Virus record (IMG/VR): IMGVR_UViG_3300032215_000643
Span: 14,923-78,922 of that record
Source of the DNA: a virus
DNA length: 64,000 bases
Strand: one strand, 5' to 3'
Below are positions 1 to 64,000 of the stretch, in pieces (position 1 is the stretch's first letter; the number at the start of each line of letters is the position of its first letter). Made by a program: the position numbers and the translations under genes. The notes below the pieces were generated by a model that did not search any database, had not been told where the DNA came from, and saw only the letters and a list, made by a program, of their open reading frames with translations.

Positions 1-3000
1 GATTCTTCTGGAAATATGTTGGCAACAAGTGCCTCAATTAGTGGTTCTATAACTTCAAATGCTGGTAATATTGGTGGTTGGGCAATTACTTCTGGTAATC
101 TTACTTCCGGCTCTGGTGCAACAACAGTTGGTTTAACTACAGGAACATATGCTATTTATGCAGGTAATGCAACTCCATCATCTGCTCCTTTCAGTGTTAC
201 GAATACTGGTAATTTAATTGCAACAAATGCGACAATTAGCGGATCAATTAATGCAAGTTCTGGAACTTTTAGCGGAATACTAAATGCTACTACGGGTAGT
301 ATTGGTGGATTCTTAATTAACAATAATAGTCTATCTTCTTCTGGAGTTCTTATTTCTTCAAGTGCTGGATTAAGTTTAGGTTCTGCTGGTCAGTTTACAG
401 TAAATCAAGCAGGAGCAATGGTTGCTCAAACTGCTTCAATCACAGGACAAATATCTGCAAGTTCAGGAAACATTGCAGGATGGAGTTTGACTAATCAAGA
501 AATTGGAACTGGTACGGGAATAAATAGAATTGCTTTAAACTCTACCGCTTCACCTAAAATTTATATTGGTTATGGTAATTATGGAACGGGAGATACAGGA
601 TTTTATGTAGATTCCGCAGGATATTTCTCCCTTGGAAATCAATTGACCTTCGCCCCCGGTAAAGGTACTGCTTCAATTATTACAACATCTGCTACTTTTA
701 CAAATAACTCAGCAGTTTTAACAACTACATATAACAATAGTTCTAGTGTGATTATTCCCGGCATGTTGGTCACAAGCCTTGTCCTTCCAACTGGTGTCAA
801 AGTTGCAAGCGTTACTTATGGTACAAGTGCTACAGCATACCTTAACTATGTTTACCCCGGCACTACGCAAACAACTAATACAACTTTCCAGTCAGATAAT
901 CTTTCTTTGCTTACCGTTAATGGAACAATTCGCGGGGCTATAGATTCAATAAACCCAATTAGTTCCCCCACCTTGTTTACTACAGTTACATCTGCTTCCA
1001 TTAACACTGCTGCCAGTGCAGTATTATTTACTTCTTCTGCTGGACACTTTTTCAGTCCATCTAGTATTCTAATATTCTCAAATTTGCCAGCAACAAATAA
1101 TTTGAATTTACTTAATTATGCTGCATCTGCAGGAAATGCTTATTTGATTACAAGCACTCCAAACAGTATGCAGTTTACAATTAACTATGCGGGACTGGGT
1201 TTGACAACTGGAACTCCAGTAATATCAAGTCGTGCAAGTATTCAGCAGTTAACGATGGGTCTTCATCCAGCAATGAATGCTGGAACATCATGGGCCAATA
1301 ATACGGGAACAGGCGTGAGGCTTGATGATTATAACTGGTGGTTAGTCAATAATCAATTCCGCGTAGGAAATGCATTATCTTATTTTAAGTATGATGGTAC
1401 TCAATTCAGAGTTGCTGGTGGAGGTACTTATAACTTAATCATGCAAGTTGGTGCCCAAGATTCTGCTAATCAGTTTGCTATAACTTCTGGATCAACTGGC
1501 ACTTACAGTAGTTCTACCACTCCTTTCTATGTAGATGGTTCTGGAAAGATGAGTTTGGGAACGGGTCTTGTTTGGACAGGTTCAGGATTATCAATTGTCG
1601 GATCGGCTTCAATTAGTGGATCAATTGTGGCAAGCGTCGGTTCGGTTGGTGGATGGAACATTGCAGCGAATACCCTTTCTAGTGGATCAATTAACCTTGT
1701 ATCAGGTGCTGCTCCTAAAATTTATATCGGGGCAGGTACTTATAGTTCATCAAACACTCCATTTTATGTTGATAATAGTGGCAGCCTTAGCATTGGAAAT
1801 AAACTCACATGGAATGGCTCTAGGCTTTTAATTGGTGACCAAACAGGCGGTGCAGTTGGATTCCAAGCACCTTCTAATCCATCAGCAAGCGATATTGCAA
1901 TTTATGCGGGTGCTTCAGCATTATTAGGAGCATCAGCAGCACCTTTTAGAGTAACTTATGATGGGACAATGTATGCAACTGGGGCGGTTATATCAGGATC
2001 ACTCACTGCAACTTCTGGACAAATTGGAACTGGTAATGCAAATAATCGTTGGTATATAGGAACATCTGGTAATTATGGATCAATCAGAAATTATCCACTT
2101 ACAGCAAGTTATCCCGCCTTTGTACCGTCAGTAGGAACTAGTGGATATTCTAATACTTATTCACCTTCATACTCTGCCTATGTAGTTTCTGATTCATATT
2201 ATCCTGCAGCAATAGAAATAGATTCTTCAGGTTATATTCATATAAGAAGAAAAAATTATCAACCTTACGATACATCGTCTGCACAAAATTTGGCACAAGG
2301 AATCGTCCTTGATTCAACTGCAAATAATGATCGCATTAATGCAATCATGTGGTGGGGAGATGGTTCTGAAACACAAGACATAATAGATCAAGTTCCTTTC
2401 TATGTAGATATAAATGGAAATCTTTACAGCAAAACAGCAGATACAGATACCCTTTCTGCAAATACTTTATCTGTTGGAAATCTTTCTGCAGACAATTTTT
2501 ATTTAGGAGAATTTGCTGGCGAAGGTTCTGGTTTCAAAACACTTTCAGCAGTATCGGACGGACTTGGATACATAACTTATACAATTAACGATACTAGTAG
2601 TCAGGGTTTCTATTCTTATGGAATCGCTATTGGTGAAAAAATAAAAATTTCAAACATGCCATTGTCATCAAATGGTTCTGATATTTATAATTCATCTAAG
2701 CAACAGGATTTAACATTTACTATATCTGATCAAAATTTTTCGGATGCCACTCAAACATTTAGCGTTTTTAATCCTGATGCTATTGGTATATATGAAAGTA
2801 TTGCTCCTTCAGATTCGGCGTTTGGTATTGTAGTTAACTCGGTTCTTGTTTCTGATGCTATAACTGGAAATGTAGAAATTGGACCACAGCATCAAGTTCC
2901 AATATCTTATGATGGTTCAGTGCCAAGGGGTATTTCTGATGGAGATATTTATTTAGATTTAGTTAAATTACCTCCATATCCTTCTTTTTATGAATTAAAA

Positions 3001-4209
3001 GGTCCAGCACCCTTCTACCCAGTTTCTCCATCTGTAACAAATGCTGTCGCAAACAATTACCAGAAGCACCCATTGTTCTCTAACATACAGGTTCAAGTTC
3101 CTGCAGATGGAGTTTTGAAAGCAAAATTTAAAGGAATGTATAGATTTAGTAATGTTGATACAATAATTGGAGCATTCATGTCTGCTTTTCCAATATCAAA
3201 AATAGTTAATGTATCTGGGATAGCCTCGCAACCTTGGGTTTATTCTTCTTTTGATAATAGTTCAAATGATATTGGTCCTAGTGCTTCTTTAATAACAACA
3301 GCAAGTAATTTTTCTGGTGGAATATCTGCAACAGCAACAGTTACTGCAGCAACAACGGGGATACCTATTCTTTCTGCAGGTAGAATTTTTATTCCAGCAA
3401 ATTCACTTTTTAGTTCTTCTACAGTAGCAGCAACGAATGTATCATTTGATAATGATAATATTTTGGATGGCATGTTCTTATCCGCTTCTGTTAGTGGTTC
3501 TAGTGGACCGGGTACTTTTACGGCAAGTATATCAAATATTACAACAGGATTTTTTTCTGTTGGAACATTAATAATCCCAGCATATACTGCATCCTTAAGT
3601 AATCCTACTGCTAGTATTATTTCTACAAATGCATCTGTGCCCGGTGCAATTGTTCCCGGCATGATCATAAGGGATAGCAGTTCAAAACTGTATCAGATTA
3701 AAACATTTTCATTATCAAATAATATTGGAGTTGTTACTCTTACGGCCTCAACAACATCTGTGAATCTTTCAGCATCAGTGTTTAATGCAGTATCCCTTGG
3801 GACAACTATTCCATCTAACCTTGTATATAACGCATCGGCTTTTAATGTTTTTAAAATATCTTCTTTTGTAAATTCAAATTTTGCATTAACACCAGCATCA
3901 ACTCAATTTTTAGTAACTGATCAAACAGAAGGTAATGCGCTAGGATGGCAAACATATACAAAAATTCTCGGCTTTACCCCCCCTGCTATTTATCAAAGTT
4001 TTTCATTCGAAAAAGTAATACCATTAAAAAATGTTCAACAGGGCGGGCAAATAATGAATTTTGACTATAACGCTTTTTATTATGGAACAACTGCTCCAAG
4101 TGTTACATACAGTCATTGGCAATTTGAATATTATCCTTATGGATATTACAGTGGAGATACTTTCTCTGGAGGAAGCGAAACTCCAACAACTCCGACAATT
4201 GGTATATAA
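1..4209 (+). CDS. Large tail/fibre structural protein, probably 5'-truncated (frame open from base 1)
   Basis: About 1400 aa, Ser/Thr/Gly-rich, with repeated 'SG.I.A..G.IGGW.I' and 'PFYVD.SG' modules typical of phage tail proteins. Confidence 0.75.
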   Translation, partial: DSSGNMLATSASISGSITSNAGNIGGWAITSGNLTSGSGATTVGLTTGTYAIYAGNATPSSAPFSVTNTGNLIATNATISGSINASSGTFSGILNATTGSIGGFLINNNSLSSSGVLISSSAGLSLGSAGQFTVNQAGAMVAQTASITGQISASSGNIAGWSLTNQEIGTGTGINRIALNSTASPKIYIGYGNYGTGDTGFYVDSAGYFSLGNQLTFAPGKGTASIITTSATFTNNSAVLTTTYNNSSSVIIPGMLVTSLVLPTGVKVASVTYGTSATAYLNYVYPGTTQTTNTTFQSDNLSLLTVNGTIRGAIDSINPISSPTLFTTVTSASINTAASAVLFTSSAGHFFSPSSILIFSNLPATNNLNLLNYAASAGNAYLITSTPNSMQFTINYAGLGLTTGTPVISSRASIQQLTMGLHPAMNAGTSWANNTGTGVRLDDYNWWLVNNQFRVGNALSYFKYDGTQFRVAGGGTYNLIMQVGAQDSANQFAITSGSTGTYSSSTTPFYVDGSGKMSLGTGLVWTGSGLSIVGSASISGSIVASVGSVGGWNIAANTLSSGSINLVSGAAPKIYIGAGTYSSSNTPFYVDNSGSLSIGNKLTWNGSRLLIGDQTGGAVGFQAPSNPSASDIAIYAGASALLGASAAPFRVTYDGTMYATGAVISGSLTATSGQIGTGNANNRWYIGTSGNYGSIRNYPLTASYPAFVPSVGTSGYSNTYSPSYSAYVVSDSYYPAAIEIDSSGYIHIRRKNYQPYDTSSAQNLAQGIVLDSTANNDRINAIMWWGDGSETQDIIDQVPFYVDINGNLYSKTADTDTLSANTLSVGNLSADNFYLGEFAGEGSGFKTLSAVSDGLGYITYTINDTSSQGFYSYGIAIGEKIKISNMPLSSNGSDIYNSSKQQDLTFTISDQNFSDATQTFSVFNPDAIGIYESIAPSDSAFGIVVNSVLVSDAITGNVEIGPQHQVPISYDGSVPRGISDGDIYLDLVKLPPYPSFYELKGPAPFYPVSPSVTNAVANNYQKHPLFSNIQVQVPADGVLKAKFKGMYRFSNVDTIIGAFMSAFPISKIVNVSGIASQPWVYSSFDNSSNDIGPSASLITTASNFSGGISATATVTAATTGIPILSAGRIFIPANSLFSSSTVAATNVSFDNDNILDGMFLSASVSGSSGPGTFTASISNITTGFFSVGTLIIPAYTASLSNPTASIISTNASVPGAIVPGMIIRDSSSKLYQIKTFSLSNNIGVVTLTASTTSVNLSASVFNAVSLGTTIPSNLVYNASAFNVFKISSFVNSNFALTPASTQFLVTDQTEGNALGWQTYTKILGFTPPAIYQSFSFEKVIPLKNVQQGGQIMNFDYNAFYYGTTAPSVTYSHWQFEYYPYGYYSGDTFSGGSETPTTPTIGI

Positions 4210-4216
4210 TAGTAGT

Positions 4217-5236
4217 ATGCCAGATTTTATTTCTTATTATAAAAACAATAAATATCCTTCAGCCCAACAACAACTTTCTATTGGTCAAGTATCAGGAACC
4301 CCCATAACAGTTGTTCTTAATGTTCCATCTCAAGTAAACTCAGGAGTTTCATTTTACTTCAGCGGAACTTTATCAGCAGCAGGAACAGGGACGATTACTA
4401 TTCAAAAATTGAATGGTACAGCATGGACTACTGTGACAACAGCCGTTGCTGGTTCTTCATGGACAAGTCTAACTATGACTCCAATCACGACTGGAACTAC
4501 TTTTAGGGCTTTTTACAGTGGAGATGCTACTTATCAACAAAATTATTCATCTTCTAAAACAGTAAAATGTTGGGGTATAAAAACTAATCAGCAGAAAATT
4601 TTTTCATGCTATTCGTCAAGGAGTCACTACGCTGTTAATTCTAATACATATTCAAGTTTAGTTAGAACTGATTCTGGAAATGATCTTTATCAAGGGTACA
4701 CATCTTCTACTTATGCAAAACAGGTATCTCAAATATATTTTGATAATGCAAGTAGTATTATAAATGGTTATCTTAATGTTGAAGGTGGTGGTGGCAGTAC
4801 CTCTACCATAATTGGATATTTTAATTCTTTAAGTTCTGTAACTATTACAAAAGTTGAACTTTATTTAAATTGTAAATCATGGGCTGTGTCAAGTGGCGGC
4901 ACCGCTTACGTTTTTCCATCTATTTATCTCGCTCTTGTAGGTGCAACAAATATGGATTTTGCATTTTACTCAGGAGTACCTGCAATAAGTGCTTCATGGT
5001 CTACAGTGTCTGGTTCAAAATGGATTGATGTTTCTTCTTTTAATTATATGGGACCATCCCTAGGAAAATGGGACTATACCCTCAACGGCAATGTGATCAA
5101 TTTTTGGGCCATGTTTAATGGCTTTGATTTAGCAAGAAATAATACATCAAATATATATTATGGAAGATTTACGGGTAATGGTGATTCAGCAGAACCTCAA
5201 CTAAGATTTACCTATTCTTATTACACTTACGTTTAG
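4217..5236 (+). CDS. Minor tail/virion protein with Ig-like N-terminal region
   Basis: Start reassigned to ATG 4217, just after the previous stop and a TATAAT box; Ig-like 'TFRAFYSGDATYQ'; C-terminal 'YYGRFTG...PQLRFTY' resembles actinophage minor tail proteins. Confidence 0.6.
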   Translation: MPDFISYYKNNKYPSAQQQLSIGQVSGTPITVVLNVPSQVNSGVSFYFSGTLSAAGTGTITIQKLNGTAWTTVTTAVAGSSWTSLTMTPITTGTTFRAFYSGDATYQQNYSSSKTVKCWGIKTNQQKIFSCYSSRSHYAVNSNTYSSLVRTDSGNDLYQGYTSSTYAKQVSQIYFDNASSIINGYLNVEGGGGSTSTIIGYFNSLSSVTITKVELYLNCKSWAVSSGGTAYVFPSIYLALVGATNMDFAFYSGVPAISASWSTVSGSKWIDVSSFNYMGPSLGKWDYTLNGNVINFWAMFNGFDLARNNTSNIYYGRFTGNGDSAEPQLRFTYSYYTYV

Positions 5237-5241
5237 ATATT

Positions 5242-5254
5242 TGATATAATTAAA
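5242..5254 (+). promoter_or_regulatory. Extended -10 promoter TGATATAATTAAA (candidate late promoter)
   Basis: Identical 13-mer also at 43377 and 45744, each upstream of structural genes. Confidence 0.65.
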
Positions 5255-5274
5255 GAAAATGACGCGGAGATGAA

Positions 5275-5631
5275 ATGAAAGAAGTTAATTACAACATTAT
5301 TCAGGGTGACAATTTTCAATTGTCCCTGACTTATACCGACTCTTTAAATGTTCCCATTAATTTAACAGGTGCCTCAGCATATTTTGAGGTTAGAGATAAG
5401 CCGGGTGGTAGTATTTTGTCTGCTACTGCTTCTGGCGCTCCCGGCATTACAGGAGATGGTATTACGTTTACTGCCTCTGCTGGTTTAATAAATTTAAACA
5501 TAAATCCCTCTAAGACTAAACTTTTTAATTATCCAAAATCTGCTTATCAGTTACAATTAACATCTTCTGGCGGGATTAAAACAACTCTCCTTCAAGGATG
5601 GTTCCTTGTTAATGCAGGGGTTATTAATTAA
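5275..5631 (+). CDS. Virion structural protein (BppU/LtfC-like beta-sandwich fibre adaptor)
   Basis: 'IIQGDNF.LSLTY.D...PINLTG.SAYFEVR...YQLQL...LLQG.F.V' pattern seen in phage fibre-attachment proteins. Confidence 0.6.
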   Translation: MKEVNYNIIQGDNFQLSLTYTDSLNVPINLTGASAYFEVRDKPGGSILSATASGAPGITGDGITFTASAGLINLNINPSKTKLFNYPKSAYQLQLTSSGGIKTTLLQGWFLVNAGVIN

Positions 5632-6053
5632 TGACAAAAAACATTATAATAGAACAGACAAGTGTTCATAATGTAGAAACAGAAAAAGTTGTCAATCAAG
5701 TTGTTATGGTTGAACATTCTAACATTCTTGCTGTTTCTGATGTTGGGGTTCAAGGTCCACCGGGTTCTACTGGTCCACAGGGTTTAACTGGGCCTCAAGG
5801 TGCATCAGGACCGCAAGGTTCAACTGGCCCACAGGGTCCGGTAGGAGATGCGACAGCAGTATTAAGTTACAGGTTTGAGCAACAAAGTTCGTCGGCAGTA
5901 TGGAATATTACTCATAATCTTGGATACAGGCCAGCAGTAACAATTCAAGATTATGGACAAAATACAATAGAAGGGGATGTGCGTCACATATCTGTGAATA
6001 ACTTGACAGTAAGTTTTTCAACCGGAGTCTCTGGGTATGCATATCTTTCATAG
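5631..6053 (+). CDS. Collagen-repeat virion protein
   Basis: About 11 Gly-X-Y triplets followed by a 'WNITHNLGYRPAV' domain. Confidence 0.75.
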   Translation: MTKNIIIEQTSVHNVETEKVVNQVVMVEHSNILAVSDVGVQGPPGSTGPQGLTGPQGASGPQGSTGPQGPVGDATAVLSYRFEQQSSSAVWNITHNLGYRPAVTIQDYGQNTIEGDVRHISVNNLTVSFSTGVSGYAYLS

Positions 6054-6063
6054 GAGATAGTAA

Positions 6064-8211
6064 ATGGCTAAAAAGTTTCTAGTTAATATTGATTTGGGTG
6101 GGAATCAACTTTTAAATGCTTTAGCACACCCACAGTCAGGATCACCAACTGCTTATGGAAAAGGGCAGTTATGGTTCGATACAAATAATAATCAATTAAA
6201 TGTTTACAATGGTACAACTTTCGTACCCTTGACCACTGGTGGAACTTCTGTTACATCTCTTAATGGTTATACAGGTGGCGTTACCCTTTATGGCACTGCA
6301 AGTCAAGTTACAGTAACAAATACTGGTACCGGATCGATTACTTTCTCCCTACCTTCTACAGTTTCTTTAACAACTGCATGTGCAACTAATTTTTACGGTG
6401 CATTTAATGGTACTGTTACAAACTCTACCCAATTAAATAATCAAAATGCTTCATACTACGCTCCAATTGCTAGTCCAAACTTTACTACTGGAGCATCGGT
6501 AGCGGGTAATAGAATTATTACCATAGCGGATAAATTTACTGCTGCAGGTGCCGCAGTGTCTTCATCAGAACTTGCTGGCGTTATGTCTGATGAGACAGGT
6601 ACCGGAAACCTAGTATTTAATAATGCGCCGACGTTTGCTGGAACTGTAAATCTTGGAACATCTGTTGCTTCAGGTTCTGTAACAACAGCACTTAATTCAT
6701 CAAGTTTTGGTAGTCAGCCCATTTCGTACTTTGCCCCAATTACTAATCCTAATTTTACAACTGGTGCATCTGTCGGTGGAAATAGAATTACAACTATTGT
6801 GGATAAGTTTACTGCTCACACTGCTGCAGTATCGTCATCTGAATTAGCCGGTGTTATTTCTGATGAAACTGGTACTGGCGCACTTGTATTTAATAACTCA
6901 CCATCGTTTGTTACACCAAATATTGGTACTGCTACTGGTTCTGTAACATATGCAACAAATGCGGGGAATGCTAACACAGTAACAAATGGTATTTATATTA
7001 CTGATACTGGAACAGTCACATCAACAATGATTTTGAACGGAACTATCCTTGATACTGATATTAATGCTGTTGCCGGGATTGCTGTAAGCAAATTATCAGC
7101 AAGTCAAGTAACTATTGGTTCAACAGCAATTGGTTTAGGAACTACTGCAAATTCAATTGTTGGTTTAACAACTGCATGTGCGACAAATTTCTATGGAGCG
7201 TTTAACGGGAATGCTACGACAGCGACAACTGCAACTAACCTTTCTGGCGGTACAGTCAATGCTACAACAGGATCATTCTCAAGCACTCTTAATGTTACTG
7301 GCACATCAACTCTAGGAACAGCAAATACTGGTGCCTTAACAGCAACAACAGGATCTTTTTCAAGTACTCTTAACGTCACAGGTACATCAACTTTAGGTGC
7401 AACAAATGTTGGTGCTTTAACCGCAACTAGTGGTACTATCGGTGGAAATACAATTGCTACAAGTGCAAATAATTTAGGGTTTTTTGCAACGGGCGGGAAT
7501 ATAAACCCTGCGACCATAACAACAACAGGCGATGTAACTATTGGTGGGACACTCTACCTTTCAGGATCTTCTACATATGTTTCAAGTAGTATTACAGTAA
7601 TTCAAGATCCAATGATATACCTTGGTCATGATAATCCAACAAACATTTGGGATCTTGGTTTCGTTGCTTCATTTACTTCACCACAGTACCAACATACGGG
7701 CTTTGTCAGAGATCATAATCTTACAAACACATGGAGACTTTTTTCTGGTGCCGCTGAGCCTGCTAATGCAAGCGTAAACTTTGCTGGTGCTAGTGTTATT
7801 CACGATACACTTGCATTGGGTTCATGGCAAGTTATGTCAGGTTCAGGTACTGGAACGGTAACCGCATCTATCACAAATGCTGGTTTCTTAACTGCCCCAA
7901 GCGCCAACTTTACAAGTGCCCTACAATTTAATGGTGCAGCAGTAGCGACTCAAGCATACGTTACTGCTAACTCTACAGCCAAATATACAGGAACAATAAC
8001 TGGAACAGGATCTTTAAATTCCTTTACCGTTACCCACAACCTTGGGACAAGAGATGTTATTGTTCAAGTTTATCAAACATCTGCTACTCCAGATACTCAG
8101 TATGCGTCGGTAGAAGTGGATATTGCTAGAACATCAGCATCGGTTGTAACCGTATCCTTTGCAAGCAATGTCGCAAATGGCGACACTTATAACGTAGTCG
8201 TTCACGGATAA
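6064..8211 (+). CDS. Tail fibre protein with internal repeats
   Basis: Duplicated 'SDETGTG.LVFNN.P' module, 27-aa tandem repeat, C-terminal 'VTHNLGTRDVIVQVY' domain. Confidence 0.75.
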   Translation: MAKKFLVNIDLGGNQLLNALAHPQSGSPTAYGKGQLWFDTNNNQLNVYNGTTFVPLTTGGTSVTSLNGYTGGVTLYGTASQVTVTNTGTGSITFSLPSTVSLTTACATNFYGAFNGTVTNSTQLNNQNASYYAPIASPNFTTGASVAGNRIITIADKFTAAGAAVSSSELAGVMSDETGTGNLVFNNAPTFAGTVNLGTSVASGSVTTALNSSSFGSQPISYFAPITNPNFTTGASVGGNRITTIVDKFTAHTAAVSSSELAGVISDETGTGALVFNNSPSFVTPNIGTATGSVTYATNAGNANTVTNGIYITDTGTVTSTMILNGTILDTDINAVAGIAVSKLSASQVTIGSTAIGLGTTANSIVGLTTACATNFYGAFNGNATTATTATNLSGGTVNATTGSFSSTLNVTGTSTLGTANTGALTATTGSFSSTLNVTGTSTLGATNVGALTATSGTIGGNTIATSANNLGFFATGGNINPATITTTGDVTIGGTLYLSGSSTYVSSSITVIQDPMIYLGHDNPTNIWDLGFVASFTSPQYQHTGFVRDHNLTNTWRLFSGAAEPANASVNFAGASVIHDTLALGSWQVMSGSGTGTVTASITNAGFLTAPSANFTSALQFNGAAVATQAYVTANSTAKYTGTITGTGSLNSFTVTHNLGTRDVIVQVYQTSATPDTQYASVEVDIARTSASVVTVSFASNVANGDTYNVVVHG
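7261..7430 (+). repeat. Two imperfect tandem copies of an 81-bp (27-aa) repeat inside the fibre gene
   Basis: ATTGSFSSTLNVTGTSTLG....GALT repeated in the translation. Confidence 0.8.
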
Positions 8212-8213
8212 CA

Positions 8214-9269
8214 ATGACAAAGCAATTTAAAGTTGGCATATATGCACCTAGTGCCACGTTTGTTACAGCATCAATAACAGGCGGGACAGTTGCAGGCGCT
8301 AACGTGTTCCTTGGAACTGCAACATATGGATCTTCAGCAACACCCTTTTATGCAAATAATAGCGGAAGTGTAAGCATTGGAAATAAACTTACATGGAATG
8401 GGTCTACTTTATCAATTGGTGATACTTCAAATGGTACTGTAGGATTATCTGCTCCCGCCAATCCATCTGCAAGCAATATAGCCATTTATGCAGGAGCATC
8501 TGCTTATTCTAGTGCATCAATAGCCCCTTTTAGGATAGATTATGCTGGAAACCTTTTTTCTTCAAGTGCCAACATTTCTGGTGGAAGTGCTAATTTTACA
8601 AATGGAGCGTCCGTTAATTCAAATAGAATTACAACTGTTGCAGATAAATTTACTGCTCTCGTTGGAATAGTCGCATCATCTGAATTAATTGCGCTCGTAT
8701 CTGATAAAACTGGATCGGGAAGTCTGGTATTTAGTAACTCCCCTTCTTTTATAACGCCAAACATTGGCAATGCAACTGGTTCAGTTTCTTATGCAAGTAA
8801 CTCAGCCTCTTTAAACAATATTGCTGGATCATCTTATGCACAATTATCTTCTGCTAATTTTACATCAGCCAGCGTTGGATCTAATCCAATATACACTAAG
8901 TCTACCGCACCCTATCAACCACAAACATTTTTTTACACAGGCTCTGTTGCAGTTTATACATCTTCTTCACGATTTTATAATGATACAGGTGGAACAAGAT
9001 CAATTATTTCTGTAAGGGCAAGCGTAGGTTCAGCACCAACTGGATCTGCCATGCTTATTGATGTGAGAAAAAATGGAACATCTGCTTCAAATACTATTTT
9101 TACAGGCAGTTCAATATCTATTCCTGCAACATCATTTACTTCTGGAGCATCTACATCATTTAATTCTGGAAGTTCTTTGGCCCCCAATGATTATTTAACT
9201 GTTGCTATTTCTCAAGTAGGGTCAACCGCAGCAGGCTCTGATTTAACAATACAAGTTAACTGGAGTTAA
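8214..9269 (+). CDS. Mosaic tail fibre protein (cassette A)
   Basis: Shares modules with 1..4209 and 6064..8211; C-terminal domain paralogous to 43590..44999. Confidence 0.75.
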   Translation: MTKQFKVGIYAPSATFVTASITGGTVAGANVFLGTATYGSSATPFYANNSGSVSIGNKLTWNGSTLSIGDTSNGTVGLSAPANPSASNIAIYAGASAYSSASIAPFRIDYAGNLFSSSANISGGSANFTNGASVNSNRITTVADKFTALVGIVASSELIALVSDKTGSGSLVFSNSPSFITPNIGNATGSVSYASNSASLNNIAGSSYAQLSSANFTSASVGSNPIYTKSTAPYQPQTFFYTGSVAVYTSSSRFYNDTGGTRSIISVRASVGSAPTGSAMLIDVRKNGTSASNTIFTGSSISIPATSFTSGASTSFNSGSSLAPNDYLTVAISQVGSTAAGSDLTIQVNWS

Positions 9270-9270
9270 T

Positions 9271-10017
9271 GTGGCTGTTGCAGTTAGAAGCATAAGCGGA
9301 AGTACTACAAATGCGGCAACTACTGGAGCCAACTCTTTGGCTACGGCAGCGCCTTCTGGAAAATCCACTGGCGATCTTCTGGTTTTAATTGTTTCTAACA
9401 GGAGTAATATTGGTCTTGGTGTACCGGCACTTGGCACTGGATCGGCAGGATGGAGTGCGGCATCACCTTTTTCTTCTGCATCAGTAACTGCAACTGGCAC
9501 TAGCGGTATTTCAACTAAATGGTGGTGGCGTGTTGCAGACGGAAGTGCAAACGATACCCCAACAGTAACAGGTTCTTTTACAAGCGGTGATGACGGTAAT
9601 ATTTCTTATTCCCTCCTTGCTTTGACGGGTGCTTTAAATAGTGGACCGGGTGATGTTGGAGCAGCATCCACGGCTTCATCTGGAGCGAATGTTCTTCCAA
9701 CAATTACAACTACTCAGGCAGCAGATTTACAAATTGGTTGCTGGGGAAGTTATGACAGTACGGGGAATAATCTAGCAACCTTTGGTGCAGTTCCATCAGG
9801 TTGGACTTTTTCTGGTTCGACAGCAAACGCGACGCTTGGTAATATTAATGGTGGTCAGTACGTTGCGTATAGAACAATTGCTTCTGCAAGTACGGTAACG
9901 GGTGCTTCAGTTTCACACTCTACAGTTGCTCAGCAAACAATGACAACTGTAGCAATTAAAATTGCAGTCACTTCTGTTATAACTAATAAAATTGGTTGGG
10001 GTACGTCAATAATATGA
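9271..10017 (+). CDS. Putative fibre tip/receptor-binding protein (cassette A)
   Basis: 'GDLLVLIV...W...KWWWRVADG' beta-sandwich pattern; ends IGWG like 45001..45681. Confidence 0.55.
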   Translation: MAVAVRSISGSTTNAATTGANSLATAAPSGKSTGDLLVLIVSNRSNIGLGVPALGTGSAGWSAASPFSSASVTATGTSGISTKWWWRVADGSANDTPTVTGSFTSGDDGNISYSLLALTGALNSGPGDVGAASTASSGANVLPTITTTQAADLQIGCWGSYDSTGNNLATFGAVPSGWTFSGSTANATLGNINGGQYVAYRTIASASTVTGASVSHSTVAQQTMTTVAIKIAVTSVITNKIGWGTSII

Positions 10018-10031
10018 AATTTGGTAAAATA

Positions 10032-10067
10032 TATAGTCTAGCCTATAAATAAAAATATTGTTATACT
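10032..10067 (+). repeat. 36-bp direct repeat, copy 1, containing extended -10 TGTTATACT
   Basis: TATAGTCTAGCCTATAAATAAAAATATTGTTATACT is identical at 45672-45707. Confidence 0.9.
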
Positions 10068-10090
10068 ATACAAGACACGAAAGGAAAAAT

Positions 10091-10312
10091 ATGTCACAGC
10101 AAGCAGTTGAACAACCACAGGCACCTCAGCAGGTTATCGAACTAGTGGTGCAGGAACTTCAGAATCGTATTGGTCAGGTAACGACTCAGTACGAAACAAA
10201 TATGGCTGTGCTTAAGGCACAGGCAACAACAGAAATTCAGAGCCGCGATAAGCGTATTGAAGAACTTTCAAGGGCGTTAGCAAATGCTGCGTCGAAGAAC
10301 TCAAGTAATTAA
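10091..10312 (+). CDS. Coiled-coil hypothetical protein
   Basis: RBS AAGGA before ATG 10091; heptad-like helical sequence. Confidence 0.65.
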   Translation: MSQQAVEQPQAPQQVIELVVQELQNRIGQVTTQYETNMAVLKAQATTEIQSRDKRIEELSRALANAASKNSSN

Positions 10313-10673
10313 TAATACAAGAGTCCCCGGCGGGTTAATTGCAAGTACTGAAAAGGGCGATTATCTTGTTAAAGGTGATAAAAGGTTCAAGTTTGTATCA
10401 TCAAGAGCCAGAGATTCTTGGAATTTAAAAACAGTTAAAACTACAGAATTTGCAATGTCTTCATATAAAATTGCTGGTGTTGTAGGTTTTCGTGATGGTA
10501 CTTTAATTAGGGATATATCTAGTCATAAGATATACTTAATATCAGACTACAAAAAACATCATGTTGTCTCTCCCGACTTTTTTAAAAGTTTGGGGTATAG
10601 CATGAAAGATGTCCTACTTGTTTCTTCTAAAGAATTAGTAGTTCATCAAGAAGGAGAACCTTTATATGGCTAA
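10284..10673 (+). CDS. Hypothetical protein
   Basis: 129-aa ORF in operon. Confidence 0.55.
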   Translation: MLRRRTQVINNTRVPGGLIASTEKGDYLVKGDKRFKFVSSRARDSWNLKTVKTTEFAMSSYKIAGVVGFRDGTLIRDISSHKIYLISDYKKHHVVSPDFFKSLGYSMKDVLLVSSKELVVHQEGEPLYG

Positions 10674-11079
10674 TAACATTATTGTTGATGTTAGTGAAAT
10701 AAATCAGGCTATTCAAAAAGTTAACGATTTGAATAATAGATTTTCAAAAGATCATTCCACTATTGAAAATATTATAAAAGAAGTCGGAGATTTAAGAAAT
10801 TTTCATGCAACCTATGCTTTAAAAGCAAATAGTTGGAAAACCTCAACAAAAAATGGTAAGGCTGTAAGAAGCCTAACAGTAGCCTTTTCTAAAATACATT
10901 TTTATGCTACACCAGTTGTGCATGTTTCTATTGAAGGAATTCATAATGGCTTGCAGGTATCTCTTTCTAATGTAACTCATAGTGGATGCGAAATTCATGT
11001 TATGAAAACTCAAAAGTCAAATGCTTTTTCTTCAGCAGAATTAGGGCATAAGATACATTTAAGCGCACATGGTTATTAA
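10666..11079 (+). CDS. Hypothetical protein with H-type lectin-like C-terminus
   Basis: 'VAFS...F.ATPVVHVSI...SNVT.SG' resembles H-type lectin/fibre-tip domains. Confidence 0.45.
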   Translation: MANNIIVDVSEINQAIQKVNDLNNRFSKDHSTIENIIKEVGDLRNFHATYALKANSWKTSTKNGKAVRSLTVAFSKIHFYATPVVHVSIEGIHNGLQVSLSNVTHSGCEIHVMKTQKSNAFSSAELGHKIHLSAHGY

Positions 11080-11336
11080 TGTACACACCCGTAAGTTCAT
11101 GGGTTAAAAAAGAAAAGCGTTATTATGATGGATATGTCATAATAAAAATACCAGAACACCCTAAGTCATTCAACAGTTGGTACTACGAGCATAGACTTGT
11201 AGTGGAAGCCAGCCTTGACAGAATTCTTGAAGACTGGGAAACTGTTCATCATATAAACGAAAACAAAGAAGATAATAGATTAATTAATTTGTTTCTTTGT
11301 ACAAGAGCGCAACATAATAAAGCGCACAAAAATTAA
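11079..11336 (+). CDS. HNH endonuclease
   Basis: 'EHRLV...VHHINENKEDNRLINL...H' HNH motif. Confidence 0.85.
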   Translation: MYTPVSSWVKKEKRYYDGYVIIKIPEHPKSFNSWYYEHRLVVEASLDRILEDWETVHHINENKEDNRLINLFLCTRAQHNKAHKN

Positions 11337-11344
11337 GGATATAC

Positions 11345-12100
11345 ATGACAAACGATCTTAAATGGATGATGGTTTCGGACGTTCATTTCCCTCGCCATGA
11401 TCCACGAAAGGTAGAGTTGTTTTTAAAGGTTATGAAGGCTTTCAAGCCGGATGCAGTGGACCTCCTTGGAGACATTGATGATGCTGATTCAACTTCACGT
11501 TGGGCAGCAGATAAACCTTTAGAAATGTCTGTCTCTATTTATGATGGTGGAGTTAGTGGAACTAGAGATTTTCTAGCAGAAATTAATAAAATTGTTCCAA
11601 AGGCAGACAAGCATTTTCATGATGGAAATCATGGATGGACAAGGCATGGGGATTACCTTGCAAAGAAGGCTCCCCAGTTCTTAGAGTTACTTACCCCTGA
11701 TATTCTTTATGAATACAGTAAGAGTGGCTTTGATTGGCATTATTATGATGCGCCTCCTGTTAGACGTTTTGGAGATATCTATGGTCATCATGGAGAATCT
11801 ATTTCAAAGCATTCTGGGGAGTCAGTTCGTAATGATGTAAACAATTGGGGTATATCCCTAGTGCGTGGGCATTCTCATAGAATGGGTGCGTATTTCCAGA
11901 CCTATAATTTGTCTGGTCAAGAGTTGCGTGGATATGAAATTGGACACCTTTGTGATGAAGATCAAATGGACTATTCCATTCAGAAAAATTGGCAGGCGGG
12001 ATTCGCTGTAGCCCATGTGGTTAATGATTATCCACATATTCAGTTAATACAAATACACGATTATACATGCGTAGTAGACGGTAAAGTCTTTACAGCATAA
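11345..12100 (+). CDS. Calcineurin-like metallophosphoesterase
   Basis: SDVH, GDIDD, GNH and GHSH motifs. Confidence 0.85.
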   Translation: MTNDLKWMMVSDVHFPRHDPRKVELFLKVMKAFKPDAVDLLGDIDDADSTSRWAADKPLEMSVSIYDGGVSGTRDFLAEINKIVPKADKHFHDGNHGWTRHGDYLAKKAPQFLELLTPDILYEYSKSGFDWHYYDAPPVRRFGDIYGHHGESISKHSGESVRNDVNNWGISLVRGHSHRMGAYFQTYNLSGQELRGYEIGHLCDEDQMDYSIQKNWQAGFAVAHVVNDYPHIQLIQIHDYTCVVDGKVFTA

Positions 12101-12111
12101 AAGGAGAAAAC

Positions 12112-12441
12112 ATGTACGGATGGTTGGTATTCGGTCTTGCAATTGCAGTTGTACTTCTAACTTCAGTTTTTAAGACCATTGACGTAAATTCAAAGGTTAA
12201 GTCACTTATTGCAGTTGTACTTTCAATTGTTGCTGGCGCAGCAACTGTATGGGCAACACAGAATGGTGATTTTTCAACTATTAATATTGCACAGGCAGTT
12301 GCCCTAGTTTATGCAGCCTCACAGGTTGTATATGACTTTATTTTCAAGGGCACTTCTGTAGATCAGGCACTAACTTCTGTCACACCATTTGGTGGAGGAA
12401 GTTCAGGCCCAGTAGATGAGCAGCCACCAGCAGGGGCGTAA
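12112..12441 (+). CDS. Putative holin
   Basis: Three hydrophobic segments and a hydrophilic C-terminal tail; strong RBS. Confidence 0.6.
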   Translation: MYGWLVFGLAIAVVLLTSVFKTIDVNSKVKSLIAVVLSIVAGAATVWATQNGDFSTINIAQAVALVYAASQVVYDFIFKGTSVDQALTSVTPFGGGSSGPVDEQPPAGA

Positions 12442-12632
12442 TGTACTGCCGTAAATGTAGCGGCAGAGTTTTTGTTGATAGAGTGTTTAGTTCTTCTCTA
12501 AGAACTGAGTTATTCTGCATAATGTGCGGAAGACGATGGTTTATTAAAAATGGAAGCAATAGGTTTTCACAATGGTTAAAAACAAGAGAACAAAAAGTGG
12601 CGTTGGCGAGCGTTGGACCTACTTCTATTTGA
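12441..12632 (+). CDS. Zinc-ribbon protein
   Basis: CxxC...CxxC (CRKC, CIMC). Confidence 0.65.
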   Translation: MYCRKCSGRVFVDRVFSSSLRTELFCIMCGRRWFIKNGSNRFSQWLKTREQKVALASVGPTSI

Positions 12633-13093
12633 ATGAAAAGTTACATAAAACTATCTCTGTAAACAGATCAGATAACTTGCTGGTTGCATGGGATTATAAA
12701 GAAGGTAAGCGCGTTGCCTATGTCTTGTCAGACGCATATAGACATAGGCAACGTGCTTATACCACTACACAGGTAGCCCATATGCTGGACCGCCATTATG
12801 ACACAATAATTCGTCATATTGATGCCGGAAGCATTCCTTACCCTCAACATGCTTATTCTTTAAATGGTAAAAGAAGAATCATTAGATATTTATTCAGTGA
12901 AAATGATATTAGACAAATTCATGATTTCTTAAAAACTGTACATATTGGTAGACCTAGATATGATGAAAAAATTACAAATAGCAATATGATCAGTAATGCT
13001 GAACTAGAAGCCTTGCTAAGAAACTCTACTGTACTATACACTAAGACAGGTGACGGGGAATTCGTTCCTGTCTGGAAGCAACCGGAGTGGTGA
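12572..13093 (+). CDS. Helix-turn-helix DNA-binding protein
   Basis: 'YTTTQVAHMLDRHYDTIIRHIDAG.IP' MerR/excisionase-like HTH. Confidence 0.7.
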   Translation: MVKNKRTKSGVGERWTYFYLNEKLHKTISVNRSDNLLVAWDYKEGKRVAYVLSDAYRHRQRAYTTTQVAHMLDRHYDTIIRHIDAGSIPYPQHAYSLNGKRRIIRYLFSENDIRQIHDFLKTVHIGRPRYDEKITNSNMISNAELEALLRNSTVLYTKTGDGEFVPVWKQPEW

Positions 13094-13305
13094 TGGAAGA
13101 ATTAAAGAAGTCAACGTACGTTAATGTTGAATTGTCATACACACGAAATCTTGGAAACTATGAGAACATTAAAGTTAATTTAGGTGTACAGGATTATGTG
13201 CGTGATGGTGAAAACGTCAACGCAGCAATGGATAGAGTCTACGCATTTGTAGAAGATAAACTTATAACCAAGATGGAAGAAATCGAAAAAGAACTTAAGG
13301 GGTAA
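13087..13305 (+). CDS. Hypothetical protein
   Basis: 'YTRNLGNYENIK' small phage protein pattern. Confidence 0.6.
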   Translation: MVMEELKKSTYVNVELSYTRNLGNYENIKVNLGVQDYVRDGENVNAAMDRVYAFVEDKLITKMEEIEKELKG

Positions 13306-13307
13306 TT

Positions 13308-13631
13308 ATGACAAAGGACGATGCAAAGTTTGCACATTCCCTCCTAACCCTTTACTCTAATCTTTATTTAGATAAATATTCAAAGGCAGTAACTGTTAAT
13401 CGCCATAGAGAAAAGTGGGCGATGGTTGACGTTATTGATAGTATTGGTTACGAGCGTGCTAAAACTCTTCTGCTCTATTATTTTCAATGTAACAAGCCCG
13501 GTCATCCTCTTCAATGGTTTTATTTTAATTTTGACAAGTTAGATGAAATGTTGAAAAAGATTGAAGAAGATAAAGATAAACGTGCTAGGATGAGAGCGGC
13601 AACAAAGATGATGATGGAGGGCAAAGCATGA
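13308..13631 (+). CDS. Hypothetical protein upstream of helicase
   Basis: ORF coupled to dnaB. Confidence 0.55.
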   Translation: MTKDDAKFAHSLLTLYSNLYLDKYSKAVTVNRHREKWAMVDVIDSIGYERAKTLLLYYFQCNKPGHPLQWFYFNFDKLDEMLKKIEEDKDKRARMRAATKMMMEGKA

Positions 13632-14851
13632 GTACAGAATCAGCAGTCATTACGGCTGTTTGTAAAAATAAAGATATTTCAGTTCTTCTACAAGACAACG
13701 TAGATGATTTTTTTATTTCACACAGAGATGTGTGGGATGGACTAAAGTCTTATTACTATAAGTTTAAATCAGTTCCAGATGTTGAAGTTCTAGTAGATCG
13801 GTTTAATAACTTTGATCCTGCTAACGTAACAGCAGAAACTGGCTACTACCTTGATCAACTTAAAGATGAGTATCTTAGTTCTAAGATTCGTAACATGCTT
13901 CTTAAGGCTGGTGGCGATTTAAAGGGTAATGCTGCTGCGCGTGTTCTTACAGATATGCAGTCTGAAATTGCCAGCCTTTCACGTCTTACCTCTACAGTAC
14001 GAGATTTGGACGTTACAGATTATGAAAATGCTAGTAAGCACATCGAGAATCTACGCGCTCGCTCAGAAGCGATGGGTGGATCACCGGGAATTCCCACAGG
14101 GTTCAAGGCTATGGATCTTGCATATCCTACAGGAATGGCACCGGGACATTTGATTGTTGCAATTGGTTGGCCCGGTAAGGGTAAGACATGGTTCACTTCG
14201 TACCTTGCATGTAAGGCTTGGGAGCAAGGTTTTAAGCCAATGATTGTGTCTCTTGAAATGTCTCCTGAAAATATGCGTGACCGTATTTACACTATGCTTG
14301 GTAGCGGAATTTTCCGTGCCAGTGATTTCTCACGCGGTAATATTAATCTAGATGATTTTAATTCATGGGGCAAGAAGAATTTTACAGACAAGCGCGGCTT
14401 CGTCCTTGTTTCTAATGAAGGCATGGCTGATGTTACTCCACAAACAGTTCAGGGTAAGATTGATCAGCATCGTCCAGATCTAGTAATTTGTGACTATCAT
14501 CAACTATTTAATGATTCAAAGAAGTCTAACAGTGAAGTAGAACGTAATCGTAATATTTCGCGGGAGTTCAAACTACTTGCTGTTAGGAATAACATTCCTG
14601 TAGTAGACATTACTGCTGCTACTGCTGACGACGTTTCTGATCATAACGATCCTCCCATGCTTAATCAGGTTGCATGGTCTAAGGCTATTGAGTATGATGC
14701 AGATCACGCCTTTGCGGTACATAGGACTCCTGATACTAATATTATTGAAATTGTTAATAGGAAGAATCGTCATGGCACAGAATATGATTTCTACCTTGAT
14801 TGGGATATTGATCGTGGTGTCGTTAAAGAAATATATGGTGACCTGCAGTAA
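13628..14851 (+). CDS. dnaB: DnaB-like replicative helicase
   Basis: Walker A GWPGKGKT, SLEM, DYHQL, IEYDAD, KNRHG. Confidence 0.92.
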   Translation: MSTESAVITAVCKNKDISVLLQDNVDDFFISHRDVWDGLKSYYYKFKSVPDVEVLVDRFNNFDPANVTAETGYYLDQLKDEYLSSKIRNMLLKAGGDLKGNAAARVLTDMQSEIASLSRLTSTVRDLDVTDYENASKHIENLRARSEAMGGSPGIPTGFKAMDLAYPTGMAPGHLIVAIGWPGKGKTWFTSYLACKAWEQGFKPMIVSLEMSPENMRDRIYTMLGSGIFRASDFSRGNINLDDFNSWGKKNFTDKRGFVLVSNEGMADVTPQTVQGKIDQHRPDLVICDYHQLFNDSKKSNSEVERNRNISREFKLLAVRNNIPVVDITAATADDVSDHNDPPMLNQVAWSKAIEYDADHAFAVHRTPDTNIIEIVNRKNRHGTEYDFYLDWDIDRGVVKEIYGDLQ

Positions 14852-14856
14852 TATCC

Positions 14857-14865
14857 TGATATAAT
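14857..14865 (+). promoter_or_regulatory. Extended -10 promoter TGATATAAT within a TCCTGAT/ATCAGGA palindrome
   Basis: Intergenic, precedes the primase operon; the inverted repeat overlaps the RBS. Confidence 0.55.
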
Positions 14866-14882
14866 TTAATCAGGAGAAATAT

Positions 14883-15158
14883 ATGCCAAAACAAATACAT
14901 AACTTTACTATTAGTGGAGTTATTGGAGATGATTCACATATCGTCAAGGCAAGAGAGAATTACGAGAAAATTCTTATTCAGCAGATGAGAGACAAAGGAT
15001 ATGTCCCTGTCTTAGACATGCTACCTCAATTTAAAATTTCGTACATCGAAGCAAAAAATCAGTATGGATTTATTCTGACCTTGTATGGTATATTTATAGG
15101 CAAGTCAAAAGTAGATAATTTTATCGGTTTCTCCGGTCAAGACTTCATTCCTAGATAG
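14883..15158 (+). CDS. Hypothetical protein
   Basis: RBS AGGAG; ORF upstream of primase. Confidence 0.6.
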   Translation: MPKQIHNFTISGVIGDDSHIVKARENYEKILIQQMRDKGYVPVLDMLPQFKISYIEAKNQYGFILTLYGIFIGKSKVDNFIGFSGQDFIPR

Positions 15159-15165
15159 GAAAAAA

Positions 15166-16206
15166 ATGTTGACAGACACATACAGTCAGGCCCACGTTAG
15201 AGCAATCATTAACGGTTTGGGTCTAAAAATCTTTTCTGAAACGTATAATGATTTCTTATGTCTATGTCCTTTTCATGGGAATAGGCATACGCCTTCTTTT
15301 TCAATAAGTCATACAAAGGGTTTGTATCTATGCTTTAATCCTTCATGTGATGCATCGGGAACTATTTTAGATTTAGTTAAGCAGGTTTCTCACAGAAATG
15401 ATTACGAGTCTTTAAGGTTTATTCAGTCTGTAAAAGAAGATTCAGATATTAACTTTGAAGATGAGTTGGCTTCGTTGTTAGAAGACAAGCCAGAGTTTAT
15501 CCCATTTCCGTTGGAGAAGTTAAAAGAAATGCATCAGGATCTATTAAAAGAAAATAACTATGCTGCATATGATTATTTGCTGAAACGCGGAATCAGTGGC
15601 AACTCAATTGATTATTTTGGATTGGGATATTCGTCTAAGCAAGACATGATTATTGTTCCAGTGCATAGCCCAGATGGGATTCCCGTTGGTTTGGTTGGAA
15701 GAGGTATTAGTGAAAAGAAGTTCAAGAACTCAAACAATTTGCCAAGGTCGAAGACGATGTTCAACCTGCATCGCGCTAAAAAATTTGGCGGGACAGTCGT
15801 CGTTTGCGAGTCAAGTTTCGATGCTATTAGAATTCATGGCGCTGGATTCCCAAACGTCATAGCCACTCTTGGTGGATATATATCAAAAGACAACCTATCC
15901 AATTTGAATCGATACTTCTCAAAAATAATTATCATGACAGATTTTGATAATAAGGAAGAATACATTGTAAGTAATTGTAGGAAGTGCTATCCTCAAGAAT
16001 GTAAGGGTCACAATCCCGGCAGGGATCTTGGTGTGACGATTGCTAGGTCTTTGTTGAATAAAGATGTTCAATGGGCTTTGCATGATAGTAAGAATGTTTA
16101 CCCAGAGGGATGTAAAGATGCTGGGGACATGACAGATGATCAGATCAAGCATTGTATAAAAAACGCTATAACAAACGTAGAATACTCTTCCCTAGATCTG
16201 TACTAA
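15166..16206 (+). CDS. dnaG: DNA primase
   Basis: CPFH...C zinc finger; TOPRIM (CESSFDA, TDFD); KDAGDM. Confidence 0.9.
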   Translation: MLTDTYSQAHVRAIINGLGLKIFSETYNDFLCLCPFHGNRHTPSFSISHTKGLYLCFNPSCDASGTILDLVKQVSHRNDYESLRFIQSVKEDSDINFEDELASLLEDKPEFIPFPLEKLKEMHQDLLKENNYAAYDYLLKRGISGNSIDYFGLGYSSKQDMIIVPVHSPDGIPVGLVGRGISEKKFKNSNNLPRSKTMFNLHRAKKFGGTVVVCESSFDAIRIHGAGFPNVIATLGGYISKDNLSNLNRYFSKIIIMTDFDNKEEYIVSNCRKCYPQECKGHNPGRDLGVTIARSLLNKDVQWALHDSKNVYPEGCKDAGDMTDDQIKHCIKNAITNVEYSSLDLY

Positions 16207-16207
16207 C

Positions 16208-16216
16208 TGATATAAT
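16208..16216 (+). promoter_or_regulatory. Extended -10 promoter TGATATAAT
   Basis: Intergenic, upstream of SSB. Confidence 0.55.
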
Positions 16217-16265
16217 ATTAATAAGGACAAACTACAAAGTCCATTACACATTAGGAGAATACATT

Positions 16266-16919
16266 ATGGGTTTAGTTAAAGGCTTAAAGGCCATGAACAG
16301 TACACTAGATAGGCCGTCAGGCGGCGACGGACAGAAGGGCCGCTGGCTAAAGTTAGCCGACAATCAGAGCGTAAAAATCACATTTCTTCAGGAACTAGAT
16401 CCTGATTCACCAACATACGATGAAAGCCGTGGGGCTGGGTTCATTGCTATGGAACATACTAATCCAAAGGATTACCGTCGCAAGGCGCTATGTAGCATTG
16501 ACGATCAGGGTCGTTGTTATGGTTGCGAGCAGCATCGTAAAGATCCAAAGGCTGGCTGGAAGAGCCGTAGCCGACTTTACATTAATGTTCTAGTTGCAGA
16601 TGGAACAGAAGATCCATATGTCGCTATCATGTCTCAGGGTTCTGGCCCTAAGTCAGCGACACCAGAAATTATTCAGTATGCTGGTGAAACAGGTAGTATC
16701 ACAAATGTTACTTGGCGTTTGAAGCGTGTTGGTCAGGGAACAGAAACAAGTTACAGCATTATCCCTCTACCAACCACAGATCAGCCAAAGGGCGATTTTG
16801 AACTGTTCGATCTTGAGAAGATTGCTGTTCGTGATGTTCCTTATTCAGATCAGGCATCCTTCTACGATGGTCCAGATGCACCTTCGTCAGAATCATCATC
16901 CACTTCGGATATTTGGTAA
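16266..16919 (+). CDS. Single-stranded DNA-binding protein (gp32-like)
   Basis: Start at ATG 16266 after AGGAG; Zn ligands; acidic tail ending SDIW; lies between primase and polymerase. Confidence 0.7.
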   Translation: MGLVKGLKAMNSTLDRPSGGDGQKGRWLKLADNQSVKITFLQELDPDSPTYDESRGAGFIAMEHTNPKDYRRKALCSIDDQGRCYGCEQHRKDPKAGWKSRSRLYINVLVADGTEDPYVAIMSQGSGPKSATPEIIQYAGETGSITNVTWRLKRVGQGTETSYSIIPLPTTDQPKGDFELFDLEKIAVRDVPYSDQASFYDGPDAPSSESSSTSDIW

Positions 16920-16937
16920 ATATAACTATGTGCTAGA

Positions 16938-16965
16938 GTGGGGTGGGTCAATAGATCCACCCCAC
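16938..16965 (+). terminator. GC-rich hairpin between ssb and dnaE
   Basis: GTGGGGTGGGTC-AATA-GATCCACCCCAC, 12 bp including one G-U. Confidence 0.6.
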
Positions 16966-16984
16966 ACATATTTTAGGAGAAACC

Positions 16985-19900
16985 TTGTCAGATTTTGTAC
17001 ACTTGCACGTCCATTCACATTATTCTTTGATGGATGGGCTTTGCTCTGCTGAAGAATTGCTTGGTGCTGCAAAGGATCTTGGTCAAAATTCGATTGCTAT
17101 TACAGATCATGGAACTCTTTCTGGGCATCGTGAAATGCAGGCAGCAGCAAAGACTGCTGGGATGAAGCCTATTCTTGGAGTAGAAGCGTACATTTCTGAG
17201 ACAGACAGATTTGATAAGCGTGACATTAAGAATCGTGATGATAATACTCAAGTGTTTAATCATATTATCTTATTGGCGCGTGATCAGGAGGGGCTTAAGA
17301 ATCTCCAGCATTTGTCAGAGTTGGCTTGGACAGAAGGTTTTTACAGGAAGCCTCGCATTGATTTAGAGATCTTGGGTGATTATGGTAATGGTATTACTGT
17401 TCTTTCTGGATGTATGAATGGTCTTATATCTAAGGCTATTTCAAAAGATAATCTTGATCGTGCAGAACAATTAACTCGCTGGTTTCGGGATCGTTTTGAG
17501 AATAATTTTTACATGGAGATTCAGCCGCACAATCCTGCGTCGTTGAATCATGAATTACTTAGGCTTGCAGATAAGTATGGTGTTGCCCCGATTGTTACAT
17601 CGGATTGTCATTTTGCTACTCCAGATCAAAGGGGCACAGAAGAGGCTTTGCTTATTCTGTCAACTAAGCCTTCTTATAATAAAGAAGCAGATTTTAGTCA
17701 GTCTCGTAAGATGGATTTGTTTGAGAGGTTTAATTATCTTTATCCAGATCGTCCGATTAGTTTTCAAGACATTGATGTTTATGTTCAAGACAAGATGGGT
17801 ATTTCAGATACGTTAAAGGCTCAGGGTATTGATCGTAATGATATTTATGAGAACACTCTTGCAGTAGCGGATTCTGTTGGAGATTATGATTATATTGTTG
17901 GGAAGAATCTTCTTCCTGTTCCTAAGCGTAATGCTCACGACAAGTTGCGTGAAAAATGTCTTGAGGGTTTGATTAATCGAGGCATCATTGATGATAGTGT
18001 TTACAATGATAGGCTTGACATGGAACTATCAGTAATTAAGAAAAAGGATTTTTCTGCTTATTTCTTAGTTGTTGAAGATATGATTACATGGTCAAAGTCT
18101 CAGGGAATTCTTGTGGGGCCGGGACGTGGCTCAGCAGCGGGTTCCTTAGTTTGTTACCTTCTTGGTATTACAGAAGTAGATCCAATTAAATATGGATTGT
18201 TGTTTGGTCGATTTATTAATGAAGAGCGAAACGATTTTCCTGATATTGATACAGACTTTGAAGATGTTAAGCGTAGTGATATTAAAGAGTATCTTCGTAA
18301 GAAGTTTAAGCATGTGGCGTCTATTTCAACTTATCAGTATTTTAAGGATAAGGGTGTCATTCGTGATGCTTCCCGCGTTTTTATGACTCCATTGATTGAA
18401 GTTGATCGCGCTATGAAGACCGTAGATACCTTTGAGGATTTTGAAAAATCTCCAAACACACAAGAGTTCAGGCAGAAATATCCAGAGGTTCTGGACCTTG
18501 CTAGGAAACTTCGTGGACGCATTCGTGGTACAGGTGTTCACGCATCAGGCGTCATTGTTTCTAATGTTCCTATTGATAGGTATGCTCCTGTAGAGACTCG
18601 TAAAGATCCCGGCGATTCTGTTTCTGGTAGGATTCCAGTTATTGCATATGACATGGACCAAGCAGCGGATATTGGATTTATTAAACTAGATGTTTTGGGT
18701 CTTAAAACCCTATCAGTCATTTCTGATACAGTTAAGATGATTGAACAAAGGTACGGAAAAGTAATTGATCCAGTTAACATTCCGTTAGATGATAACAATG
18801 TTTATCACATGCTGTCTATTGGTTTTACCAAAGGTGTTTTTCAGGCAGAGGCAACTCCTTACACTAATCTTCTTATGAAGATGGGTGTAGATAATTTTGA
18901 AGATCTAGTTGCTTCTAATGCTCTTGTAAGGCCCGGTGCTATGAATACTGTTGGTGCAACTTATGTTGCTCGTAAGCAGGGCAGGGAGCAAGTCAAGTAT
19001 GTTCATGAAATCATGGAACCATTTCTTAAACAAACTTATGGTGTTGTAATTTATCAGGAACAGGTTATGCAAGCATGTGTGCATCTTGCTGGCATGTCTT
19101 GGGCAGATGCAGATAAGATTCGTAAGATTATTGGAAAGAAGAAGGATGTACATGAGTTTGATATATTCAAGGAACAGTTCGTTATGGGGTCAGCGGAACA
19201 CATTGATAAGGAAGCCGCTGAGCAACTATGGCACGACTTTGAGGCGCACGCCGGATATTCGTTTAATCGTTCTCATGCCGTGGCATATTCCATGCTCTCA
19301 TATAGAACCGCATGGCTTAAATACCACTACCCACTTGAATTCATGTTCGCTCTGTTAAAGAATGAAAAAGACAATGATGCTAGAACGGATTACTTGCTTG
19401 AGGCTAAGCGTCTGGGTTTGAAGATTATGCTTCCGCATGTAAACAAGTCTGAGATTGACTTTTCTATTCAAGAGGATGGAATCAGGTTTGGACTAGCCAA
19501 TATTAAGTTTATTTCAGATAATATTGGTAATAAGATTATTGATGCTAGGCCGTTTAAAACGTATAGCGAGTTGCTTGAGTTTGCTCAGAAGCGTGGCAGT
19601 GGAATTAATTCTCGCGCTATTGGGGCGCTGAATGCTATCGGTGGAGCGCATTTTGATGATAACCCTAAGACTGGTAATGAGTCAGATAATCTTTACGAGT
19701 ATCTTAATATCCCAAAGTTTGATCTTAGTAAAATTACTCCAGAGATAAAGACTCAGATAACTCCGTTGGATGATTTTGAGGAACAGGGATGTTTCATTGT
19801 TATGGGTATGGTCAAATCAATTAAGCGTGGGACAGGTTGGTCGCGTGTAGAGTTGGTGGATGATACTGGTTCTATTGGTATTTTCCATAATGAGAATACT

Positions 19901-20260
19901 CAGATAGAAACTAATACTATGTATATGTTCCTTGTGGGCGACAATAGAATTCATCGATATGTTACTATTGATGATGTTGTAGAGAAAACGGACGATGTGT
20001 TTGTTCGTTATCTTAAAGCAGAAAAGATTCCTGCAAAGGATGGGGAGTATGCGGTAATTGATTTTACTCCTTATAGAACAAAAGCAAACAAGATGATGGG
20101 TCACGTTATTCTTTCTAGCGGAGATAAGCAGTTACGCAGAGTAATCGTGTTCCCTAAAAACTATTCGTTAGCCCTTGGTAAGATGAAGCCGGGGGTAATC
20201 TGTGATCCAATTATTAATCGTATGGATGACGGAACCGTATTTGTAAAGGATATTAAATAA
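16985..20260 (+). CDS. dnaE: DNA polymerase III alpha subunit (TTG start)
   Basis: PHP HLHVHSHYSLMDG; GPGRGSAAGSLV; PDIDTDF; KLDVLGL; YSFNRSHA. Confidence 0.97.
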   Translation: MSDFVHLHVHSHYSLMDGLCSAEELLGAAKDLGQNSIAITDHGTLSGHREMQAAAKTAGMKPILGVEAYISETDRFDKRDIKNRDDNTQVFNHIILLARDQEGLKNLQHLSELAWTEGFYRKPRIDLEILGDYGNGITVLSGCMNGLISKAISKDNLDRAEQLTRWFRDRFENNFYMEIQPHNPASLNHELLRLADKYGVAPIVTSDCHFATPDQRGTEEALLILSTKPSYNKEADFSQSRKMDLFERFNYLYPDRPISFQDIDVYVQDKMGISDTLKAQGIDRNDIYENTLAVADSVGDYDYIVGKNLLPVPKRNAHDKLREKCLEGLINRGIIDDSVYNDRLDMELSVIKKKDFSAYFLVVEDMITWSKSQGILVGPGRGSAAGSLVCYLLGITEVDPIKYGLLFGRFINEERNDFPDIDTDFEDVKRSDIKEYLRKKFKHVASISTYQYFKDKGVIRDASRVFMTPLIEVDRAMKTVDTFEDFEKSPNTQEFRQKYPEVLDLARKLRGRIRGTGVHASGVIVSNVPIDRYAPVETRKDPGDSVSGRIPVIAYDMDQAADIGFIKLDVLGLKTLSVISDTVKMIEQRYGKVIDPVNIPLDDNNVYHMLSIGFTKGVFQAEATPYTNLLMKMGVDNFEDLVASNALVRPGAMNTVGATYVARKQGREQVKYVHEIMEPFLKQTYGVVIYQEQVMQACVHLAGMSWADADKIRKIIGKKKDVHEFDIFKEQFVMGSAEHIDKEAAEQLWHDFEAHAGYSFNRSHAVAYSMLSYRTAWLKYHYPLEFMFALLKNEKDNDARTDYLLEAKRLGLKIMLPHVNKSEIDFSIQEDGIRFGLANIKFISDNIGNKIIDARPFKTYSELLEFAQKRGSGINSRAIGALNAIGGAHFDDNPKTGNESDNLYEYLNIPKFDLSKITPEIKTQITPLDDFEEQGCFIVMGMVKSIKRGTGWSRVELVDDTGSIGIFHNENTQIETNTMYMFLVGDNRIHRYVTIDDVVEKTDDVFVRYLKAEKIPAKDGEYAVIDFTPYRTKANKMMGHVILSSGDKQLRRVIVFPKNYSLALGKMKPGVICDPIINRMDDGTVFVKDIK

Positions 20261-20463
20261 TGACTGAAACAGTAAGTGAAGAAGATTATGTACCTGTATC
20301 TGCTGAATTAATCCTAGCAGCAGTTCTTAAAACATTGGGTCTAGTTTCTATTCCCACCGAAGCGTTGATGCAAAGTTACGATCAATATCAGATTAAGATA
20401 GATCAAGAAGTTGAAGATTTTATTACTCTACAGTTGGTTGAGGTTTCAAATGATGAATCTTGA
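20260..20463 (+). CDS. Acidic hypothetical protein
   Basis: Coupled to the dnaE stop. Confidence 0.55.
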   Translation: MTETVSEEDYVPVSAELILAAVLKTLGLVSIPTEALMQSYDQYQIKIDQEVEDFITLQLVEVSNDES

Positions 20464-20779
20464 TGATTTTTCCCTAGAACTTAATGACCTTGCTACACAA
20501 AAAGGTTTCTGGACACATGAGCCTGATATTAATTTTATGCTTGCTAAGTTAGCACTTGTTCATTCAGAGGTAAGTGAAACTCTTGAGGCTCTAAGAAAGC
20601 AGAAGGGGCAAGATTCGGTAGAAGAAGAGTTAGCCGACATTCTAATTAGGTTGCTTGATTTTGTGGGTGGCGCTAAAAAGTCTGGATGGATTAGCCCTAC
20701 GACCTCCTTTGAGCAAGTTGTTCTTGATAAAATTGAGATTAATAGAAGTCGTCCTAAAAAGCATGGGAATCTAATCTAG
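20450..20779 (+). CDS. MazG-like nucleotide pyrophosphohydrolase
   Basis: 'LVHSEVSETLEALRK...EEELADILIRLLD'. Confidence 0.85.
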   Translation: MMNLDDFSLELNDLATQKGFWTHEPDINFMLAKLALVHSEVSETLEALRKQKGQDSVEEELADILIRLLDFVGGAKKSGWISPTTSFEQVVLDKIEINRSRPKKHGNLI

Positions 20780-20808
20780 TAATACGCATTACTGTATAAT
20801 AGAATCAA

Positions 20809-21093
20809 ATGACAGATTCCTACATTCTAGAAGGAACTGAAAGTGAATACCTTCTTGTTGTTAAAACTGAAGATGTAAATACCATATTATCGATTATAGA
20901 TCGCTTAAATACAAGTCGCCTTAAATGGATGAAAGACTTAGCCGCAGAATTAGAGAAGAGTTTACATGACGATGGTTGCAGAAGAAATTCTAGCAAGACT
21001 GGACCCAAAGACAAGACAAAGAGTACAACTAGCAACAAAGGTAGACGCACAAAAACAGCAAACCCCAAGTATCGGTCTAAACCTCGCACTTAA
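20809..21093 (+). CDS. Hypothetical protein overlapping recA
   Basis: Follows TATAAT at 20795; the 3' 128 nt overlap recA. Confidence 0.45.
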   Translation: MTDSYILEGTESEYLLVVKTEDVNTILSIIDRLNTSRLKWMKDLAAELEKSLHDDGCRRNSSKTGPKDKTKSTTSNKGRRTKTANPKYRSKPRT

Positions 21094-21970
21094 AGGTGGG
21101 CTTGGATATGGTCGTCAAGTTTTAATTTGGGGAAACAAGTCTGCTGGAAAGTCCTCCTTTTGTTTACAGATGATTGCGAAGGCTCAGGAGCAAGGTAAGA
21201 CGTGTGCGTGGATTGATGCAGAGAATTCTTATTCTGCTGAGTGGGCTGCCAAACTTGGCGTTGACTCAGAGAAATTGATTTATTCATCTGCTAAAACTAT
21301 TAATGACATGGTTGATGTTGGTGTTCAATTAATGCAGGCAGGTATTGATATAATAGTAGTAGACTCTATCTCTGCCTTACTTCCTGCCATTTATTTTGAG
21401 AAAGATGGAGAAGAGTTGAAGAATCTTCAGGACACTAAGCAAATTGGTGCTGAAGCAAAGGATATGACTCATGCAGTTAAGATGCTCAATTACGCGAATA
21501 AGGATACGTTACTCGTTCTTATTTCTCAACAGAGAAACCAATTTGGGTCTATGCACGCATCACATATCCCAACCGGAGGTATGGCGGTTAAATTCTTTTC
21601 CAGTACTGTCGTTAAACTCTGGTCATCCGAAGCCGAAGCGAATGCTATCAAGAATGGAATTCTTGTTGGTGACAAAATTATTGAGCAGAAGGTCGGACGA
21701 CCCGTTAACTGGATTGTTGACTACAACAAACTTGGACCTCCCAATCTCAGTGGACAGTATGACTTTTACTACCAAGGAAACGCAATCGGCGTTGATGGAG
21801 TTGGTGAAACGCTGGACGTTGCGGAAATGATGGGTATTGTTCAGCGCGGTGGTGCTTGGTATACAGTTGGAGAAGAGCGTTTGCAGGGTCGTGCAAAGGC
21901 TGTTGATTATCTCAGAAACAACCTAGACGTAGTTAAAAAATTACAGGAGGAAATATATGCCAGATCTTAA
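20966..21970 (+). CDS. recA: RecA/UvsX-like recombinase
   Basis: Walker A GNKSAGKSS, IDAE, VVDS, TGGMAVKFFS, GAWY. Confidence 0.93.
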   Translation: MTMVAEEILARLDPKTRQRVQLATKVDAQKQQTPSIGLNLALKGGLGYGRQVLIWGNKSAGKSSFCLQMIAKAQEQGKTCAWIDAENSYSAEWAAKLGVDSEKLIYSSAKTINDMVDVGVQLMQAGIDIIVVDSISALLPAIYFEKDGEELKNLQDTKQIGAEAKDMTHAVKMLNYANKDTLLVLISQQRNQFGSMHASHIPTGGMAVKFFSSTVVKLWSSEAEANAIKNGILVGDKIIEQKVGRPVNWIVDYNKLGPPNLSGQYDFYYQGNAIGVDGVGETLDVAEMMGIVQRGGAWYTVGEERLQGRAKAVDYLRNNLDVVKKLQEEIYARS

Positions 21971-22142
21971 GAGTTTCCTTGGTAAAGAGCCTGTAAATAA
22001 TTATGAGGGTTGGGAAGAAGTCATGGGTGAGTATGGTTGTTCTTCCTGTGATGAATCTAGTAATGTTGCTTATTTTAATGAAGTTGTTGGCAAGATGATT
22101 TGGATTTGTCCAAATAGGCATGAAACAATTTTTAAACTATGA
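21957..22142 (+). CDS. Small zinc-binding protein
   Basis: CSSC...CPNRH. Confidence 0.55.
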   Translation: MPDLKSFLGKEPVNNYEGWEEVMGEYGCSSCDESSNVAYFNEVVGKMIWICPNRHETIFKL

Positions 22143-22453
22143 GTGAAAGATCAGAAATTAAACGTGATGGTGCCAAAGCACAAAAAAATTCTGGGCGTGG
22201 ACAGTATCAAAAAGGTGACGCTCGTTGGAGAAACTTTGTGGTAGATTACAAAGAATACTCTAAGTCCTTCTCTTTGAATAAGTCTTCATGGGCTAAGATC
22301 TGTACAGATACCTTTAAGGTTAGTAGAGATTCGTTCCCTGTGTTGAAGGTGATTTTGGGTGATGGAAACGAAAAGACAAGGCTGGCAGTGATTGAGTGGG
22401 CTTTGCTAGAAGATTTATTGGATTGTTGGGAGTTTAATAATGACAGTGATTGA
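22139..22453 (+). CDS. PD-(D/E)XK Holliday junction resolvase-like protein
   Basis: 'E...KNSGRG..KGDA...DYKE' Hjc-like motif. Confidence 0.7.
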   Translation: MSERSEIKRDGAKAQKNSGRGQYQKGDARWRNFVVDYKEYSKSFSLNKSSWAKICTDTFKVSRDSFPVLKVILGDGNEKTRLAVIEWALLEDLLDCWEFNNDSD

Positions 22454-22757
22454 TCAGGTAAGTGAACTTACTGAGTTTAATGAATTGAAAGAGTTTATGA
22501 ATGATCCTGACCTTGATGAGGCTTTGGATCTGATTATTAAATTAATTTCTAAGCCTGATGTTCCTTCTATGAAGGCATTAGAATTAATTGTTAAACTTCA
22601 GGCTCTGAGTGCTAAGTTTGCGATGCTTGCTAGGTATTATACGTCGTTTGAAAAAGGTACTGATGCTTCTAAGAAGAAAAATGTTTATTATTCAATTGCA
22701 GATGCAATTGACAAGTTAGCGGCGGCAGTTAAATATTCTGTCAGAACTGGATACTGA
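22440..22757 (+). CDS. Helical hypothetical protein
   Basis: ORF in recombination operon. Confidence 0.55.
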   Translation: MTVIDQVSELTEFNELKEFMNDPDLDEALDLIIKLISKPDVPSMKALELIVKLQALSAKFAMLARYYTSFEKGTDASKKKNVYYSIADAIDKLAAAVKYSVRTGY

Positions 22758-22767
22758 TAGGATTATT

Positions 22768-23550
22768 ATGAGTAAAAGTATTATAGGTAGTTTAAAGTTT
22801 AAAAAAGTAGCAGACGGCGCGTTTGATCATGTGGAGTTTGCGAAAGAAATAGAAGAGGCTTATCTTTCTAGTCGTAAAACGGAATCTTTTACTCAGAAAA
22901 AAACTTTTAGTCCTAGTACAATGGGTTATGGTCATGGGAATTGCCCCCGTTATTGGTATATTGCTTTTTCTGGTGCAGATTTTAGTGATACTTTTACTGC
23001 GCAGGGTTTGGCAAATATGCAAAATGGTACTGCAGCGCATGATAGGCTTGGAAAAGTTTTAGAAAAAACTGGGAGATTGAAGAATGCTGAAATTGAAATT
23101 ACTTGCGAAGATCCACCCATTCGCGGGTTTATCGATGCTGTTCTTGAATGGGACGGTCAAGAAGTAATTGCAGAAATTAAGACTGCTAAAGAAGAAGTAT
23201 ATGCTATTCGTCAATCTAGTATGAAGCCTTCTGGCAATCATCTTCTTCAATTGCTTATCTATATGAAGTTGAGAGAAACTAATTCTGGAGTATTTATTTA
23301 TGAGAATAAGAATACACAAGAGTTGTGTCTAATCCCTATCAATATGAATGCAAAGAATATTAAAATTTCTGAAGAATTGTTTGAGTGGATGCGTGAAGTT
23401 TATTCTGCTTACAAGCAAGGTGATCTGCCTAAAAGAAGTTTCACTAAGTCAACTCAGTCCTGTAAGGGGTGTCCAGTTAAATTAGAATGCTGGAATAATT
23501 TAGATGCTGGTGAAAAAGATGTTGCAGCATATGTGGTGCCTAAATTATGA
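22768..23550 (+). CDS. Cas4-like PD-(D/E)XK exonuclease
   Basis: CPR; G..D...EIKT; QLLIY; C-terminal CxxCxxxxxC Fe-S ligands. Confidence 0.85.
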   Translation: MSKSIIGSLKFKKVADGAFDHVEFAKEIEEAYLSSRKTESFTQKKTFSPSTMGYGHGNCPRYWYIAFSGADFSDTFTAQGLANMQNGTAAHDRLGKVLEKTGRLKNAEIEITCEDPPIRGFIDAVLEWDGQEVIAEIKTAKEEVYAIRQSSMKPSGNHLLQLLIYMKLRETNSGVFIYENKNTQELCLIPINMNAKNIKISEELFEWMREVYSAYKQGDLPKRSFTKSTQSCKGCPVKLECWNNLDAGEKDVAAYVVPKL

Positions 23551-23843
23551 AATCTCAGAAATGTGCCTATGCTGAATGTGGGAAAGAATTTGTAAAGTCT
23601 ACTCACAATCAAAAGTATTGTTCAGATGATTGTTGTAGGACTGCAACTAACTTAAAGATTCGTGAAAAGTATTATGAGAATAAAGAGCGTTTAAATGGTA
23701 AAAAAAGAATATGTTCTAAGTCCCGTTGTAAGAATGTTTTGAGTAGATATAATGTTTTAGATATATGTCAAGAGTGTCAGGGTAAAGTTGAAATAGATCA
23801 AAGAAGTAAATTAATTGGAATGTTGAAAAGTGTCTCTGGCTAA
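23547..23843 (+). CDS. Cys-rich zinc-finger protein
   Basis: C...C, YCS..C and further CxxC motifs. Confidence 0.6.
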   Translation: MKSQKCAYAECGKEFVKSTHNQKYCSDDCCRTATNLKIREKYYENKERLNGKKRICSKSRCKNVLSRYNVLDICQECQGKVEIDQRSKLIGMLKSVSG

Positions 23844-24396
23844 ACTTCATAAGTCAAAGGCTCATAGAATTCTGGGTATAGATGCTAGTACGTTGAGCAT
23901 CGCTTTTTGTATTTTAGAAGATAGTAAGCCTGTTTCTTATGGTGAAATAACTTTTGAAGGTTCTGACGTTTATGAAAGAATGTTGGATGCTAAAAGAAAA
24001 ATTCGGGCGTTGAAAAATCTTGGTATGTTTGATGTAGATTTTGTGGCAATTGAGGCTGGCGTTGTTGTGAAGTCTATTCATATTGGTATTAAGATGGCCT
24101 ATATCTTTGGTGTGATTATGGCAGAGTTGCTTGAGAATAATATTGAGGTTGTTGAGTGTCATCCTATAACGTGGCAGTCTTTTATTGGTAATAAGAATTA
24201 TACTAAAGTTCAGAAGCAGGCAGTAAAAGATGAATTTCCCGGTAAATCTGAGACATGGTATAAAAATAAAATCAGACAGAACAGGAAAGCATTTACTTTA
24301 CAGTTTATGCATGATAAGGGTATAATTACTACTAGCGATAATGTTGCTGACGCAGCGGGTCTGGCTTGGTACGCCTCCCATAATCTTACGAGGTAA
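23830..24396 (+). CDS. RuvC-like resolvase
   Basis: ILGIDAS, VAIE, DNVADA catalytic pattern. Confidence 0.8.
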   Translation: MSLAKLHKSKAHRILGIDASTLSIAFCILEDSKPVSYGEITFEGSDVYERMLDAKRKIRALKNLGMFDVDFVAIEAGVVVKSIHIGIKMAYIFGVIMAELLENNIEVVECHPITWQSFIGNKNYTKVQKQAVKDEFPGKSETWYKNKIRQNRKAFTLQFMHDKGIITTSDNVADAAGLAWYASHNLTR

Positions 24397-24397
24397 T

Positions 24398-24547
24398 ATG
24401 GTTAAACTTTATGAGTCAAAGCAATGGCTTTATAAAAGGTATGTAGTTGAAAAGAAAAATATTGTGCAGATGGCGCAAGAAGCAAACTGTAGTCATATGA
24501 CTATTCAGCGTGCCTTAGAAAAAACGGGCCTTAGTAGAAAAAAATAA
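24398..24547 (+). CDS. Small HTH protein
   Basis: 'WLYKRY...[19 protein letters not shown]'. Confidence 0.6.
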
Positions 24548-24548
24548 T

Positions 24549-25580
24549 ATGAAAAAAGCATTGATAACTGGGGTTACTGGGCAGGACGGTTCTTATTTAG
24601 CGGAACTTCTTCTTAGTAAGGGGTACGATGTTCATGGTATGAAGAGAAGGTCTTCTTCTATTAATACTGAAAGAGTTAATCATATTTATGATAACAAGAA
24701 TTTTAAGTTGCATTATGGAGATTTAACAGATGCAACTAGTACAATGCATTTGATTTCTGATATTCAACCAGATGAAATATATAATCTTGGTGCCCAGAGT
24801 CATGTGCAGGTTTCATTTGAGATCCCAGAATATACTGCACAGGTAGATGCTATTGGAACTTTAAGAATTTTAGAGGCAGTTCGTCTTTTAGGCATGAAAG
24901 ATAGAACTAGGATTTATCAAGCATCTACTTCAGAATTGTACGGTTTAGTTCAGGAAGTTCCTCAAAAGGAGACTACTCCTTTTTATCCAAGGTCACCTTA
25001 TGGTGTCGCAAAATTGTATGGTTTTTGGATTGTAAAAAATTATAGAGAATCTTATGGGCTTCATGCAAGTTCTGGAATTTTATTTAATCATGAATCTCCA
25101 CGTCGTGGTGAGACGTTTGTAACGAGAAAGATCGTAATGGGATTGGCAAATATTTTTGCGGGTAATCAAGAAGTGATAAGACTTGGTAATTTAAATGCTC
25201 GCAGAGATTGGGGCCATGCTAAAGATTTTGTGGAAGCCATGTGGTCGATGTTGCAGCAAGAAGTTCCAGATGATTATGTTATTGCTACTGGAAAACAGTA
25301 CTCTATTAAAGAGTTTGTTGAGGCTTGTTCTCCATATTTTAATATGTCAATTGAATGGCGTGGCGAGGGTGTTAATGAAGTAGGAATTGATACTAATACG
25401 GGTAATCTTGTTATTGAAGTTGATTCACAATATTTTAGGCCGTCTGAAGTTGATAGCCTTTTGGGTGATGCAAGTAAGGCAAGACGTAATCTATCTTGGG
25501 AACCTAAAATAACATTTGAAGAATTAGTAAGTGACATGTGTGTGAGTGAATTAAATTTAATAAAAAGGAATAGTAAATGA
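24549..25580 (+). CDS. gmd: GDP-mannose 4,6-dehydratase
   Basis: [49 protein letters not shown]. Confidence 0.97.
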
Positions 25581-26194
25581 AATCAAAAGAGAAGTTTGTA
25601 ATTAGTAAGAGTGAAGTTCGTAGTTTTGATCGTTCCCACCTTAACGAATTTGCTTTGTATGAAGGAAATTTTGAAGGTCAGGGTTTTATTCTGGACCGTG
25701 ACCCAAGGTATGAAGACCCATATAACTTGTATGGATATCTTTCTCATAAATTTAACAATACGACTATTCTGGATATTGGTACGCGCAGTGGCAATTCGGC
25801 GATTTCCTTTTCTTCCAATCCAAACAACAAGGTAATATCTTTTGATATTAAAGAATGGCCTAGTTTTAAAAATCTAAAGAAAGATAATATTGAACTCCGA
25901 CTTGGAGATTTTATGCAAGATACAAGCATCAATTATGAAGAAGTATCCATTATCATGATTGATGTTGATCCTCATGATGGGCTACAAGAGCCTCCCATGC
26001 TAGAGTTTTTGCGTAACATAGGTTGGAGTGGATTGTTATTACTTGATGATACTGGACCAAACCTGTTCCCTGCTATCTACTATATGTGGATGACTATTCC
26101 AGAAGAAAAATTTGACCTAACAGATATTGCACATTTTTCAGGAACCGGATTGCTAAATTTTGGGGACAAGTACGACATAGAGATAGTAGAATAA
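25577..26194 (+). CDS. Class I SAM-dependent methyltransferase
   Basis: [11 protein letters not shown] motif I; IDVDPH; LLDD. Confidence 0.75.
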
Positions 26195-27018
26195 TGAGAA
26201 TCCTAGTTCTTGGTTCTGATGGGCAGATAGGTTCGCACCTTGTCAAATATTTAGAAAACCTTAATCATACAGTGGTTCGTTGGGATAATGCTTCTGAGTT
26301 TGAAAAAGATTTACGCATAGTCAATGACAAGTTTGAGGTAGAGGTTTCTGATTCTGATTTTGTTTTCTTTCTCGCCTTTGATGTTGGTGGCTCAAGGTAC
26401 CTTTCAAAATACCAGAATACATATAGTTTTTTAAATAATAATATTAAAATAATGGATAATGTGTTCAATGTTTTAAACAAAACTAAGAAACCTTTTATAT
26501 TTTTAAGTAGTCAGATGTCGAATATGATTCATTCTCCTTATGGAATAACTAAATTGGTTGGTGAATCGTATACTAAAACTATTGGTGGATTGTCAGTAAG
26601 GTTGTGGAATGTTTACGGTTTAGAGAGTGATCCCGAAAAGTTTCATGTGATTACTGATTTTATTAATATGGCTAGAAATGATGGGTATATTAAAATGATG
26701 ACTGATGGAAAAGAATCAAGAGATTTGCTTTATGTAGAAGATTGTTGCGAGGGTCTGGTTAATGTTATGGAAAATTATGAAAATATTTCAAGTGAAGAAA
26801 ACCTTTGCCTAGCGTCATTTGAAAATGTTACGATCAAAGAGGTCGCAGATATTATTGCAGAAAAGTATTCTGTAAATGTAATTGCTGGTGATAAAATTGA
26901 TTTAATTCAATTAGATATGAAGAATCAACCCGGTCAAGAAATTTTAAAATACTGGAGTCCTAAGACAGCGTTACGGGATGGTATCTATAAAATAGTAGAA
27001 GAAATGGAAAATAGATGA
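26194..27018 (+). CDS. NAD-dependent sugar epimerase/dehydratase
   Basis: GSDGQIG Rossmann motif, YGITK, NVYG, RDLLYVED. Confidence 0.88.
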   Translation: MRILVLGSDGQIGSHLVKYLENLNHTVVRWDNASEFEKDLRIVNDKFEVEVSDSDFVFFLAFDVGGSRYLSKYQNTYSFLNNNIKIMDNVFNVLNKTKKPFIFLSSQMSNMIHSPYGITKLVGESYTKTIGGLSVRLWNVYGLESDPEKFHVITDFINMARNDGYIKMMTDGKESRDLLYVEDCCEGLVNVMENYENISSEENLCLASFENVTIKEVADIIAEKYSVNVIAGDKIDLIQLDMKNQPGQEILKYWSPKTALRDGIYKIVEEMENR

Positions 27019-27827
27019 TAAAAGTAGATTTACATTCTGCTGAAATTTTTACTGAAGTTCGTGCTACTTCTTTAAATAATTTTAATAAAAATTTTCATTG
27101 GGTTCAAGATGGTACGGGTGACATTGAAATGTTTATAGATAGGCATATTCAATTAAAAACTAGTGATTTTCATTCTTTATCTAAGCCTTCATACGGATGG
27201 CTATTGGAATCAAAAACTATTATTCCCGAAATTTATCAATGGGTGGAGGATTATAAAAGTTATCTTAAGTTAAACTTTAAAGGAATTTTTACTCATGATG
27301 CTGAACTGTCTAAAAAAGATCCAGACTTTTTTCTTTTAACAATGTGTAACGCAGCACCTTGGGTCACTGATAGGAATATTCATCCTAAAAGCAAATTGAT
27401 ATCAATGATTAGTTCTGATAAAAGTTTTGCAGAGGGGCATAGGCATAGGTTGTCCTTGGTGGATAAGTATAGGAATGGGGTAGATCTTTATGGAAGAGGG
27501 ATTAGAACTTTTAGTCGTAAAGAGGAACCCCTAGTGGATTATATGTTTTCTATTAATATAGAAAATGCTAAGTATGATAATTATTTTACAGAAAAACTTA
27601 CAGACTGTTTTGCCTGCGGAACGGTACCTATTTTTTATGGTTCTGATGCTATAGTTGATGAGATGTTTGATAGTAGGGGCGTTATTAAACTTACCCATGA
27701 TTTTTCAATTGATCAAGTATCTAAAGATTTGTATTACGATATGATGCCCTATATTAAAAATAATTTTGAAATCGCTTGTCAAATTAAAACAGCGGAAGAT
27801 TACATAGAAGAAAAATATTTTGCATGA
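27015..27827 (+). CDS. GT10-like alpha-1,3/4-fucosyltransferase
   Basis: 'YMFSINIEN...YFTEKL.DCF..GTVPIFYG' FucT motif. Confidence 0.75.
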   Translation: MIKVDLHSAEIFTEVRATSLNNFNKNFHWVQDGTGDIEMFIDRHIQLKTSDFHSLSKPSYGWLLESKTIIPEIYQWVEDYKSYLKLNFKGIFTHDAELSKKDPDFFLLTMCNAAPWVTDRNIHPKSKLISMISSDKSFAEGHRHRLSLVDKYRNGVDLYGRGIRTFSRKEEPLVDYMFSINIENAKYDNYFTEKLTDCFACGTVPIFYGSDAIVDEMFDSRGVIKLTHDFSIDQVSKDLYYDMMPYIKNNFEIACQIKTAEDYIEEKYFA

Positions 27828-29194
27828 TTGAATTAATAATTTTTGACCTAGATGGTGTTCTAGTGGATATTAAAAAGTTGCATTTTGATGCTTTAAATGA
27901 AGCGTTGTCTGAAGTTGACTCTAATTATATTATTAATCATGATGAGCATTTATCTATTTATGATGGGCTTAAGACTAAAGAAAAATTAAATATGCTTACT
28001 AGGAACAAGGGTTTGCCCGAAAAAGATCATGATAAAGTGTGGTCTAGAAAACAGCAATTGACAATGGAAATGCTAGATTGTTTAGAGCCTAATGAAGATT
28101 TAATTTATGCAATTAAAAAATTAAAAGAGTCTGGATTCAAGGTTGCTTGCTGTTCTAATTCAATCGTGTCTACAATAAATAAAGCATTAGAAAAAATTGG
28201 TGTAATTGAATATTTTGATAATATTCAGGGAAATGATAATGCAATAAACTCTAAGCCCCATCCTGAATTGTACTGGAGGGCGATGATTACTTTAAGCGTA
28301 ATGCCAGAGAAAACTTTAATTGTAGAAGATTCTCCGATTGGCTTGCTTGCAGCAAAGCGGTCTGGTGCCCATTTTATCAGGGTAAATAATAGTAATGATT
28401 TGAAAATAGAAAGATTAGAAAGTGAATTAAATTCTTTAGATAGCAAATTAGAAGTTAATTGGAAAGATCCACGGTTAAATGTTGTGATCCCAATGGCTGG
28501 TAGTGGAACAAGGTTTCAAAAGGCTGGCTATACTTTCCCTAAACCATTGATTGATGTAAATGGAAAGCCGATGATTCAGTGGGTAGTAGATAATCTTGGG
28601 ATAGAAGCAAATTTTATATTTATTGTGCAAAAAACTCATAGAGAAAAGTACAATCTTGATTCTATGCTTAATTTAATTTCACCTAAATGTAAGATAGTAG
28701 AAGTTGATGGGATTACTGATGGGGCTGCTTGCACTACGTTGCTTGCTAAAGAGTATATAAATAATGATGCCCCGATGCTAATGGCAAATTCAGATCAGTT
28801 TTTAGAGTGGGCTTCTTCTGAATTTCTTTATAAGATGTATGAGCAAGGCAATGATGGTGGGATTGTTACTTTTAAGTCTACTCACCCTAAATGGTCGTTT
28901 GCTAAGACAGATGATTTTGGTAAAGTTTTAGAGGTAGCAGAAAAGAATCCTATATCTGATAATGCTACTGCTGGAATTTATTATTGGAAGCATGGAAGTG
29001 ATTATGTTAAATACGCTGAGCAGATGATTGCTAAAGAAGTTCGCGTGAATAATGAATTTTATGTGTGTCCAGTTTTTAATGAAGCGATAGAAGATGGTAA
29101 GGATATTAAAATTTTTAATATTGAAAAGATGTGGGGTCTGGGTACACCAGAAGATTTGAATCATTTTTTGAACAATTATGAAAGAAAACATTAA
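27824..29194 (+). CDS. HAD phosphatase-nucleotidyltransferase fusion
   Basis: N-terminal FDLDGVL, KPHP and EDS; C-terminal IPMAGSGTRF...PKPLI and LGTPEDL. Confidence 0.88.
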   Translation: MIELIIFDLDGVLVDIKKLHFDALNEALSEVDSNYIINHDEHLSIYDGLKTKEKLNMLTRNKGLPEKDHDKVWSRKQQLTMEMLDCLEPNEDLIYAIKKLKESGFKVACCSNSIVSTINKALEKIGVIEYFDNIQGNDNAINSKPHPELYWRAMITLSVMPEKTLIVEDSPIGLLAAKRSGAHFIRVNNSNDLKIERLESELNSLDSKLEVNWKDPRLNVVIPMAGSGTRFQKAGYTFPKPLIDVNGKPMIQWVVDNLGIEANFIFIVQKTHREKYNLDSMLNLISPKCKIVEVDGITDGAACTTLLAKEYINNDAPMLMANSDQFLEWASSEFLYKMYEQGNDGGIVTFKSTHPKWSFAKTDDFGKVLEVAEKNPISDNATAGIYYWKHGSDYVKYAEQMIAKEVRVNNEFYVCPVFNEAIEDGKDIKIFNIEKMWGLGTPEDLNHFLNNYERKH

Positions 29195-30024
29195 TGAAGA
29201 AGTCCTGTTTTGTTTGTCCTGTTCACCCTCCTAAATATCATTTTGCTGAGCAACTTGTTCAAAGTTATAATAATTTTTATGAAGATTCAGATTTATTTTT
29301 GGTATTTTCAAATGTTGAGGAAAGACTGTTATTTGAAGAATTAACATTAAATAAGAATTTAAATTATAAGAGCATAATTTTTTCAGAAACTTTAAGTGAT
29401 TATCCTATTACACAAAAAAAGTTCTTTGGGCTTCAGTATGTGTTTGAGAATACGGATTTTGAAAAAGTTGGCGTGATAGATTGTGATTCAGTATTTATTA
29501 AAACTGTTGATTATGATTTCCTGTTTGATGAGTTTTATGAAAAGAAAAAGATTTATGGCACAACGCTTACAGAACATGGTGGTGTTTTGCCACCGGGAGC
29601 AATTAGAACAATAACTTCATCACCTCTTCCTCTTTTTAGTGAAGAAGATCAGAACGATATAATTTTAAAAACAAACAATCTGAGTTTGTATTTTTGGTTT
29701 AATAATATTCCAATATATGAAAAAACTAATTTTAAAAATTTTATTGAGTATATTGATTATGATGGGAGTAAATTAAATCCTGTAGGTTTGGATTTTGATT
29801 TTATTGTATATTGTTATTTCTTAATGATAAAAGATCTTATTGTTTTAGAGGATATGAATTTTGAAATAGAGTTGGGTTTTTTGGAAGAGCAAAAAAATAT
29901 TCCTGTTGAAATTTTTGTGCCGTTGTTTCAAAAGATCGAACCGTTTTGGCTAACAAAACCTGAGTATCTTCCAGAAGAGATGTTAAAAAATGTTTTTATT
30001 AAATTTCATGTGGATCGTTTGTAG
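29194..30024 (+). CDS. Putative GT-A glycosyltransferase
   Basis: IDCDSVF DxD motif; glycan-cluster context. Confidence 0.45.
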   Translation: MKKSCFVCPVHPPKYHFAEQLVQSYNNFYEDSDLFLVFSNVEERLLFEELTLNKNLNYKSIIFSETLSDYPITQKKFFGLQYVFENTDFEKVGVIDCDSVFIKTVDYDFLFDEFYEKKKIYGTTLTEHGGVLPPGAIRTITSSPLPLFSEEDQNDIILKTNNLSLYFWFNNIPIYEKTNFKNFIEYIDYDGSKLNPVGLDFDFIVYCYFLMIKDLIVLEDMNFEIELGFLEEQKNIPVEIFVPLFQKIEPFWLTKPEYLPEEMLKNVFIKFHVDRL

Positions 30025-30029
30025 GTTAT

Positions 30030-30476
30030 GTGATTAAAATAATATGTCATCGTGGAAATATTGATGGTCCTGATCATTTAAAAGAAAATGATCCATCCTT
30101 TATTCAATCTGCATTGGACTTGGGTTTTGATGTAGAAGTAGATGTTTGGCTGATGGATGAAAAGTATTACCTTGGTCATGATGAGCCGCAGTACGAGACT
30201 TCTTTGTTATGGTTAGAAGATCGTAGTGACAAATTGTGGATACATTGTAAGAATTTTGAAGCATTAAAGTCTTTTAGTTTAAATAATAATTTAAATTATT
30301 TCTGGCATCAAGAGGACAAGTTTACTTTGACATCTAAAAGATTTATTTGGACTTATCCAAATAACGAATTGGGTCAAAGTTCGGTGTGCGTATTGCCAGA
30401 AAAGGGATTTATTGGTACACTAGATAAGTGTCACGCTGTTTGCACCGATTATCCTATGAGGTATAGTGGATTTTAG
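30030..30476 (+). CDS. GDPD/PLC-like phosphodiesterase
   Basis: HRGN...EN...GFDVEVDV...LGHD. Confidence 0.8.
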   Translation: MIKIICHRGNIDGPDHLKENDPSFIQSALDLGFDVEVDVWLMDEKYYLGHDEPQYETSLLWLEDRSDKLWIHCKNFEALKSFSLNNNLNYFWHQEDKFTLTSKRFIWTYPNNELGQSSVCVLPEKGFIGTLDKCHAVCTDYPMRYSGF

Positions 30477-31179
30477 TTTTGGAATCATAACCGATGGTTC
30501 TTCTGATCACAATATAAGTTTGATGATCGATAGTATTGAAAGAATGAATATTCCCAATTATGAAATAATTATAATTGGGAACTCTGCTATCTCAAGGAAG
30601 AATACTACAGTAGTCCCCTTCGCGGAAGAAGTTTTACAAATGTGGATTACTCATAAAAAGAATCTAATAACAAAAAATGCTAAGTATGAGAATATAGTTT
30701 ATTTACATGACTATATAATTTTTAATGAATATTGGTATCAAGGGTTTTTAATTCATGGAAATGATTTTAATGTCTGTATGACAAAGATAATCAATTTAGA
30801 TGGTAGTCGTTTTAGAGATTGGGTTCTTTGGCCTCATAATAATAATGACATGGACGCTCTTACTCATCCATCACTTCAATGTTTAATCCCATATGAAGTT
30901 AGAAATCTTTCAAAATACATGTATATTTCTGGTTCTTATTGGGTTGCAAAAAAGACACTCATGGAAGAATTCCCTTTGGATGAGAGCCTTGTCTGGGGTC
31001 AGGGGGAAGATGTTGAATGGTCGTTTCGGGTTAGAGATAAGTTTGATTTTTCTATGAATGAATTGTCTAGTGTCCATTTGCTGAAGTATAAGCCAGCAGT
31101 ATTTTATCCTCCAGATGAGAATACGCTTGAGTTGTTAAAGAAATTTGGTAATGATACAGAAGAATTGGAAGTTTTATGA
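30466..31179 (+). CDS. GT2-like glycosyltransferase
   Basis: YEIIIIG, KKN...AKYENIVYLHD, GEDVEWS. Confidence 0.75.
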   Translation: MDFSFGIITDGSSDHNISLMIDSIERMNIPNYEIIIIGNSAISRKNTTVVPFAEEVLQMWITHKKNLITKNAKYENIVYLHDYIIFNEYWYQGFLIHGNDFNVCMTKIINLDGSRFRDWVLWPHNNNDMDALTHPSLQCLIPYEVRNLSKYMYISGSYWVAKKTLMEEFPLDESLVWGQGEDVEWSFRVRDKFDFSMNELSSVHLLKYKPAVFYPPDENTLELLKKFGNDTEELEVL

Positions 31180-31817
31180 TACATTGCATAGGAGATAGTC
31201 ATTCCGCATTTTTTAGTGGTGTGGAAGATATGCAACCACAGTGGCCCAGTATTGCATCGAATGCTTTGCCTTGGTTTAAGAGTTACAGAATTGGCCCTGC
31301 GACAGCATATAATTTAGACAGTAAGCGGGATCTGATAGAGTCTATTTACTTTTCTGGTCTAGTTGCAGAGAACGATTCTGTAATGTTTTGTTTTGGTGAA
31401 GTTGATTGTCGCGCACATATAATAAAGCAGGCTGCCTTGCAGGGCCGGGGGTTCCATTCGGTTGTAGAAGAATGTGTTAACCGTTACATACGTTCTATTG
31501 AATATTACGAGAACTATGGTAGAAAAATTTTGGTTTGGGGTCCAATCGCTTCTTGGAATGATAGTAAACCTTACACTGGTCCATCTTATGGGACAAATTT
31601 AGAAAGAAATCAAGTTTCAAAAATGTTTAATGAAATTCTAAGTAAAGAATGTGAACAACGCGGTTACACGTTTGTTTCTATCTTTGAGAAAATGTTGAAT
31701 GAAGATTCGACAACTAATACTTTATATCTAGACAATTGGGAAGGTTCTCATATGCATCTTTCTCAAACAGCCATGCCGATGACGTTGGAAGTTTTTACAG
31801 AAAAGGGAATTATATGA
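31176..31817 (+). CDS. SGNH/GDSL hydrolase (possible O-acetyl esterase/transferase)
   Basis: IGDSH, GEVDCR, C-terminal H. Confidence 0.7.
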   Translation: MIHCIGDSHSAFFSGVEDMQPQWPSIASNALPWFKSYRIGPATAYNLDSKRDLIESIYFSGLVAENDSVMFCFGEVDCRAHIIKQAALQGRGFHSVVEECVNRYIRSIEYYENYGRKILVWGPIASWNDSKPYTGPSYGTNLERNQVSKMFNEILSKECEQRGYTFVSIFEKMLNEDSTTNTLYLDNWEGSHMHLSQTAMPMTLEVFTEKGII

Positions 31818-32578
31818 ATTGGGATATAGAAAAACAATATGCTACAAATTATTTAACGTCATGTCTGATTGCAGCCTTAGATGATCAAACTTTTAATAAT
31901 TTTAAAAAAGATCCATACTATCAGGGAATTTTAGAACATATATCTTATCAAGAGTCTTTATGGTATTTGGATAATCTATTAGATGAAAATTTGATGTTGA
32001 ATAATCTGGCAAAATTAAGAGAAAATGATAATTTTTGTAATGCAGAAATTTTGGATTATGAAAATATTGGAAAATTTTCTCCTTCTACTATAAGATATAT
32101 AAAACAGTCTGTAGACATTGCTGTATTTTTTAAGGATAAGAATATTCGCAAAGTTTTTGAAATTGGTGGGGGGTACGGCGGTTTGTGTAAGACGTTGAAT
32201 GTGTTTATAGATTTTGATGCTTATGTAATCGCAGATTTTGATAATTGTAATAAATTGTCTTCTAGGTATTTGAACTTGTTTAAAGAATTTGATAATAAAA
32301 TTTTTTATCAAGATTGCGAGAATCTTAAAGAAGAAAATGATATTGATTTATTGATTAGTAATTATGCTGTTTCGGAACTTGACTGGGATGGTCAATTGGA
32401 ATATTATGAAAAAATTATTAAAAATTCAACAAATTTTTATATAACATATAATTTTATTAATAATTCAAGTAGCCCTTATGAAAAATTTATTGAATTATGC
32501 AGCAAAGATTTTGATGTTGAAATTAAAGATGACAACCTTTTTTCAAACAGGGTCTTATTTGGCGTTAAGCGGGGATAA
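31814..32578 (+). CDS. Putative sugar O-methyltransferase
   Basis: PSTIRY, EIGGGYGG, SNYAVSEL. Confidence 0.75.
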   Translation: MNWDIEKQYATNYLTSCLIAALDDQTFNNFKKDPYYQGILEHISYQESLWYLDNLLDENLMLNNLAKLRENDNFCNAEILDYENIGKFSPSTIRYIKQSVDIAVFFKDKNIRKVFEIGGGYGGLCKTLNVFIDFDAYVIADFDNCNKLSSRYLNLFKEFDNKIFYQDCENLKEENDIDLLISNYAVSELDWDGQLEYYEKIIKNSTNFYITYNFINNSSSPYEKFIELCSKDFDVEIKDDNLFSNRVLFGVKRG

Positions 32579-32583
32579 TCAGT

Positions 32584-33516
32584 ATGAATATTGATAGTTT
32601 AATTTATGTTGCTGGTCATAGAGGTTTAGTTGGCTCAGCCCTTGTTCGTCGTTTGAAAGAGCAGGGGTATACAAATATTATTACTATGACTAGAAACGAG
32701 TTAGACTTGACTGATTCTGTTGCGACAGCAGAATTTTTTGCTAGTCATCGTCCCGAATATGTTTTTGACGCGGCAGCAAAAGTTGGGGGCATTTATGCCA
32801 ACGATAATTATTCTGCAGAATTTATAAATGAAAATCTTTCTATTCAAACAAACTTAATTCATAATTCATGGAAGTATAGTGTCAAGAAATTTCTTTTTAT
32901 GGGTTCTGTCTGTATTTATCCAAAATATGCTGAGTGCCCAGTTAAAGAAGATTCTCTTCTTACTGGAAAGTTGGAACCTACCAATGAGGCTTATGCAATT
33001 GCAAAAATAGCAGGAATTAAGATGTGTGAAGCCTATAATAAACAATATGGTTTTCAATGTTTATCTGTAATGCCATCCAATCTTTATGGACCTAACGACA
33101 AGTTTGATCCAGCCAACGGTCATGTTATTCCAGCAATGATAGTGAAGTTTCTATCAAGTACCGATCAGGTCACTTTTTGGGGTGACGGAAGCCCATATAG
33201 AGAATTTTTACATTCCGATGATATGGCAGACGCTTGCATTGTTTTGATGAACAGTTTAGAAACTGGTAATGCTGAGTTAATTAATATTGGTTCAGGAGAC
33301 AATATTTCTATAAAAGATTTAGCAGAAAAAATATCTAAAGTTATTGGATACTCTGGTGAAATTAATTGGGATACGGTTAGACCCAATGGGACACCGATGA
33401 GGCCACTTGATTTTTCTAAAATAAAGAAACTAGGCTGGGAGCCAAAAGTTTCTTTAGATGAGGGGTTGAAGGAAACGGTGACTTGGTATAGAATGAACGA
33501 GGATGGTGTCAGGTGA
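32584..33516 (+). CDS. fcl: GDP-L-fucose synthase
   Basis: AGHRGLVGSA, AAKVGGI.AN, LEPTNEAYAIAKIAG, NLYGPND, REFLH. Confidence 0.96.
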   Translation: MNIDSLIYVAGHRGLVGSALVRRLKEQGYTNIITMTRNELDLTDSVATAEFFASHRPEYVFDAAAKVGGIYANDNYSAEFINENLSIQTNLIHNSWKYSVKKFLFMGSVCIYPKYAECPVKEDSLLTGKLEPTNEAYAIAKIAGIKMCEAYNKQYGFQCLSVMPSNLYGPNDKFDPANGHVIPAMIVKFLSSTDQVTFWGDGSPYREFLHSDDMADACIVLMNSLETGNAELINIGSGDNISIKDLAEKISKVIGYSGEINWDTVRPNGTPMRPLDFSKIKKLGWEPKVSLDEGLKETVTWYRMNEDGVR

Positions 33517-34262
33517 TTAGTTTTAATAGTTTGGGTAGTCTTGGTCGTCTAGGAAATCAAATGTTTCAGTACGCCTCCTTAAAGGGCATTGCTAGGAATA
33601 GAGGGTTTGAGTTTTCTATTCCTTGGAGTCCATTCTTAGATCCTTGGCGTGACCATCAACTTTCTAATGTTTTTAAATTACAAGATAATTTAATTTTAAA
33701 TTCTCCAGAACAACCTTATACTGCTGAAGAAAAGTTTTTTGGTTTTGATTATGATTTGTTTAACTATGTTGAAGATAATTCGGATCTTGTTGGCTATTTT
33801 CAAACAGAAAGATATTTTTCTCATATAAAGGATGAGATTTTAGAAGATTTTTCTTTTAAAGAAAAGTTTGATGATGTGGTTTCAGATTATTTTACAGTTA
33901 TTCATGTGAGAAGGACAGACTATCTGGCTTTTAGCAATCATCATCCCACTTGCTCTTTAGATTATTACAAGGAAGCGATGGACATTACTGGTGGACCTTT
34001 TCTTGTAGTCTCAGATGATATTGAATGGTGTCAAAAAAATATTACTGCTGATGAGTATTCTAAATCTTCCAATGTTAAAGATTTATATTTGATGAGTAAA
34101 GCAAAAAATAATATAATTGCTAATAGTTCTTTCAGTTGGTGGGGGGCATGGCTTAATCAAAACCCTAATAAAAAAGTTATTGCTCCAAATAAATGGTTTG
34201 GTCCTGCTTATGATCATTATAATTTGGAAGATCTTATCCCAAAGGAATGGATTAAACTGTAA
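33513..34262 (+). CDS. GT11 alpha-1,2-fucosyltransferase
   Basis: GRLGNQMFQYA, GYFQ, HVRRTDY, SDD, NSSFSWWGAWL. Confidence 0.92.
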   Translation: MISFNSLGSLGRLGNQMFQYASLKGIARNRGFEFSIPWSPFLDPWRDHQLSNVFKLQDNLILNSPEQPYTAEEKFFGFDYDLFNYVEDNSDLVGYFQTERYFSHIKDEILEDFSFKEKFDDVVSDYFTVIHVRRTDYLAFSNHHPTCSLDYYKEAMDITGGPFLVVSDDIEWCQKNITADEYSKSSNVKDLYLMSKAKNNIIANSSFSWWGAWLNQNPNKKVIAPNKWFGPAYDHYNLEDLIPKEWIKL

Positions 34263-34873
34263 TGATAAATAGTATTGTTGAGAAAGCATATTGTATTTCT
34301 TTAGAAAGAAGGCCCGACCGATGGGTCGCAGCAGAAGAACAGTTTAAAAATAATGGTATGGTTGTTGAAAAATTTTTAGCAACAGATGGGGCTTTGCTAG
34401 AGCCAAACCCAGCCTTACACAGCGGGGAAGCAGGATGCTTAGACTCGCATAGAAGAGTCTTAAAGGACGCAATAGATAATGATTTAGAGTGCATCGCAGT
34501 GTTTGAAGATGATGTGTATTTTGTTGAAAACTTTGCTTCGCGGTTTGATGAATATTTTCGTGAAGTTCCCTCAGATTGGCAATTCTTATACTTAAGTTTT
34601 AATCGTCATTCTGGTCAGACTATGAGGGTTACAGATAGGGTTGTTAGAATTTCTAATGCTTATTCAGCACATGCATTGTTTTTAAAACGAGATGCGATAA
34701 ACTATTCTTATAACTTAATGTTAAATGATTCATTGCCTTCAGATGTGTACTTTGGAATGGCTCAGTATGCGTATCCAGCATATGGGCCTTCTAGAATGCT
34801 TGCAGGTCAAAGAACTGGTTTTTCAGATATTGTTCAGCAAGATGTTAATTACGATTGGATTTATGGATTATGA
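34262..34873 (+). CDS. GT25 glycosyltransferase
   Basis: ISLERRPDR, GEAGCLDSH, VFEDD. Confidence 0.88.
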   Translation: MINSIVEKAYCISLERRPDRWVAAEEQFKNNGMVVEKFLATDGALLEPNPALHSGEAGCLDSHRRVLKDAIDNDLECIAVFEDDVYFVENFASRFDEYFREVPSDWQFLYLSFNRHSGQTMRVTDRVVRISNAYSAHALFLKRDAINYSYNLMLNDSLPSDVYFGMAQYAYPAYGPSRMLAGQRTGFSDIVQQDVNYDWIYGL

Positions 34874-35433
34874 TTTCTACAGATACTTTAAGAAATATTT
34901 TTAACGATAGTGGTAGTGATAAGTCTAGTTCTCATAATTATGAGGTTGCTTATTCTCAAATTTTGCCGGAAAAAATTGATTCAATGTTAGAAGTTGGAAT
35001 TTCTAATGGTCATGACGGTAAAAGTTCTTTGTGGGCTTGGAGTGTGCTTTATCCAGATGCAAAAATTTATGGCGCGGATAATGATATTGTTAAACTTATA
35101 AATGATAATAATATTGAAAGTTATAGGTTAGATCAATCTGACGTTCTTCAGTTGTTTGAATTTTCTAAGTTATTTGAAAAAAAATTAGATGTTATTGTTG
35201 ATGACGGAAGTCACGTTTTTAAACATGCTTTTCTAACTTATCAATTTCTTTTTCATCTTACAGATCTATATATTATTGAAGATATTGCAAAGAATTATAA
35301 TGGGTGGCAGCAGACAGTTGCTGATTGGAAAAATGAATTAGATGGTCAAGAAAATATTCTGTATGGAGTAATTGACACTCTCCCTGAAGAAAAAATGGAT
35401 GACAGTGTTGTTATTTGGATAAAAAGGAAATAA
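34870..35433 (+). CDS. SAM-dependent (sugar O-) methyltransferase
   Basis: GSDK...HNY, MLEVGI, DQS, IVDDGSH, YIIED. Confidence 0.8.
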   Translation: MISTDTLRNIFNDSGSDKSSSHNYEVAYSQILPEKIDSMLEVGISNGHDGKSSLWAWSVLYPDAKIYGADNDIVKLINDNNIESYRLDQSDVLQLFEFSKLFEKKLDVIVDDGSHVFKHAFLTYQFLFHLTDLYIIEDIAKNYNGWQQTVADWKNELDGQENILYGVIDTLPEEKMDDSVVIWIKRK

Positions 35434-35437
35434 TTTA

Positions 35438-36196
35438 ATGTTTTTTAATTCAATAGAAAATTTGATTAAGGTCAATGTTCCAGAATTTCCTGTTGTCATT
35501 CCGACATTTAATAATCCAACATATTTAAAGAAAACTGTTGATTATTTTTCCGAAAGGGGCTTTGAAATCATTGTATTAGATAATGCTTCAACTTACCCTC
35601 CAATGCTAGAGTTGTTGTTTAATTTATCTGAAGAGGATAATATTTTTGTCGTTGCTTTGCCAAGCAATTATGGTCCAAGATATTTTTATGAAAATAAAAA
35701 TTTTTATTCATGGCTTCCTAATCATTTTTTTGCAACAGATCCAGATTTAGAATTTAACAAAAATTTGAAAAAAGAAAATTGGCTTGAGTTAATTGAAGTT
35801 AGCAGAACACTTGGAGTATATAAAGTGGCGGCTGCCCTTACCTTGGATATTGAAGATAGTGAACATGAACTTGATGTTTTGATTTCTAGTATGAATACTA
35901 CTGTTAGAAAAATAGAAAGTGGATATTATGAAAATATTTGCATGGTCACAGATCAGGGTGACACAGTTTACATAGCCCCAACAGATACCACCATGTCTCT
36001 CTATAATAAAGAATTTGAAGGACATTTCATGCTTTCTTGTGTTAGAGTTTCAGGGAAATTTGACACATTGCATTACGGTTGGTTGACTAATCCACCCATC
36101 CCAAAAGAGGAAAAAGATTATTATACAGAAGCCTGTAGAGATAATTTTTATTCATCAGGGGAAGTTGTTAAAAGAGGTCAAGGACCAACTTACTAA
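35438..36196 (+). CDS. GT2-like glycosyltransferase
   Basis: VIPTFN, LDNASTY, TDPD. Confidence 0.7.
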   Translation: MFFNSIENLIKVNVPEFPVVIPTFNNPTYLKKTVDYFSERGFEIIVLDNASTYPPMLELLFNLSEEDNIFVVALPSNYGPRYFYENKNFYSWLPNHFFATDPDLEFNKNLKKENWLELIEVSRTLGVYKVAAALTLDIEDSEHELDVLISSMNTTVRKIESGYYENICMVTDQGDTVYIAPTDTTMSLYNKEFEGHFMLSCVRVSGKFDTLHYGWLTNPPIPKEEKDYYTEACRDNFYSSGEVVKRGQGPTY

Positions 36197-36780
36197 TGCC
36201 TAAATTTTCAGTAATAGCCGTAGATTATGAAAAACATGTTCCTCGCCAAGGAATGATTGATGGATTAAAATCTCTTGCAGAGCAAACCTTTCAAGATTTT
36301 GAACTCATCATTTGTCATGATGGTCCAAAGGAAGTTCCCTATGAAGAAGAAGTAGGCTTTAAAGAATTAGGGATTTCCCCTATAATTATAAATACACCAC
36401 ATCATGTTGGTGACTGGGGTCATTCAAGCCGTGATTTTTCTATGAGGCAGGCTACTGGTGAATACTTTATTCAATTTAATATAGATAATAAATTTTACCC
36501 CACCGCTTTTGAAAAAATAAATGATTGTATTGAAGAAACTTCTTCAAGAGTGGTTATTTTTACAATCCAACACTTCAAAGAGGGTGGTAGATTTATTAAG
36601 GGTGTCCCTCCAACACACGCTCAAATTGATTGTATGCAATTAGTTGCACATAGAAGTGTGTGGGAAGAAATTGGTTATTGGTATAACAAAAATAATGAAT
36701 CTGATGGTTATATTTACACAAATATTGGACAAGAATATCCGTATGTCCATATTGATGAATGTTTAGGGGAAAATTATTAA
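36196..36780 (+). CDS. GT2-like glycosyltransferase, paralog 1 of 3
   Basis: KFSVIA, QTFQDFELII.HDG, FNIDN. Confidence 0.8.
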   Translation: MPKFSVIAVDYEKHVPRQGMIDGLKSLAEQTFQDFELIICHDGPKEVPYEEEVGFKELGISPIIINTPHHVGDWGHSSRDFSMRQATGEYFIQFNIDNKFYPTAFEKINDCIEETSSRVVIFTIQHFKEGGRFIKGVPPTHAQIDCMQLVAHRSVWEEIGYWYNKNNESDGYIYTNIGQEYPYVHIDECLGENY

Positions 36781-37367
36781 TGAAGTTTTCTGTTATTGCA
36801 GTTGACTATGAAAAGCATGTTCCAAGAGAGCGCATGGTTAAAGGTTTGCAATCTTTAGCGAATCAATCATTTCAAGATTTTGAGTTGATTGTAATCCATG
36901 ATGGTCCTAAAGAAATTCCTTATGAGGAAGAGTTTGATTTTTCTGTTTTCCCAAACGAGGTAAAGTTTTTAAATACAGAAACAAGAATGGATAATTGGGG
37001 CCATTCAAGTAGAGATTTAGGTATGAGAAATGCTTCTGGTGAATTCTTTTTCCATTTTAATATTGATAATCTTCTTTATCCAGATTGTTTTGAAAAAATA
37101 AATAATAAGTTAGAGGAAACAACCGCATTGGTTTTATTATTTGCTATTCTTCACTACAAGATTAATAATGGGACTTTTCCTTTTTACGGTCTTCCTCCTG
37201 TTTATCATAACATTGACGCTATTCAATTGGTTGCTCACAGAGAAATTTGGAGCAGTGTTGGATATTGGTATGATTTGCATGAACAGGGTGATAGTGCAAT
37301 CTATGAGAAAATGTGTAAAGATTATGGTTGGGCCTATATAGATGAAGTTTTAGCGGAGAATTATTAA
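36780..37367 (+). CDS. GT2-like glycosyltransferase, paralog 2 of 3
   Basis: Same motifs; start ATG 36780 overlaps the previous stop. Confidence 0.8.
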   Translation: MKFSVIAVDYEKHVPRERMVKGLQSLANQSFQDFELIVIHDGPKEIPYEEEFDFSVFPNEVKFLNTETRMDNWGHSSRDLGMRNASGEFFFHFNIDNLLYPDCFEKINNKLEETTALVLLFAILHYKINNGTFPFYGLPPVYHNIDAIQLVAHREIWSSVGYWYDLHEQGDSAIYEKMCKDYGWAYIDEVLAENY

Positions 37368-37949
37368 ATGAAAGTTTCTATTATTGCAGTTGACTATGAG
37401 CATCACGTTCCAAGGGACGGTGCTTACAGGGGTTTGCTTTCAATTTCTGAGCAAACTTCTAAAGATTTTGAACTTATAATAGTTCATGATGGACCCAAGG
37501 AAATTCCTTATGAGGAAGAGTTTGATTTTAAAGAATTAAATTTAAATCCAGTAATAACCAATACTTCTCACAGGATGAATGATTGGGGGCATTCTTCTAG
37601 GGATTGGGGGATGCGTATGGCAAACGGTGATTATTTCCTGCAATTCAATATTGATAATGTTCTTTACCCAGATGCCATAGAAGAAATTTGTAAAAAGATT
37701 GATGGATCTGGTACGCCAATAATTATTTTTAGTATTATCCATCACAAAGATAATGATAAGGTCTATACAGGAATACCCCCAGACCTGTACAATATAGATT
37801 GTATGCAACTTGTCGGTCACAGGGATATGTGGCAAGAATTGAACTATTGGTACGATAAACGAGATAGTTCTGACGGTTGGATCTATGAAGTTATTACTAG
37901 AAAATATAATTATTCAAATATTGAAAAATGTTTAGGCGAAAACTACTAG
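37368..37949 (+). CDS. GT2-like glycosyltransferase, paralog 3 of 3
   Basis: Same motifs; ends LGENY. Confidence 0.8.
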   Translation: MKVSIIAVDYEHHVPRDGAYRGLLSISEQTSKDFELIIVHDGPKEIPYEEEFDFKELNLNPVITNTSHRMNDWGHSSRDWGMRMANGDYFLQFNIDNVLYPDAIEEICKKIDGSGTPIIIFSIIHHKDNDKVYTGIPPDLYNIDCMQLVGHRDMWQELNYWYDKRDSSDGWIYEVITRKYNYSNIEKCLGENY

Positions 37950-37956
37950 GAGAATT

Positions 37957-38970
37957 GTGAAAAGGGTTTTACTAACCGGAGCGTCTGGTTTTGTGGGAAG
38001 CCATGTACTGCGTCATATTATTTTAAATACAGATTGGTTTGTGGTTTGTCCAACAACCTTTACTCACAAGGGGTTACAGGATAGAATCAGGGTTGCTTTG
38101 GATGACCTTCCAGATGCGTACAAGCGGGTAAAAATTATTCGTTGTGACTTTACCTCTCCAATTTCTCCCATTACTGCCAGAGAGTTTGGTAACGTGGATC
38201 TTGTTATTAATGTGGCAAGTGAAAGTCATGTTGATAGAAGTATCGAAGAGCCTGCCCAGTTTGTTATTAATAATGTGTCATTGATTTGTCACGTTCTTGA
38301 TTGGGCTAGGAATTCAAATATTGAAAAGTTTATTCAAGTTTCTACTGATGAAGTTTATGGTCCTGCTCCTGATGGGTATGCTCATATTGAATGGGAAGAT
38401 CAGCATCTACCTAGTAATCCTTATTCTGCTTCAAAGGCTGCTCAGGAAGATATTGCTTTCTCCTATTGGAGAACTTATGGAGTCCCGTTAATTATTACTA
38501 ATACTATGAATATTATTGGTGAGACTCAAGACCCAGAGAAATATATTCCAATGACTATTAAAAATGTTATTGATGGAGAAAAAGTTTTAATTCATGGTTC
38601 TCCTGATGATGGTAGGATTGGTAGTCGTTTTTATTTACATGCGCGTAATCAGGCTGATGGATTACTTTATGTCTCTAACTTGCCAGCACCTGCATATGGG
38701 GAATCTAATATGCCAGCAAGGTATCATATTGCGGGTGAGCGTGAAGTTGATAATTTAGAGATTGCAAAATTAATTGCAGAATATGTTGGTAAACCTCTTA
38801 ATTATGAAATTGTTGATTTTCATTCTTCAAGGCCCGGTCATGATCTAAGATATGCTCTTAATCAAAATAGGATTGAAAATGCGGGATGGAAGATGCCTCT
38901 TCCGTTTGAAGAATCTTTAGAAAGAACTGTTAAGTGGACATTAAATCATCCCGAATGGCTCATGATCTGA
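37957..38970 (+). CDS. rmlB: dTDP-glucose 4,6-dehydratase-like protein
   Basis: GASGFVG, SESHVDRSI, STDEVYG, YSASKA, RPGHDLRY. Confidence 0.85.
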   Translation: MKRVLLTGASGFVGSHVLRHIILNTDWFVVCPTTFTHKGLQDRIRVALDDLPDAYKRVKIIRCDFTSPISPITAREFGNVDLVINVASESHVDRSIEEPAQFVINNVSLICHVLDWARNSNIEKFIQVSTDEVYGPAPDGYAHIEWEDQHLPSNPYSASKAAQEDIAFSYWRTYGVPLIITNTMNIIGETQDPEKYIPMTIKNVIDGEKVLIHGSPDDGRIGSRFYLHARNQADGLLYVSNLPAPAYGESNMPARYHIAGEREVDNLEIAKLIAEYVGKPLNYEIVDFHSSRPGHDLRYALNQNRIENAGWKMPLPFEESLERTVKWTLNHPEWLMI

Positions 38971-38995
38971 GTTAATACCTGAGATTGGAATAATA

Positions 38996-40036
38996 ATGAA
39001 ACTGTATCGACAAGAAAACCAACTGTGCTTCGATGACATTTTGTTGGTCCCGAATCCATCTGCTGTAGAAAGTAGAAAAAACGTAGATTTGTCTATGTCA
39101 ATTGGATATGGGAATAGAAAGATTGATTTGTATTTGCCTGTTATTTCTTCTCCTATGGATACGGTTACCGAATCTGAAATGGCTGTTGAGGTTGCTAAGT
39201 TTGGTGGTCTTGGAATTATTCATAGGTATTCTAAGATTGAAGATCAGGCGGCTCAGGTTTTTGAAGTTTCTAAAAAAGGTTATGCTGTTGGTGCATCTGT
39301 TCCAACGTCAGTTAGAGATTCAGTGCTTCCTCAAGTAAAGTCATTGGTTTATGTCGGTGCTAAAGTAATTTTAGTTGATACTGCAAATGGTCATAACTTT
39401 GCTGCGATTAAGGCTGTTTCAGAAATTAGAAAAGAGTTTCCAGATATTCATATTATGGCTGGAAATGTTTCTACTTGGGACGGGTTCCTTCATCTTTCTC
39501 AGGCTGGAGCAGATTCAGTTCGCGTAGGTATCGGCGGTGGTTCATGTTGCAGTACACGAATTATGACTGGTCATGGCATTCCGACATTGGCTTCTATTAT
39601 GGAAATTTATGAATATCAAGAACGTCTAGATCTTCCTACGTCTATTATTGCAGATGGAGGAATTAGAAATTCTGGAGATATGGTAAAGTCATTTGCGGCA
39701 GGCGCTGATGCAGTCATGGTTGGATCTATGCTTTCTGGTCACACAGAGTCACCGGGTAATGTTTTTAGGGAAGATGGAAAAGATTACAAGCGAATTCGTG
39801 GCATGGCAAGTTCTCATGCTCAAAAGGATTGGCGTGGTTCTGTAAGTGGTGAAGAGGGCATTTCAACTAAGGTCTTGTTTAAGGGTCCAGCAGAGAACAC
39901 TCTTAATTCTATTAGAAACGGTATTTCAAGTGGTTGTTCTTATGCAGGTGTAGAGAGATTAGAAGAGTTAAGTATTACATCTCAGTATGTAAAAGTTTCA
40001 CCTTTATCTGTAAAGGAGAGTTTGCCTCATGTATGA
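38996..40036 (+). CDS. guaB: IMP dehydrogenase/GMP reductase family protein (no CBS domain)
   Basis: FDDILLVP, SSPMDTV, AGNV, GIGGGSCCSTR, IADGGIR, RGMAS. Confidence 0.85.
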   Translation: MKLYRQENQLCFDDILLVPNPSAVESRKNVDLSMSIGYGNRKIDLYLPVISSPMDTVTESEMAVEVAKFGGLGIIHRYSKIEDQAAQVFEVSKKGYAVGASVPTSVRDSVLPQVKSLVYVGAKVILVDTANGHNFAAIKAVSEIRKEFPDIHIMAGNVSTWDGFLHLSQAGADSVRVGIGGGSCCSTRIMTGHGIPTLASIMEIYEYQERLDLPTSIIADGGIRNSGDMVKSFAAGADAVMVGSMLSGHTESPGNVFREDGKDYKRIRGMASSHAQKDWRGSVSGEEGISTKVLFKGPAENTLNSIRNGISSGCSYAGVERLEELSITSQYVKVSPLSVKESLPHV

Positions 40037-40370
40037 GTCAGAGCCAATTCAAGGCTTAAAAGGATATGATTCAATTGATTATGCATATGATAAGTATGCT
40101 CCCAAAAATAATGTAGAAAAAGAAATAGTTACTCTCTGTAACGAGATGGCTGAATTTCTAATTAAAAAGAATCGTGCTTATGGAAATTCTGCTCTAGAGC
40201 CTGTGCGAGTTTTTTCTAAAGCAGGCAATCAAGAACAGTTGCTTGTTCGAATTGATGACAAATTAAGTAGATTTTTTAAGGGGACAGAGTTCCCCGGTGA
40301 TAATGACATTGATGACTTAATTGGCTATCTGGTATTATTAAAGATAGCAATGCGAGATAGTTGGAGATAA
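40029..40370 (+). CDS. DUF1599/nucleotide-modification-associated domain protein
   Basis: KKNRAYGNS...VRIDDKLSR...DDLIGY. Confidence 0.75.
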   Translation: MYESEPIQGLKGYDSIDYAYDKYAPKNNVEKEIVTLCNEMAEFLIKKNRAYGNSALEPVRVFSKAGNQEQLLVRIDDKLSRFFKGTEFPGDNDIDDLIGYLVLLKIAMRDSWR

Positions 40371-40371
40371 T

Positions 40372-40539
40372 ATGCCGATGTACACATATACCTGTATGCC
40401 TTGTGATAAGGAAATGGTTCTTATGCAAAAAATGGAACAACGCGATTCGGCTCGTTGTCCAGAGTGTGGTTATAGTTTAATTCGTGGAATTGATAGGCCG
40501 GGAAGTGTTTGGGCACCTACGGCTGGTGGATTCCGGTGA
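40372..40539 (+). CDS. FmdB-family zinc-ribbon protein (absent from ORF track)
   Basis: MPMYTYTCMPC...CPECG; RBS GGAG. Confidence 0.8.
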   Translation: MPMYTYTCMPCDKEMVLMQKMEQRDSARCPECGYSLIRGIDRPGSVWAPTAGGFR

Positions 40540-40823
40540 AAAAGAAACAACAAATTTCGGCTCGTATCCCTTACAACAATCCAGATATAACAGTTTATAC
40601 AGAATTAGAATTTGGTAAAGACGTTATTAAGCCGGGGGATAAGATTAAAATTAAGAATGCTCGCGGATATTTTGTTTTTCATAAGTGGGCACATAATTCT
40701 CGTCTTGATGTGACATGGATTGATTGTATGAATCCAAACACTGGTGAGTTCAGGTCTTTTTATATGGATAACCTTAAGGGTGTTCATCGTGCTAAAAAGA
40801 GTATAAGGAAGAAACTTGTCTAA
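40536..40823 (+). CDS. Hypothetical protein (SH3-like)
   Basis: GTG start overlapping the previous stop. Confidence 0.55.
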   Translation: MKKKQQISARIPYNNPDITVYTELEFGKDVIKPGDKIKIKNARGYFVFHKWAHNSRLDVTWIDCMNPNTGEFRSFYMDNLKGVHRAKKSIRKKLV

Positions 40824-41340
40824 AGAATTAGAAGTTGCTGAACGCTTTGACTCTATGAATAGAGTTGTTGAAGAGTTGCTTAAGGGTAATAATCCTACTC
40901 AGATAGCAAAAATTCTTTCTATCAAGCGTGCCACTGTGCTTGAACTTATTGAAGACTGGAAGAATATTGTTCACAATGATAATAGTATCCATGTTCGCGC
41001 TAGAGAGGCTTTAGCGGCTGCTGATCAGCATTATGCCATGATTATTAATCGGGCGTGGGAAACAGTTGAGCAGGCTGATTCAAATCAACAGTACAGCGTT
41101 AAGGCGGGGGCTTTAAAACTAGTCGCAGACACAGAGGCAAAACGTATGGACATGCTTAATCGCGCTGGTCTTTTAGAGAATAATGAAATGGCTGATAAGA
41201 TTATCGACAATGAACGTAAACAAGCATTGTTGATGGGTATTTTAAGAGACGTATCCTCACAATGTGATCATTGTAAGTATGAGGTTGCACAGAGACTTTC
41301 TCAGGTAACAAATCAAGTAGAAGTGATACGAGAAGATTGA
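40816..41340 (+). CDS. terS: Terminase small subunit (HTH)
   Basis: N-terminal HTH, helical body, directly upstream of TerL. Confidence 0.6.
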   Translation: MSKELEVAERFDSMNRVVEELLKGNNPTQIAKILSIKRATVLELIEDWKNIVHNDNSIHVRAREALAAADQHYAMIINRAWETVEQADSNQQYSVKAGALKLVADTEAKRMDMLNRAGLLENNEMADKIIDNERKQALLMGILRDVSSQCDHCKYEVAQRLSQVTNQVEVIRED

Positions 41341-43172
41341 CAGGCTTTGAGGATTTCCTAGAAGCGTTAGACGAGAACGCCTTTGAAGAGGTGCCCGTTA
41401 CAATTGAAGAATTTGTTACTTCAAAAGATTATTTAAACTTGCCACCACTTTCTACAAATCAATATACGATGATTAAGGCTTCTACTCAAATATATAAAAA
41501 AGAAACTTTGATTAAGTTGTTTGGTGAGCAAGAAGGTCAAGCAAGATGGAAGCAAACTTGTAATGAAGTAATTATGCAATTGGGTAAAGGTTCTGGTAAG
41601 GACTACACTTCTACTATTGCCTGTGCGTACATCGTTTACCTGCTCTTGTGTTTAAAAGATCCAGCACGCTATTATGGAAAGCCTCCCGGCGACAGTATAG
41701 ATATTATTAATATTGCTATTAATGCTGTTCAGGCTAACAGAGTTTTCTTCAAAGGTTTCCTAACAAGAATCGACAGGTGCGCTTGGTTTCAGGGGCGGTA
41801 TGTTGCAAAAGCAAACAGCATAGAGTTTGATAAAGATATTACAGTACACTCAGGTCACTCTCAGAGAGAATCATGGGAAGGATACAACGTAATTGTAGTG
41901 ATCCTTGACGAGATTTCTGGTTTTGATTTAGAATCAACTAGTGGTCATGAGCAGGCAAAAACTGCTGGTGCTATTTATCGAATGTATAGGGCTTCAGTAA
42001 ATTCACGGTTCCCCGATTATGGTAAGTTAATCCTGCTATCTTTTCCACGATATAAGAAAGATTTTATTCAACAAAGGTATGATGATGTTGTTGCTGAAAA
42101 GGAAACTGTTGTTAGAACTCATAGGTTTAAGTTAGATCCCGATCTTCCAGATGGTTCAGAGAAAAATGAATTTGATATTGATTGGGAAGAAGATCATATT
42201 CTTTCATATGCTGTTCCTAAAGTTTTTGCTTTAAAAAGACCTACATGGGATGTTAACCCAACAAGAACCATTAACGATTTTGCAGTAGACTTTTATACTG
42301 ATCCAGTAGATGCTCTCTCAAGATTTGCTTGTATGCCTCCAGAAGCAGTGGATGCATTTTTTAGGTCACGCGAAAAGATTGAAAGAGCCTTTAGAAATTA
42401 TAATATTGCGGTTGATGAAGATGGCAGGTTCGCAGAATGGTTCCAGCCACAAGAAGATAAATTATACTTTGTTCACGTTGACCTTGCTCAAAAGCATGAT
42501 CATTGTGCAGTATCAATGGCTCATGTTGAGAATTGGGTAAACATTAAGATGGGGACTCAAACAAAGGAGGCTGCACCTAGTATTGTTGTTGATGCTGTAA
42601 GATGGTGGACACCAACAAGTACTCAGACTGTTGATTTTACTGAAGTAAAAGATTATATTATTTCTCTTAAGCATAGAGGGTTTAATGTTGGAATGGTCAC
42701 CTTTGACCGCTGGAATTCTTTTGACATGATGCAGCAGTTAAAGGCTTACGGAATGAATGCAGAAGTTCTTTCTGTTGCTAAAAAACATTATGAAGATATG
42801 GCTTTAGCGATTATGGAAGAAAGAGTTGATGGTCCTAATATTAAATTGTTAATAGATGAATTGCTTTCTCTTAGAATTGTTAAAGATAAAATTGATCACC
42901 CAAGAAAAGGGAGTAAGGATCTTTCAGATGCTACATGTGGCGCTATTTATAATGCTGTTAGTAGAACGCCTGCGGATCTTAATCAGGAAGTTCTTATAAA
43001 AACTTATGACTATGAAGATTTAGATTTACAAAGGTGGGAGCAAGAGAAAACAGATCGTGGAGTTATTCAATTCCCCGGTCAAAAAGAAATGCCAAGTGTT
43101 CTGCAAGGATTTATGGATTCTTTTCGTGAAGATGATGGACAAGAATTCGTAGATAACTTTACAATATTATAG
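41337..43172 (+). CDS. terL: Terminase large subunit
   Basis: Walker A GKGSGKD, Walker B VILDE, nuclease HVDLA and DHP..GSKDLSDA. Confidence 0.9.
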   Translation: MTGFEDFLEALDENAFEEVPVTIEEFVTSKDYLNLPPLSTNQYTMIKASTQIYKKETLIKLFGEQEGQARWKQTCNEVIMQLGKGSGKDYTSTIACAYIVYLLLCLKDPARYYGKPPGDSIDIINIAINAVQANRVFFKGFLTRIDRCAWFQGRYVAKANSIEFDKDITVHSGHSQRESWEGYNVIVVILDEISGFDLESTSGHEQAKTAGAIYRMYRASVNSRFPDYGKLILLSFPRYKKDFIQQRYDDVVAEKETVVRTHRFKLDPDLPDGSEKNEFDIDWEEDHILSYAVPKVFALKRPTWDVNPTRTINDFAVDFYTDPVDALSRFACMPPEAVDAFFRSREKIERAFRNYNIAVDEDGRFAEWFQPQEDKLYFVHVDLAQKHDHCAVSMAHVENWVNIKMGTQTKEAAPSIVVDAVRWWTPTSTQTVDFTEVKDYIISLKHRGFNVGMVTFDRWNSFDMMQQLKAYGMNAEVLSVAKKHYEDMALAIMEERVDGPNIKLLIDELLSLRIVKDKIDHPRKGSKDLSDATCGAIYNAVSRTPADLNQEVLIKTYDYEDLDLQRWEQEKTDRGVIQFPGQKEMPSVLQGFMDSFREDDGQEFVDNFTIL

Positions 43173-43175
43173 TAC

Positions 43176-43248
43176 ACGCCGGTATCCTAGCGGTTTTGGA
43201 AGCGGTCTTATATACCGTGTATCGTGAGTTCGATTCTCACCCGGCGTA
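43176..43248 (+). tRNA. tRNA-Ile (anticodon TAT)
   Basis: Acceptor ACGCCGG/CCGGCGT; anticodon arm GCGGT-CTTATAT-ACCGT; T-arm GTGAG-TTCGATT-CTCAC; no encoded CCA. Confidence 0.88.
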
Positions 43249-43249
43249 C

Positions 43250-43371
43250 GGAGTTGCGAGAGATGATTCCTTGGGATGGATATAGTTACAGTATCCGAAA
43301 TATCCACGGGAGCAGACAGGGGAGTCCTCTGATGCTGGTGTGCTGTGGAATTTTGCGCCTCTCGCAACTCT
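43250..43371 (+). ncRNA. Unidentified structured RNA adjacent to tRNA
   Basis: 12-bp closing stem GAGTTGCGAGAG/CTCTCGCAACTC enclosing further helices; GC-rich and non-coding. Confidence 0.5.
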
Positions 43372-43376
43372 TAAGA

Positions 43377-43389
43377 TGATATAATTAAA
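43377..43389 (+). promoter_or_regulatory. Extended -10 promoter TGATATAATTAAA
   Basis: Identical to the 5242 and 45744 copies. Confidence 0.65.
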
Positions 43390-43401
43390 TAAAAGAAATG
43401 G

Positions 43402-43593
43402 TTGTATTTGATGTCTAATATTGATAATGGATACTATATTGTTATTCAGTCTCCCGGTCCAAATAATGTTAATGTTAAATCGCCGGGTCCACAGGGACCG
43501 CCGGGAACATTTATTAATAATATTGATGGTGGTACTCCTTCATCAGTATATGGAGGAAATATCATTATAGATTCAGGTGGGGTAGTTCAGTGA
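43402..43593 (+). CDS. Small virion protein with short collagen-like motif
   Basis: GPQGPPG...IDGG.P motif. Confidence 0.6.
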   Translation: MYLMSNIDNGYYIVIQSPGPNNVNVKSPGPQGPPGTFINNIDGGTPSSVYGGNIIIDSGGVVQ

Positions 43594-44999
43594 CAGTTCA
43601 AATTCAATTTAGGCGAGGTACCGCTGCTCAGTGGACGAGTGTTAATCCATTACTCTCTGAGGGAGAAATGGGTTTAGAGTTAGATACTGGAAAGTTTAAG
43701 GTTGGTAATGGTTCTACATATTGGAATTCTTTGCCTTATTCTTCTGGTCCTACTGGCGCTACTGGACCGCAGGGTGCAACTGGTCCTCAAGGTGCGACGG
43801 GTGCAACTGGAGTGCAGGGACCATCTGGAGCAATTTCTGTATCTTCCCCCATTGTAAATTCTGGAACATCAACTTCAGCATCTCTTTCTTTTAATGGATC
43901 TGCTGCTTCTGTAGCATATGCAACTAATTCAGGTTCTTCTACTTATTCTTCAAGTGCTGGCGCTGCCCCAATTCCCGCAAGTGTTTCCTATTCTGCATCT
44001 AGTGGATTAGCAAACAATTCAACAAATTTTGCGGGACAAGCACAATCATATTATGCTCCGATTAGTTCACCTAATCTTACAGGAACCCCATTAGCCCCTA
44101 CTGCTGCATCTGCTACAAACACTACACAGATCGCAACCACGGCCTTTGTTCGTGGAGAAATTTCAAATCTTGTTAATTCTGCCCCAACAACTTTAGATAC
44201 GTTAAATGAATTGGCGGCGGCTTTAGGAAATGATCCTAATTTTGCTGCAACAACTGCATCTACAATTGGTCTTAAAGCACCAATTGCTAATCCAACTTTT
44301 ACCGGAACTGTGAATCTTGGTTCTAATGTGGCAACTGGATCAGTTTCTAGTGCTTTAAATTCAGCATCTTTGGCTGGGCAGCCGGGATCATATTATTATC
44401 CTGCATCTTCAATTACCGCTGCTTCTGTAGCCTATGCTACAAATGCTGGTAATGCTACAACTTTGGGTGGACAATCTTCAGCATACTATTATCCTTCCGC
44501 TTCAATTACTACTGCATCAGTTGCTTATTCAACAAATGCCGGTAATTCAGCATCAACATCTCAAACTAATTTTAGTTCTTTAACAATTTCTGGTTCAAGC
44601 GTAGCAACTCAAAATTATGTTAATAATAAGTTTTTCTATGAAACAATTCCTTTTACGGTAACAGGCTCTGTGTCTACTGCTAGAGCATGGGATTATAGAT
44701 TCTATAATGATACAGGCGGGACAAGATCAATTAATGGAGTTAGAGCAAGTTTAGGTTCCGCTCCTTCAGGATCTGCTATGCTTATCGATGTAAGAAAGAA
44801 TGGTGTTACCGGAGCGGCAAGTATATTCACGGCATCTAGTATATCCATTCCTTCTGGTTCTATAACATCTGGATTAATAACATCTGGATTTAACAGTGGC
44901 TCAAGTATAGCCTCTAGTGATTATTTAACTGTGGCGGTAACTCAAGTTGGTTCAACAACTGCCGGTTCAGATTTAGTCGTTCAAGTTATGTGGAGTTAA
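43590..44999 (+). CDS. Tail fibre protein (cassette B) with Mtd-like N-terminus and collagen repeat
   Basis: IQFRRGTAAQW...NP.L.EGE.G.E.DTGKFKVGNG; Gly-X-Y run; APTTLDTLNELAAALGNDPNFA. Confidence 0.85.
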   Translation: MTVQIQFRRGTAAQWTSVNPLLSEGEMGLELDTGKFKVGNGSTYWNSLPYSSGPTGATGPQGATGPQGATGATGVQGPSGAISVSSPIVNSGTSTSASLSFNGSAASVAYATNSGSSTYSSSAGAAPIPASVSYSASSGLANNSTNFAGQAQSYYAPISSPNLTGTPLAPTAASATNTTQIATTAFVRGEISNLVNSAPTTLDTLNELAAALGNDPNFAATTASTIGLKAPIANPTFTGTVNLGSNVATGSVSSALNSASLAGQPGSYYYPASSITAASVAYATNAGNATTLGGQSSAYYYPSASITTASVAYSTNAGNSASTSQTNFSSLTISGSSVATQNYVNNKFFYETIPFTVTGSVSTARAWDYRFYNDTGGTRSINGVRASLGSAPSGSAMLIDVRKNGVTGAASIFTASSISIPSGSITSGLITSGFNSGSSIASSDYLTVAVTQVGSTTAGSDLVVQVMWS

Positions 45000-45000
45000 T

Positions 45001-45681
45001 ATGGCATCACCAACAATATTGGGAAAAGCAACTGCTGTTGGCAACGGTGGCGTGAATTTTACAAATGCTAGTTATGATGTTGCCCCCGTTGCAGGAAACT
45101 TACTCGTAGCATTTATTGGCGGTAATGGTTATGCTTATAGTTTTGATAACCCCGCTCTGTCTGATTTTCCTGCGCCTGTAGGATGGACAAGACTTCAGTT
45201 TATTGTTAATGGTGGCTTGTATGCTGGTGCTATTTTTTATAAAATTGCTACAGGTTCTGATAATGTAAGTTTTGCTGGTATAAGCGGTGACGGCGCACCA
45301 GAGACGGCAGGAGTTATTGTATCTATAGATAATGGTTCTACTCCTTCTTCTAACCTTATTGATGCAGGTACTGTTAGTTCAGTAACATCAACTTCTATTG
45401 GAGGAACATCCGATCTTTTATTAGTTTCAAATTTTCAAATTTTTAGTAGCAATGTAGGAACAATTGTTTCTGTTCCTAGTGGAATGACAAATGTGGCTCT
45501 TGCTAATTCTTATGGTACTACTGCTGATACAACTGTAGTTAGAGTTTCATCTTTAGTCCCACAGGGAACTCCAACTACACATACTTCAAGTACATTTGCA
45601 CTTAATCTTATATCAAGCGTTGCTGTATCTTATAGTGGCGGCACAACAACTTCAGCCATCGGCTGGGGTTTTATAGTCTAG
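45001..45681 (+). CDS. Putative fibre tip/receptor-binding protein (cassette B)
   Basis: GNLLVAF...GWT...FYKIATG; ends IGWGFIV. Confidence 0.55.
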   Translation: MASPTILGKATAVGNGGVNFTNASYDVAPVAGNLLVAFIGGNGYAYSFDNPALSDFPAPVGWTRLQFIVNGGLYAGAIFYKIATGSDNVSFAGISGDGAPETAGVIVSIDNGSTPSSNLIDAGTVSSVTSTSIGGTSDLLLVSNFQIFSSNVGTIVSVPSGMTNVALANSYGTTADTTVVRVSSLVPQGTPTTHTSSTFALNLISSVAVSYSGGTTTSAIGWGFIV

Positions 45682-45707
45682 CCTATAAATAAAAATATTG
45701 TTATACT
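45672..45707 (+). repeat. 36-bp direct repeat, copy 2
   Basis: Identical to 10032-10067. Confidence 0.9.
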
Positions 45708-45743
45708 GTATAAGAGATCAGTCAACATCTTATTAATGGATGA

Positions 45744-45756
45744 TGATATAATTAAA
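45744..45756 (+). promoter_or_regulatory. Extended -10 promoter TGATATAATTAAA
   Basis: Third identical copy. Confidence 0.65.
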
Positions 45757-45779
45757 TATATATAAAAAATGGAGTATGA

Positions 45780-46460
45780 ATGCCAACTATTGCAGGCGCA
45801 AATTATCTTTATCAGTTAAGGAATAGTACAACTGCATCAGCAACAATTTCTGGGTATCCGCTAACCGCAAGCGGTAACACCAGCCACTTATCTGACCATC
45901 AGTATATAACTTACTTATTAGAGTCACATGATAATATTCTTTCCTCCGCTTCGTTACTGGCAAATAATGGTCTTGCGAGTGACGCTACAGGATACGTTTC
46001 TGGAGCAAAACTTGTTTTTAGTAGTGCCCCTGCTTTAACTTCCTCTAGCCTAACTGCGAACAATGTTCCTGTTAATTTTGGAGCATGGGTTCCATATGTT
46101 CCATCAATTAGTGGATTTAGTGGAGTTTCTTCTTCAGTAGCAAGATATAATCAAATTGGCAAGACAGTTCATTTTGAAACAACTTATGCTTTAGGAACAG
46201 CCGTTTATTCTGCTGGTAACTGGGCGATTGGATTGCCTACTGCAATGAATAGTTCTTACGCTAATGGTTATCAAACAAATGTGAAGGTTATTTACGGTCA
46301 GTCTGGAACTATTCAATTAGGCTCAGGCATAATGAGTTCAGGAAGTGTTGTTTTATACACTGCTGGAACTGGTGCTGCGGTATTAACTTCATCAGCAGCG
46401 CCGTTTGCAGGATGGAATAGTGCTTCAATTATTGTTTCAGGTACTTATGAGGCATTATAA
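45780..46460 (+). CDS. Minor tail/fibre protein
   Basis: GAW..Y.P...ARYNQIGKTVH...ISGTYE-like C-terminal domain of actinophage tail proteins. Confidence 0.65.
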   Translation: MPTIAGANYLYQLRNSTTASATISGYPLTASGNTSHLSDHQYITYLLESHDNILSSASLLANNGLASDATGYVSGAKLVFSSAPALTSSSLTANNVPVNFGAWVPYVPSISGFSGVSSSVARYNQIGKTVHFETTYALGTAVYSAGNWAIGLPTAMNSSYANGYQTNVKVIYGQSGTIQLGSGIMSSGSVVLYTAGTGAAVLTSSAAPFAGWNSASIIVSGTYEAL

Positions 46461-46870
46461 TGAATTTTACTGGCGGCAGTTCTAAAAAACCATTTTATGT
46501 AGAATATAATGTGAGTGATTGTCAGGGCGGTTGGGCTGTTCTTAAAGATGGTACTGGTCAAGTAATTGGTTGTCATAAGACTGAAGAGGAAGCAAATAAG
46601 CATATGGAAGGTTTGACTACTCCTATGACTGATATTTTGGGTGATGAGACTAGAGCCGCAAAGTCCCCCCAAGAAGTTGCTAAAGTTTACGAACCTAGTT
46701 CTATCTGGGATGGTGTGTTTTTTCCAGCAAAGGGTGGTACAATGGGTTTAGATGCAGGATCGCAAGATCAAGATGCTAGGTTTAATTCTACATATAATAC
46801 GCCGCCACAAAAAGATGGCAAGGAAAGCACTGGTTACGGAAATCGTAGTGCTGGAACTAATTCAAACTAG
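46460..46870 (+). CDS. Hypothetical, possibly head-associated protein
   Basis: 'C.GWAV.K...VIGCH.T...A' N-terminal domain plus low-complexity tail. Confidence 0.5.
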   Translation: MNFTGGSSKKPFYVEYNVSDCQGGWAVLKDGTGQVIGCHKTEEEANKHMEGLTTPMTDILGDETRAAKSPQEVAKVYEPSSIWDGVFFPAKGGTMGLDAGSQDQDARFNSTYNTPPQKDGKESTGYGNRSAGTNSN

Positions 46871-46876
46871 GAGTTT

Positions 46877-47755
46877 ATGATGACAGGAACAACATTGGGT
46901 GGATGGCCCGGTATTAAAACAGCAAAAGAGCAGGGCGTCCTTGTTTGGATTACGGTTCCCGGCACTACGAAGAAAGTTAGATTGCGTAAAGAGGTAGCAC
47001 CAGTTTTTGCTGCTTTTCTTTCAGAAGTTCATAAGCATGTAATTGATCTTAATAAGGGTCCACTAGATGGATGGGAATATCGAGAAGCACGCACAGGTGC
47101 AGGTCTTTCTCAGCACGCCGGGGCGGTTGCGACAGATATGCGTTATGATGTTCTTCTTGCCGATCATAGACGGCACATGACACAGACTCAGATTAATACA
47201 ATGCACGCCTTACTAAATAAGTACACAACAACTAGCGGTAAGCGAGTTTTTGGATGGGGCGGGGATTGGCAAGTTGGCAAGTTTTGTGATGAAATGCATC
47301 TAGAGGCTGTGCAATCATGGTCCCCATACAGCCAAGGTCGCAATGCTACTGTAGCAGATTTCGCTAATGTGCAGAAGAAACTTCATATTAATTCTAATGG
47401 TACGTTTAGTGTTGTTGGTAAGGTTGTTAATCCTGTTGTTAAGCCTGTTCCTGCTGTTGTTGTTAAAAAGCCAGCGACACCACCTTCACCTGTTCCTGTT
47501 GCAGTTAAATCAGTCTCTGTAAAAGATTTTATTTTGGGTAAGTCAAGTGGTAGTGTTGTGACTGTTCAGAAGGCTCTTGCTAAAGAAAAATATTATGGTG
47601 GTGCTATTGATGGGGTCTTTGGACCTAACACCCGCGCTGCATATGCTCACTGGCAGAAGGCTTTGGGTTATTCTGGTGCAGATGCAAATGGTATTCCCGG
47701 CTTATCTTCTCTTACTAGTCTAGGTACAAAGTACAAATTTAAGGTTGTTGCATAA
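46877..47755 (+). CDS. Endolysin (M15-type peptidase plus peptidoglycan-binding domain)
   Basis: R...S.H..AVA.D, WGGDW, DEMHLE; Pro-rich linker; VQKAL...DG.FG..T. Confidence 0.85.
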   Translation: MMTGTTLGGWPGIKTAKEQGVLVWITVPGTTKKVRLRKEVAPVFAAFLSEVHKHVIDLNKGPLDGWEYREARTGAGLSQHAGAVATDMRYDVLLADHRRHMTQTQINTMHALLNKYTTTSGKRVFGWGGDWQVGKFCDEMHLEAVQSWSPYSQGRNATVADFANVQKKLHINSNGTFSVVGKVVNPVVKPVPAVVVKKPATPPSPVPVAVKSVSVKDFILGKSSGSVVTVQKALAKEKYYGGAIDGVFGPNTRAAYAHWQKALGYSGADANGIPGLSSLTSLGTKYKFKVVA

Positions 47756-48204
47756 TGGATGAATTAATTAATGAACTAAAATTATTGCAAGCAAATGTTG
47801 TTGCGATGTATGCTCAGTCACATGGGTATCATTGGAATGTTAAGGGTATGTTGTTTAAAGAGTTGCACGCATTTTTTCTAGAAATTTATGAAGATGTTTA
47901 TGGTTCGCTTGATCCTATTTCTGAGAATATTAGAAAACTTGGTGGGGATGCTCCGTTTGGCCTTAGCACATGGTCTAACAATGCTACATTTGAGGTTAAT
48001 GAAGATCCTAATCTTTCTCCCGTTCAGATGCTTGGCGAATTGATCGTTGTTAATTCAGTTCTTATAACTCAGTTGAAGAAAGTTTTTGTTCTCGCTGATA
48101 CTCAAAATGAGCAGGGTGTTGCTAATTTTATTGCAGAGCGTATTGATCAGCATCAGTTCTGGAATTGGCAGTTGACTGCTACTTTAAGAACTACATTAGC
48201 CTAA
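47755..48204 (+). CDS. dps: Dps family ferritin-like protein
   Basis: HGYHWNVKG..F.ELH.F..EIY...D..SENIR ferroxidase motif. Confidence 0.92.
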   Translation: MDELINELKLLQANVVAMYAQSHGYHWNVKGMLFKELHAFFLEIYEDVYGSLDPISENIRKLGGDAPFGLSTWSNNATFEVNEDPNLSPVQMLGELIVVNSVLITQLKKVFVLADTQNEQGVANFIAERIDQHQFWNWQLTATLRTTLA

Positions 48205-48243
48205 ATGGTTGACTGATAATAGTAAATGGGGTATTCTGGATGA

Positions 48244-48738
48244 ATGACTCCACTTATGCGAGTTATTACTCCCGTCGTTGCCCTTCTTACGACACTTGTC
48301 GTACAGGTACCAATGGCCCAGAGTAGTAATGCAAGTAATGTAGTAGTATCGGCTGGCAGTTCCGTTAAAACTGTTAAAACAACACCAACAATCAAAATGA
48401 TCAGACCGCTTGGACCTACTAAAGGTATCAAGCCTTCTGCATGGACGGGTAAGTATTATTACCCTAAATGGGAATTGGTTCGCAAATGCATTGTAAAAAG
48501 GGAAAGTGAAGGTCAATATAATGTTGTCAGTCACATTTCGTCCAGTGCTGGTGCTTATCAGTTTATCAAATTTTGGAGGCCCATTTTGGCTAAAAAATTA
48601 GGTAAGTCATATTTGGCTTACACTCCAATTAATCATTGGGGCCGCGTTGATCAAGATCACGCTTTTTGGATTGTATGGAATAATGGAAAGGGAAGAAGCA
48701 ATTGGGGACCAGCAGGTGCCCGATATAACTGCTTCTAA
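48244..48738 (+). CDS. Secreted Rpf/SceD-like lytic transglycosylase
   Basis: Signal peptide; CIVKRES...GAYQF...QD...W. Confidence 0.75.
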   Translation: MTPLMRVITPVVALLTTLVVQVPMAQSSNASNVVVSAGSSVKTVKTTPTIKMIRPLGPTKGIKPSAWTGKYYYPKWELVRKCIVKRESEGQYNVVSHISSSAGAYQFIKFWRPILAKKLGKSYLAYTPINHWGRVDQDHAFWIVWNNGKGRSNWGPAGARYNCF

Positions 48739-48740
48739 AA

Positions 48741-48766
48741 AAGGTGGGGGAGAGATCCCCCACCTT
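48741..48766 (+). terminator. Hairpin terminator
   Basis: AAGGTGGGGGA-GAGA-TCCCCCACCTT, 11 bp with a GNRA loop. Confidence 0.7.
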
Positions 48767-48785
48767 CTATTGAAATAGGAGAATT

Positions 48786-49127
48786 ATGTACGAGTATAAA
48801 GCAACAGTAGAAAAGATTATTGATGGTGACACGATTGATGTCATGATTGATTTAGGTTTTTATGTTTATAAGGTAGAGCGAGTTCGTTTAGCAAGAATTA
48901 ATTGTCCAGAACTTTCGACTCCCGAAGGACAGGTTTCTAAGCAATTTGTTATTGATTATCTGGCACAGAAGCAGGTAACCATTAAGACACAAAAGAATAT
49001 TTATGATAAATATGGTCGTTGGATTGCTGATGTTTTTGTTGCTGATCAATGTCTTAATGACATTCTTCTAGAAAAGAATCTTGCTGTTCATTGGCCTGCT
49101 AAGGTGGCAACGGGAGGTCTTTCCTGA
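48786..49127 (+). CDS. Thermonuclease (SNase) family protein
   Basis: IIDGDT, RVRL..INCPE, DKYGR. Confidence 0.88.
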   Translation: MYEYKATVEKIIDGDTIDVMIDLGFYVYKVERVRLARINCPELSTPEGQVSKQFVIDYLAQKQVTIKTQKNIYDKYGRWIADVFVADQCLNDILLEKNLAVHWPAKVATGGLS

Positions 49128-50263
49128 TGCGCGTTGGAATGCTTAGTGCAGACTGGGGCGATTATGCTACTGGTAGTCCCGGTGGCTGTACATGGATTAG
49201 ATTTTTTACTCCAGCAGAAAAGATGGTACAAAAGGGGTGGGAAGTTTTTATTGGAGAGTTCGGGTGGGATGATAAAGAAGGTTTTACAGTTGTTCCAACT
49301 CAGTCACGATTGATGACTCATAGTAGAGGTTTAATTAAAAATGATCCTAACGCCATTAAGGGCTTAGATGTAGTAATTTTTAAATTGTGGATGTGGCATG
49401 AAGCCAACGAGTATATTGAAAAGGCTAAGAAACTTGGTCAGACTGTAATTATTGATGTTGATGATTGGTTCCACGGTCTTCCTACAACAAACATTGCTTT
49501 CCATACCACTCATCCAGATAAGGATGCAAAATGGAATAGAAATCACATGCTTGGAACTTATCGCAATGTTACTGGATTAATTACAAGCACTAAGTTTCTT
49601 TATGATTATTATTCAAAGTCTAATCCGAATTGTGAATTGGTTAGAAATTCTCTTAATCCTAAGTATTTTGTTAAAAGGTATGATGCTGCTCGTAATCATC
49701 CAACTGTTGGTTGGGTTGGCATTATGATCTGGCGTTCGGGTGATATTGAAACTTTGAAGGGTTGGCTTGGGCCGACACTTGATAAGTATGATTTGCGTTT
49801 TCATCATGCTGGTATAGACCCAAACAAGCCACATGAGTTCGCAGAGATTGCGGGAGTTAATCCAGATAGACTTAGTGGCACTACAGGAGCGTCCCCACAG
49901 CAGTATGGAAACATTCTTTTACCAATGGACATTGCTTTAGTCCCCCTGAACACTTTGCCTTTTAACGAGGCCAAGAGTAGCCTTAAGGGTATGGAGTATG
50001 CTTTTACTGGTATCCCGTTTGTAGCAGCAGACACTTATGAGTATAGATTGCTTTCTGAGCAAGGTGCAGGTAACGTCGCTTCCCGGCCCAAAGACTGGAT
50101 GAAGGCTATTCAGAAATTAATTGATCCAGATGAAAGAAAACGTCAGGCTGATAGAGGGTATAATACTGTTATGGAACATTATAATATTGAGACTAGGGTT
50201 GATACTTGGATGACTGCGATTGAAAAGATTCATTCCACTAATCCAAAGAGGCGTGATGGCTGA
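49127..50263 (+). CDS. GT-B (GT4-like) glycosyltransferase
   Basis: IDVDD, VGWVG, DIALVPL...FNEAKS.LK.MEY...GIP.VA. Confidence 0.8.
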   Translation: MRVGMLSADWGDYATGSPGGCTWIRFFTPAEKMVQKGWEVFIGEFGWDDKEGFTVVPTQSRLMTHSRGLIKNDPNAIKGLDVVIFKLWMWHEANEYIEKAKKLGQTVIIDVDDWFHGLPTTNIAFHTTHPDKDAKWNRNHMLGTYRNVTGLITSTKFLYDYYSKSNPNCELVRNSLNPKYFVKRYDAARNHPTVGWVGIMIWRSGDIETLKGWLGPTLDKYDLRFHHAGIDPNKPHEFAEIAGVNPDRLSGTTGASPQQYGNILLPMDIALVPLNTLPFNEAKSSLKGMEYAFTGIPFVAADTYEYRLLSEQGAGNVASRPKDWMKAIQKLIDPDERKRQADRGYNTVMEHYNIETRVDTWMTAIEKIHSTNPKRRDG

Positions 50264-50549
50264 TTTCTTTTATAAATTAGGATACTATTCTGTTTATGTT
50301 GCTAATGTATTAGCATATGTTGTTGGAACAGCAGGTGTTATTTACTATATTTATAATCGAGAATTGCCTTTTCTCCCTTTTATTTTTTTAATGGTTTTCT
50401 CTATTTGGAAGAAAACATTTATTATTTATCAGAATAGTCGGGTTAATAGTGTTAATAATATAATTAGCGCGACTATAGACACAAATCAGTTAGAAGATGC
50501 TATTAATGCTATTAATTATAAAAACATGTATTTAGGTGGACCAAATTAA
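50256..50549 (+). CDS. Membrane protein
   Basis: Two hydrophobic helices. Confidence 0.6.
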   Translation: MADFFYKLGYYSVYVANVLAYVVGTAGVIYYIYNRELPFLPFIFLMVFSIWKKTFIIYQNSRVNSVNNIISATIDTNQLEDAINAINYKNMYLGGPN

Positions 50550-51062
50550 ATGACTTGTATCGTGGCTTTGGAAGATAATGGAAAGATTTACATGGGTGCT
50601 GACTCAGCAGCCGTGGACGGGGAAGCAATTTCATTAAGAAAAGAGCCAAAGATATTCAAATGTGGGGAATTCTTAATTGGTTTTTCTCATAGTTTTAGGT
50701 ATGGTCAGATAGTTGAGCATTGTTTTAAGCCTCCTAAAGTTACGGAAAATAATATTGTTAAGTATATGGTTACTAAGTTTGTTCCTGAGTTAAGAATAAC
50801 TCTTGCGATGAACGAGTTTGAAGAAAAAGAATCTTGTATGATTATTGGGCATAATGGTAAAATCTTTTATGTGGAGAGTGATTGGAATGTTGGTTATGAT
50901 GAGACAAACTATCATTCGATAGGTTCAGGGGCACCAGCAGCGTTTGGATCTTTATATTCCACAAAGGGTCAGCATCCTTTAGATCGTGTAAGAATTGCTT
51001 TAGAAGCAGCACAAGAATTTACAACGAGTGTCCGTGGCCCATTTAACTATTTAGATATTTAA
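50550..51062 (+). CDS. HslV/proteasome-beta-like Ntn peptidase
   Basis: Thr2 nucleophile (MTCIV), GADS, K, IGSG. Confidence 0.8.
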   Translation: MTCIVALEDNGKIYMGADSAAVDGEAISLRKEPKIFKCGEFLIGFSHSFRYGQIVEHCFKPPKVTENNIVKYMVTKFVPELRITLAMNEFEEKESCMIIGHNGKIFYVESDWNVGYDETNYHSIGSGAPAAFGSLYSTKGQHPLDRVRIALEAAQEFTTSVRGPFNYLDI

Positions 51063-51242
51063 ATGAATAATAAACTTGATCTATCAGGAATAATTACACA
51101 TGAATGTATTTGTGGATCAAACATGTGGAATCTTGTAGTCTCTTTTGAGGATTATGAGATATCAGCATATCTTTTAGAAATGGAATGCACCTTTTGCGGT
51201 ACGATTGCTACCGCCCCAACACCACTAGATAGGGAATATTAA
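51063..51242 (+). CDS. Small zinc-ribbon protein (absent from ORF track)
   Basis: THECICGS...MECTFCGTIATAPTP. Confidence 0.65.
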   Translation: MNNKLDLSGIITHECICGSNMWNLVVSFEDYEISAYLLEMECTFCGTIATAPTPLDREY

Positions 51243-51424
51243 TGTCAAACGATATTGAAGATTTGAAGCGAGCATTTAATGCTGCGTCAAACGAATTGAA
51301 GAAGTGTGTCGGCAACAAGCCGGGGATGAATGCAGAGATGAAATATGGTCAGGCGTACATGGCTTTGGTGAAGGCTGGGGTAGCACCTAAGTTAAAGAAG
51401 AAGTATCGCGGTGGCCTGAAGTGA
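51242..51424 (+). CDS. Hypothetical protein
   Basis: Coupled ORF. Confidence 0.55.
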   Translation: MSNDIEDLKRAFNAASNELKKCVGNKPGMNAEMKYGQAYMALVKAGVAPKLKKKYRGGLK

Positions 51425-51606
51425 ATATTGATGATCTGTATGAAAGAATAACTCAAGAGGTAACTGAAAAATTTCATGATAAATATATTTCAACGGGTCA
51501 TCGATATAATGATGAAACAATGCATATTGCAGAAGAGTACGTTCGATTTATTATTGATGAATTTACATCAGCCCTTTGGGATGAAAGAGAGATTATAGAT
51601 GAATAA
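51421..51606 (+). CDS. Hypothetical protein
   Basis: Coupled ORF. Confidence 0.5.
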   Translation: MNIDDLYERITQEVTEKFHDKYISTGHRYNDETMHIAEEYVRFIIDEFTSALWDEREIIDE

Positions 51607-52894
51607 ACGCAGCGAAATTGCTGTGGCTATTTTTGGTTTAGGTTTGGGACTTGTTTTTGGAAGTTCCATTTTTATTGTACCTAAGCCCTTCCTTGGTCTG
51701 AGTTCCCTTGGTCATATTTTTGCTATGACTGGAACCTACCTATGTCTTGTAATGATCCTCTTGTCTTCTAGAATCCCCATACTTGAACGTGGAGTAGGGC
51801 ATGACAAAATGATACTATGGCATAGGAAAATAGCCCCCTACGCTCTCCTGCTCATCTTTCTTCACATAAACATGAACACTTTATCTTATGCTAAAGGTGT
51901 TCGTAAAACTTTTATGGATCAGATCCAACTTTTTTATACAGAATACCCTTGGATGCCTCAAGCAATCATTGCTGGTTTAATGATGTTTATATTAGGAATT
52001 GTAAGTTATAAAAAAATCAGGACCATGATGCGGTATGAAGTTTGGTGGTCTTTACATTTATTATTTTATGTTTCTGTAGTATTAGCATTTGGGCATCAAT
52101 TAGAAGTTGGAAGTATTTTTGTTAAGCACCCTTGGATTAAGTCAGGGTGGATTGTATTATATGTAGGAACATTCTTAATTATTTTTGTAACAAGGTTCCT
52201 ATTTCCAGCCTTGTTTTCTTACAAACATAAATTAAAAATTGATCGTGTAATTAGAGAAAACAAAGATGTTTATAGTGTTTATATAAACGGGAAAGATCTT
52301 GACAAAGTGTATGCTCATGGTGGACAATTCTTTCAGTGGAGATTTCTTACAAGAAAATGGTGGTGGCAGGCACATCCATATTCCCTGTCCCGTTCTCCAA
52401 AAAATGGACAACTTAGAATCACTGTTAAAATTTTAGGTGATCATAGTTATGATGTAGCAAAGAGATTACGTCCCGGCACTAGAATTTTTGCTGAAGGACC
52501 GTACGGAATTTTTACTTCAAAGAGGCGGGAAGGAAATCTAATAGCAGCGTTTGCTTCAGGTATTGGAATCACCCCAATCTTGGCGATGTTAGAAGAATTT
52601 CCTAAAAGGGCAGACGTTATTTTAATTTACAGAGTTTCTAGTGTCGATGACATAATTCTTTATAAAGATTTAGAAAGTTTATTTTTAACAAACCGATGGA
52701 AATTATATTATTTAATCGGTGATCGAAAAGAACATCCGATGACTGCTAATCACATACGTCAGTACATCCCAGATCTTGGTTTTAGAGAAGTTTATGTATG
52801 TGGGTCAGAAGGTTTTATGGATGATGTAATTACGCTTGCATTAAATGCAGGTGTTATGGATAATAAGATATACCACGAATCATTTTCGTTCTAA
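51599..52894 (+). CDS. Ferric reductase-like transmembrane oxidoreductase (heme b, FAD and NAD(P)H domains)
   Basis: About 6 TM helices with four His (WHRK, LHIN, LHLL, GHQL); HPYSLS, GDHS, EGPYG, SGIGITP, YVCG, ESFSF. Confidence 0.92.
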   Translation: MNKRSEIAVAIFGLGLGLVFGSSIFIVPKPFLGLSSLGHIFAMTGTYLCLVMILLSSRIPILERGVGHDKMILWHRKIAPYALLLIFLHINMNTLSYAKGVRKTFMDQIQLFYTEYPWMPQAIIAGLMMFILGIVSYKKIRTMMRYEVWWSLHLLFYVSVVLAFGHQLEVGSIFVKHPWIKSGWIVLYVGTFLIIFVTRFLFPALFSYKHKLKIDRVIRENKDVYSVYINGKDLDKVYAHGGQFFQWRFLTRKWWWQAHPYSLSRSPKNGQLRITVKILGDHSYDVAKRLRPGTRIFAEGPYGIFTSKRREGNLIAAFASGIGITPILAMLEEFPKRADVILIYRVSSVDDIILYKDLESLFLTNRWKLYYLIGDRKEHPMTANHIRQYIPDLGFREVYVCGSEGFMDDVITLALNAGVMDNKIYHESFSF

Positions 52895-52903
52895 GGAGAA
52901 CAC

Positions 52904-53386
52904 ATGCAAGTCTTTATGTCAGAGTACACGTTTGAAGAGTCTGCTAAGGTACTAGACAATAAGCGTTTGGTTAAGCAATTACTTGAGGGTCGTCAGATTC
53001 TCGCGGCGCTTGCAGGGCAGACTAAAGGGTGGCGTAACCATCCGGCAACAAGGATGTTTGAGGGATATGAACCTGCCCTTTTTGATTACCTATACTATGT
53101 TGCTAAGGAAATGGAACAGCGTGGATACAAGACTGAGAATAATTGGAATGAAATTGTAAGGCTTGGATTAGCCCACTTTATCTTTGATGGACCTTACGAG
53201 ATGCCTCCTTGGTTTGTTGATCGGGCGACTCTTCATAGTGTTGTAACTACTCATCGTAGAAGCCTTTACAATAAAGCCCCAGAGTTGTATCCTCAGTATG
53301 AGTATGAAGCATCTATCGGTGCTGATTTTGTTTGTTGTGATCGTTGTAACTATTATTGGCCTTCTCACATAAAGGAAAAAGTATAA
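52904..53386 (+). CDS. MSMEG_6728-family pyrimidine-dimer DNA glycosylase-like protein
   Basis: MQVF...LDNKRL.KQ..E..QIL...GWRNHPA. Confidence 0.8.
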   Translation: MQVFMSEYTFEESAKVLDNKRLVKQLLEGRQILAALAGQTKGWRNHPATRMFEGYEPALFDYLYYVAKEMEQRGYKTENNWNEIVRLGLAHFIFDGPYEMPPWFVDRATLHSVVTTHRRSLYNKAPELYPQYEYEASIGADFVCCDRCNYYWPSHIKEKV

Positions 53387-53613
53387 TGAACATTGAATTT
53401 AAAGATCTGCGTATTAGTCCAGAAGAATTTTTGACTATTGTTTCAAGGGTCTATGAGAAAGTTGACCTTGGCCCTAATATGTATGAGCGTGGGCACCCAG
53501 AGGATGTTTACGTTAATCTTGAGGTTGTTTTTAAGAGCGTCGGTCAGGGTATTGTTGAATATATTGAGCAGGTTAAAATGGCTGTTCAGACTAGTAATCG
53601 AAAGGAAAAGTGA
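53386..53613 (+). CDS. Hypothetical protein
   Basis: ATG overlaps the previous stop. Confidence 0.5.
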   Translation: MNIEFKDLRISPEEFLTIVSRVYEKVDLGPNMYERGHPEDVYVNLEVVFKSVGQGIVEYIEQVKMAVQTSNRKEK

Positions 53614-53828
53614 TGGCTTCTATTCTTACTACAGCAACTGTAGATCATCAGGGAAATGAATTGTCTGTTCATTGTACTGATGCTAATACTGGTATTACCA
53701 TGAAGGTTATTGTACCTTCAGATGCCATGAACGAAGACACGCGCAAGTCAGTTGGTATCCTTGCGGCTAATATGCCGGAAGCATTTTTGAGAGGCGTCAT
53801 GATGATTGCAGAGAGTCCAGACGAATGA
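53610..53828 (+). CDS. Hypothetical protein
   Basis: Coupled ORF with RBS. Confidence 0.5.
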   Translation: MMASILTTATVDHQGNELSVHCTDANTGITMKVIVPSDAMNEDTRKSVGILAANMPEAFLRGVMMIAESPDE

Positions 53829-54067
53829 TTAAGGTAACTGTTACCGAAGATTCGTGGTACCCTGTCTATACTTTAGATAAATCATCCAGTGTTTTGGATG
53901 ACACAATTGAAATTCCAGAGGCTATTTATTCTCGTTACCTCAAAATCATGAATGATTTTGAGGATATGCAAGATGAGATTCGTCAGTTCCAAACTGAGCA
54001 GAATGATTACGAGTATGAGAAGCATAGTTCGTGGACTCAAGTAAAAATGTTAAGGTATCGGGATTAA
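53825..54067 (+). CDS. Hypothetical protein
   Basis: Coupled ORF. Confidence 0.5.
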   Translation: MIKVTVTEDSWYPVYTLDKSSSVLDDTIEIPEAIYSRYLKIMNDFEDMQDEIRQFQTEQNDYEYEKHSSWTQVKMLRYRD

Positions 54068-54068
54068 G

Positions 54069-54239
54069 ATGGATGATCTTGAGCGGGATATGGAAAATTA
54101 TTATCGGATTAAGTTTGCTTTAGAGATAGAGGATAATATCTATAATTCTAAAGACAATCCTATTGATGAGGATTCCCGCTGGTTTTTTAATGGAATGCGT
54201 TACGCCATGATGCTTTTGCGTTATGGTTCCTCGCCTTAG
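54069..54239 (+). CDS. Small hypothetical protein whose stop codon lies inside tRNA-Arg
   Basis: 56-aa ORF MDDLERDMENYY...; below the ORF-track cutoff. Confidence 0.45.
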   Translation: MDDLERDMENYYRIKFALEIEDNIYNSKDNPIDEDSRWFFNGMRYAMMLLRYGSSP

Positions 54240-54302
54240 TTCAGGGGATAGAACGCGAAACTTCTAATTTCGATGTCGTTGGTTCGAATCCAACAGGTGA
54301 GA
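54230..54302 (+). tRNA. tRNA-Arg (anticodon TCT)
   Basis: Acceptor CTCGCCT/AGGTGAG; D-arm GTTC/GAAC; CGAAA-CTTCTAA-TTTCG; GTTGG-TTCGAAT-CCAAC. Confidence 0.9.
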
Positions 54303-54312
54303 CAATTATTTA

Positions 54313-54615
54313 ATGGAGATTTTTATGGATGAGATTGATGCTCTAATTGCAGAACTTGTTGATGCAGGAGCGTTGTTGGTTGACGGTATGCTTTTGGATG
54401 AGTTTACATATCGGTTTGATATGAAGATTCTTAAAGAAAAATACCCAGATATTTATGATATTGTTATGGAAGATATTGACGATACTATGTTGGAATTGTT
54501 GGATCGTGAATATATTTCTGTTGAGTATGATGAGAATCTAGAAGCACGTTTTTCTCTTACTGAAAAAGGTTATGATAATTATAAAATAATTAAGGAGAGT
54601 CAGTCTGATGAGTGA
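54313..54615 (+). CDS. Acidic hypothetical protein (winged-helix-like)
   Basis: ORF ending 'FSLTEKG'. Confidence 0.55.
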   Translation: MEIFMDEIDALIAELVDAGALLVDGMLLDEFTYRFDMKILKEKYPDIYDIVMEDIDDTMLELLDREYISVEYDENLEARFSLTEKGYDNYKIIKESQSDE

Positions 54616-54904
54616 TTATATAAATGTTCCCGTTGATGTGGCGCGGGATATTGCTAAGTTTATTCGCAATAATGATAATGGTAATTTAGATCATTGGGCT
54701 GAGCATCTTGACCCCCTTAATTTATCAGATAGAATTTTTAGGATTGTTAATTTTTATATTAAATCTGAGGGTGATCCATACATGGCTACTAATGAGATTC
54801 TTGAAGAATTTGTTAATGTTATTGGTAGTGTTAAACTTATTGAAGATTCTTTTATTATTAAAAAAGATTTAATCAATTTAATTGAAAATGGTGCTAATGT
54901 TTAA
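54608..54904 (+). CDS. Hypothetical protein
   Basis: RBS AGGAG; coupled ORF. Confidence 0.5.
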   Translation: MSDYINVPVDVARDIAKFIRNNDNGNLDHWAEHLDPLNLSDRIFRIVNFYIKSEGDPYMATNEILEEFVNVIGSVKLIEDSFIIKKDLINLIENGANV

Positions 54905-55804
54905 TTGTCCATCGGAACAAAATTAATAAAGGGCACCACGGCCCTTGTCATATTAACATTTTTAACGACCTTTATTGTTGTGTTTGCCGCGACAAAAACT
55001 CCCGCCAAATTAATTGCTAAACCTCCAGTTCTACCAACAAAAAGTTCTGTAGGATGGAAGCCTAAAATTAAAAAACTTAAAATTTTTAATGGTCAAATGA
55101 CTATAACAAAAGCGGGAACTAAGATCGATGGTTATCAGATTAATGGAAATGTTGTTGTAGAGGCTAGTAATGTTACGATAACTAGATCTTTAATTGTTTC
55201 TCCAACGACTTGGTATGCCATTAGGCAATGGAGTCAGTTTAAAAATTTAAATATGTCTTATGTAGAAATAACTGCTGCTAAGAATGCTCATCCAGATACA
55301 GCAATTCTTGCAGGAACTGGAATGAAATTAGATCACATTTATGTGCATGGCACACAACGGGGCATTGTTGCAAATACAGGTATGAAATTAACAAATTCTT
55401 ATATTGATAATTTTGTTAATCATAGTACCAGTCATGCTCAAGCAATACTTTCTTCTGGTAATGTTAGAAATGTTTATCTGTACAATAATGTTTTAGGATG
55501 CCATACTGGTAATTGTACATCGGCAATAAGTATGTTCCCTGAACAAGGGCCAAATGTCGGTTGGACAATAAAATATAATCGTCTTAGGGGCGGTTCTTAT
55601 TGTGTGTATCTTGGTAATTCTGGAAAAGAAAAACCAAATACTCATATAGATTTTGAAAATAATCAGTTTGATACTCTATATAATATCAATTGTGGAACAT
55701 ATGGTCCAGTAGCATCTTGGTCTAAAATTCCGACAAATACATGGAAAAATAACACATGGTATTCCCCTTGCGGGATAAAAGATGGTAAGTTGATTAGGAT
55801 TTAA
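54905..55804 (+). CDS. Exported right-handed beta-helix (pectin-lyase-like) protein
   Basis: N-terminal TM/signal segment; repeated beta-helix rungs (NVTITRS, TNSYID, NVYLYNN, FENNQF). Confidence 0.65.
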   Translation: MSIGTKLIKGTTALVILTFLTTFIVVFAATKTPAKLIAKPPVLPTKSSVGWKPKIKKLKIFNGQMTITKAGTKIDGYQINGNVVVEASNVTITRSLIVSPTTWYAIRQWSQFKNLNMSYVEITAAKNAHPDTAILAGTGMKLDHIYVHGTQRGIVANTGMKLTNSYIDNFVNHSTSHAQAILSSGNVRNVYLYNNVLGCHTGNCTSAISMFPEQGPNVGWTIKYNRLRGGSYCVYLGNSGKEKPNTHIDFENNQFDTLYNINCGTYGPVASWSKIPTNTWKNNTWYSPCGIKDGKLIRI

Positions 55805-55805
55805 T

Positions 55806-55943
55806 ATGGCTAAGGGAACAGGTAAATTTGGTTGGTGTTTAACTAATCAACATGATAATTGTAGAATAGTTTTAACAGTTTTAGAAAGAAAATGTACATG
55901 CGAATGTCATGTTACTCAACAAAATACTGATAATAATGTATAA
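55806..55943 (+). CDS. Small Cys/His-rich protein (absent from ORF track)
   Basis: MAKGTGKFGWCLTNQHDNC...CTCECH. Confidence 0.55.
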   Translation: MAKGTGKFGWCLTNQHDNCRIVLTVLERKCTCECHVTQQNTDNNV

Positions 55944-55979
55944 TGAAAGTATATCTTTAGAAAGTAGGTGAATTAATTC

Positions 55980-56270
55980 ATGGCAGATAATAATCAGCAG
56001 TTACCAAATGCTCAGCAGCCTTCAGCCCGTCCGAACGTAACATCAGAGGTCGGTCCAACAAATGCAGATAATCAATCTTTGACAAACCGTCCCCTTTGGG
56101 ATGGTGGTTACGAAGCAGTAAATCTTGGTACAAACGAGCCTAAGACAATGGGTGGCGGTACTCCATTTGGTGGTTCAAATGTTTCAATGACAACTGGACA
56201 GCCTTACGGTGGTCCAGTCGTTAGCACTGAGCAGGGTAAAGTAAGCAACGAAACCCGTCCAACAGCATGA
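55980..56270 (+). CDS. Low-complexity disordered protein
   Basis: TATAAT at 55939 and AGGTG RBS upstream. Confidence 0.55.
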   Translation: MADNNQQLPNAQQPSARPNVTSEVGPTNADNQSLTNRPLWDGGYEAVNLGTNEPKTMGGGTPFGGSNVSMTTGQPYGGPVVSTEQGKVSNETRPTA

Positions 56271-56286
56271 TCCATGATTAAATAAT

Positions 56287-56745
56287 ATGGGAGAAAATCA
56301 GGGAAAAGTTTCACCATTGACTTCCTCCAGTAGTAATCATGATGAACAATCAGATAATTATGTAGAATACTACGTTAAAGGTGGTGAAAAAATGAACGAG
56401 AAAAATAGCGAAACAACCGAACCAGATCCTAATGGAGACATGGCTGTTCAAAAGGATGTCGCTGGTGAGGGTACTTATAGCACTACCGCTAATTCCACCG
56501 TAGACGCCCCTTCTTCTTCTGATACAACAGAACCTATGGCTAAAGCAGCCTGTGCCGGTGATTGTTGTTCAGATTGTTCCTCCGATTGTGGTGGGGATTG
56601 TTGTGAAAAGTGCATGGGTATGTCAAAGTCTGCTGATCAGCAGGATGACGGTTCTGATAAAGAGCCTGATGCAGATGTTGATGATATTCAGAAGAGTTAT
56701 GAGCCAAAAAGTTTTTGGGGAAATTTCTTCCTTCCGGTAGACTAA
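56287..56745 (+). CDS. Acidic protein with a metallothionein-like Cys cluster (likely start 56392)
   Basis: CAGDCCSDCSSDCGGDCCEKC; GGTGGTG RBS before ATG 56392. Confidence 0.55.
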   Translation: MGENQGKVSPLTSSSSNHDEQSDNYVEYYVKGGEKMNEKNSETTEPDPNGDMAVQKDVAGEGTYSTTANSTVDAPSSSDTTEPMAKAACAGDCCSDCSSDCGGDCCEKCMGMSKSADQQDDGSDKEPDADVDDIQKSYEPKSFWGNFFLPVD

Positions 56746-56763
56746 TTTACCCGCTTTACTTAC

Positions 56764-56795
56764 GGACAGCGGCCTTGTGCCGCTGTTCTGTTTTT
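56764..56795 (+). terminator. Rho-independent terminator
   Basis: GGACAGCGGC-CTTGT-GCCGCTGTTC followed by a T-tract. Confidence 0.7.
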
Positions 56796-56800
56796 AGGAG

Positions 56801-57205
56801 ATGAATATGAGAATTTTAATTGTTGGTTCTAAGAATTGGACTAACTATGATGAGTTGATGAGAAATATTACAGTTGCTATTGAAGATCTTACTCAGCGGA
56901 ACCCTGATGATAATAAGATTGTTTTTGTTCATACGGGGATTGCTGGTGCTGAAAATATGGTTACTGAGTATATTGGTAAAGTTGAAAGGTATATGAAGCA
57001 GAAGGGTTTCAGTGTTAAAGAAGAGTTAGTTCGTAATAAGTATAGTGGTAATGCTATGGATAAGGTTACTTCTGATTATGATATGATTTCTTCCGGTGCT
57101 GACTGTGCGTTAGTTTTTATTAGACAGTCTTGTAAACGGTCTGAATATTGTCTGAGACTTATCAAAGAATCGGATATCCCCGTCAAACTAGTAAAAGAAA
57201 ACTGA
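56801..57205 (+). CDS. SLOG/YspA (DUF2493)-like protein
   Basis: MRILIVGSKNW.NY...VH.G..GAE...ADCALVF. Confidence 0.65.
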   Translation: MNMRILIVGSKNWTNYDELMRNITVAIEDLTQRNPDDNKIVFVHTGIAGAENMVTEYIGKVERYMKQKGFSVKEELVRNKYSGNAMDKVTSDYDMISSGADCALVFIRQSCKRSEYCLRLIKESDIPVKLVKEN

Positions 57206-57267
57206 TACAATTAGTAAGGATAGTCCTAATTGGGTTATCAAAAAAACAAGGAGAAATAAATATACTC

Positions 57268-58149
57268 ATGAGTAGAGTTAAGAAAACGAAATATAATAAG
57301 AAAGCAATTTTTGCAATTAGTGCTATTGCTGGTATTGGGGCTGCTGGTATCGCAACTAGTGCTATGGCAGACATTTCATTTCCCCTTCCTGTTGATGCAC
57401 CGGATTTGGAAAGTTTAACTGTTGTCGCAAACGCTAATTCAACTGTTTATGCGAGGAATGCTCAGATGTCTTTGACGACAACTAGCAGCAAGAATATCGT
57501 AGTTCCCGGCAGTACAGTTACATATACCTACAAGGTACTTAATACTGGTACTGTAGATTTCAAAAATTTAGTAATCGAGGATGACAAATGTTCACCAATC
57601 GCTTATGTAAGCGGAAATAATTCAGATCCGCTTCTTAACGTAGGCGAGACTTGGACATATACTTGTTCTACAAAGGTTCTTAAGGACCAGACAAATAATG
57701 CTAAGGTTACAGGAACTCCTGTACTTCCTTCTAGCACCGCTGCCCCTACACCAACACCAACTGGTACCGTTACACCAACACCAACACCTAGCCCAACTGC
57801 TACTGGCAGCACCATCAAAGATGGTACATACCTTGGCAGGCAGGTAAATGTTAATGTTACTGATCAGGGTCTTGTTTATCCAATTCAGATTCAAGCAACA
57901 ATTTCTGGCGGTAAGATCACGGCAATTACTTGTCCAGTCTTCGGTGCCACTGATACTACATCTAAGAATATTGGTAAGTATAATGTTGCCACTATTGCTT
58001 CCATGAACGCTGATCCCGCAAATCCAACAATGATCTTTGAGGCTTTGGCTGCTCAAAGTTCAAATATTGCTGCTATTTCAGGAGCAACCTATACTACAAC
58101 TGGGTTCAAGGCATCTCTTGCTGATGCTCTTACGCAGGCAGGTTTCTGA
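57268..58149 (+). CDS. Secreted FMN-binding (flavinylation-motif) protein with Ig-like domain
   Basis: Signal peptide ending AMA; Ig-like TYTYKVLNTG...L.VGETWTYTC; PT linker; DGTY.G...GKITAI...AQSSNI.AISGATYTT.GF..SL..AL. Confidence 0.85.
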   Translation: MSRVKKTKYNKKAIFAISAIAGIGAAGIATSAMADISFPLPVDAPDLESLTVVANANSTVYARNAQMSLTTTSSKNIVVPGSTVTYTYKVLNTGTVDFKNLVIEDDKCSPIAYVSGNNSDPLLNVGETWTYTCSTKVLKDQTNNAKVTGTPVLPSSTAAPTPTPTGTVTPTPTPSPTATGSTIKDGTYLGRQVNVNVTDQGLVYPIQIQATISGGKITAITCPVFGATDTTSKNIGKYNVATIASMNADPANPTMIFEALAAQSSNIAAISGATYTTTGFKASLADALTQAGF

Positions 58150-58262
58150 TAACTAGTGATTTCTAAGTATTTAGTAGACGCTCTTATGGATGCGTTAAAT
58201 TCGTTCGGAAAAGATAGAGAAATAGAACATTGGAAGAAAATCGAATTTAGGGGAAAATATTA

Positions 58263-59111
58263 ATGACATATCCGTTAGGTCGTAATATAAATCATGATCC
58301 ACGTTCAAGAGCATTTGCTTTTGATGGTTCATCAATCACGCTTAAGTCAACACGTTGGCACAGAAATGTTCCATGTTTTGATCAAGGCAATTTGGGGAGT
58401 TGTACCGGGAATAGCGCGGTCGGACTTATTTCGACTGATCCTTATTTTAGTATTCTTCCTGCAGGTACAGAGTTAGATGAAAAGGTAGCAGTTTCTGTTT
58501 ACTCAGATGCTACTAAGATTGATAATGCACCGGGAAGTTATCCTCCCAACGATACAGGTTCAGACGGTTTATCCGTTGCAAAAGTTTTGCAGAGCCGTGG
58601 ACTTATCAGCGGTTTCACACATTGTTTTTCATTAAACGATGTGCTTGCTGCTCTAACTCAACATCCAATTATGATTGGTGTTAATTGGTATCATAATATG
58701 TTCCATCCTGATTCTAATGGTATTCTAAATATTCCTGCTGGAGATTATGTAGCAGGTGGACATGAATTTATTCTTGATGAAATTGATGTAGAACGTCAAT
58801 TGGTCGGAATGCAGAATTCATGGGGTGCTGATTGGGGTGTTGATAATGGTCGTGCTTACATGTCGTTTGATACACTAGGTAGACTTCTTCAAGAGCAAGG
58901 GGATGCTACAGTCCTTGTTGGTCTTAATAAGCCTGCACCTCAGCCTTCACCAACACCTGTTCCTCCAACTCCTACACCTCAGCCTACGGATGCGGATCTT
59001 GCATTCTGGAATGATATTAAGAGTTGGGTTCTTTGCCCACATTACGGTAAAACTAAAATTGCATCAAATAGAATCCTTGCTTGGGCACGTTCCAAGGGTT
59101 TCACAAATTAA
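58263..59111 (+). CDS. Papain-like C1 cysteine peptidase
   Basis: DQG.LGSC, GGH, QNSWG catalytic set; Pro/Thr linker. Confidence 0.85.
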   Translation: MTYPLGRNINHDPRSRAFAFDGSSITLKSTRWHRNVPCFDQGNLGSCTGNSAVGLISTDPYFSILPAGTELDEKVAVSVYSDATKIDNAPGSYPPNDTGSDGLSVAKVLQSRGLISGFTHCFSLNDVLAALTQHPIMIGVNWYHNMFHPDSNGILNIPAGDYVAGGHEFILDEIDVERQLVGMQNSWGADWGVDNGRAYMSFDTLGRLLQEQGDATVLVGLNKPAPQPSPTPVPPTPTPQPTDADLAFWNDIKSWVLCPHYGKTKIASNRILAWARSKGFTN

Positions 59112-59122
59112 TTATAGTAATA

Positions 59123-59152
59123 CAAAGGTGCCCCCGTTTGGGGGCACCTTTG
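59123..59152 (+). terminator. Hairpin terminator
   Basis: CAAAGGTGCCCCC-GTTT-GGGGGCACCTTTG, 13-bp perfect stem. Confidence 0.75.
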
Positions 59153-59168
59153 CTATGTAGGAGAAAGT

Positions 59169-59243
59169 ATGGATTTTTTTTGGATAGCCCTAGCATTATT
59201 TTGTGTGTGGCTGTATTCTAAGTATAAGAGGATGAAACATTGA
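59169..59243 (+). CDS. 24-aa single-pass membrane peptide
   Basis: AGGAG RBS; MDFFWIALALFCVWLYSKYKRMKH. Confidence 0.45.
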   Translation: MDFFWIALALFCVWLYSKYKRMKH

Positions 59244-59440
59244 ACTTGAAGAAGTTTGCCAGAAATACCGGATGTTGTTGTTCTGGTTGTCAGCGCAAAT
59301 CTGATCGTATTATTGATCTGGTTCTTGATGAGATTAATAAACTTGAGTGGCATGATGAAAATTCTTATCACGCCAAGTCTCATCAAGAAGGATACATAAA
59401 AGCAATTAATGATATAAATAAATTATTTGAAAAGGATTAA
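59240..59440 (+). CDS. Hypothetical protein
   Basis: Coupled ORF. Confidence 0.45.
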   Translation: MNLKKFARNTGCCCSGCQRKSDRIIDLVLDEINKLEWHDENSYHAKSHQEGYIKAINDINKLFEKD

Positions 59441-59444
59441 TTAA

Positions 59445-59630
59445 ATGATTCTAGGACTATTTGTTGTCTTTGCTTCCGGTTTTATTATTGGTGGATTTTT
59501 TAGTTTGATTAGGGCTTCCCATAAAATAGACGAAATACTACACTATGAAGTAGAACTAGATAACGGTAAGATTTGTCATGAGTGTGGGCAGGCGTATCCC
59601 TGCCCCACTCTAGTAGAGACTAGGAGTTAA
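59445..59630 (+). CDS. Membrane-anchored zinc-finger protein
   Basis: TM segment plus H...CHECGQAYPCPT. Confidence 0.55.
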   Translation: MILGLFVVFASGFIIGGFFSLIRASHKIDEILHYEVELDNGKICHECGQAYPCPTLVETRS

Positions 59631-59719
59631 AATGCCAAAAGGAGCAGGTAAGTAATTATCTTACCAACACAGAGAAATCCTTCCTGCGTCTTGCAGAGAA
59701 GGTCGCAGAGTCTTCAATT

Positions 59720-60004
59720 ATGAAGCAACGACATGGGGCGGTTATTGTAAAGTCCGGTCGTGTTATGTCTGTAGGAATTAATAAGTGGCGTAATCATCCA
59801 GAGATTATTGAGACAGAGAAGATTAAGCAGGAATGTTCTGTTCATGCAGAAGTTGATGCGCTTAGTCGTGTTAAGAATCCTAGAGGTGCTACTATTTATA
59901 TTGCTAGAGTTAATCGGTTAGGCGAATCAGGTTTGTCCCGACCGTGTAATAATTGTTTTCGGGATCTTGTAAAATCAGGTATTAACAAGATTATTTACAC
60001 TTAG
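59720..60004 (+). CDS. Cytidine/deoxycytidylate deaminase family protein (true start uncertain, probably upstream)
   Basis: HGAVIV, HAE and PCxxC Zn motifs. Confidence 0.85.
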   Translation: MKQRHGAVIVKSGRVMSVGINKWRNHPEIIETEKIKQECSVHAEVDALSRVKNPRGATIYIARVNRLGESGLSRPCNNCFRDLVKSGINKIIYT

Positions 60005-60011
60005 GAGAGTT

Positions 60012-60227
60012 GTGAAACCCACGTTTGATGAACTCACAAAAGCCAACGTAGAACTTTATTGTGAGGGATGTAAGTCTATTTTTAAAGGGACGGCGCAGGA
60101 AGCGTTTGATTTAGGCTGGGACTGTATGCCTTGGTTTACAAGTCATATTACCTGTCCTCACTGTCCTATTCATACTACGCTATGGTATGAGTTATACCTG
60201 AAGTCTCAAAATAAAATGGGTCTATGA
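60012..60227 (+). CDS. Zinc-binding hypothetical protein
   Basis: CEGC...AFDLGWD...CPHC. Confidence 0.6.
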   Translation: MKPTFDELTKANVELYCEGCKSIFKGTAQEAFDLGWDCMPWFTSHITCPHCPIHTTLWYELYLKSQNKMGL

Positions 60228-60367
60228 TGTCAGTTGAATCAGATGAAAAAATCAAGAGAGTTCTAGCAACCTTGAAACTTCTTGAGTGGGAAGCCATTGG
60301 TACTGTTGCATGGCCTATCGTTTCATCAGTAACAGAACGTATCAGAAAAGTTCTTGAAAATGATTGA
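60224..60367 (+). CDS. Small hypothetical protein
   Basis: 47-aa coupled ORF filling the gap. Confidence 0.4.
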   Translation: MMSVESDEKIKRVLATLKLLEWEAIGTVAWPIVSSVTERIRKVLEND

Positions 60368-60393
60368 CTTTAAGTTAGCCGCACTGCTAATAT
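60364..60393 (+). promoter_or_regulatory. Sigma70/SigA-type promoter
   Basis: TTGACT-18 nt-TAATAT with extended TG; ATG 60400 lies 6 nt after the -10 box. Confidence 0.55.
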
Positions 60394-60399
60394 TCTTAT

Positions 60400-60954
60400 A
60401 TGGCAAACAGAGAAACTTCAACACAAGGAGCAAACATGAGCAACGATTTTGAACATGCCCAGCGGATTATTAAGTCTCAGTCGGAATCTATTGAGAATCT
60501 GATTAAGACTGTTAATACTTATATTGAGATTTGTGACCTGCGTCAGAAGACTATTGAAGTACTTCAGGCTGAGAATAATCGATGTGCTGGTGCTATGGAA
60601 GAAGTTTATGAACTTCGTGAGAAGGTCCATAGTTATAAGGATTCTATTAATAGTCTATCTGCCCTCGCTGATAGAGTTGAGAAAGACCTTGTAAAATCTG
60701 AAAAAGATAAGAAGGATTTGCTTACACAAACTAAAGTACTTAATACCCTGATTGAAATGCTTAATAATACAATTGAAGCACTTAAGTATGAACAGAAATT
60801 CAAGGCTTCCCCTGATGATGTTCGTATGATTAACGAAGATTTGGAACGGTCAGCAAAAGAAATTTCTTCGTTGAAAAGTCTTAACACTAAGTATAAAGAA
60901 ACAATTGCAGATCTAGATAACCGTCTTGGTCTAAAGTACCCAACAATAGTATAA
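60400..60954 (+). CDS. Coiled-coil protein
   Basis: Long heptad pattern; alternative start at 60436 after AGGAG. Confidence 0.6.
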   Translation: MANRETSTQGANMSNDFEHAQRIIKSQSESIENLIKTVNTYIEICDLRQKTIEVLQAENNRCAGAMEEVYELREKVHSYKDSINSLSALADRVEKDLVKSEKDKKDLLTQTKVLNTLIEMLNNTIEALKYEQKFKASPDDVRMINEDLERSAKEISSLKSLNTKYKETIADLDNRLGLKYPTIV

Positions 60955-60971
60955 TTAATTAGGAGGATATC

Positions 60972-61154
60972 ATGCACCTAGAATATCGAGGATCTATCAT
61001 CAGTCAGCATGGTCCATGTGAGATTATTGATCAGGATCACCCACGCTGGCCCCACTGGAATTATACCCAACAGGGTCGTTACACCGTCATATCCGTTGAA
61101 GGACACCGACTGGTTCGTGTTCGTCCCCAATCCATTTGGATTGTGAATGACTGA
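60972..61154 (+). CDS. Hypothetical protein
   Basis: AGGAGG RBS. Confidence 0.55.
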   Translation: MHLEYRGSIISQHGPCEIIDQDHPRWPHWNYTQQGRYTVISVEGHRLVRVRPQSIWIVND

Positions 61155-61359
61155 GACTTTGACAGAGCCACTGATCCAAGTAGCAGACCGATGCGATAAG
61201 TGCGGGGCACAAGCGTTCGTCCTAGTTAAAGGCGTATCAGGAGAATTATTGTTCTGTGGTCACCATTTTGCTAAGTTTGAAGAAAACTTAACTAAATTTG
61301 CGTATGAGATTGTCGATGAGCGGGATCGGATTAATCAGAAATCTGAATCATCAACATGA
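61147..61359 (+). CDS. Actinobacterial small zinc-binding protein (DUF7455-like)
   Basis: DRCDKCGAQA...GELLFCGHH. Confidence 0.75.
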   Translation: MTETLTEPLIQVADRCDKCGAQAFVLVKGVSGELLFCGHHFAKFEENLTKFAYEIVDERDRINQKSESST

Positions 61360-61439
61360 AAACATCAGAACGTCTAGCATGGACAATAGGTATTATTGTA
61401 TTAATGTTATACATTAGTTATTGTATTACTAAAATATAG
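61356..61439 (+). CDS. 27-aa membrane peptide
   Basis: Coupled ORF with one hydrophobic helix. Confidence 0.35.
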   Translation: MKTSERLAWTIGIIVLMLYISYCITKI

Positions 61440-61469
61440 CGTCCGTAACTAAGCATTTTAGGAGAAACA

Positions 61470-61766
61470 ATGTTCGCAGAAGAAGTCTTAGCGTATGCTA
61501 AGAAACGATACAATGACGGGGGCTGGGATGTCATTGTAGAATGTTGGGGGACTAAACAAATAAACGAACTTCTTGAAGAATGTGACGGTGACGAAACAGA
61601 AGCATGGCGGCTTATGCATTTCTTTGCTAATGCATGGGTGTTTCATATTCTCAAGCCAAACGAACTCAGAATGTACCGCTCAGAATCTAAAATTGAAACC
61701 CCATCAATCGAAGACTATGGTTCACACTACCCTCACATTAGGATGAAAAGAAGTTTGGCAGTTTAA
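61470..61766 (+). CDS. Hypothetical protein
   Basis: RBS AGGAG; 'YN.GGWDVIVECW' phage motif. Confidence 0.6.
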   Translation: MFAEEVLAYAKKRYNDGGWDVIVECWGTKQINELLEECDGDETEAWRLMHFFANAWVFHILKPNELRMYRSESKIETPSIEDYGSHYPHIRMKRSLAV

Positions 61767-61778
61767 AACAATGTGTAG

Positions 61779-61804
61779 GCGGGGTATCCAGTAGGATACC
61801 CCGT
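61779..61804 (+). terminator. Hairpin terminator
   Basis: GCGGGGTATCC-AGTA-GGATACCCCGT. Confidence 0.65.
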
Positions 61805-61961
61805 TATGCTTTATTATGATTTAAACAATAACTCATAATAACGGCTATCCATATTTAAGGTTATTTATTAAACTTAAATATGGAAAAGGTTTGTGTAAGA
61901 ATTAGAACAATCTACCATAATAGCGTATTGTTCTATTTTTAACACTATTGTGATAGCGAAA

Positions 61962-62007
61962 TTGTCTGGCGAAAAGTACATTAGTTGTCTGGCGAAAAGT
62001 ACATTAG
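61962..62007 (+). repeat. Perfect 23-bp tandem repeat, two copies
   Basis: TTGTCTGGCGAAAAGTACATTAG twice, head to tail. Confidence 0.9.
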
Positions 62008-62072
62008 TTTCGTAAAATCTCCTATTTGCAGGATAGTTTAGGAAATGCTAAGCAGGAATAACTCAAAAAATA

Positions 62073-62102
62073 TTGACATAAACTGTATCAAATTGATACA
62101 CT
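62073..62102 (+). promoter_or_regulatory. Near-consensus sigma70/SigA promoter
   Basis: TTGACA-18 nt-TACACT with extended TG and an A-rich UP element. Confidence 0.7.
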
Positions 62103-62136
62103 TATAGTAATTGTAAACACAAACGAAGGAAATATA

Positions 62137-62361
62137 ATGTCAACGTATGCAAAACTAAACTACGAACAAGCCCACGCTTTTGTAGAAAAGAATAAGAAGA
62201 TTGGTTTCTATTGGAATGGTTGGGATATGGTTAAGTGGACTCCCGGCCCCAATGGTTTCATGCAAAAGAATGGTGAGTTTCGTAATGGTACTTGGGGTTT
62301 CTCTGTGAGGATTCCAGTTACTGAAGATGGTACATGGCGGGTACTAGAAAAGTATGTCTAA
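62137..62361 (+). CDS. Hypothetical protein
   Basis: AAGGA RBS; Trp/Gly-rich. Confidence 0.6.
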   Translation: MSTYAKLNYEQAHAFVEKNKKIGFYWNGWDMVKWTPGPNGFMQKNGEFRNGTWGFSVRIPVTEDGTWRVLEKYV

Positions 62362-62674
62362 TCTAATTAAACAACTTGGATTAGAGGAAGATAAAGTACA
62401 ATGGTATCATCTGTCTGCATGTAAGAACATGAGCATCAATTGGTTTTATGATGATTATGAAGATGACAAGCAGTTAGCGGTTCAAATTGACCAGTTATGT
62501 TTGCACTGCCCTGTTTCTACTTTCTGTCTTCTTGATGGGGTGGAAAATAAGGATAAGGGTGTTCGTGGCGGTATCTACCTAGATCTTGGTAGGACTGATA
62601 AGAATCATAATAAGCATAAAACCCCAGAGGTTTGGAAAGCGTTAAGGAAATTACATGGAAAGAATCTTTTATAA
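62354..62674 (+). CDS. whiB: WhiB-family Fe-S transcription regulator
   Basis: AC...CxxCPV...C and GVRGG. Confidence 0.85.
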   Translation: MSNLIKQLGLEEDKVQWYHLSACKNMSINWFYDDYEDDKQLAVQIDQLCLHCPVSTFCLLDGVENKDKGVRGGIYLDLGRTDKNHNKHKTPEVWKALRKLHGKNLL

Positions 62675-62930
62675 TTTACAGATGGCTAAGGCTGTTAGAA
62701 AATTAAAGCCACCGCCCTTTAAGTTTACGGTTGATATTCGCCCCGCTCCTAATTATATTGCTGTTGTTGTTTATGAAGAACAGATTATGGAGTATAATGA
62801 GAGTCAGAGGGCACAAATTATGGAATACTTAGTCATGGTCAAGAACGTAATTGAGTCTTATGGAACTAGATGTGAAGTTGATGGAATTCAATGGAACGGG
62901 AAAGAGAAGAGCCTACATGAATTGCTATAG
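62655..62930 (+). CDS. Hypothetical protein
   Basis: Coupled ORF. Confidence 0.55.
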   Translation: MERIFYNLQMAKAVRKLKPPPFKFTVDIRPAPNYIAVVVYEEQIMEYNESQRAQIMEYLVMVKNVIESYGTRCEVDGIQWNGKEKSLHELL

Positions 62931-63156
62931 TTGTGGTAAATTAAAGAATGAACTGCACCCTATTAATTCTAGAGTTCTTAAAGGTGTTACTGTTCTTATG
63001 TGTCAGTCTTGCATTGATGATGGTATGGAACCTCGTTGGATTGTTGTTCTTGGTGGTAAGACTTTTGGGCCGGATCATGTTAAAGATTTCATAGTTAAGA
63101 GAAAATACTGTGGAAAGGTGATTGCTGCGGAGGAATTAATTACCGCGCAAGATTAA
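62917..63156 (+). CDS. Zinc-finger hypothetical protein
   Basis: CYSC...CQSC; start ATG 62917. Confidence 0.6.
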   Translation: MNCYSCGKLKNELHPINSRVLKGVTVLMCQSCIDDGMEPRWIVVLGGKTFGPDHVKDFIVKRKYCGKVIAAEELITAQD

Positions 63157-63157
63157 C

Positions 63158-63475
63158 ATGAACTTAGATGCAACAATTTGGGTTGCTTTAATATCAGCAA
63201 TTATTGGTACTTTGGGAACTAAAATTATTGATGCTTATATTGCACGAAGAGTAGCAGAAAAGGATATTACTATTCATAATTTAGATTATAAGAGACAAGA
63301 ATTGCTTTCACTTGAAAAAGAATTAGATGAAGCAGAAGATGATGTAGATTCTTGGAAAGAAAAATACTATGCTCTTAAAGAGCAAAACCTTATACTTAAG
63401 GCTTACATAGCCCAGTTAGATCCTGATCTTTTGTTAGAAAAAAGTGCTTTAATTGATAAAAAAGATCAGCCGTAA
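63158..63475 (+). CDS. Membrane-anchored coiled-coil protein
   Basis: N-terminal TM segment plus coiled coil. Confidence 0.6.
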   Translation: MNLDATIWVALISAIIGTLGTKIIDAYIARRVAEKDITIHNLDYKRQELLSLEKELDEAEDDVDSWKEKYYALKEQNLILKAYIAQLDPDLLLEKSALIDKKDQP

Positions 63476-63492
63476 CTTTTTTAGGAGAAATA

Positions 63493-63714
63493 ATGTCATT
63501 CGTACCTGTAAGTTTTACAGAGTTAGAAGAAATTGTAGAAAAGTGTTCGCGTGATTTGCTAGAGAAACTAGCAACTGATTCAGATATCCCTGAAGAATCT
63601 ATGGAAGATTACACACAATTGTCTGTTAATCTAACTACTTTTATTATTGAGAAGTACATGGATTATGTTAATGAAATTATTGAAAATAAGGGTCGGGAGT
63701 TGGGCATACAGTGA
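63493..63714 (+). CDS. Acidic hypothetical protein
   Basis: AGGAG RBS. Confidence 0.55.
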   Translation: MSFVPVSFTELEEIVEKCSRDLLEKLATDSDIPEESMEDYTQLSVNLTTFIIEKYMDYVNEIIENKGRELGIQ

Positions 63715-64000
63715 GTCCCGCGAGTAAGAATACCGCCATTTTTGATGTTGATGGTACTTTGATGGATAGTTCTGAGCATTTTCATTTGTTGGATTCTACG
63801 CCTTTGGGCCATACAGAAAATCTTTATGAGTATCACAGTCGTGCTTTAAATTCGCCGCCGCGTGAGAGCGTTGTAGACCTTTCTAGAGTGTTGTGGGAGG
63901 CGGGAGTTAGGGTTGTTATTGTCACTTCTCGTTATGAGATGTTTCGTGATGAGACTGTTTCTTGGTTAAAGTTTCATAATGTTTATTATGATGAGTTGTA
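63711..64000 (+). CDS. HAD phosphatase (polynucleotide kinase 3'-phosphatase-like), 3'-truncated
   Basis: AIFDVDGTL...IVTSR...T..WL. Confidence 0.75.
   Translation, partial: MSPASKNTAIFDVDGTLMDSSEHFHLLDSTPLGHTENLYEYHSRALNSPPRESVVDLSRVLWEAGVRVVIVTSRYEMFRDETVSWLKFHNVYYDEL

Follow-up and report, generated by a model that had tools for sequence, protein, structure and literature searches.

A 19-gene glycan island with a predicted GDP-L-fucose pathway in an uncultured aquatic relative of Streptomyces phages

The window, that is, the whole stretch of 64,000 nt that was analysed, carries a compact glycan island at positions 24549-38970. It consists of 19 co-directional genes on the + strand, and all 19 open reading frames were found at the coordinates listed below. 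Three start codons were moved to in-frame ATGs (31814, 34870 and 36780), the first of which yields a 4-nt overlap with the preceding gene. The gene junctions then range from -11 to +7 nt, most of them being overlaps of 1 or 4 nt, and the tight coupling of 19 genes described in an earlier note on this DNA is borne out. The GC content, which that note had suggested comparing, is 33.3% in the island and 39.5% in the core (p = 1e-5). Among the sigma-70-like promoter matches in the region, the best lies just 5' of the island; it is weak evidence, and such sites are no more numerous here than in shuffles. The surroundings of the island are as follows:

23830..24396, + strand: RuvC-like resolvase bounding the variable slot on its left (PF02075; conserved in all relatives)
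24297..24326, + strand: sigma-70-like promoter match (TTTACA-18-TATAAT, 11/12)
40816..43172, + strand: terminase genes that close the slot on its right, a putative small subunit (HTH protein) and the large subunit

The island encodes five proteins of nucleotide-sugar metabolism, nine soluble glycosyltransferases (GT10, GT11, GT25, four Pfam GT2 and two others of GT-A type). To these it adds two or three methyltransferases, an SGNH-like protein and one that weakly resembles GDPD. The catalytic motifs checked are intact across the enzymes. None of the 19 proteins contains a membrane segment (no 19-residue hydrophobic window above 1.6). In agreement with the earlier note, which saw no flippase, polymerase or membrane-anchored export gene, neither these nor an initiating phosphoglycosyltransferase, a ligase or any protein with more than five predicted TM segments was found in this phage's record (G000), in its 94%-identical relative G001 or in the complete 101.7-kb relative G005. 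The genes for nucleotide sugars are the following:

24549..25580, + strand: gmd, GDP-mannose 4,6-dehydratase (TIGR01472, 555 bits, cut-off 415; GxxGxxG, TSE and YxxxK motifs)
26194..27018, + strand: short SDR, 274 aa, candidate NDP-4-keto-6-deoxyhexose epimerase/reductase (PF01370, 96.5 bits; phrog_540)
27824..29194, + strand: HAD domain (beta-phosphoglucomutase-like) fused to a sugar-1-phosphate nucleotidyltransferase (PF13419 and PF00483, NTP_transferase; DLDGV and GSGTR motifs)
32584..33516, + strand: fcl, GDP-L-fucose synthase (NF047922, 417 bits, E 5e-125, cut-off 500; YxxxK motif)
37957..38970, + strand: RmlB-like NDP-glucose 4,6-dehydratase, with which the island ends on its conserved right side (TIGR01181, 217 bits, below the cut-off of 365)

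At the level of families and motifs, Gmd and Fcl are predicted to make GDP-L-fucose. Profile matches and motifs thus agree with the full GDP-fucose pathway, accompanied by GT10 and GT11 families, that had been proposed. On the same grounds, the HAD-nucleotidyltransferase, the RmlB-like protein and the short SDR are assigned to a second route, leading to an NDP-6-deoxyhexose of the rhamnose or 6-deoxytalose type. The short SDR has GxxGxxG and YxxxK motifs, matches SDR epimerases in the PDB at 1e-10 and is weakly similar to Fcl/WbcJ, while the fusion protein is 56% identical to cyanomyovirus proteins. The RmlB-like protein has TDE and YxxxK motifs and matches solved dTDP-glucose 4,6-dehydratases at 1e-45; its gene is 95% identical in G001 and is followed by RmlC in G005. 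This pair, the best solved relative of the small GT2a (TDP-rhamnose-dependent RmlT) and the MycE/TylE-like methyltransferase at 34870 are all hints of deoxyhexose chemistry. The glycosyltransferases comprise the following:

27015..27827, + strand: fucosyltransferase-like protein of family GT10, consisting of just the C-terminal catalytic domain (PF00852, 36.8 bits, cut-off 23.9)
29194..30024, + strand: u276, Pfam-less GT-A-fold glycosyltransferase family (AF2 pLDDT 92.8; Foldseek)
30466..31179, + strand: u237, probable GT-A glycosyltransferase (GT-A likeness from Atlas features only; HfsG E 0.0014)
33513..34262, + strand: GT11-family (alpha1,2-type) fucosyltransferase (PF01531, 93.7 bits; HVRRTD and SSFSWW motifs)
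34262..34873, + strand: small GT25-family glycosyltransferase, 203 aa (PF01755, 57.3 bits)
35438..36196, + strand: GT2, 252 aa (PF00535, 27.9 bits; DPD motif)
36196-36780, 36780-37367 and 37368-37949, + strand: three tandem paralogous small GT2 genes (PF00535)
49127..50263, + strand: GT-B (GT4-like) outside the island, possible partner (phrog_7162; PF13524)

The GT10 protein aligns with the H. pylori alpha1,3-fucosyltransferases 5zoi/2nzw across the IEN...YxTEK motif. Relatives of the GT11 protein occur in at least 595 IMG/VR stretches, and the 80 that were kept are 43-49% identical. BLASTP with the GT25 protein returned Che8 gp110 (E 5e-8) and Corndog gp38 (E 5e-5), phage proteins that themselves belong to PF01755. 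The three tandem GT2 paralogues share 50-57% identity; homologues form more than 100 clusters, some on contigs of ~100 kb, and in relatives a single copy constitutes the island's conserved core. The five GT2-like enzymes and one further GT-A listed earlier resolve into four Pfam GT2 proteins and two more of GT-A type, u276 and u237. The AF2 model of u276 resembles TarP, SpsA, WrtF and glycogenin (Foldseek probability 1.0, TM 0.35-0.46); none of its 36 homologues has a Pfam domain, and D96 is invariant within a D-x-D-like motif. The nearest Atlas cluster of u237 is viral, is labelled 'glycosyltransferase family protein' and lies near GT2/GT7C clusters. Homologues of the GT-B gene are gp165 of Arthrobacter phage Atuin and gp6 of Streptomyces phage KimJongPhill. 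So far the gene has been seen only in relatives whose TerL is at least 71% identical, and several of these closer phages have glycan islands. The methyltransferases and accessory genes are less uniform:

25577..26194, + strand: possible methyltransferase, weak (Methyltransf_24 E 0.031; PrmA E 0.0011)
30030..30476, + strand: u148, truncated GDPD-like protein, weak (phrog_34507; HRG motif; GDPD 7e0v E 0.075)
31176..31817, + strand: SGNH/GDSL-like esterase or acyltransferase, weak (PF13472 E 5.5e-4, below cut-off; GDS block I at residue 6)
31814..32578, + strand: sugar O-methyltransferase, start corrected from 31736 (TIGR04371, 42.9 bits, cut-off 44; GxGxG)
34870..35433, + strand: deoxysugar O-methyltransferase (MycE/TylE type), start moved from 34855 (phrog_21658; PDB 3ssm 2e-7, 8ia9 2e-4)

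Three methyltransferases had been counted before. Those at 31814 and 34870 are supported, whereas the protein at 25577 gave no match in a PDB search and has a 51% homologue in G001, so that two or three is the appropriate number. The SGNH and GDPD-like labels keep their motifs, with weak matches; u148 is 50% identical to a gene of cyanophage DSL-LC03 annotated as GDPD (Atlas lead 0.85).

The phage itself is newly placed here as an uncultured, aquatic, WhiB-bearing relative of Streptomyces Stanwilliamsviridae phages. Its core genes are 56-64% identical to those of Streptomyces phages, which together with WhiB indicates an actinobacterial host, and its backbone is syntenic with that of Stanwilliamsviridae phage Gilson. 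A tyrosine integrase was searched for and not found, and the phage is read as lytic. The island follows recombination/replication genes and precedes a GMP reductase. In most of the family, glycan genes occupy its slot, which runs from the RuvC-like gene to the terminase genes; in cultured Gilson these are two glycosyltransferases and a nucleotidyltransferase. The earlier note had proposed comparing related phages, and the comparison revealed the same slot with differing glycan genes. G001 is 94.2% identical in DNA up to exactly 24396, the left edge of the island; identity then collapses and a different island follows. The GT10, GT11 and GT25 genes are adjacent or close here, in G001 and in L212. 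Because the slot is prone to recombination, near-identical phages would carry different glycan types, an exchange that may be likened to that of bacterial O-antigen loci.

That the island's soluble enzymes suffice to make a fucosylated, methylated glycan, as claimed earlier, is supported by enzyme families, motifs and the lack of membrane segments. The island may represent a phage-borne, host-independent cytoplasmic glycan factory, a view that is held tentatively. The best reading of its product is a glycan on the phage particle, although the chance of this is judged to be slightly below even. On this view, the transferases would assemble, one sugar after another, an oligosaccharide that contains much fucose and deoxyhexose, is methylated and may also be acylated. 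Still in the cytoplasm, it would be coupled to virion proteins (of capsid and tail tube) at surface segments rich in Ser/Thr. This model follows mycobacteriophages Che8 and Corndog, with chlorovirus capsids as an analogy. The glycan had previously been placed on virion proteins or DNA; the protein part, while still conjectural, gains support from the GT25 homology to mycobacteriophage capsid-glycosylation enzymes and from the actinobacterial host. According to PMC12363180, which cites Freeman 2023, Che8 gp110 and Corndog gp38 are essential for capsid glycosylation. Che8 gp108, a GT2 fused to a sugar O-methyltransferase, belongs to the same enzyme kit as the island. Moreover, the capsids of G001, G005 and G008, which have GT2/RmlB cassettes, bear a Ser/Thr/Gly/Asn-rich C-terminal extension of 25-30 aa and loop inserts that are absent in G006, G007, G009 and Gilson. 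Nevertheless, this link comes from two or three lineages, with phylogeny as a confounder, and G009 and Gilson have GT25-like slot genes yet no extension. The island of G001 lies ~50 kb from the capsid genes, directly after replication genes, and the present record, 64% complete, does not include the phage's own capsid and tail-tube genes.

Remodelling of the host envelope is a serious, if rather unlikely, alternative. The soluble glycosyltransferases would act at the inner membrane face on a lipid-linked wall polysaccharide, a teichoic-acid-like polymer or an S-layer glycan, with carriers and exporters supplied by the host; superinfection would be blocked, or loss of progeny on debris and infected cells prevented. 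Several observations speak for it and at the same time against virion glycosylation. The fold of u276 resembles that of TarP, a phage-encoded wall teichoic acid transferase, and GT2a resembles the wall teichoic acid rhamnosyltransferase RmlT. TarP and RmlT are soluble and modify the host's wall teichoic acid, and missing membrane segments are therefore compatible with lipid-linked host polymers. In favour of remodelling there is, in addition, a hint of glycerophosphate chemistry from the GDPD-like gene. Cyanomyoviruses have homologous clusters of gmd, fcl, GT10, GT11, GT25, GT2, HAD-nucleotidyltransferase and GDPD-like genes, to which a role in modifying the host surface is usually ascribed (PMC12801897; DSL-LC03). 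The two hypervariable parts that distinguish this phage from G001 are the island and the tail-fibre region, which is expected if both track host-strain surface glycans and fits this alternative at least as well as a virion glycan. However, classical lysogenic seroconversion is inapplicable, since no integrase was found, and an initiating phosphoglycosyltransferase, a flippase and a ligase are all missing from the phages examined. Known surface-converting phages have one to three genes each, whereas the island, with its two complete precursor pathways and nine glycosyltransferases, has what is needed for a whole foreign oligosaccharide. The homology of the GT25 protein to actinophage virion-glycosylation enzymes also points away from the envelope.

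It is improbable that the island makes a glycoconjugate which stays free or lipid-bound, off virions and wall polymers (a decoy oligosaccharide, a glycolipid or a glycosylated small molecule produced in the course of infection). Every enzyme is soluble, no acceptor is identifiable, the methyltransferase at 34870 is akin to macrolide-sugar O-methyltransferases, and the variant in L086 includes an NDP-hexose C-methyltransferase typical of antibiotic sugars. However, genes for aglycone or lipid biosynthesis are absent in and near the island, nine glycosyltransferases would be unusual for a small-molecule glycoside, and the GT25 link to capsids points elsewhere. Glycosylation of phage DNA to evade restriction is very improbable. 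Phage glycosyltransferases are known to hypermodify DNA (work cited in PMC12619734), and the island lies between recombination genes and GMP reductase. A DNA target is nevertheless unlikely because no ThyA-type dCMP/dUMP hydroxymethylase was found in G000, G001 or complete G005, and nine glycosyltransferases far exceed known DNA systems. We know of no precedent for GT10/GT11/GT25, a fucose pathway or sugar O-methyltransferases in DNA modification. An assembly chimera or a recent, functionless capture of host DNA is rejected as the least probable of all. The divergent GC content would suit it, but it is lower than in the phage core, and actinobacterial host DNA would be higher. In at least six independent contigs from other samples, this slot is likewise occupied by glycan genes; the genes lie on a single strand, translationally coupled and with intact catalytic motifs; the Atlas clusters nearest to u237 and u148 are 95-100% viral, and u276 relatives occur on 13 further viral contigs.

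The families GT10 (FutA/B), GT11 (FutC) and GT25 (a galactosyltransferase) are also those used by Helicobacter pylori for Lewis antigens, which are built on a lipid-linked O-chain. The phage GT10 protein lacks the N-terminal domain, and the likeness is one of enzyme family. Similar gene islands are already known from other phages. That this one goes far beyond known phage examples in complexity, as stated earlier, is true of mycobacteriophage cassettes only and fails against cyanophages. The mycobacteriophage cassettes (Che8 gp108-110; Corndog O-methyltransferase and gp36-38; Freeman et al. 2023, as described in PMC12363180 and PMC11600133) share an actinobacterial host, a small soluble GT25, GT2-type glycosyltransferases, sugar O-methyltransferases and the lack of export genes. 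They have 3-4 genes, no nucleotide-sugar pathway and a position beside structural genes or at the genome end, whereas the island has 19 genes, two precursor pathways, additional GT10 and GT11 and a position between recombination and terminase genes. The cassettes glycosylate virions, a role that is predicted for the present island.

Among T4-like cyanophages, P-SSM2, S-SCSM1 and S-SCSM2R have clusters for 'LPS / cell-wall synthesis and modification', a putative role, and S-SCSM2R encodes 13 glycosyltransferases including GT10, GT11 and GT25, plus GT2 (PMC12801897). Freshwater cyanophage DSL-LC03 (OR003938; PMC10611076) draws on the same gene pool (gmd 74%, fcl 56%, GT11 44%, HAD-nucleotidyltransferase 56%, GDPD-like 50% identical), and its homologues are contiguous (gmd-fcl-FucT-GT-...-HAD/NT-...-GDPD-...-GT-GT). 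In contrast to this Kyanoviridae myovirus type, the phage studied here is a siphovirus-type PolIII/WhiB actinophage with a presumably Gram-positive host without LPS, and its island adds the RmlB-like and small-GT2 core common to Arthrobacter and Streptomyces phages. Gilson (NC_048742) shares the backbone synteny, with two small glycosyltransferases and a nucleotidyltransferase in the slot. In Zukovirus KimJongPhill, TerS, TerL and portal are immediately preceded by a 45% identical RmlB-like gene, a methyltransferase and a glycosyltransferase, a position that speaks for a virion glycan. Both have three genes instead of 19, no fucose pathway, much higher genomic GC and a soil rather than aquatic origin. 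Chlorovirus PBCV-1 makes its fucose/rhamnose/methyl-rhamnose capsid glycan independently of the host, with a GMD of its own, rhamnosyltransferases, sugar O-methyltransferases and GT-A domains of ~200 aa that are soluble and cytoplasmic (PMC9614988). It belongs to the giant viruses of eukaryotes and its glycans are N-linked, and the likeness is an analogy of mechanism, with no homology claimed beyond shared families. Against this background, what is new is the family placement, the glycan slot between RuvC-like and terminase genes, the island swap relative to a 94%-identical phage, the GT25 homology to Che8 gp110 and Corndog gp38, and the 44-74% identity of several genes to the DSL-LC03 cluster.

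The source record, from IMG/VR, has a length of 78.9 kb and is judged 64% complete; the window spans its positions 14923-78922. The glycan island occupies window positions 24549-38970 and consists of 19 ORFs, all on the + strand. Three genes are better started at the in-frame ATGs at 31814, 34870 and 36780, in place of three upstream TTG or ATG codons; with these starts, the junctions between neighbouring genes range from -11 to +7 nt and are mostly overlaps of 1 or 4 nt. No convincing terminator was found within the island, and the top promoter-like site of the region lies just upstream of it (24297-24326), in a promoter and terminator scan that overall performed no better than on shuffles. 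The mean GC content is 33.3% for island genes vs 39.5% for core genes (p = 1e-5), and megablast found nothing that matches the island among 50,697 phage records. Families were called with Pfam and NCBIfam, and the catalytic motifs are intact throughout. Judged by family matches, motifs, weak assignments and the check for transmembrane (TM) segments, the gene inventory of the earlier note was essentially right. No TM segment is present in any island protein, as none contains a hydrophobic 19-mer above 1.6.

Island genes referred to by position
25577-26194 (+), methyltransferase-like only weakly; follow-up searches gave no firmer assignment
27824-29194 (+), HAD-NT, a beta-phosphoglucomutase-like HAD fused to a sugar-1-phosphate nucleotidyltransferase
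29194-30024 (+), u276, putative GT-A transferase
30030-30476 (+), u148, weakly GDPD-like, truncated
30466-31179 (+), u237, GT-A-like; its cluster is viral, bears the label glycosyltransferase and has GT2/GT7C clusters close by
31176-31817 (+), weakly SGNH, with the GDS block present
31814-32578 (+), NanM-type sugar O-methyltransferase, score one bit below the cut-off
34870-35433 (+), match to the deoxysugar O-methyltransferases MycE and TylE

Two routes to nucleotide sugars are recognizable at the level of enzyme families. In one of them, Gmd and Fcl would convert GDP-mannose to GDP-L-fucose. Gmd scores 555 bits against TIGR01472, above the cut-off of 415, and has the SDR catalytic set Thr/Glu/Tyr/Lys, with the motifs GxxGxxG, TSE and YxxxK. 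Fcl matches NF047922 over its full length (417 bits, E 5e-125), below the curated cut-off of 500; YxxxK is present, and the protein shares 56% identity with the one annotated as Fcl in the freshwater cyanomyovirus DSL-LC03. The other route would lead from a hexose phosphate through HAD-NT, an RmlB-like dehydratase and a short SDR (274 aa, PF01370) to an NDP-6-deoxyhexose. The RmlB-like protein reaches 217 bits against TIGR01181, below the cut-off of 365, and matches solved dTDP-glucose 4,6-dehydratases at 1e-45. Neither RmlC nor RmlD is present in the window, and the short SDR could stand in for both. In G005, a relative with a complete genome, a clear RmlC (L100:8263-8805, +; PF00908, 172 bits) lies beside the RmlB-like gene of a minimal island, which indicates a dTDP-rhamnose-type sugar for the conserved core. 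A rhamnose-type reading of the second route is supported by this arrangement, by RmlT, which among solved structures is closest to the small GT2, and by the MycE/TylE-type methyltransferase at 34870.

For assembly there are, again at family level, nine transferases, all soluble, and two O-methyltransferases, or three with the weak candidate at 25577. The GT10 protein (270 aa; PF00852, 36.8 bits vs a cut-off of 23.9) aligns to the H. pylori alpha1,3-fucosyltransferase (5zoi/2nzw) across the FucT nucleotide-binding motif FEN...YxTEK, in which the island protein has IEN; an N-terminal GT10 acceptor-binding domain was not detected in it. GT11 (PF01531, 93.7 bits) carries the motifs HVRRTD (HxRRxD) and SSFSWW, and GT25 is a protein of 203 aa (PF01755, 57.3 bits). 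Four genes belong to GT2 (PF00535), three of which are tandem paralogues of about 195 aa. None of the 36 homologues of u276 has a Pfam domain. Searches with u276 by tblastn against phage records and by a single-sequence scan of IMG/VR returned nothing, and an alignment-based scan gave 13 loci. Its profile found no match among PDB sequences, so a fold search was needed to place it: the predicted structure (pLDDT 92.8) is of the GT-A type, its fold matches being TarP, SpsA, the WrtF fucosyltransferase and glycogenin, and an invariant Asp lies within a DxD-like motif.

A scan of IMG/VR by terminase yielded 80 related loci. In all of them there is a slot of highly variable length, with a RuvC-like gene on one side and, on the other, a small HTH protein ahead of the large terminase gene (TerL).

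Slot between the RuvC-like and terminase genes in the window phage, its 94%-identical relative G001 and further relatives (G002-G009)
G006 and G007, 1.9 kb: methyltransferase and dNMP kinase, nothing else
G008, 2 kb: GT2 and a protein of unknown type
G009, 2.4 kb: GT25 and DXD transferase
G004, 4.4 kb: GT2, small GT2, RmlB-like, GMP reductase
G005 (complete genome, 101.7 kb, terminal repeats), 4.9 kb: GT2, methyltransferase, GT2, small GT2, RmlB-like, RmlC
G002, 9.9 kb
G001, 14.7 kb: two FkbM methyltransferases, SDR, GT-B, GT10, GT11, GT25
G003, 15.2 kb
Window phage, 16.4 kb: 19-gene island, GMP reductase, small ORFs

The conserved core is the right end of the island, with one small GT2 and the RmlB-like gene. 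The DNA of G001 and the window phage is 94.2% identical over 14.4 kb, and this identity stops exactly at 24396; inside the island it is 66-73% or none, and from the RmlB-like gene on it is back at about 92%. The GT10, GT11 and GT25 proteins of G001 are only 42-55% identical to those of the window phage, and its SDR differs. The two FkbM-type methyltransferases of G001 lie at L166:2257-2883 and 9625-10266 (+). A third close relative (L086, TerL 97%) again has a different island set, and an NDP-hexose C-methyltransferase is encoded there (L086:3129-4343, +; PF08484, 150 bits). On these data a chimera is ruled out, and cassettes in the slot have been replaced repeatedly. The possibility named in the earlier note, an assembly chimera with host DNA, has a very low probability and was set aside on the slot comparison, the identity boundary, and GC and junctions. 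Directly 3' of the island, a GMP reductase gene (38996-40036, +; PF00478, 324 bits) is found, as in most relatives with larger islands; G005 is without it.

By their sequence relationships, many island genes belong to a pool common to aquatic phages. Gmd is 74% identical to that of DSL-LC03, which has a contiguous run of gmd, fcl, alpha1,2-fucosyltransferase, GT, hypothetical, HAD/NT, hypothetical, HAD, GDPD, hypothetical, GT and GT genes; HAD-nucleotidyltransferase and GDPD-like genes are found in cyanomyoviruses as well. Relatives of GT11 occur in at least 595 IMG/VR stretches, and the 80 of these that were compared are 43-49% identical. The module of HAD-NT, u276, u148 and u237 (27824-31179, +) is present in part or whole in 13 other IMG/VR viral contigs (among them L211, L212 and L217-L221), two of which additionally carry GT10, GT11, GT25 and gmd. 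The RmlB-like gene is nearest to actinophages, with 60% identity to Arthrobacter phage Atuin and 45% to Streptomyces phage KimJongPhill; in the latter, this gene, a methyltransferase and a GT immediately precede TerS, TerL and portal. A GT-B (GT4-like) gene outside the island, after the terminase (49127-50263, +), is homologous to Atuin gp165 and KimJongPhill gp6. It occurs in the closer relatives, those with a TerL at least 71% identical, and could belong to the glycosylation system of the island. A further GT-B lies beside ribonucleotide reductase, upstream of the portal/capsid module (Gilson gp22 and gp23, L184:6576-8551; G001, 3547-4557); this gene is seen in Gilson, G001, G005, G006, G008 and G009, whether the island is present or not.

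The flanking genes encode a DnaB helicase, PolIII-alpha polymerase, UvsX/RecA-like recombinase, Cas4-like nuclease, RuvC-like resolvase and large terminase. The polymerase and terminase are 56% and 64% identical, respectively, to those of BE-type Streptomyces phages. Gilson, a Streptomyces phage of the Stanwilliamsviridae, has the gene order of the window phage, and its slot holds two small glycosyltransferases and a nucleotidyltransferase. A WhiB-like gene (62402-62575, +; PF02467, 27.9 bits, over the cut-off), present in the complete relative G005 too, marks an actinobacterial host, probably a low-GC aquatic actinobacterium, given the 37% GC of the phage and the genes shared with aquatic phages. 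The phage is apparently lytic; a search directed at tyrosine integrases (PF00589) found none in the window phage, G001, G005 or G006. Genes for tRNA-Ile(TAT) (43176-43249, +) and tRNA-Arg(TCT) (54230-54303, +) are also present, and both decode A/T-ending rare codons, in keeping with the low GC of the phage.

Virion proteins are tentatively favoured as the acceptor of the glycan, with a confidence somewhat short of even. The host is an actinobacterium, and it is in this group that virion glycosylation has been demonstrated; the island GT25 is homologous to Che8 gp110 (BLASTP E 5e-8) and Corndog gp38 (E 5e-5); both points argue for this target. All three proteins belong to PF01755 and have 203-211 aa, and the two mycobacteriophage transferases are reported to be essential for capsid glycosylation (PMC12363180; see also PMC11600133). 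Che8 gp108 unites a GT2 and a TylF-like sugar O-methyltransferase in one fusion protein, so all parts of the mycobacteriophage kit recur in the island, which resembles the Che8/Corndog-type system in its four GT2-type transferases and its MycE/TylE- and NanM-type methyltransferases. A small-GT2 family HMM gives no hit to the GTs of Che8, Corndog, Gilson or KimJongPhill, and the link to the mycobacteriophage systems is thus made by GT25, not by the conserved GT2 core. The apparently lytic lifestyle and the lack of encoded export machinery also favour a virion target, and two full precursor pathways indicate a glycan foreign to the host.

The main rival, that the enzymes remodel the host envelope, is a real possibility, if less probable than the virion reading. 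Homologous clusters of cyanophages have been read as host-surface modification (PMC12801897), soluble enzymes similar to TarP and RmlT decorate wall teichoic acid, and the island varies together with the tail fibres: besides the island, the tape-measure and tail-fibre region is the sole strongly divergent part between the window phage and G001. This region (window 1-8244 and the record before the window) has 70-89% DNA identity to G001. As for Und-P-dependent O-antigen or capsule loci (Wzx/Wzy or ABC type), their initiating phosphoglycosyltransferase, flippase, polymerase or ABC exporter did not turn up: no ORF with more than five predicted TM segments occurs in the window phage, G001 or the complete G005, and the island is free of TM segments. 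Lysogenic seroconversion of the gtrABC or TarP prophage kind finds neither the PF00589 integrase, in the four phages searched, nor multi-pass membrane partners of the GtrA/GtrB type. Less likely than host remodelling are a free glycoconjugate as the product, which is improbable, and the chimera already discussed, as well as glycosylation of phage DNA. The last is highly improbable and was set aside because a ThyA-family dCMP/dUMP hydroxymethylase (PF00303) is absent from the window phage, G001 and the complete G005, in a search whose control matched 10 of 14 known genomes.

For a virion target, the capsid of relatives was compared, as the capsid and tail-tube genes of the window phage lie outside the 64%-complete record. 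A Ser/Thr/Gly/Asn-rich C-terminal extension is present in G001, G005 and G008 and absent in G006, G007, G009 and Gilson; it lends weak support, as it tracks lineage and is confounded by phylogeny. A simple correlation between slot glycan genes and this extension was rejected, since G009 and Gilson have slot GTs and no extension. The capsid protein of G001 (L171:12704-13888, +) has 394 aa vs 331 aa in Gilson, with loop inserts rich in Ser, Thr, Gly and Asn and with a C-terminal tail of 27 aa; the G001 tail-tube protein, too, has inserts, which are Gly/Ser/Thr-rich.

A broader and more doubtful proposal is that environmental actinophages possess "serotype" loci, in which a recombining pre-terminase slot of exchangeable cassettes would give near-identical phages differing virion glycan coats, here perhaps a methylated, difucosylated coat (Lewis-like GT25/GT11/GT10) containing a rhamnose-type sugar. 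If the glycan decorates virions, the known range of phage virion glycosylation would grow beyond a small number of mycobacteriophages with 3-4 genes and take in abundant uncultured aquatic actinophages that have whole precursor pathways; near-identical phages would also be seen to exchange glycan types in the way bacteria exchange O-antigens. Under the serotype proposal, virion glycan diversity would be a second axis of phage-host or phage-environment specificity, beside tail fibres. The cultured relatives Gilson (gp78-80) and KimJongPhill (gp4-6), both Streptomyces phages, and Atuin (Arthrobacter) carry small versions of the cassette in comparable positions. The analysis also defines the u276 family, together with a conserved module of four genes (GT-A, HAD-nucleotidyltransferase, u276, GDPD-like) that many aquatic phages share.

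Among phages, cyanomyoviruses are already known from the literature to carry glycan islands that combine gmd and fcl with GT10, GT11 and GT25, including S-SCSM2R with 13 GTs (PMC12801897), DSL-LC03 and P-SSM2 (PMC10611076). Virion glycosylation cassettes have been published for mycobacteriophages, and glycosylation has been suggested for Rhodococcus cluster CB phages, whose architecture is similar (PMC13313380). What is new is the lineage, an aquatic relative of the Stanwilliamsviridae; the sharply bounded recombining slot with its conserved core of RmlB-like and small GT2 genes; the way in which gene pools of actinophages and cyanophages come together; the connection, through GT25, with a virion system that is proven; and the Pfam-less GT-A family of u276. 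The nearest mechanistic analogy to the island is found in the chloroviruses (PMC9614988).

Follow-up and report, generated by a model that had tools for sequence, protein, structure and literature searches.

A freshwater actinophage lineage carries genes for a NOX/MsrQ-like reductase and for a predicted exported Ig-like FMN_bind protein

Do two genes of a phage, one for a ferric-reductase-like membrane protein and one for a secreted FMN-binding protein, supply two parts of an electron path leading out of the infected cell? The question was raised by a first-pass annotation of a 64,000-nucleotide stretch of IMG/VR record IMGVR_UViG_3300032215_000643 (positions 14,923 to 78,922; hereafter the window), which had taken the DNA to be that of a phage. 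That assignment holds: the source record is a 78.9-kb actinophage fragment, ~64% complete, with genes for TerL, a DnaE-type polymerase, DnaB, a tail fibre, an endolysin and WhiB (whiB), and the window is part of a freshwater whiB-encoding actinophage with a genome of roughly 120 kb. We infer an actinobacterial host from whiB, composition and tree.

The product of the first gene is, as judged by its sequence, an intact NOX/"MsrQ-like" reductase, with two heme sites predicted from four histidines:

51599..52894, + strand: predicted transmembrane di-heme reductase of the NOX/MsrQ-like type, NAD(P)H-dependent, 431 aa (Pfam, invariant residues, PDB profile matches)
51725-52087, + strand: Ferric_reduct domain, aa 43-163 (Pfam 57.8 bits, cut-off 28)
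52262-52507, + strand: FAD_binding_8, aa 222-303 (Pfam 29.7 bits, cut-off 22)
52553-52828, + strand: NAD_binding_1, aa 319-410 (Pfam 27.4 bits, cut-off 22)
starts 51821, 51863, 52055 and 52094, + strand: codons of the predicted heme-ligand histidines (invariant residues)

His75, His89, His153 and His166 are invariant in an alignment of 14 sequences reaching down to 45% identity, and they form two pairs spaced 13 and 12 residues (His75/His89 and His153/His166), the pattern of the NOX/ferric-reductase superfamily. Also invariant in these 14 reductases are HPYS259-262, G321xG323xT325P326, C401G402 and the C-terminal Phe; GIGITP321-326 and Phe431 are the NAD(P)H motif and the C-terminal aromatic residue of the phage protein. 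Pfam and the alignment thus bear out the intact four-histidine di-heme domain and the complete FAD/NAD(P)H motifs read earlier from the sequence. A profile of the family, compared with the PDB, matches the solved NOX of S. pneumoniae (chains 8qt6 and 8qq7; E ~1e-18 over 290 residues) as well as DUOX1 and NOX2 chains.

The second gene encodes a two-domain protein with a predicted signal peptide:

57268..58149, + strand: exported Ig-like + FMN_bind protein, 293 aa, export predicted (Pfam, alignments, AlphaFold2, fold match, hydropathy)
57268-57369, + strand: predicted signal peptide (judged by eye, hydropathy)
57466-57717, + strand: DUF7507 Ig-like domain, aa 67-150 (Pfam 35 bits, cut-off 27)
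57718-57819, + strand: Pro/Thr linker, aa 151-184
57880-58131, + strand: FMN_bind (PF04205), aa 205-288 (Pfam 29 bits, cut-off 22)
58087..58089, + strand: Thr274 codon; in A-A-I-S-G-A-T this Thr is the predicted site of FMN attachment (invariant in the family)

The longest frame opens at a TTG at 57148, but the family alignment favours the ATG at 57268, the start taken in the first-pass annotation. From that start the N-terminus shows a stretch rich in Lys, a hydrophobic core spanning aa 14-28 and, at aa 32-35, AMA|D, a signal peptide called by eye and from hydropathy, without a signal-peptide predictor. In S271-G-A-T274 the Gly, Ala and Thr are invariant and the Ser nearly so among 20-22 homologues, and the Ig-like domain has two invariant Cys, a pair compatible with export. 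The AlphaFold2 model has two domains predicted with confidence and a disordered linker between them, and the modeled C-terminal domain superposes on the FMN-binding crystal structure 8p2a with a TM-score of 0.89 (normalized to the target), an rmsd of 1.9 A and 33% identity. The order of signal peptide, Ig-like domain, Pro/Thr linker and FMN_bind domain with an SGAT motif is therefore as first described, and the PF04205 match, the 8p2a fold and the predicted signal sequence together are those of an extracytosolic FMN_bind protein of the kind that serves as an ApbE substrate. At position -6 of the D-x-x-[S/T]-G-A-[S/T] motif, Ala replaces Asp in 79 of 90 family members, the motif being unscored in the other 11. 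In the FMN_bind proteins that cells encode in the reductase operon, this position is likewise most often Ala (A 39, Q 31, D 5; n=95), and AxxSGA[T/S] is the most frequent form of the motif; cellular FMN_bind proteins outside the operon mostly have Asp. In one tested substrate, changing the Asp to Ala had only minor effects (PMC12052999).

Might the two genes be cellular DNA misjoined to viral sequence, or have been picked up very recently without serving the phage? The record, assembled from a metagenome, is only ~64% complete, which would allow for it, but the locus has the marks of phage auxiliary genes: viral genes on both flanks, a gene order common to four viral contigs from different samples, and a phage-like codon composition. 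Because the GC3 of both genes is 28-29%, unlike any cellular homologue found and as against an overall GC of 56-75% in the best cellular loci, we regard them as long-term phage residents. In the tree, moreover, a single clade (SH-aLRT 98) with long internal branches unites the phage reductases, and it adjoins sequences from small low-GC genomes. Synteny, GC3, the clade and the flanking phage genes contradict a misjoin or recent pick-up, which we find scarcely credible.

In Actinobacteria the two families occur together with the flavin transferase ApbE, as stated in the first-pass annotation. Among 80 cellular loci, FMN_bind abuts the reductase in 74, ApbE is present in 69 and both partners are present in 68; in the 74 loci with enough downstream DNA, the order reductase, FMN_bind, ApbE, with both partners following directly, is found 68 times. 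This is the published "MsrQ-like" flavinylation system, known from 1797 mostly actinobacterial clusters, 1437 of which have the C-terminal NAD-binding domain (PMC8238504). The closest cellular homologues of the phage reductase (45-50% identity) sit in just such an operon, and these sequence relationships show the phage genes to derive from an operon of host type; since the phage FMN_bind domain shares only 30-40% identity with the cellular operon partners, capture of both genes from one operon is not established. Genomes of the likely host type are 1.3 Mb in size, have the full operon including ApbE at loci of 44-47% GC, and belong to the same order as a Nanopelagicales MAG, an order in which 152 of 201 genomes have ApbE. 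The phage side differs: ApbE (PF02424), noted before as missing from the window, was not found in the whole 78.9-kb record or in four related viral records (completeness of the phage records 64-76%), the lineage being covered over ~104 kb in all.

Are the two phage genes a pair? As the first-pass annotation cautioned, they are 4.4 kb apart rather than adjacent, separated by 11 unrelated ORFs and one tRNA gene, including a denV-like gene, tRNA-Arg and unknowns. An MsrQ-like cluster has apbE or FMN_bind within about five genes of the reductase; in the window FMN_bind is the 12th ORF downstream, and in the relative L005 it is about the fifth gene away, at 1.8 kb. Between the two blocks lies one further feature:

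56764..56788, + strand: strong terminator-like hairpin with a 10-bp stem, 7 G-C pairs and a T-run (consensus match only)

The two genes are probably in separate transcription units. Even so, the co-occurrence proposed as a check is found: of the related viral contigs, the three with sufficient reach all carry both genes, at reductase identities as low as 68%. Three pairs with equal longest contigs (P0006/P0141, 115,607; P0014/P0147, 100,303; P0009/P0133, 23,750) suggest that it extends to 54% identity. The FMN_bind gene can also travel without the reductase. In one relative it has been relocated as a unit with its downstream neighbor, a papain-like gene, independently of the reductase, and the Ig+FMN_bind gene occurs in six further actinophage contigs, five of which were searched and lack both reductase and ApbE, two of these (G207 and G211) being complete genomes. 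Hence the claim that the phage holds both ends of the path stands in so far as both genes are present and kept together in the lineage; given the hairpin and the occurrence of FMN_bind alone in two complete phages, they need not be a dedicated pair. Neither gene obliges the other to be present, and Ig+FMN_bind is an accessory gene in its own right.

These observations would fit two functionally independent accessory genes as well, the reductase acting alone as a NOX-type oxidase or ferric reductase and the mobile Ig+FMN_bind protein using the reductase and ApbE of the host. The match of the reductase profile to stand-alone SpNOX structures and the variable position of the Ig+FMN_bind gene, which in different phages lies beside lysis genes, in the tail module or near integrase and repressor, agree with this view. 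We nevertheless consider it rather unlikely: the lineage keeps both genes over the range of identities given above (to 54% if the contig pairings hold), and the cellular reductase almost always has an FMN_bind partner, so that reductases of this subfamily probably have a flavin protein as their natural acceptor.

The neighbors of the Ig+FMN_bind gene raise another possibility, that its product is an envelope factor for lysis or for exclusion of a second phage, sent out to the cell wall together with the wall hydrolases, with the flavin serving local redox chemistry or sensing, unrelated to the reductase. In the window the gene is followed by:

58263..59111, + strand: papain-like protein (C1-like, phrog_16701), 282 aa, which also has a Pro/Thr linker (conserved position after the FMN_bind gene)

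A papain-like gene lies 3' of FMN_bind in both relatives that reach there and in one unrelated complete phage; in the unrelated L137, a papain-like peptidase gene lies 4 bp after the Ig+FMN_bind gene. In L138, L141 and L142 the gene has the tail fibre on one side and an M15 endolysin on the other, and in L139 and L091 SLT-like or M15 genes are within 3-4 kb. This repeated adjacency to cell-wall enzymes, the predicted signal peptide and an Ig-like domain of the surface-protein kind speak for an envelope role. However, the neighbors in L140 and L091/L092 are not lysis genes, accessory genes often lie beside lysis cassettes without a role in lysis, we know of no flavoprotein in any known lysis mechanism, and electron transfer is what the strictly conserved flavinylation Thr and FMN_bind fold speak for. 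An envelope factor thus seems to us improbable.

The reading we prefer, and on balance hold to be somewhat probable, is that two of the three components of an MsrQ-like system were taken up by the phage lineage and retained over a long time, and that with the ApbE of the host they would form an electron path. The path is drawn by homology with the NOX family and ApbE-dependent systems. The 431-aa reductase would draw electrons from cytosolic NAD(P)H via FAD, and its two bis-His b hemes would carry them across the membrane. The 293-aa protein would be exported by Sec and have FMN linked to Thr274 by host ApbE; outside the membrane it would take up the electrons and pass them to a further acceptor, for which Fe(III) is the leading candidate. 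The roles put forward in the first-pass annotation, iron reduction or disposal of NAD(P)H, would be conjectural uses of such a path. A weak hint, and the sole pointer, to a role in iron is a conserved gene 3.4 kb upstream of the reductase, with homologues at 69-97% identity in the related phages L002, L004 and L005:

47755..48204, + strand: ferritin/Dps-like gene (PF00210, 2.5e-15; phrog_3636; context only)

The Ig-like domain and the Pro/Thr linker stand in for the plain linker of low complexity that the host protein has. Among 401 cellular genomes sampled from the class, only 1 had the combination of Ig-like and FMN_bind domains; this conserved extension, common in phages but rare in cells, may be a pointer to the acceptor or to a docking site in the cell wall. 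Since related phages carry the flavin carrier alone, it is evidently able to run on a host reductase, and the window lineage would have added a reductase of its own to raise the electron supply. More tentatively, and with the odds somewhat against it, the Ig+FMN_bind gene may be a mobile gene across freshwater actinophages (37-58% GC) that relies wholly on host ApbE and draws on the MsrQ-like reductase of the host, the window lineage having taken a reductase as well.

We found no published description in the literature of a reductase and an exported flavin carrier in phages. If the mobile-gene reading is right, no virus before would have been known to encode parts of an extracytosolic flavin-based electron-transfer chain, and infecting phages would reshape redox or iron chemistry outside the cells of abundant lake actinobacteria. 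The finding would give phage auxiliary genes a new class, for electron export across the membrane, and would tie viral infection to the iron or redox chemistry of fresh waters. The MsrQ-like flavinylation system is among the most widespread uncharacterized redox systems of Actinobacteria. That phages of streamlined lake actinobacteria keep both electron-carrying parts under selection, and that the carrier alone recurs in unrelated phages, argues for a physiological importance of the system in infected cells, and the phage versions are small, easily expressed proteins with which its function could be probed.

Phage copies of host redox parts that work with host partners and are under selection have a precedent in the plastocyanin, ferredoxin, PTOX and psbA genes of cyanophages. 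Those genes differ in acting inside the cell, in photosynthetic electron flow, and we know of no extracytosolic flavinylated carrier or NOX-type reductase among them. Closer in location is the flavin-based extracellular electron transfer of Listeria monocytogenes, in which FmnB flavinylates PplA (PMC9973259). A surface FMN_bind protein is there flavinylated outside the cell by an ApbE-type enzyme, and electrons pass to extracellular acceptors including ferric iron. Electrons enter this chromosomal, non-viral system via Ndh2, quinone and EetA/B, however, and not through a heme reductase of the NOX type, and PplA, a lipoprotein, has two FMN_bind domains. The phage reductase resembles SpNOX (8qq7, 8qt6; PMC5676040, PMC11031084) in being a single chain of ~400 aa with a six-helix di-heme part and a FAD/NAD(P)H domain; the spacing of the His residues, a FAD motif of the HPxS/T type and an aromatic C-terminal residue are common to both, and sequence similarity in the membrane part is weak. 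In contrast to the proposed phage path, SpNOX reduces O2 by itself, its operon holds no flavinylated partner or ApbE, and enzymes of this type function without a flavin partner (PMC11031084). From the cellular MsrQ-like system, whose own function is also putative, the phage version differs in being virus-borne with no apbE found, in having its genes non-adjacent, 1.8-4.4 kb apart, and in the extra DUF7507 Ig-like domain of its flavin carrier. It shares with that system a PF01794 domain with two bis-His heme sites and a C-terminal FAD/NAD domain, together with a predicted exported FMN_bind partner that has [S/T]GA[S/T] in the same AxxSGAT form (PMC8238504).

The first-pass annotation of both genes holds. 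The gene at 51599-52894 encodes a 431-residue NOX/MsrQ-like reductase, in which the Ferric_reduct, FAD_binding_8 and NAD_binding_1 domains each exceed the Pfam cut-off. The four histidines proposed in that annotation to hold a pair of hemes (His75, His89, His153 and His166) do not vary when the phage protein is aligned with 13 homologues, of identity down to 45%, and His75/His89 and His153/His166 form two pairs spaced by 13 and 12 residues, which is the NOX pattern. Also invariant are the HPYS motif for FAD, the GxGxTP and CG motifs for NAD(P)H, and the C-terminal Phe. The reductase family profile matches the solved NADPH oxidase of S. pneumoniae (8qt6 and 8qq7; PMC11031084) with E-values of about 1e-18, as well as DUOX1 and NOX2. 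The second gene, at 57268-58149, encodes a 293-residue flavin protein. Its N-terminus has a Lys-rich stretch and a hydrophobic core followed by AMA|D, and from hydropathy and inspection by eye alone would be a Sec signal peptide. The remaining architecture comprises a DUF7507 Ig-like domain (Pfam) with two invariant Cys residues, a Pro/Thr linker and an FMN_bind domain (Pfam) with S-G-A-T274, the G, A and T of which are invariant throughout the family. An AlphaFold2 model, from a 22-sequence alignment, has two confident domains separated by a disordered linker, and the C-terminal one fits the crystallographic FMN-binding domain 8p2a with a TM score of 0.89 (on target) and an rmsd of 1.9 A.

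Homologues of the reductase number in the thousands, the cellular ones coming from Actinomycetota at no more than 50% identity. Profiles made from two examples verified with Pfam were used to search 80 cellular loci. In 74 of these the reductase gene is abutted at its 3' end by a same-strand FMN_bind ORF, in 69 ApbE adjoins and in 68 both are found. Both partners thus accompany the reductase in 68 of the 74 loci having at least 1.8 kb of downstream DNA, which bears out the association of these families with ApbE in actinobacteria. Meheust et al. 2021 (PMC8238504) described this operon as the 'MsrQ-like' flavinylation system, with 1797 clusters, mostly actinobacterial and 1437 of them with a NAD-binding domain; it has no assigned function, iron reduction being suggested for a subset (PMC8238504). 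The textbook form of the ApbE motif has Asp at -6 (PMC12052999), and so do other short cellular FMN_bind proteins; in the partners beside the reductase, the -6 residue is Ala in 39, Gln in 31 and Asp in 5 of 95. Ala is also found at -6 in 79 of the 90 members of the phage flavin-protein family (the other 11 have no scorable motif), and this common residue ties the phage protein to the MsrQ-like system. Since a second, longer FMN_bind protein lies a few kb off the operon in many cellular reductase loci, the cellular system may have more than one flavin carrier; the second protein lies about +1.5 kb after the reductase in L010, L011, L013 and L017, and at about -6 kb in L012, L014, L015 and L019.

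By analogy with the NOX family and with ApbE-dependent systems, we consider it on balance probable that NAD(P)H would reduce the FAD of the reductase, that two b hemes would carry the electrons across the membrane to FMN held covalently on Thr274 of the exported protein, where host ApbE would have installed it, and that the electrons would then go on to an acceptor outside the cytosol. The foremost candidate for this acceptor is Fe(III), given the link between a subset of the cellular systems and an iron transporter (PMC8238504). The phage keeps a ferritin/Dps gene 3.4 kb upstream, and a search for an IdeR/DtxR iron box found no site with up to three mismatches. The window had been said to lack ApbE, and none is found in the whole record or in four related records (the largest of 95.5 kb, 76% complete), together spanning about 104 kb of an estimated 120-125 kb. 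Related records do not overlap at their ends, leaving about 20 kb of the lineage genome unseen, so that an ApbE encoded by the phage itself is still conceivable. ApbE is present in the likely host type: in the order holding a Nanopelagicales MAG, 152 of 201 genomes have it, and two 1.3-Mb genomes of the order have the full operon of reductase, FMN_bind and ApbE, at loci of 44-47% GC. Some small genomes of the order have no ApbE match, and the identity of the actual host therefore matters.

The IMG/VR record (78,922 bases, of which 14923-78922 make up the window; linear class, about 64% complete, 37% GC) has all its sizeable ORFs on the + strand, and carries phage hallmarks together with whiB, the usual mark of actinophages (PMC10914622):

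13628-14851, + strand, DnaB helicase
16985-20260, + strand, DnaE-type polymerase
41337-43172, + strand, large terminase
43176-43249, tRNA-Ile(TAT), just after the terminase gene
43590-44999, + strand, tail fibre
46877-47755, + strand, endolysin with Peptidase_M15_4 and PG_binding_1 domains
62354-62674, + strand, whiB

Between 24500 and 40000 lies a low-GC block (31-34%) of about 18 genes of 200-450 aa, including a HAD hydrolase/nucleotidyl-transferase-like protein and a dehydrogenase. Among GenBank phages (INPHARED) the record has no DNA match; the flavin protein has no relative there, and the reductase is matched only weakly and in part. Nothing usable came from the ESM Atlas. The phage-type reductases, nine sequences, group in a single clade (SH-aLRT 98), and their neighbours in the tree belong to 1.3-Mb genomes whose operon loci are low in GC and to a 1.7-Mb genome; this sister relation is only suggestive, because amino-acid make-up is biased and the branch of one neighbour is very long. 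The reductase gene has a GC3 of 28% and the flavin gene one of 29%, against an overall GC of 56-75% at the best cellular loci. Moreover, three related viral contigs (68-97% reductase identity) keep the order endolysin, ferritin/Dps, glycosyltransferase ... reductase, denV-like gene ... flavin protein, papain-like peptidase, a fourth being too short to show it. The clade, the GC3 values and the conserved gene order make both cellular contamination and a recent chance pick-up very improbable.

Within this lineage the two genes are a pair: all related viral contigs of sufficient reach contain both. The metagenome contigs with the closest homologues are of 98-116 kb: P0003 (97,706), P0004 (101,943) and the reductase and flavin-protein homologues P0006/P0141 (115,607) and P0014/P0147 (100,303). 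For the latter two pairs, and for a third at 23,750, identical longest-contig sizes in the protein database suggest co-occurrence. The region around the two genes holds:

47755-48204, + strand, ferritin/Dps-like gene, directly after the endolysin (PF00210, 2.5e-15; phrog_3636)
48244-48738, + strand, 164-aa gene with homologues near the FMN_bind gene in L139 and L091, one with a weak SLT match
48786-49127, staphylococcal-nuclease-like gene
50550-51062, HslV-like peptidase (phrog_1040)
52904-53386, + strand, pyrimidine-dimer DNA glycosylase of the T4 endonuclease V type, directly downstream of the reductase (PF03013, 4.5e-23), kept in relatives
54230-54303, tRNA-Arg(TCT), between the reductase and flavin genes
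56764-56788, terminator-like hairpin, the best of the region, between the two genes
56801-57205, SLOG/YspA-like protein
58263-59111, + strand, papain-like (C1-type) 282-aa protein, which has a Pro/Thr linker and, C-terminally, a short domain
59720-60004, short dCMP-deaminase-like ORF

The ferritin/Dps-like gene is found at 69-97% identity in three related phages and may provide a link to iron or peroxide protection; the UV-repair glycosylase fits a phage of surface water. In the two relatives long enough to include it, the papain-like gene comes after the Ig+FMN_bind gene; an unrelated complete 70-kb phage has it in this position too (L137:10818-11759), at 53% identity and 4 bp away. Its product may serve as an additional lysin or as a protease for processing; a role as an analogue of the flavin transferase was rejected on its papain-type Cys/His/Asn-Ser-Trp motifs (by eye) and its matches, all weak and to cysteine proteases only.

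The paired module first proposed is upheld as regards co-occurrence in those related contigs that are long enough; the pairing is not, however, obligate. A gap of 4.4 kb, with the denV-like glycosylase, the tRNA-Arg and ten ORFs without assigned function (one with weak SLOG/GTP-binding-like matches), separates the two genes, and in one relative the flavin gene lies nearer the reductase, shifted with its papain-like neighbour as a two-gene unit. Promoter-like sites did not exceed chance. The gap, the hairpin, the joint move of the flavin gene and its neighbour, and the existence of reductase-free phages weaken the case for a dedicated two-gene module. In the main alternative each gene would act for itself: the reductase would need no partner, as with SpNOX, and the flavin protein would work with a reductase of the host. 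We regard this as rather unlikely, set against the constant company of the two genes in this lineage.

The reductase-free phages came from a viral-contig scan with the family profile, which found the Ig+FMN_bind gene in six further actinophage contigs (50-58% GC, 45-50% identity). Neither a Ferric_reduct gene nor ApbE was found in the five of these searched as whole records, among them two genomes rated complete, G207 of 70.4 kb, which has terminal repeats, and G211 of 44.4 kb; as a positive control, the reductase-profile search recovered the gene in the window's own record. In L137 the flavin gene is directly followed by a papain-like peptidase; L138, L141 and L142 have it between tail fibre and endolysin, and L140 has it within the tail module. 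In the metagenome contigs L091 and L092 an integrase and a repressor are near it. That it recurs next to wall hydrolases speaks for a lysis-linked or exclusion role, which we nevertheless judge improbable, and clearly more so than independent action. The matches of the family in a metagenome scan were for the most part on short contigs, and many were DUF7507 repeat proteins unrelated to it; none was accompanied by a reductase or ApbE. Cells rarely have the architecture: of 401 genomes sampled from the class, one does. It is a 3.0-Mb actinobacterial MAG (L146:10034-12363; G028:C29) with two such genes in tandem, in an ordinary chromosomal context and next to a multicopper-oxidase-domain gene, neither reductase nor ApbE being found nearby. 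The two encode 297 and 461 aa and are divergent from the neighbour, a Cu-oxidase_2 gene; the same pair is found in metagenome contigs L093 and L096. Reductase-free phages, varied neighbours and rarity in cells mark the flavin carrier as a mobile gene that actinophages have in its own right; the reductase appears to have been added in this one lineage.

No description of phage flavinylation, or of a phage ferric reductase or FMN-binding protein, was found in a body of about 8.4 million open papers and preprints, and the word 'phage' is absent from Meheust et al. 2021 (PMC8238504) and its 2024 follow-up. Systems of this kind are already known in bacteria; what is new is residence in a phage, where no ApbE was found, the split layout, and a flavin carrier that bears an Ig-like extension and has spread among unrelated actinophages.
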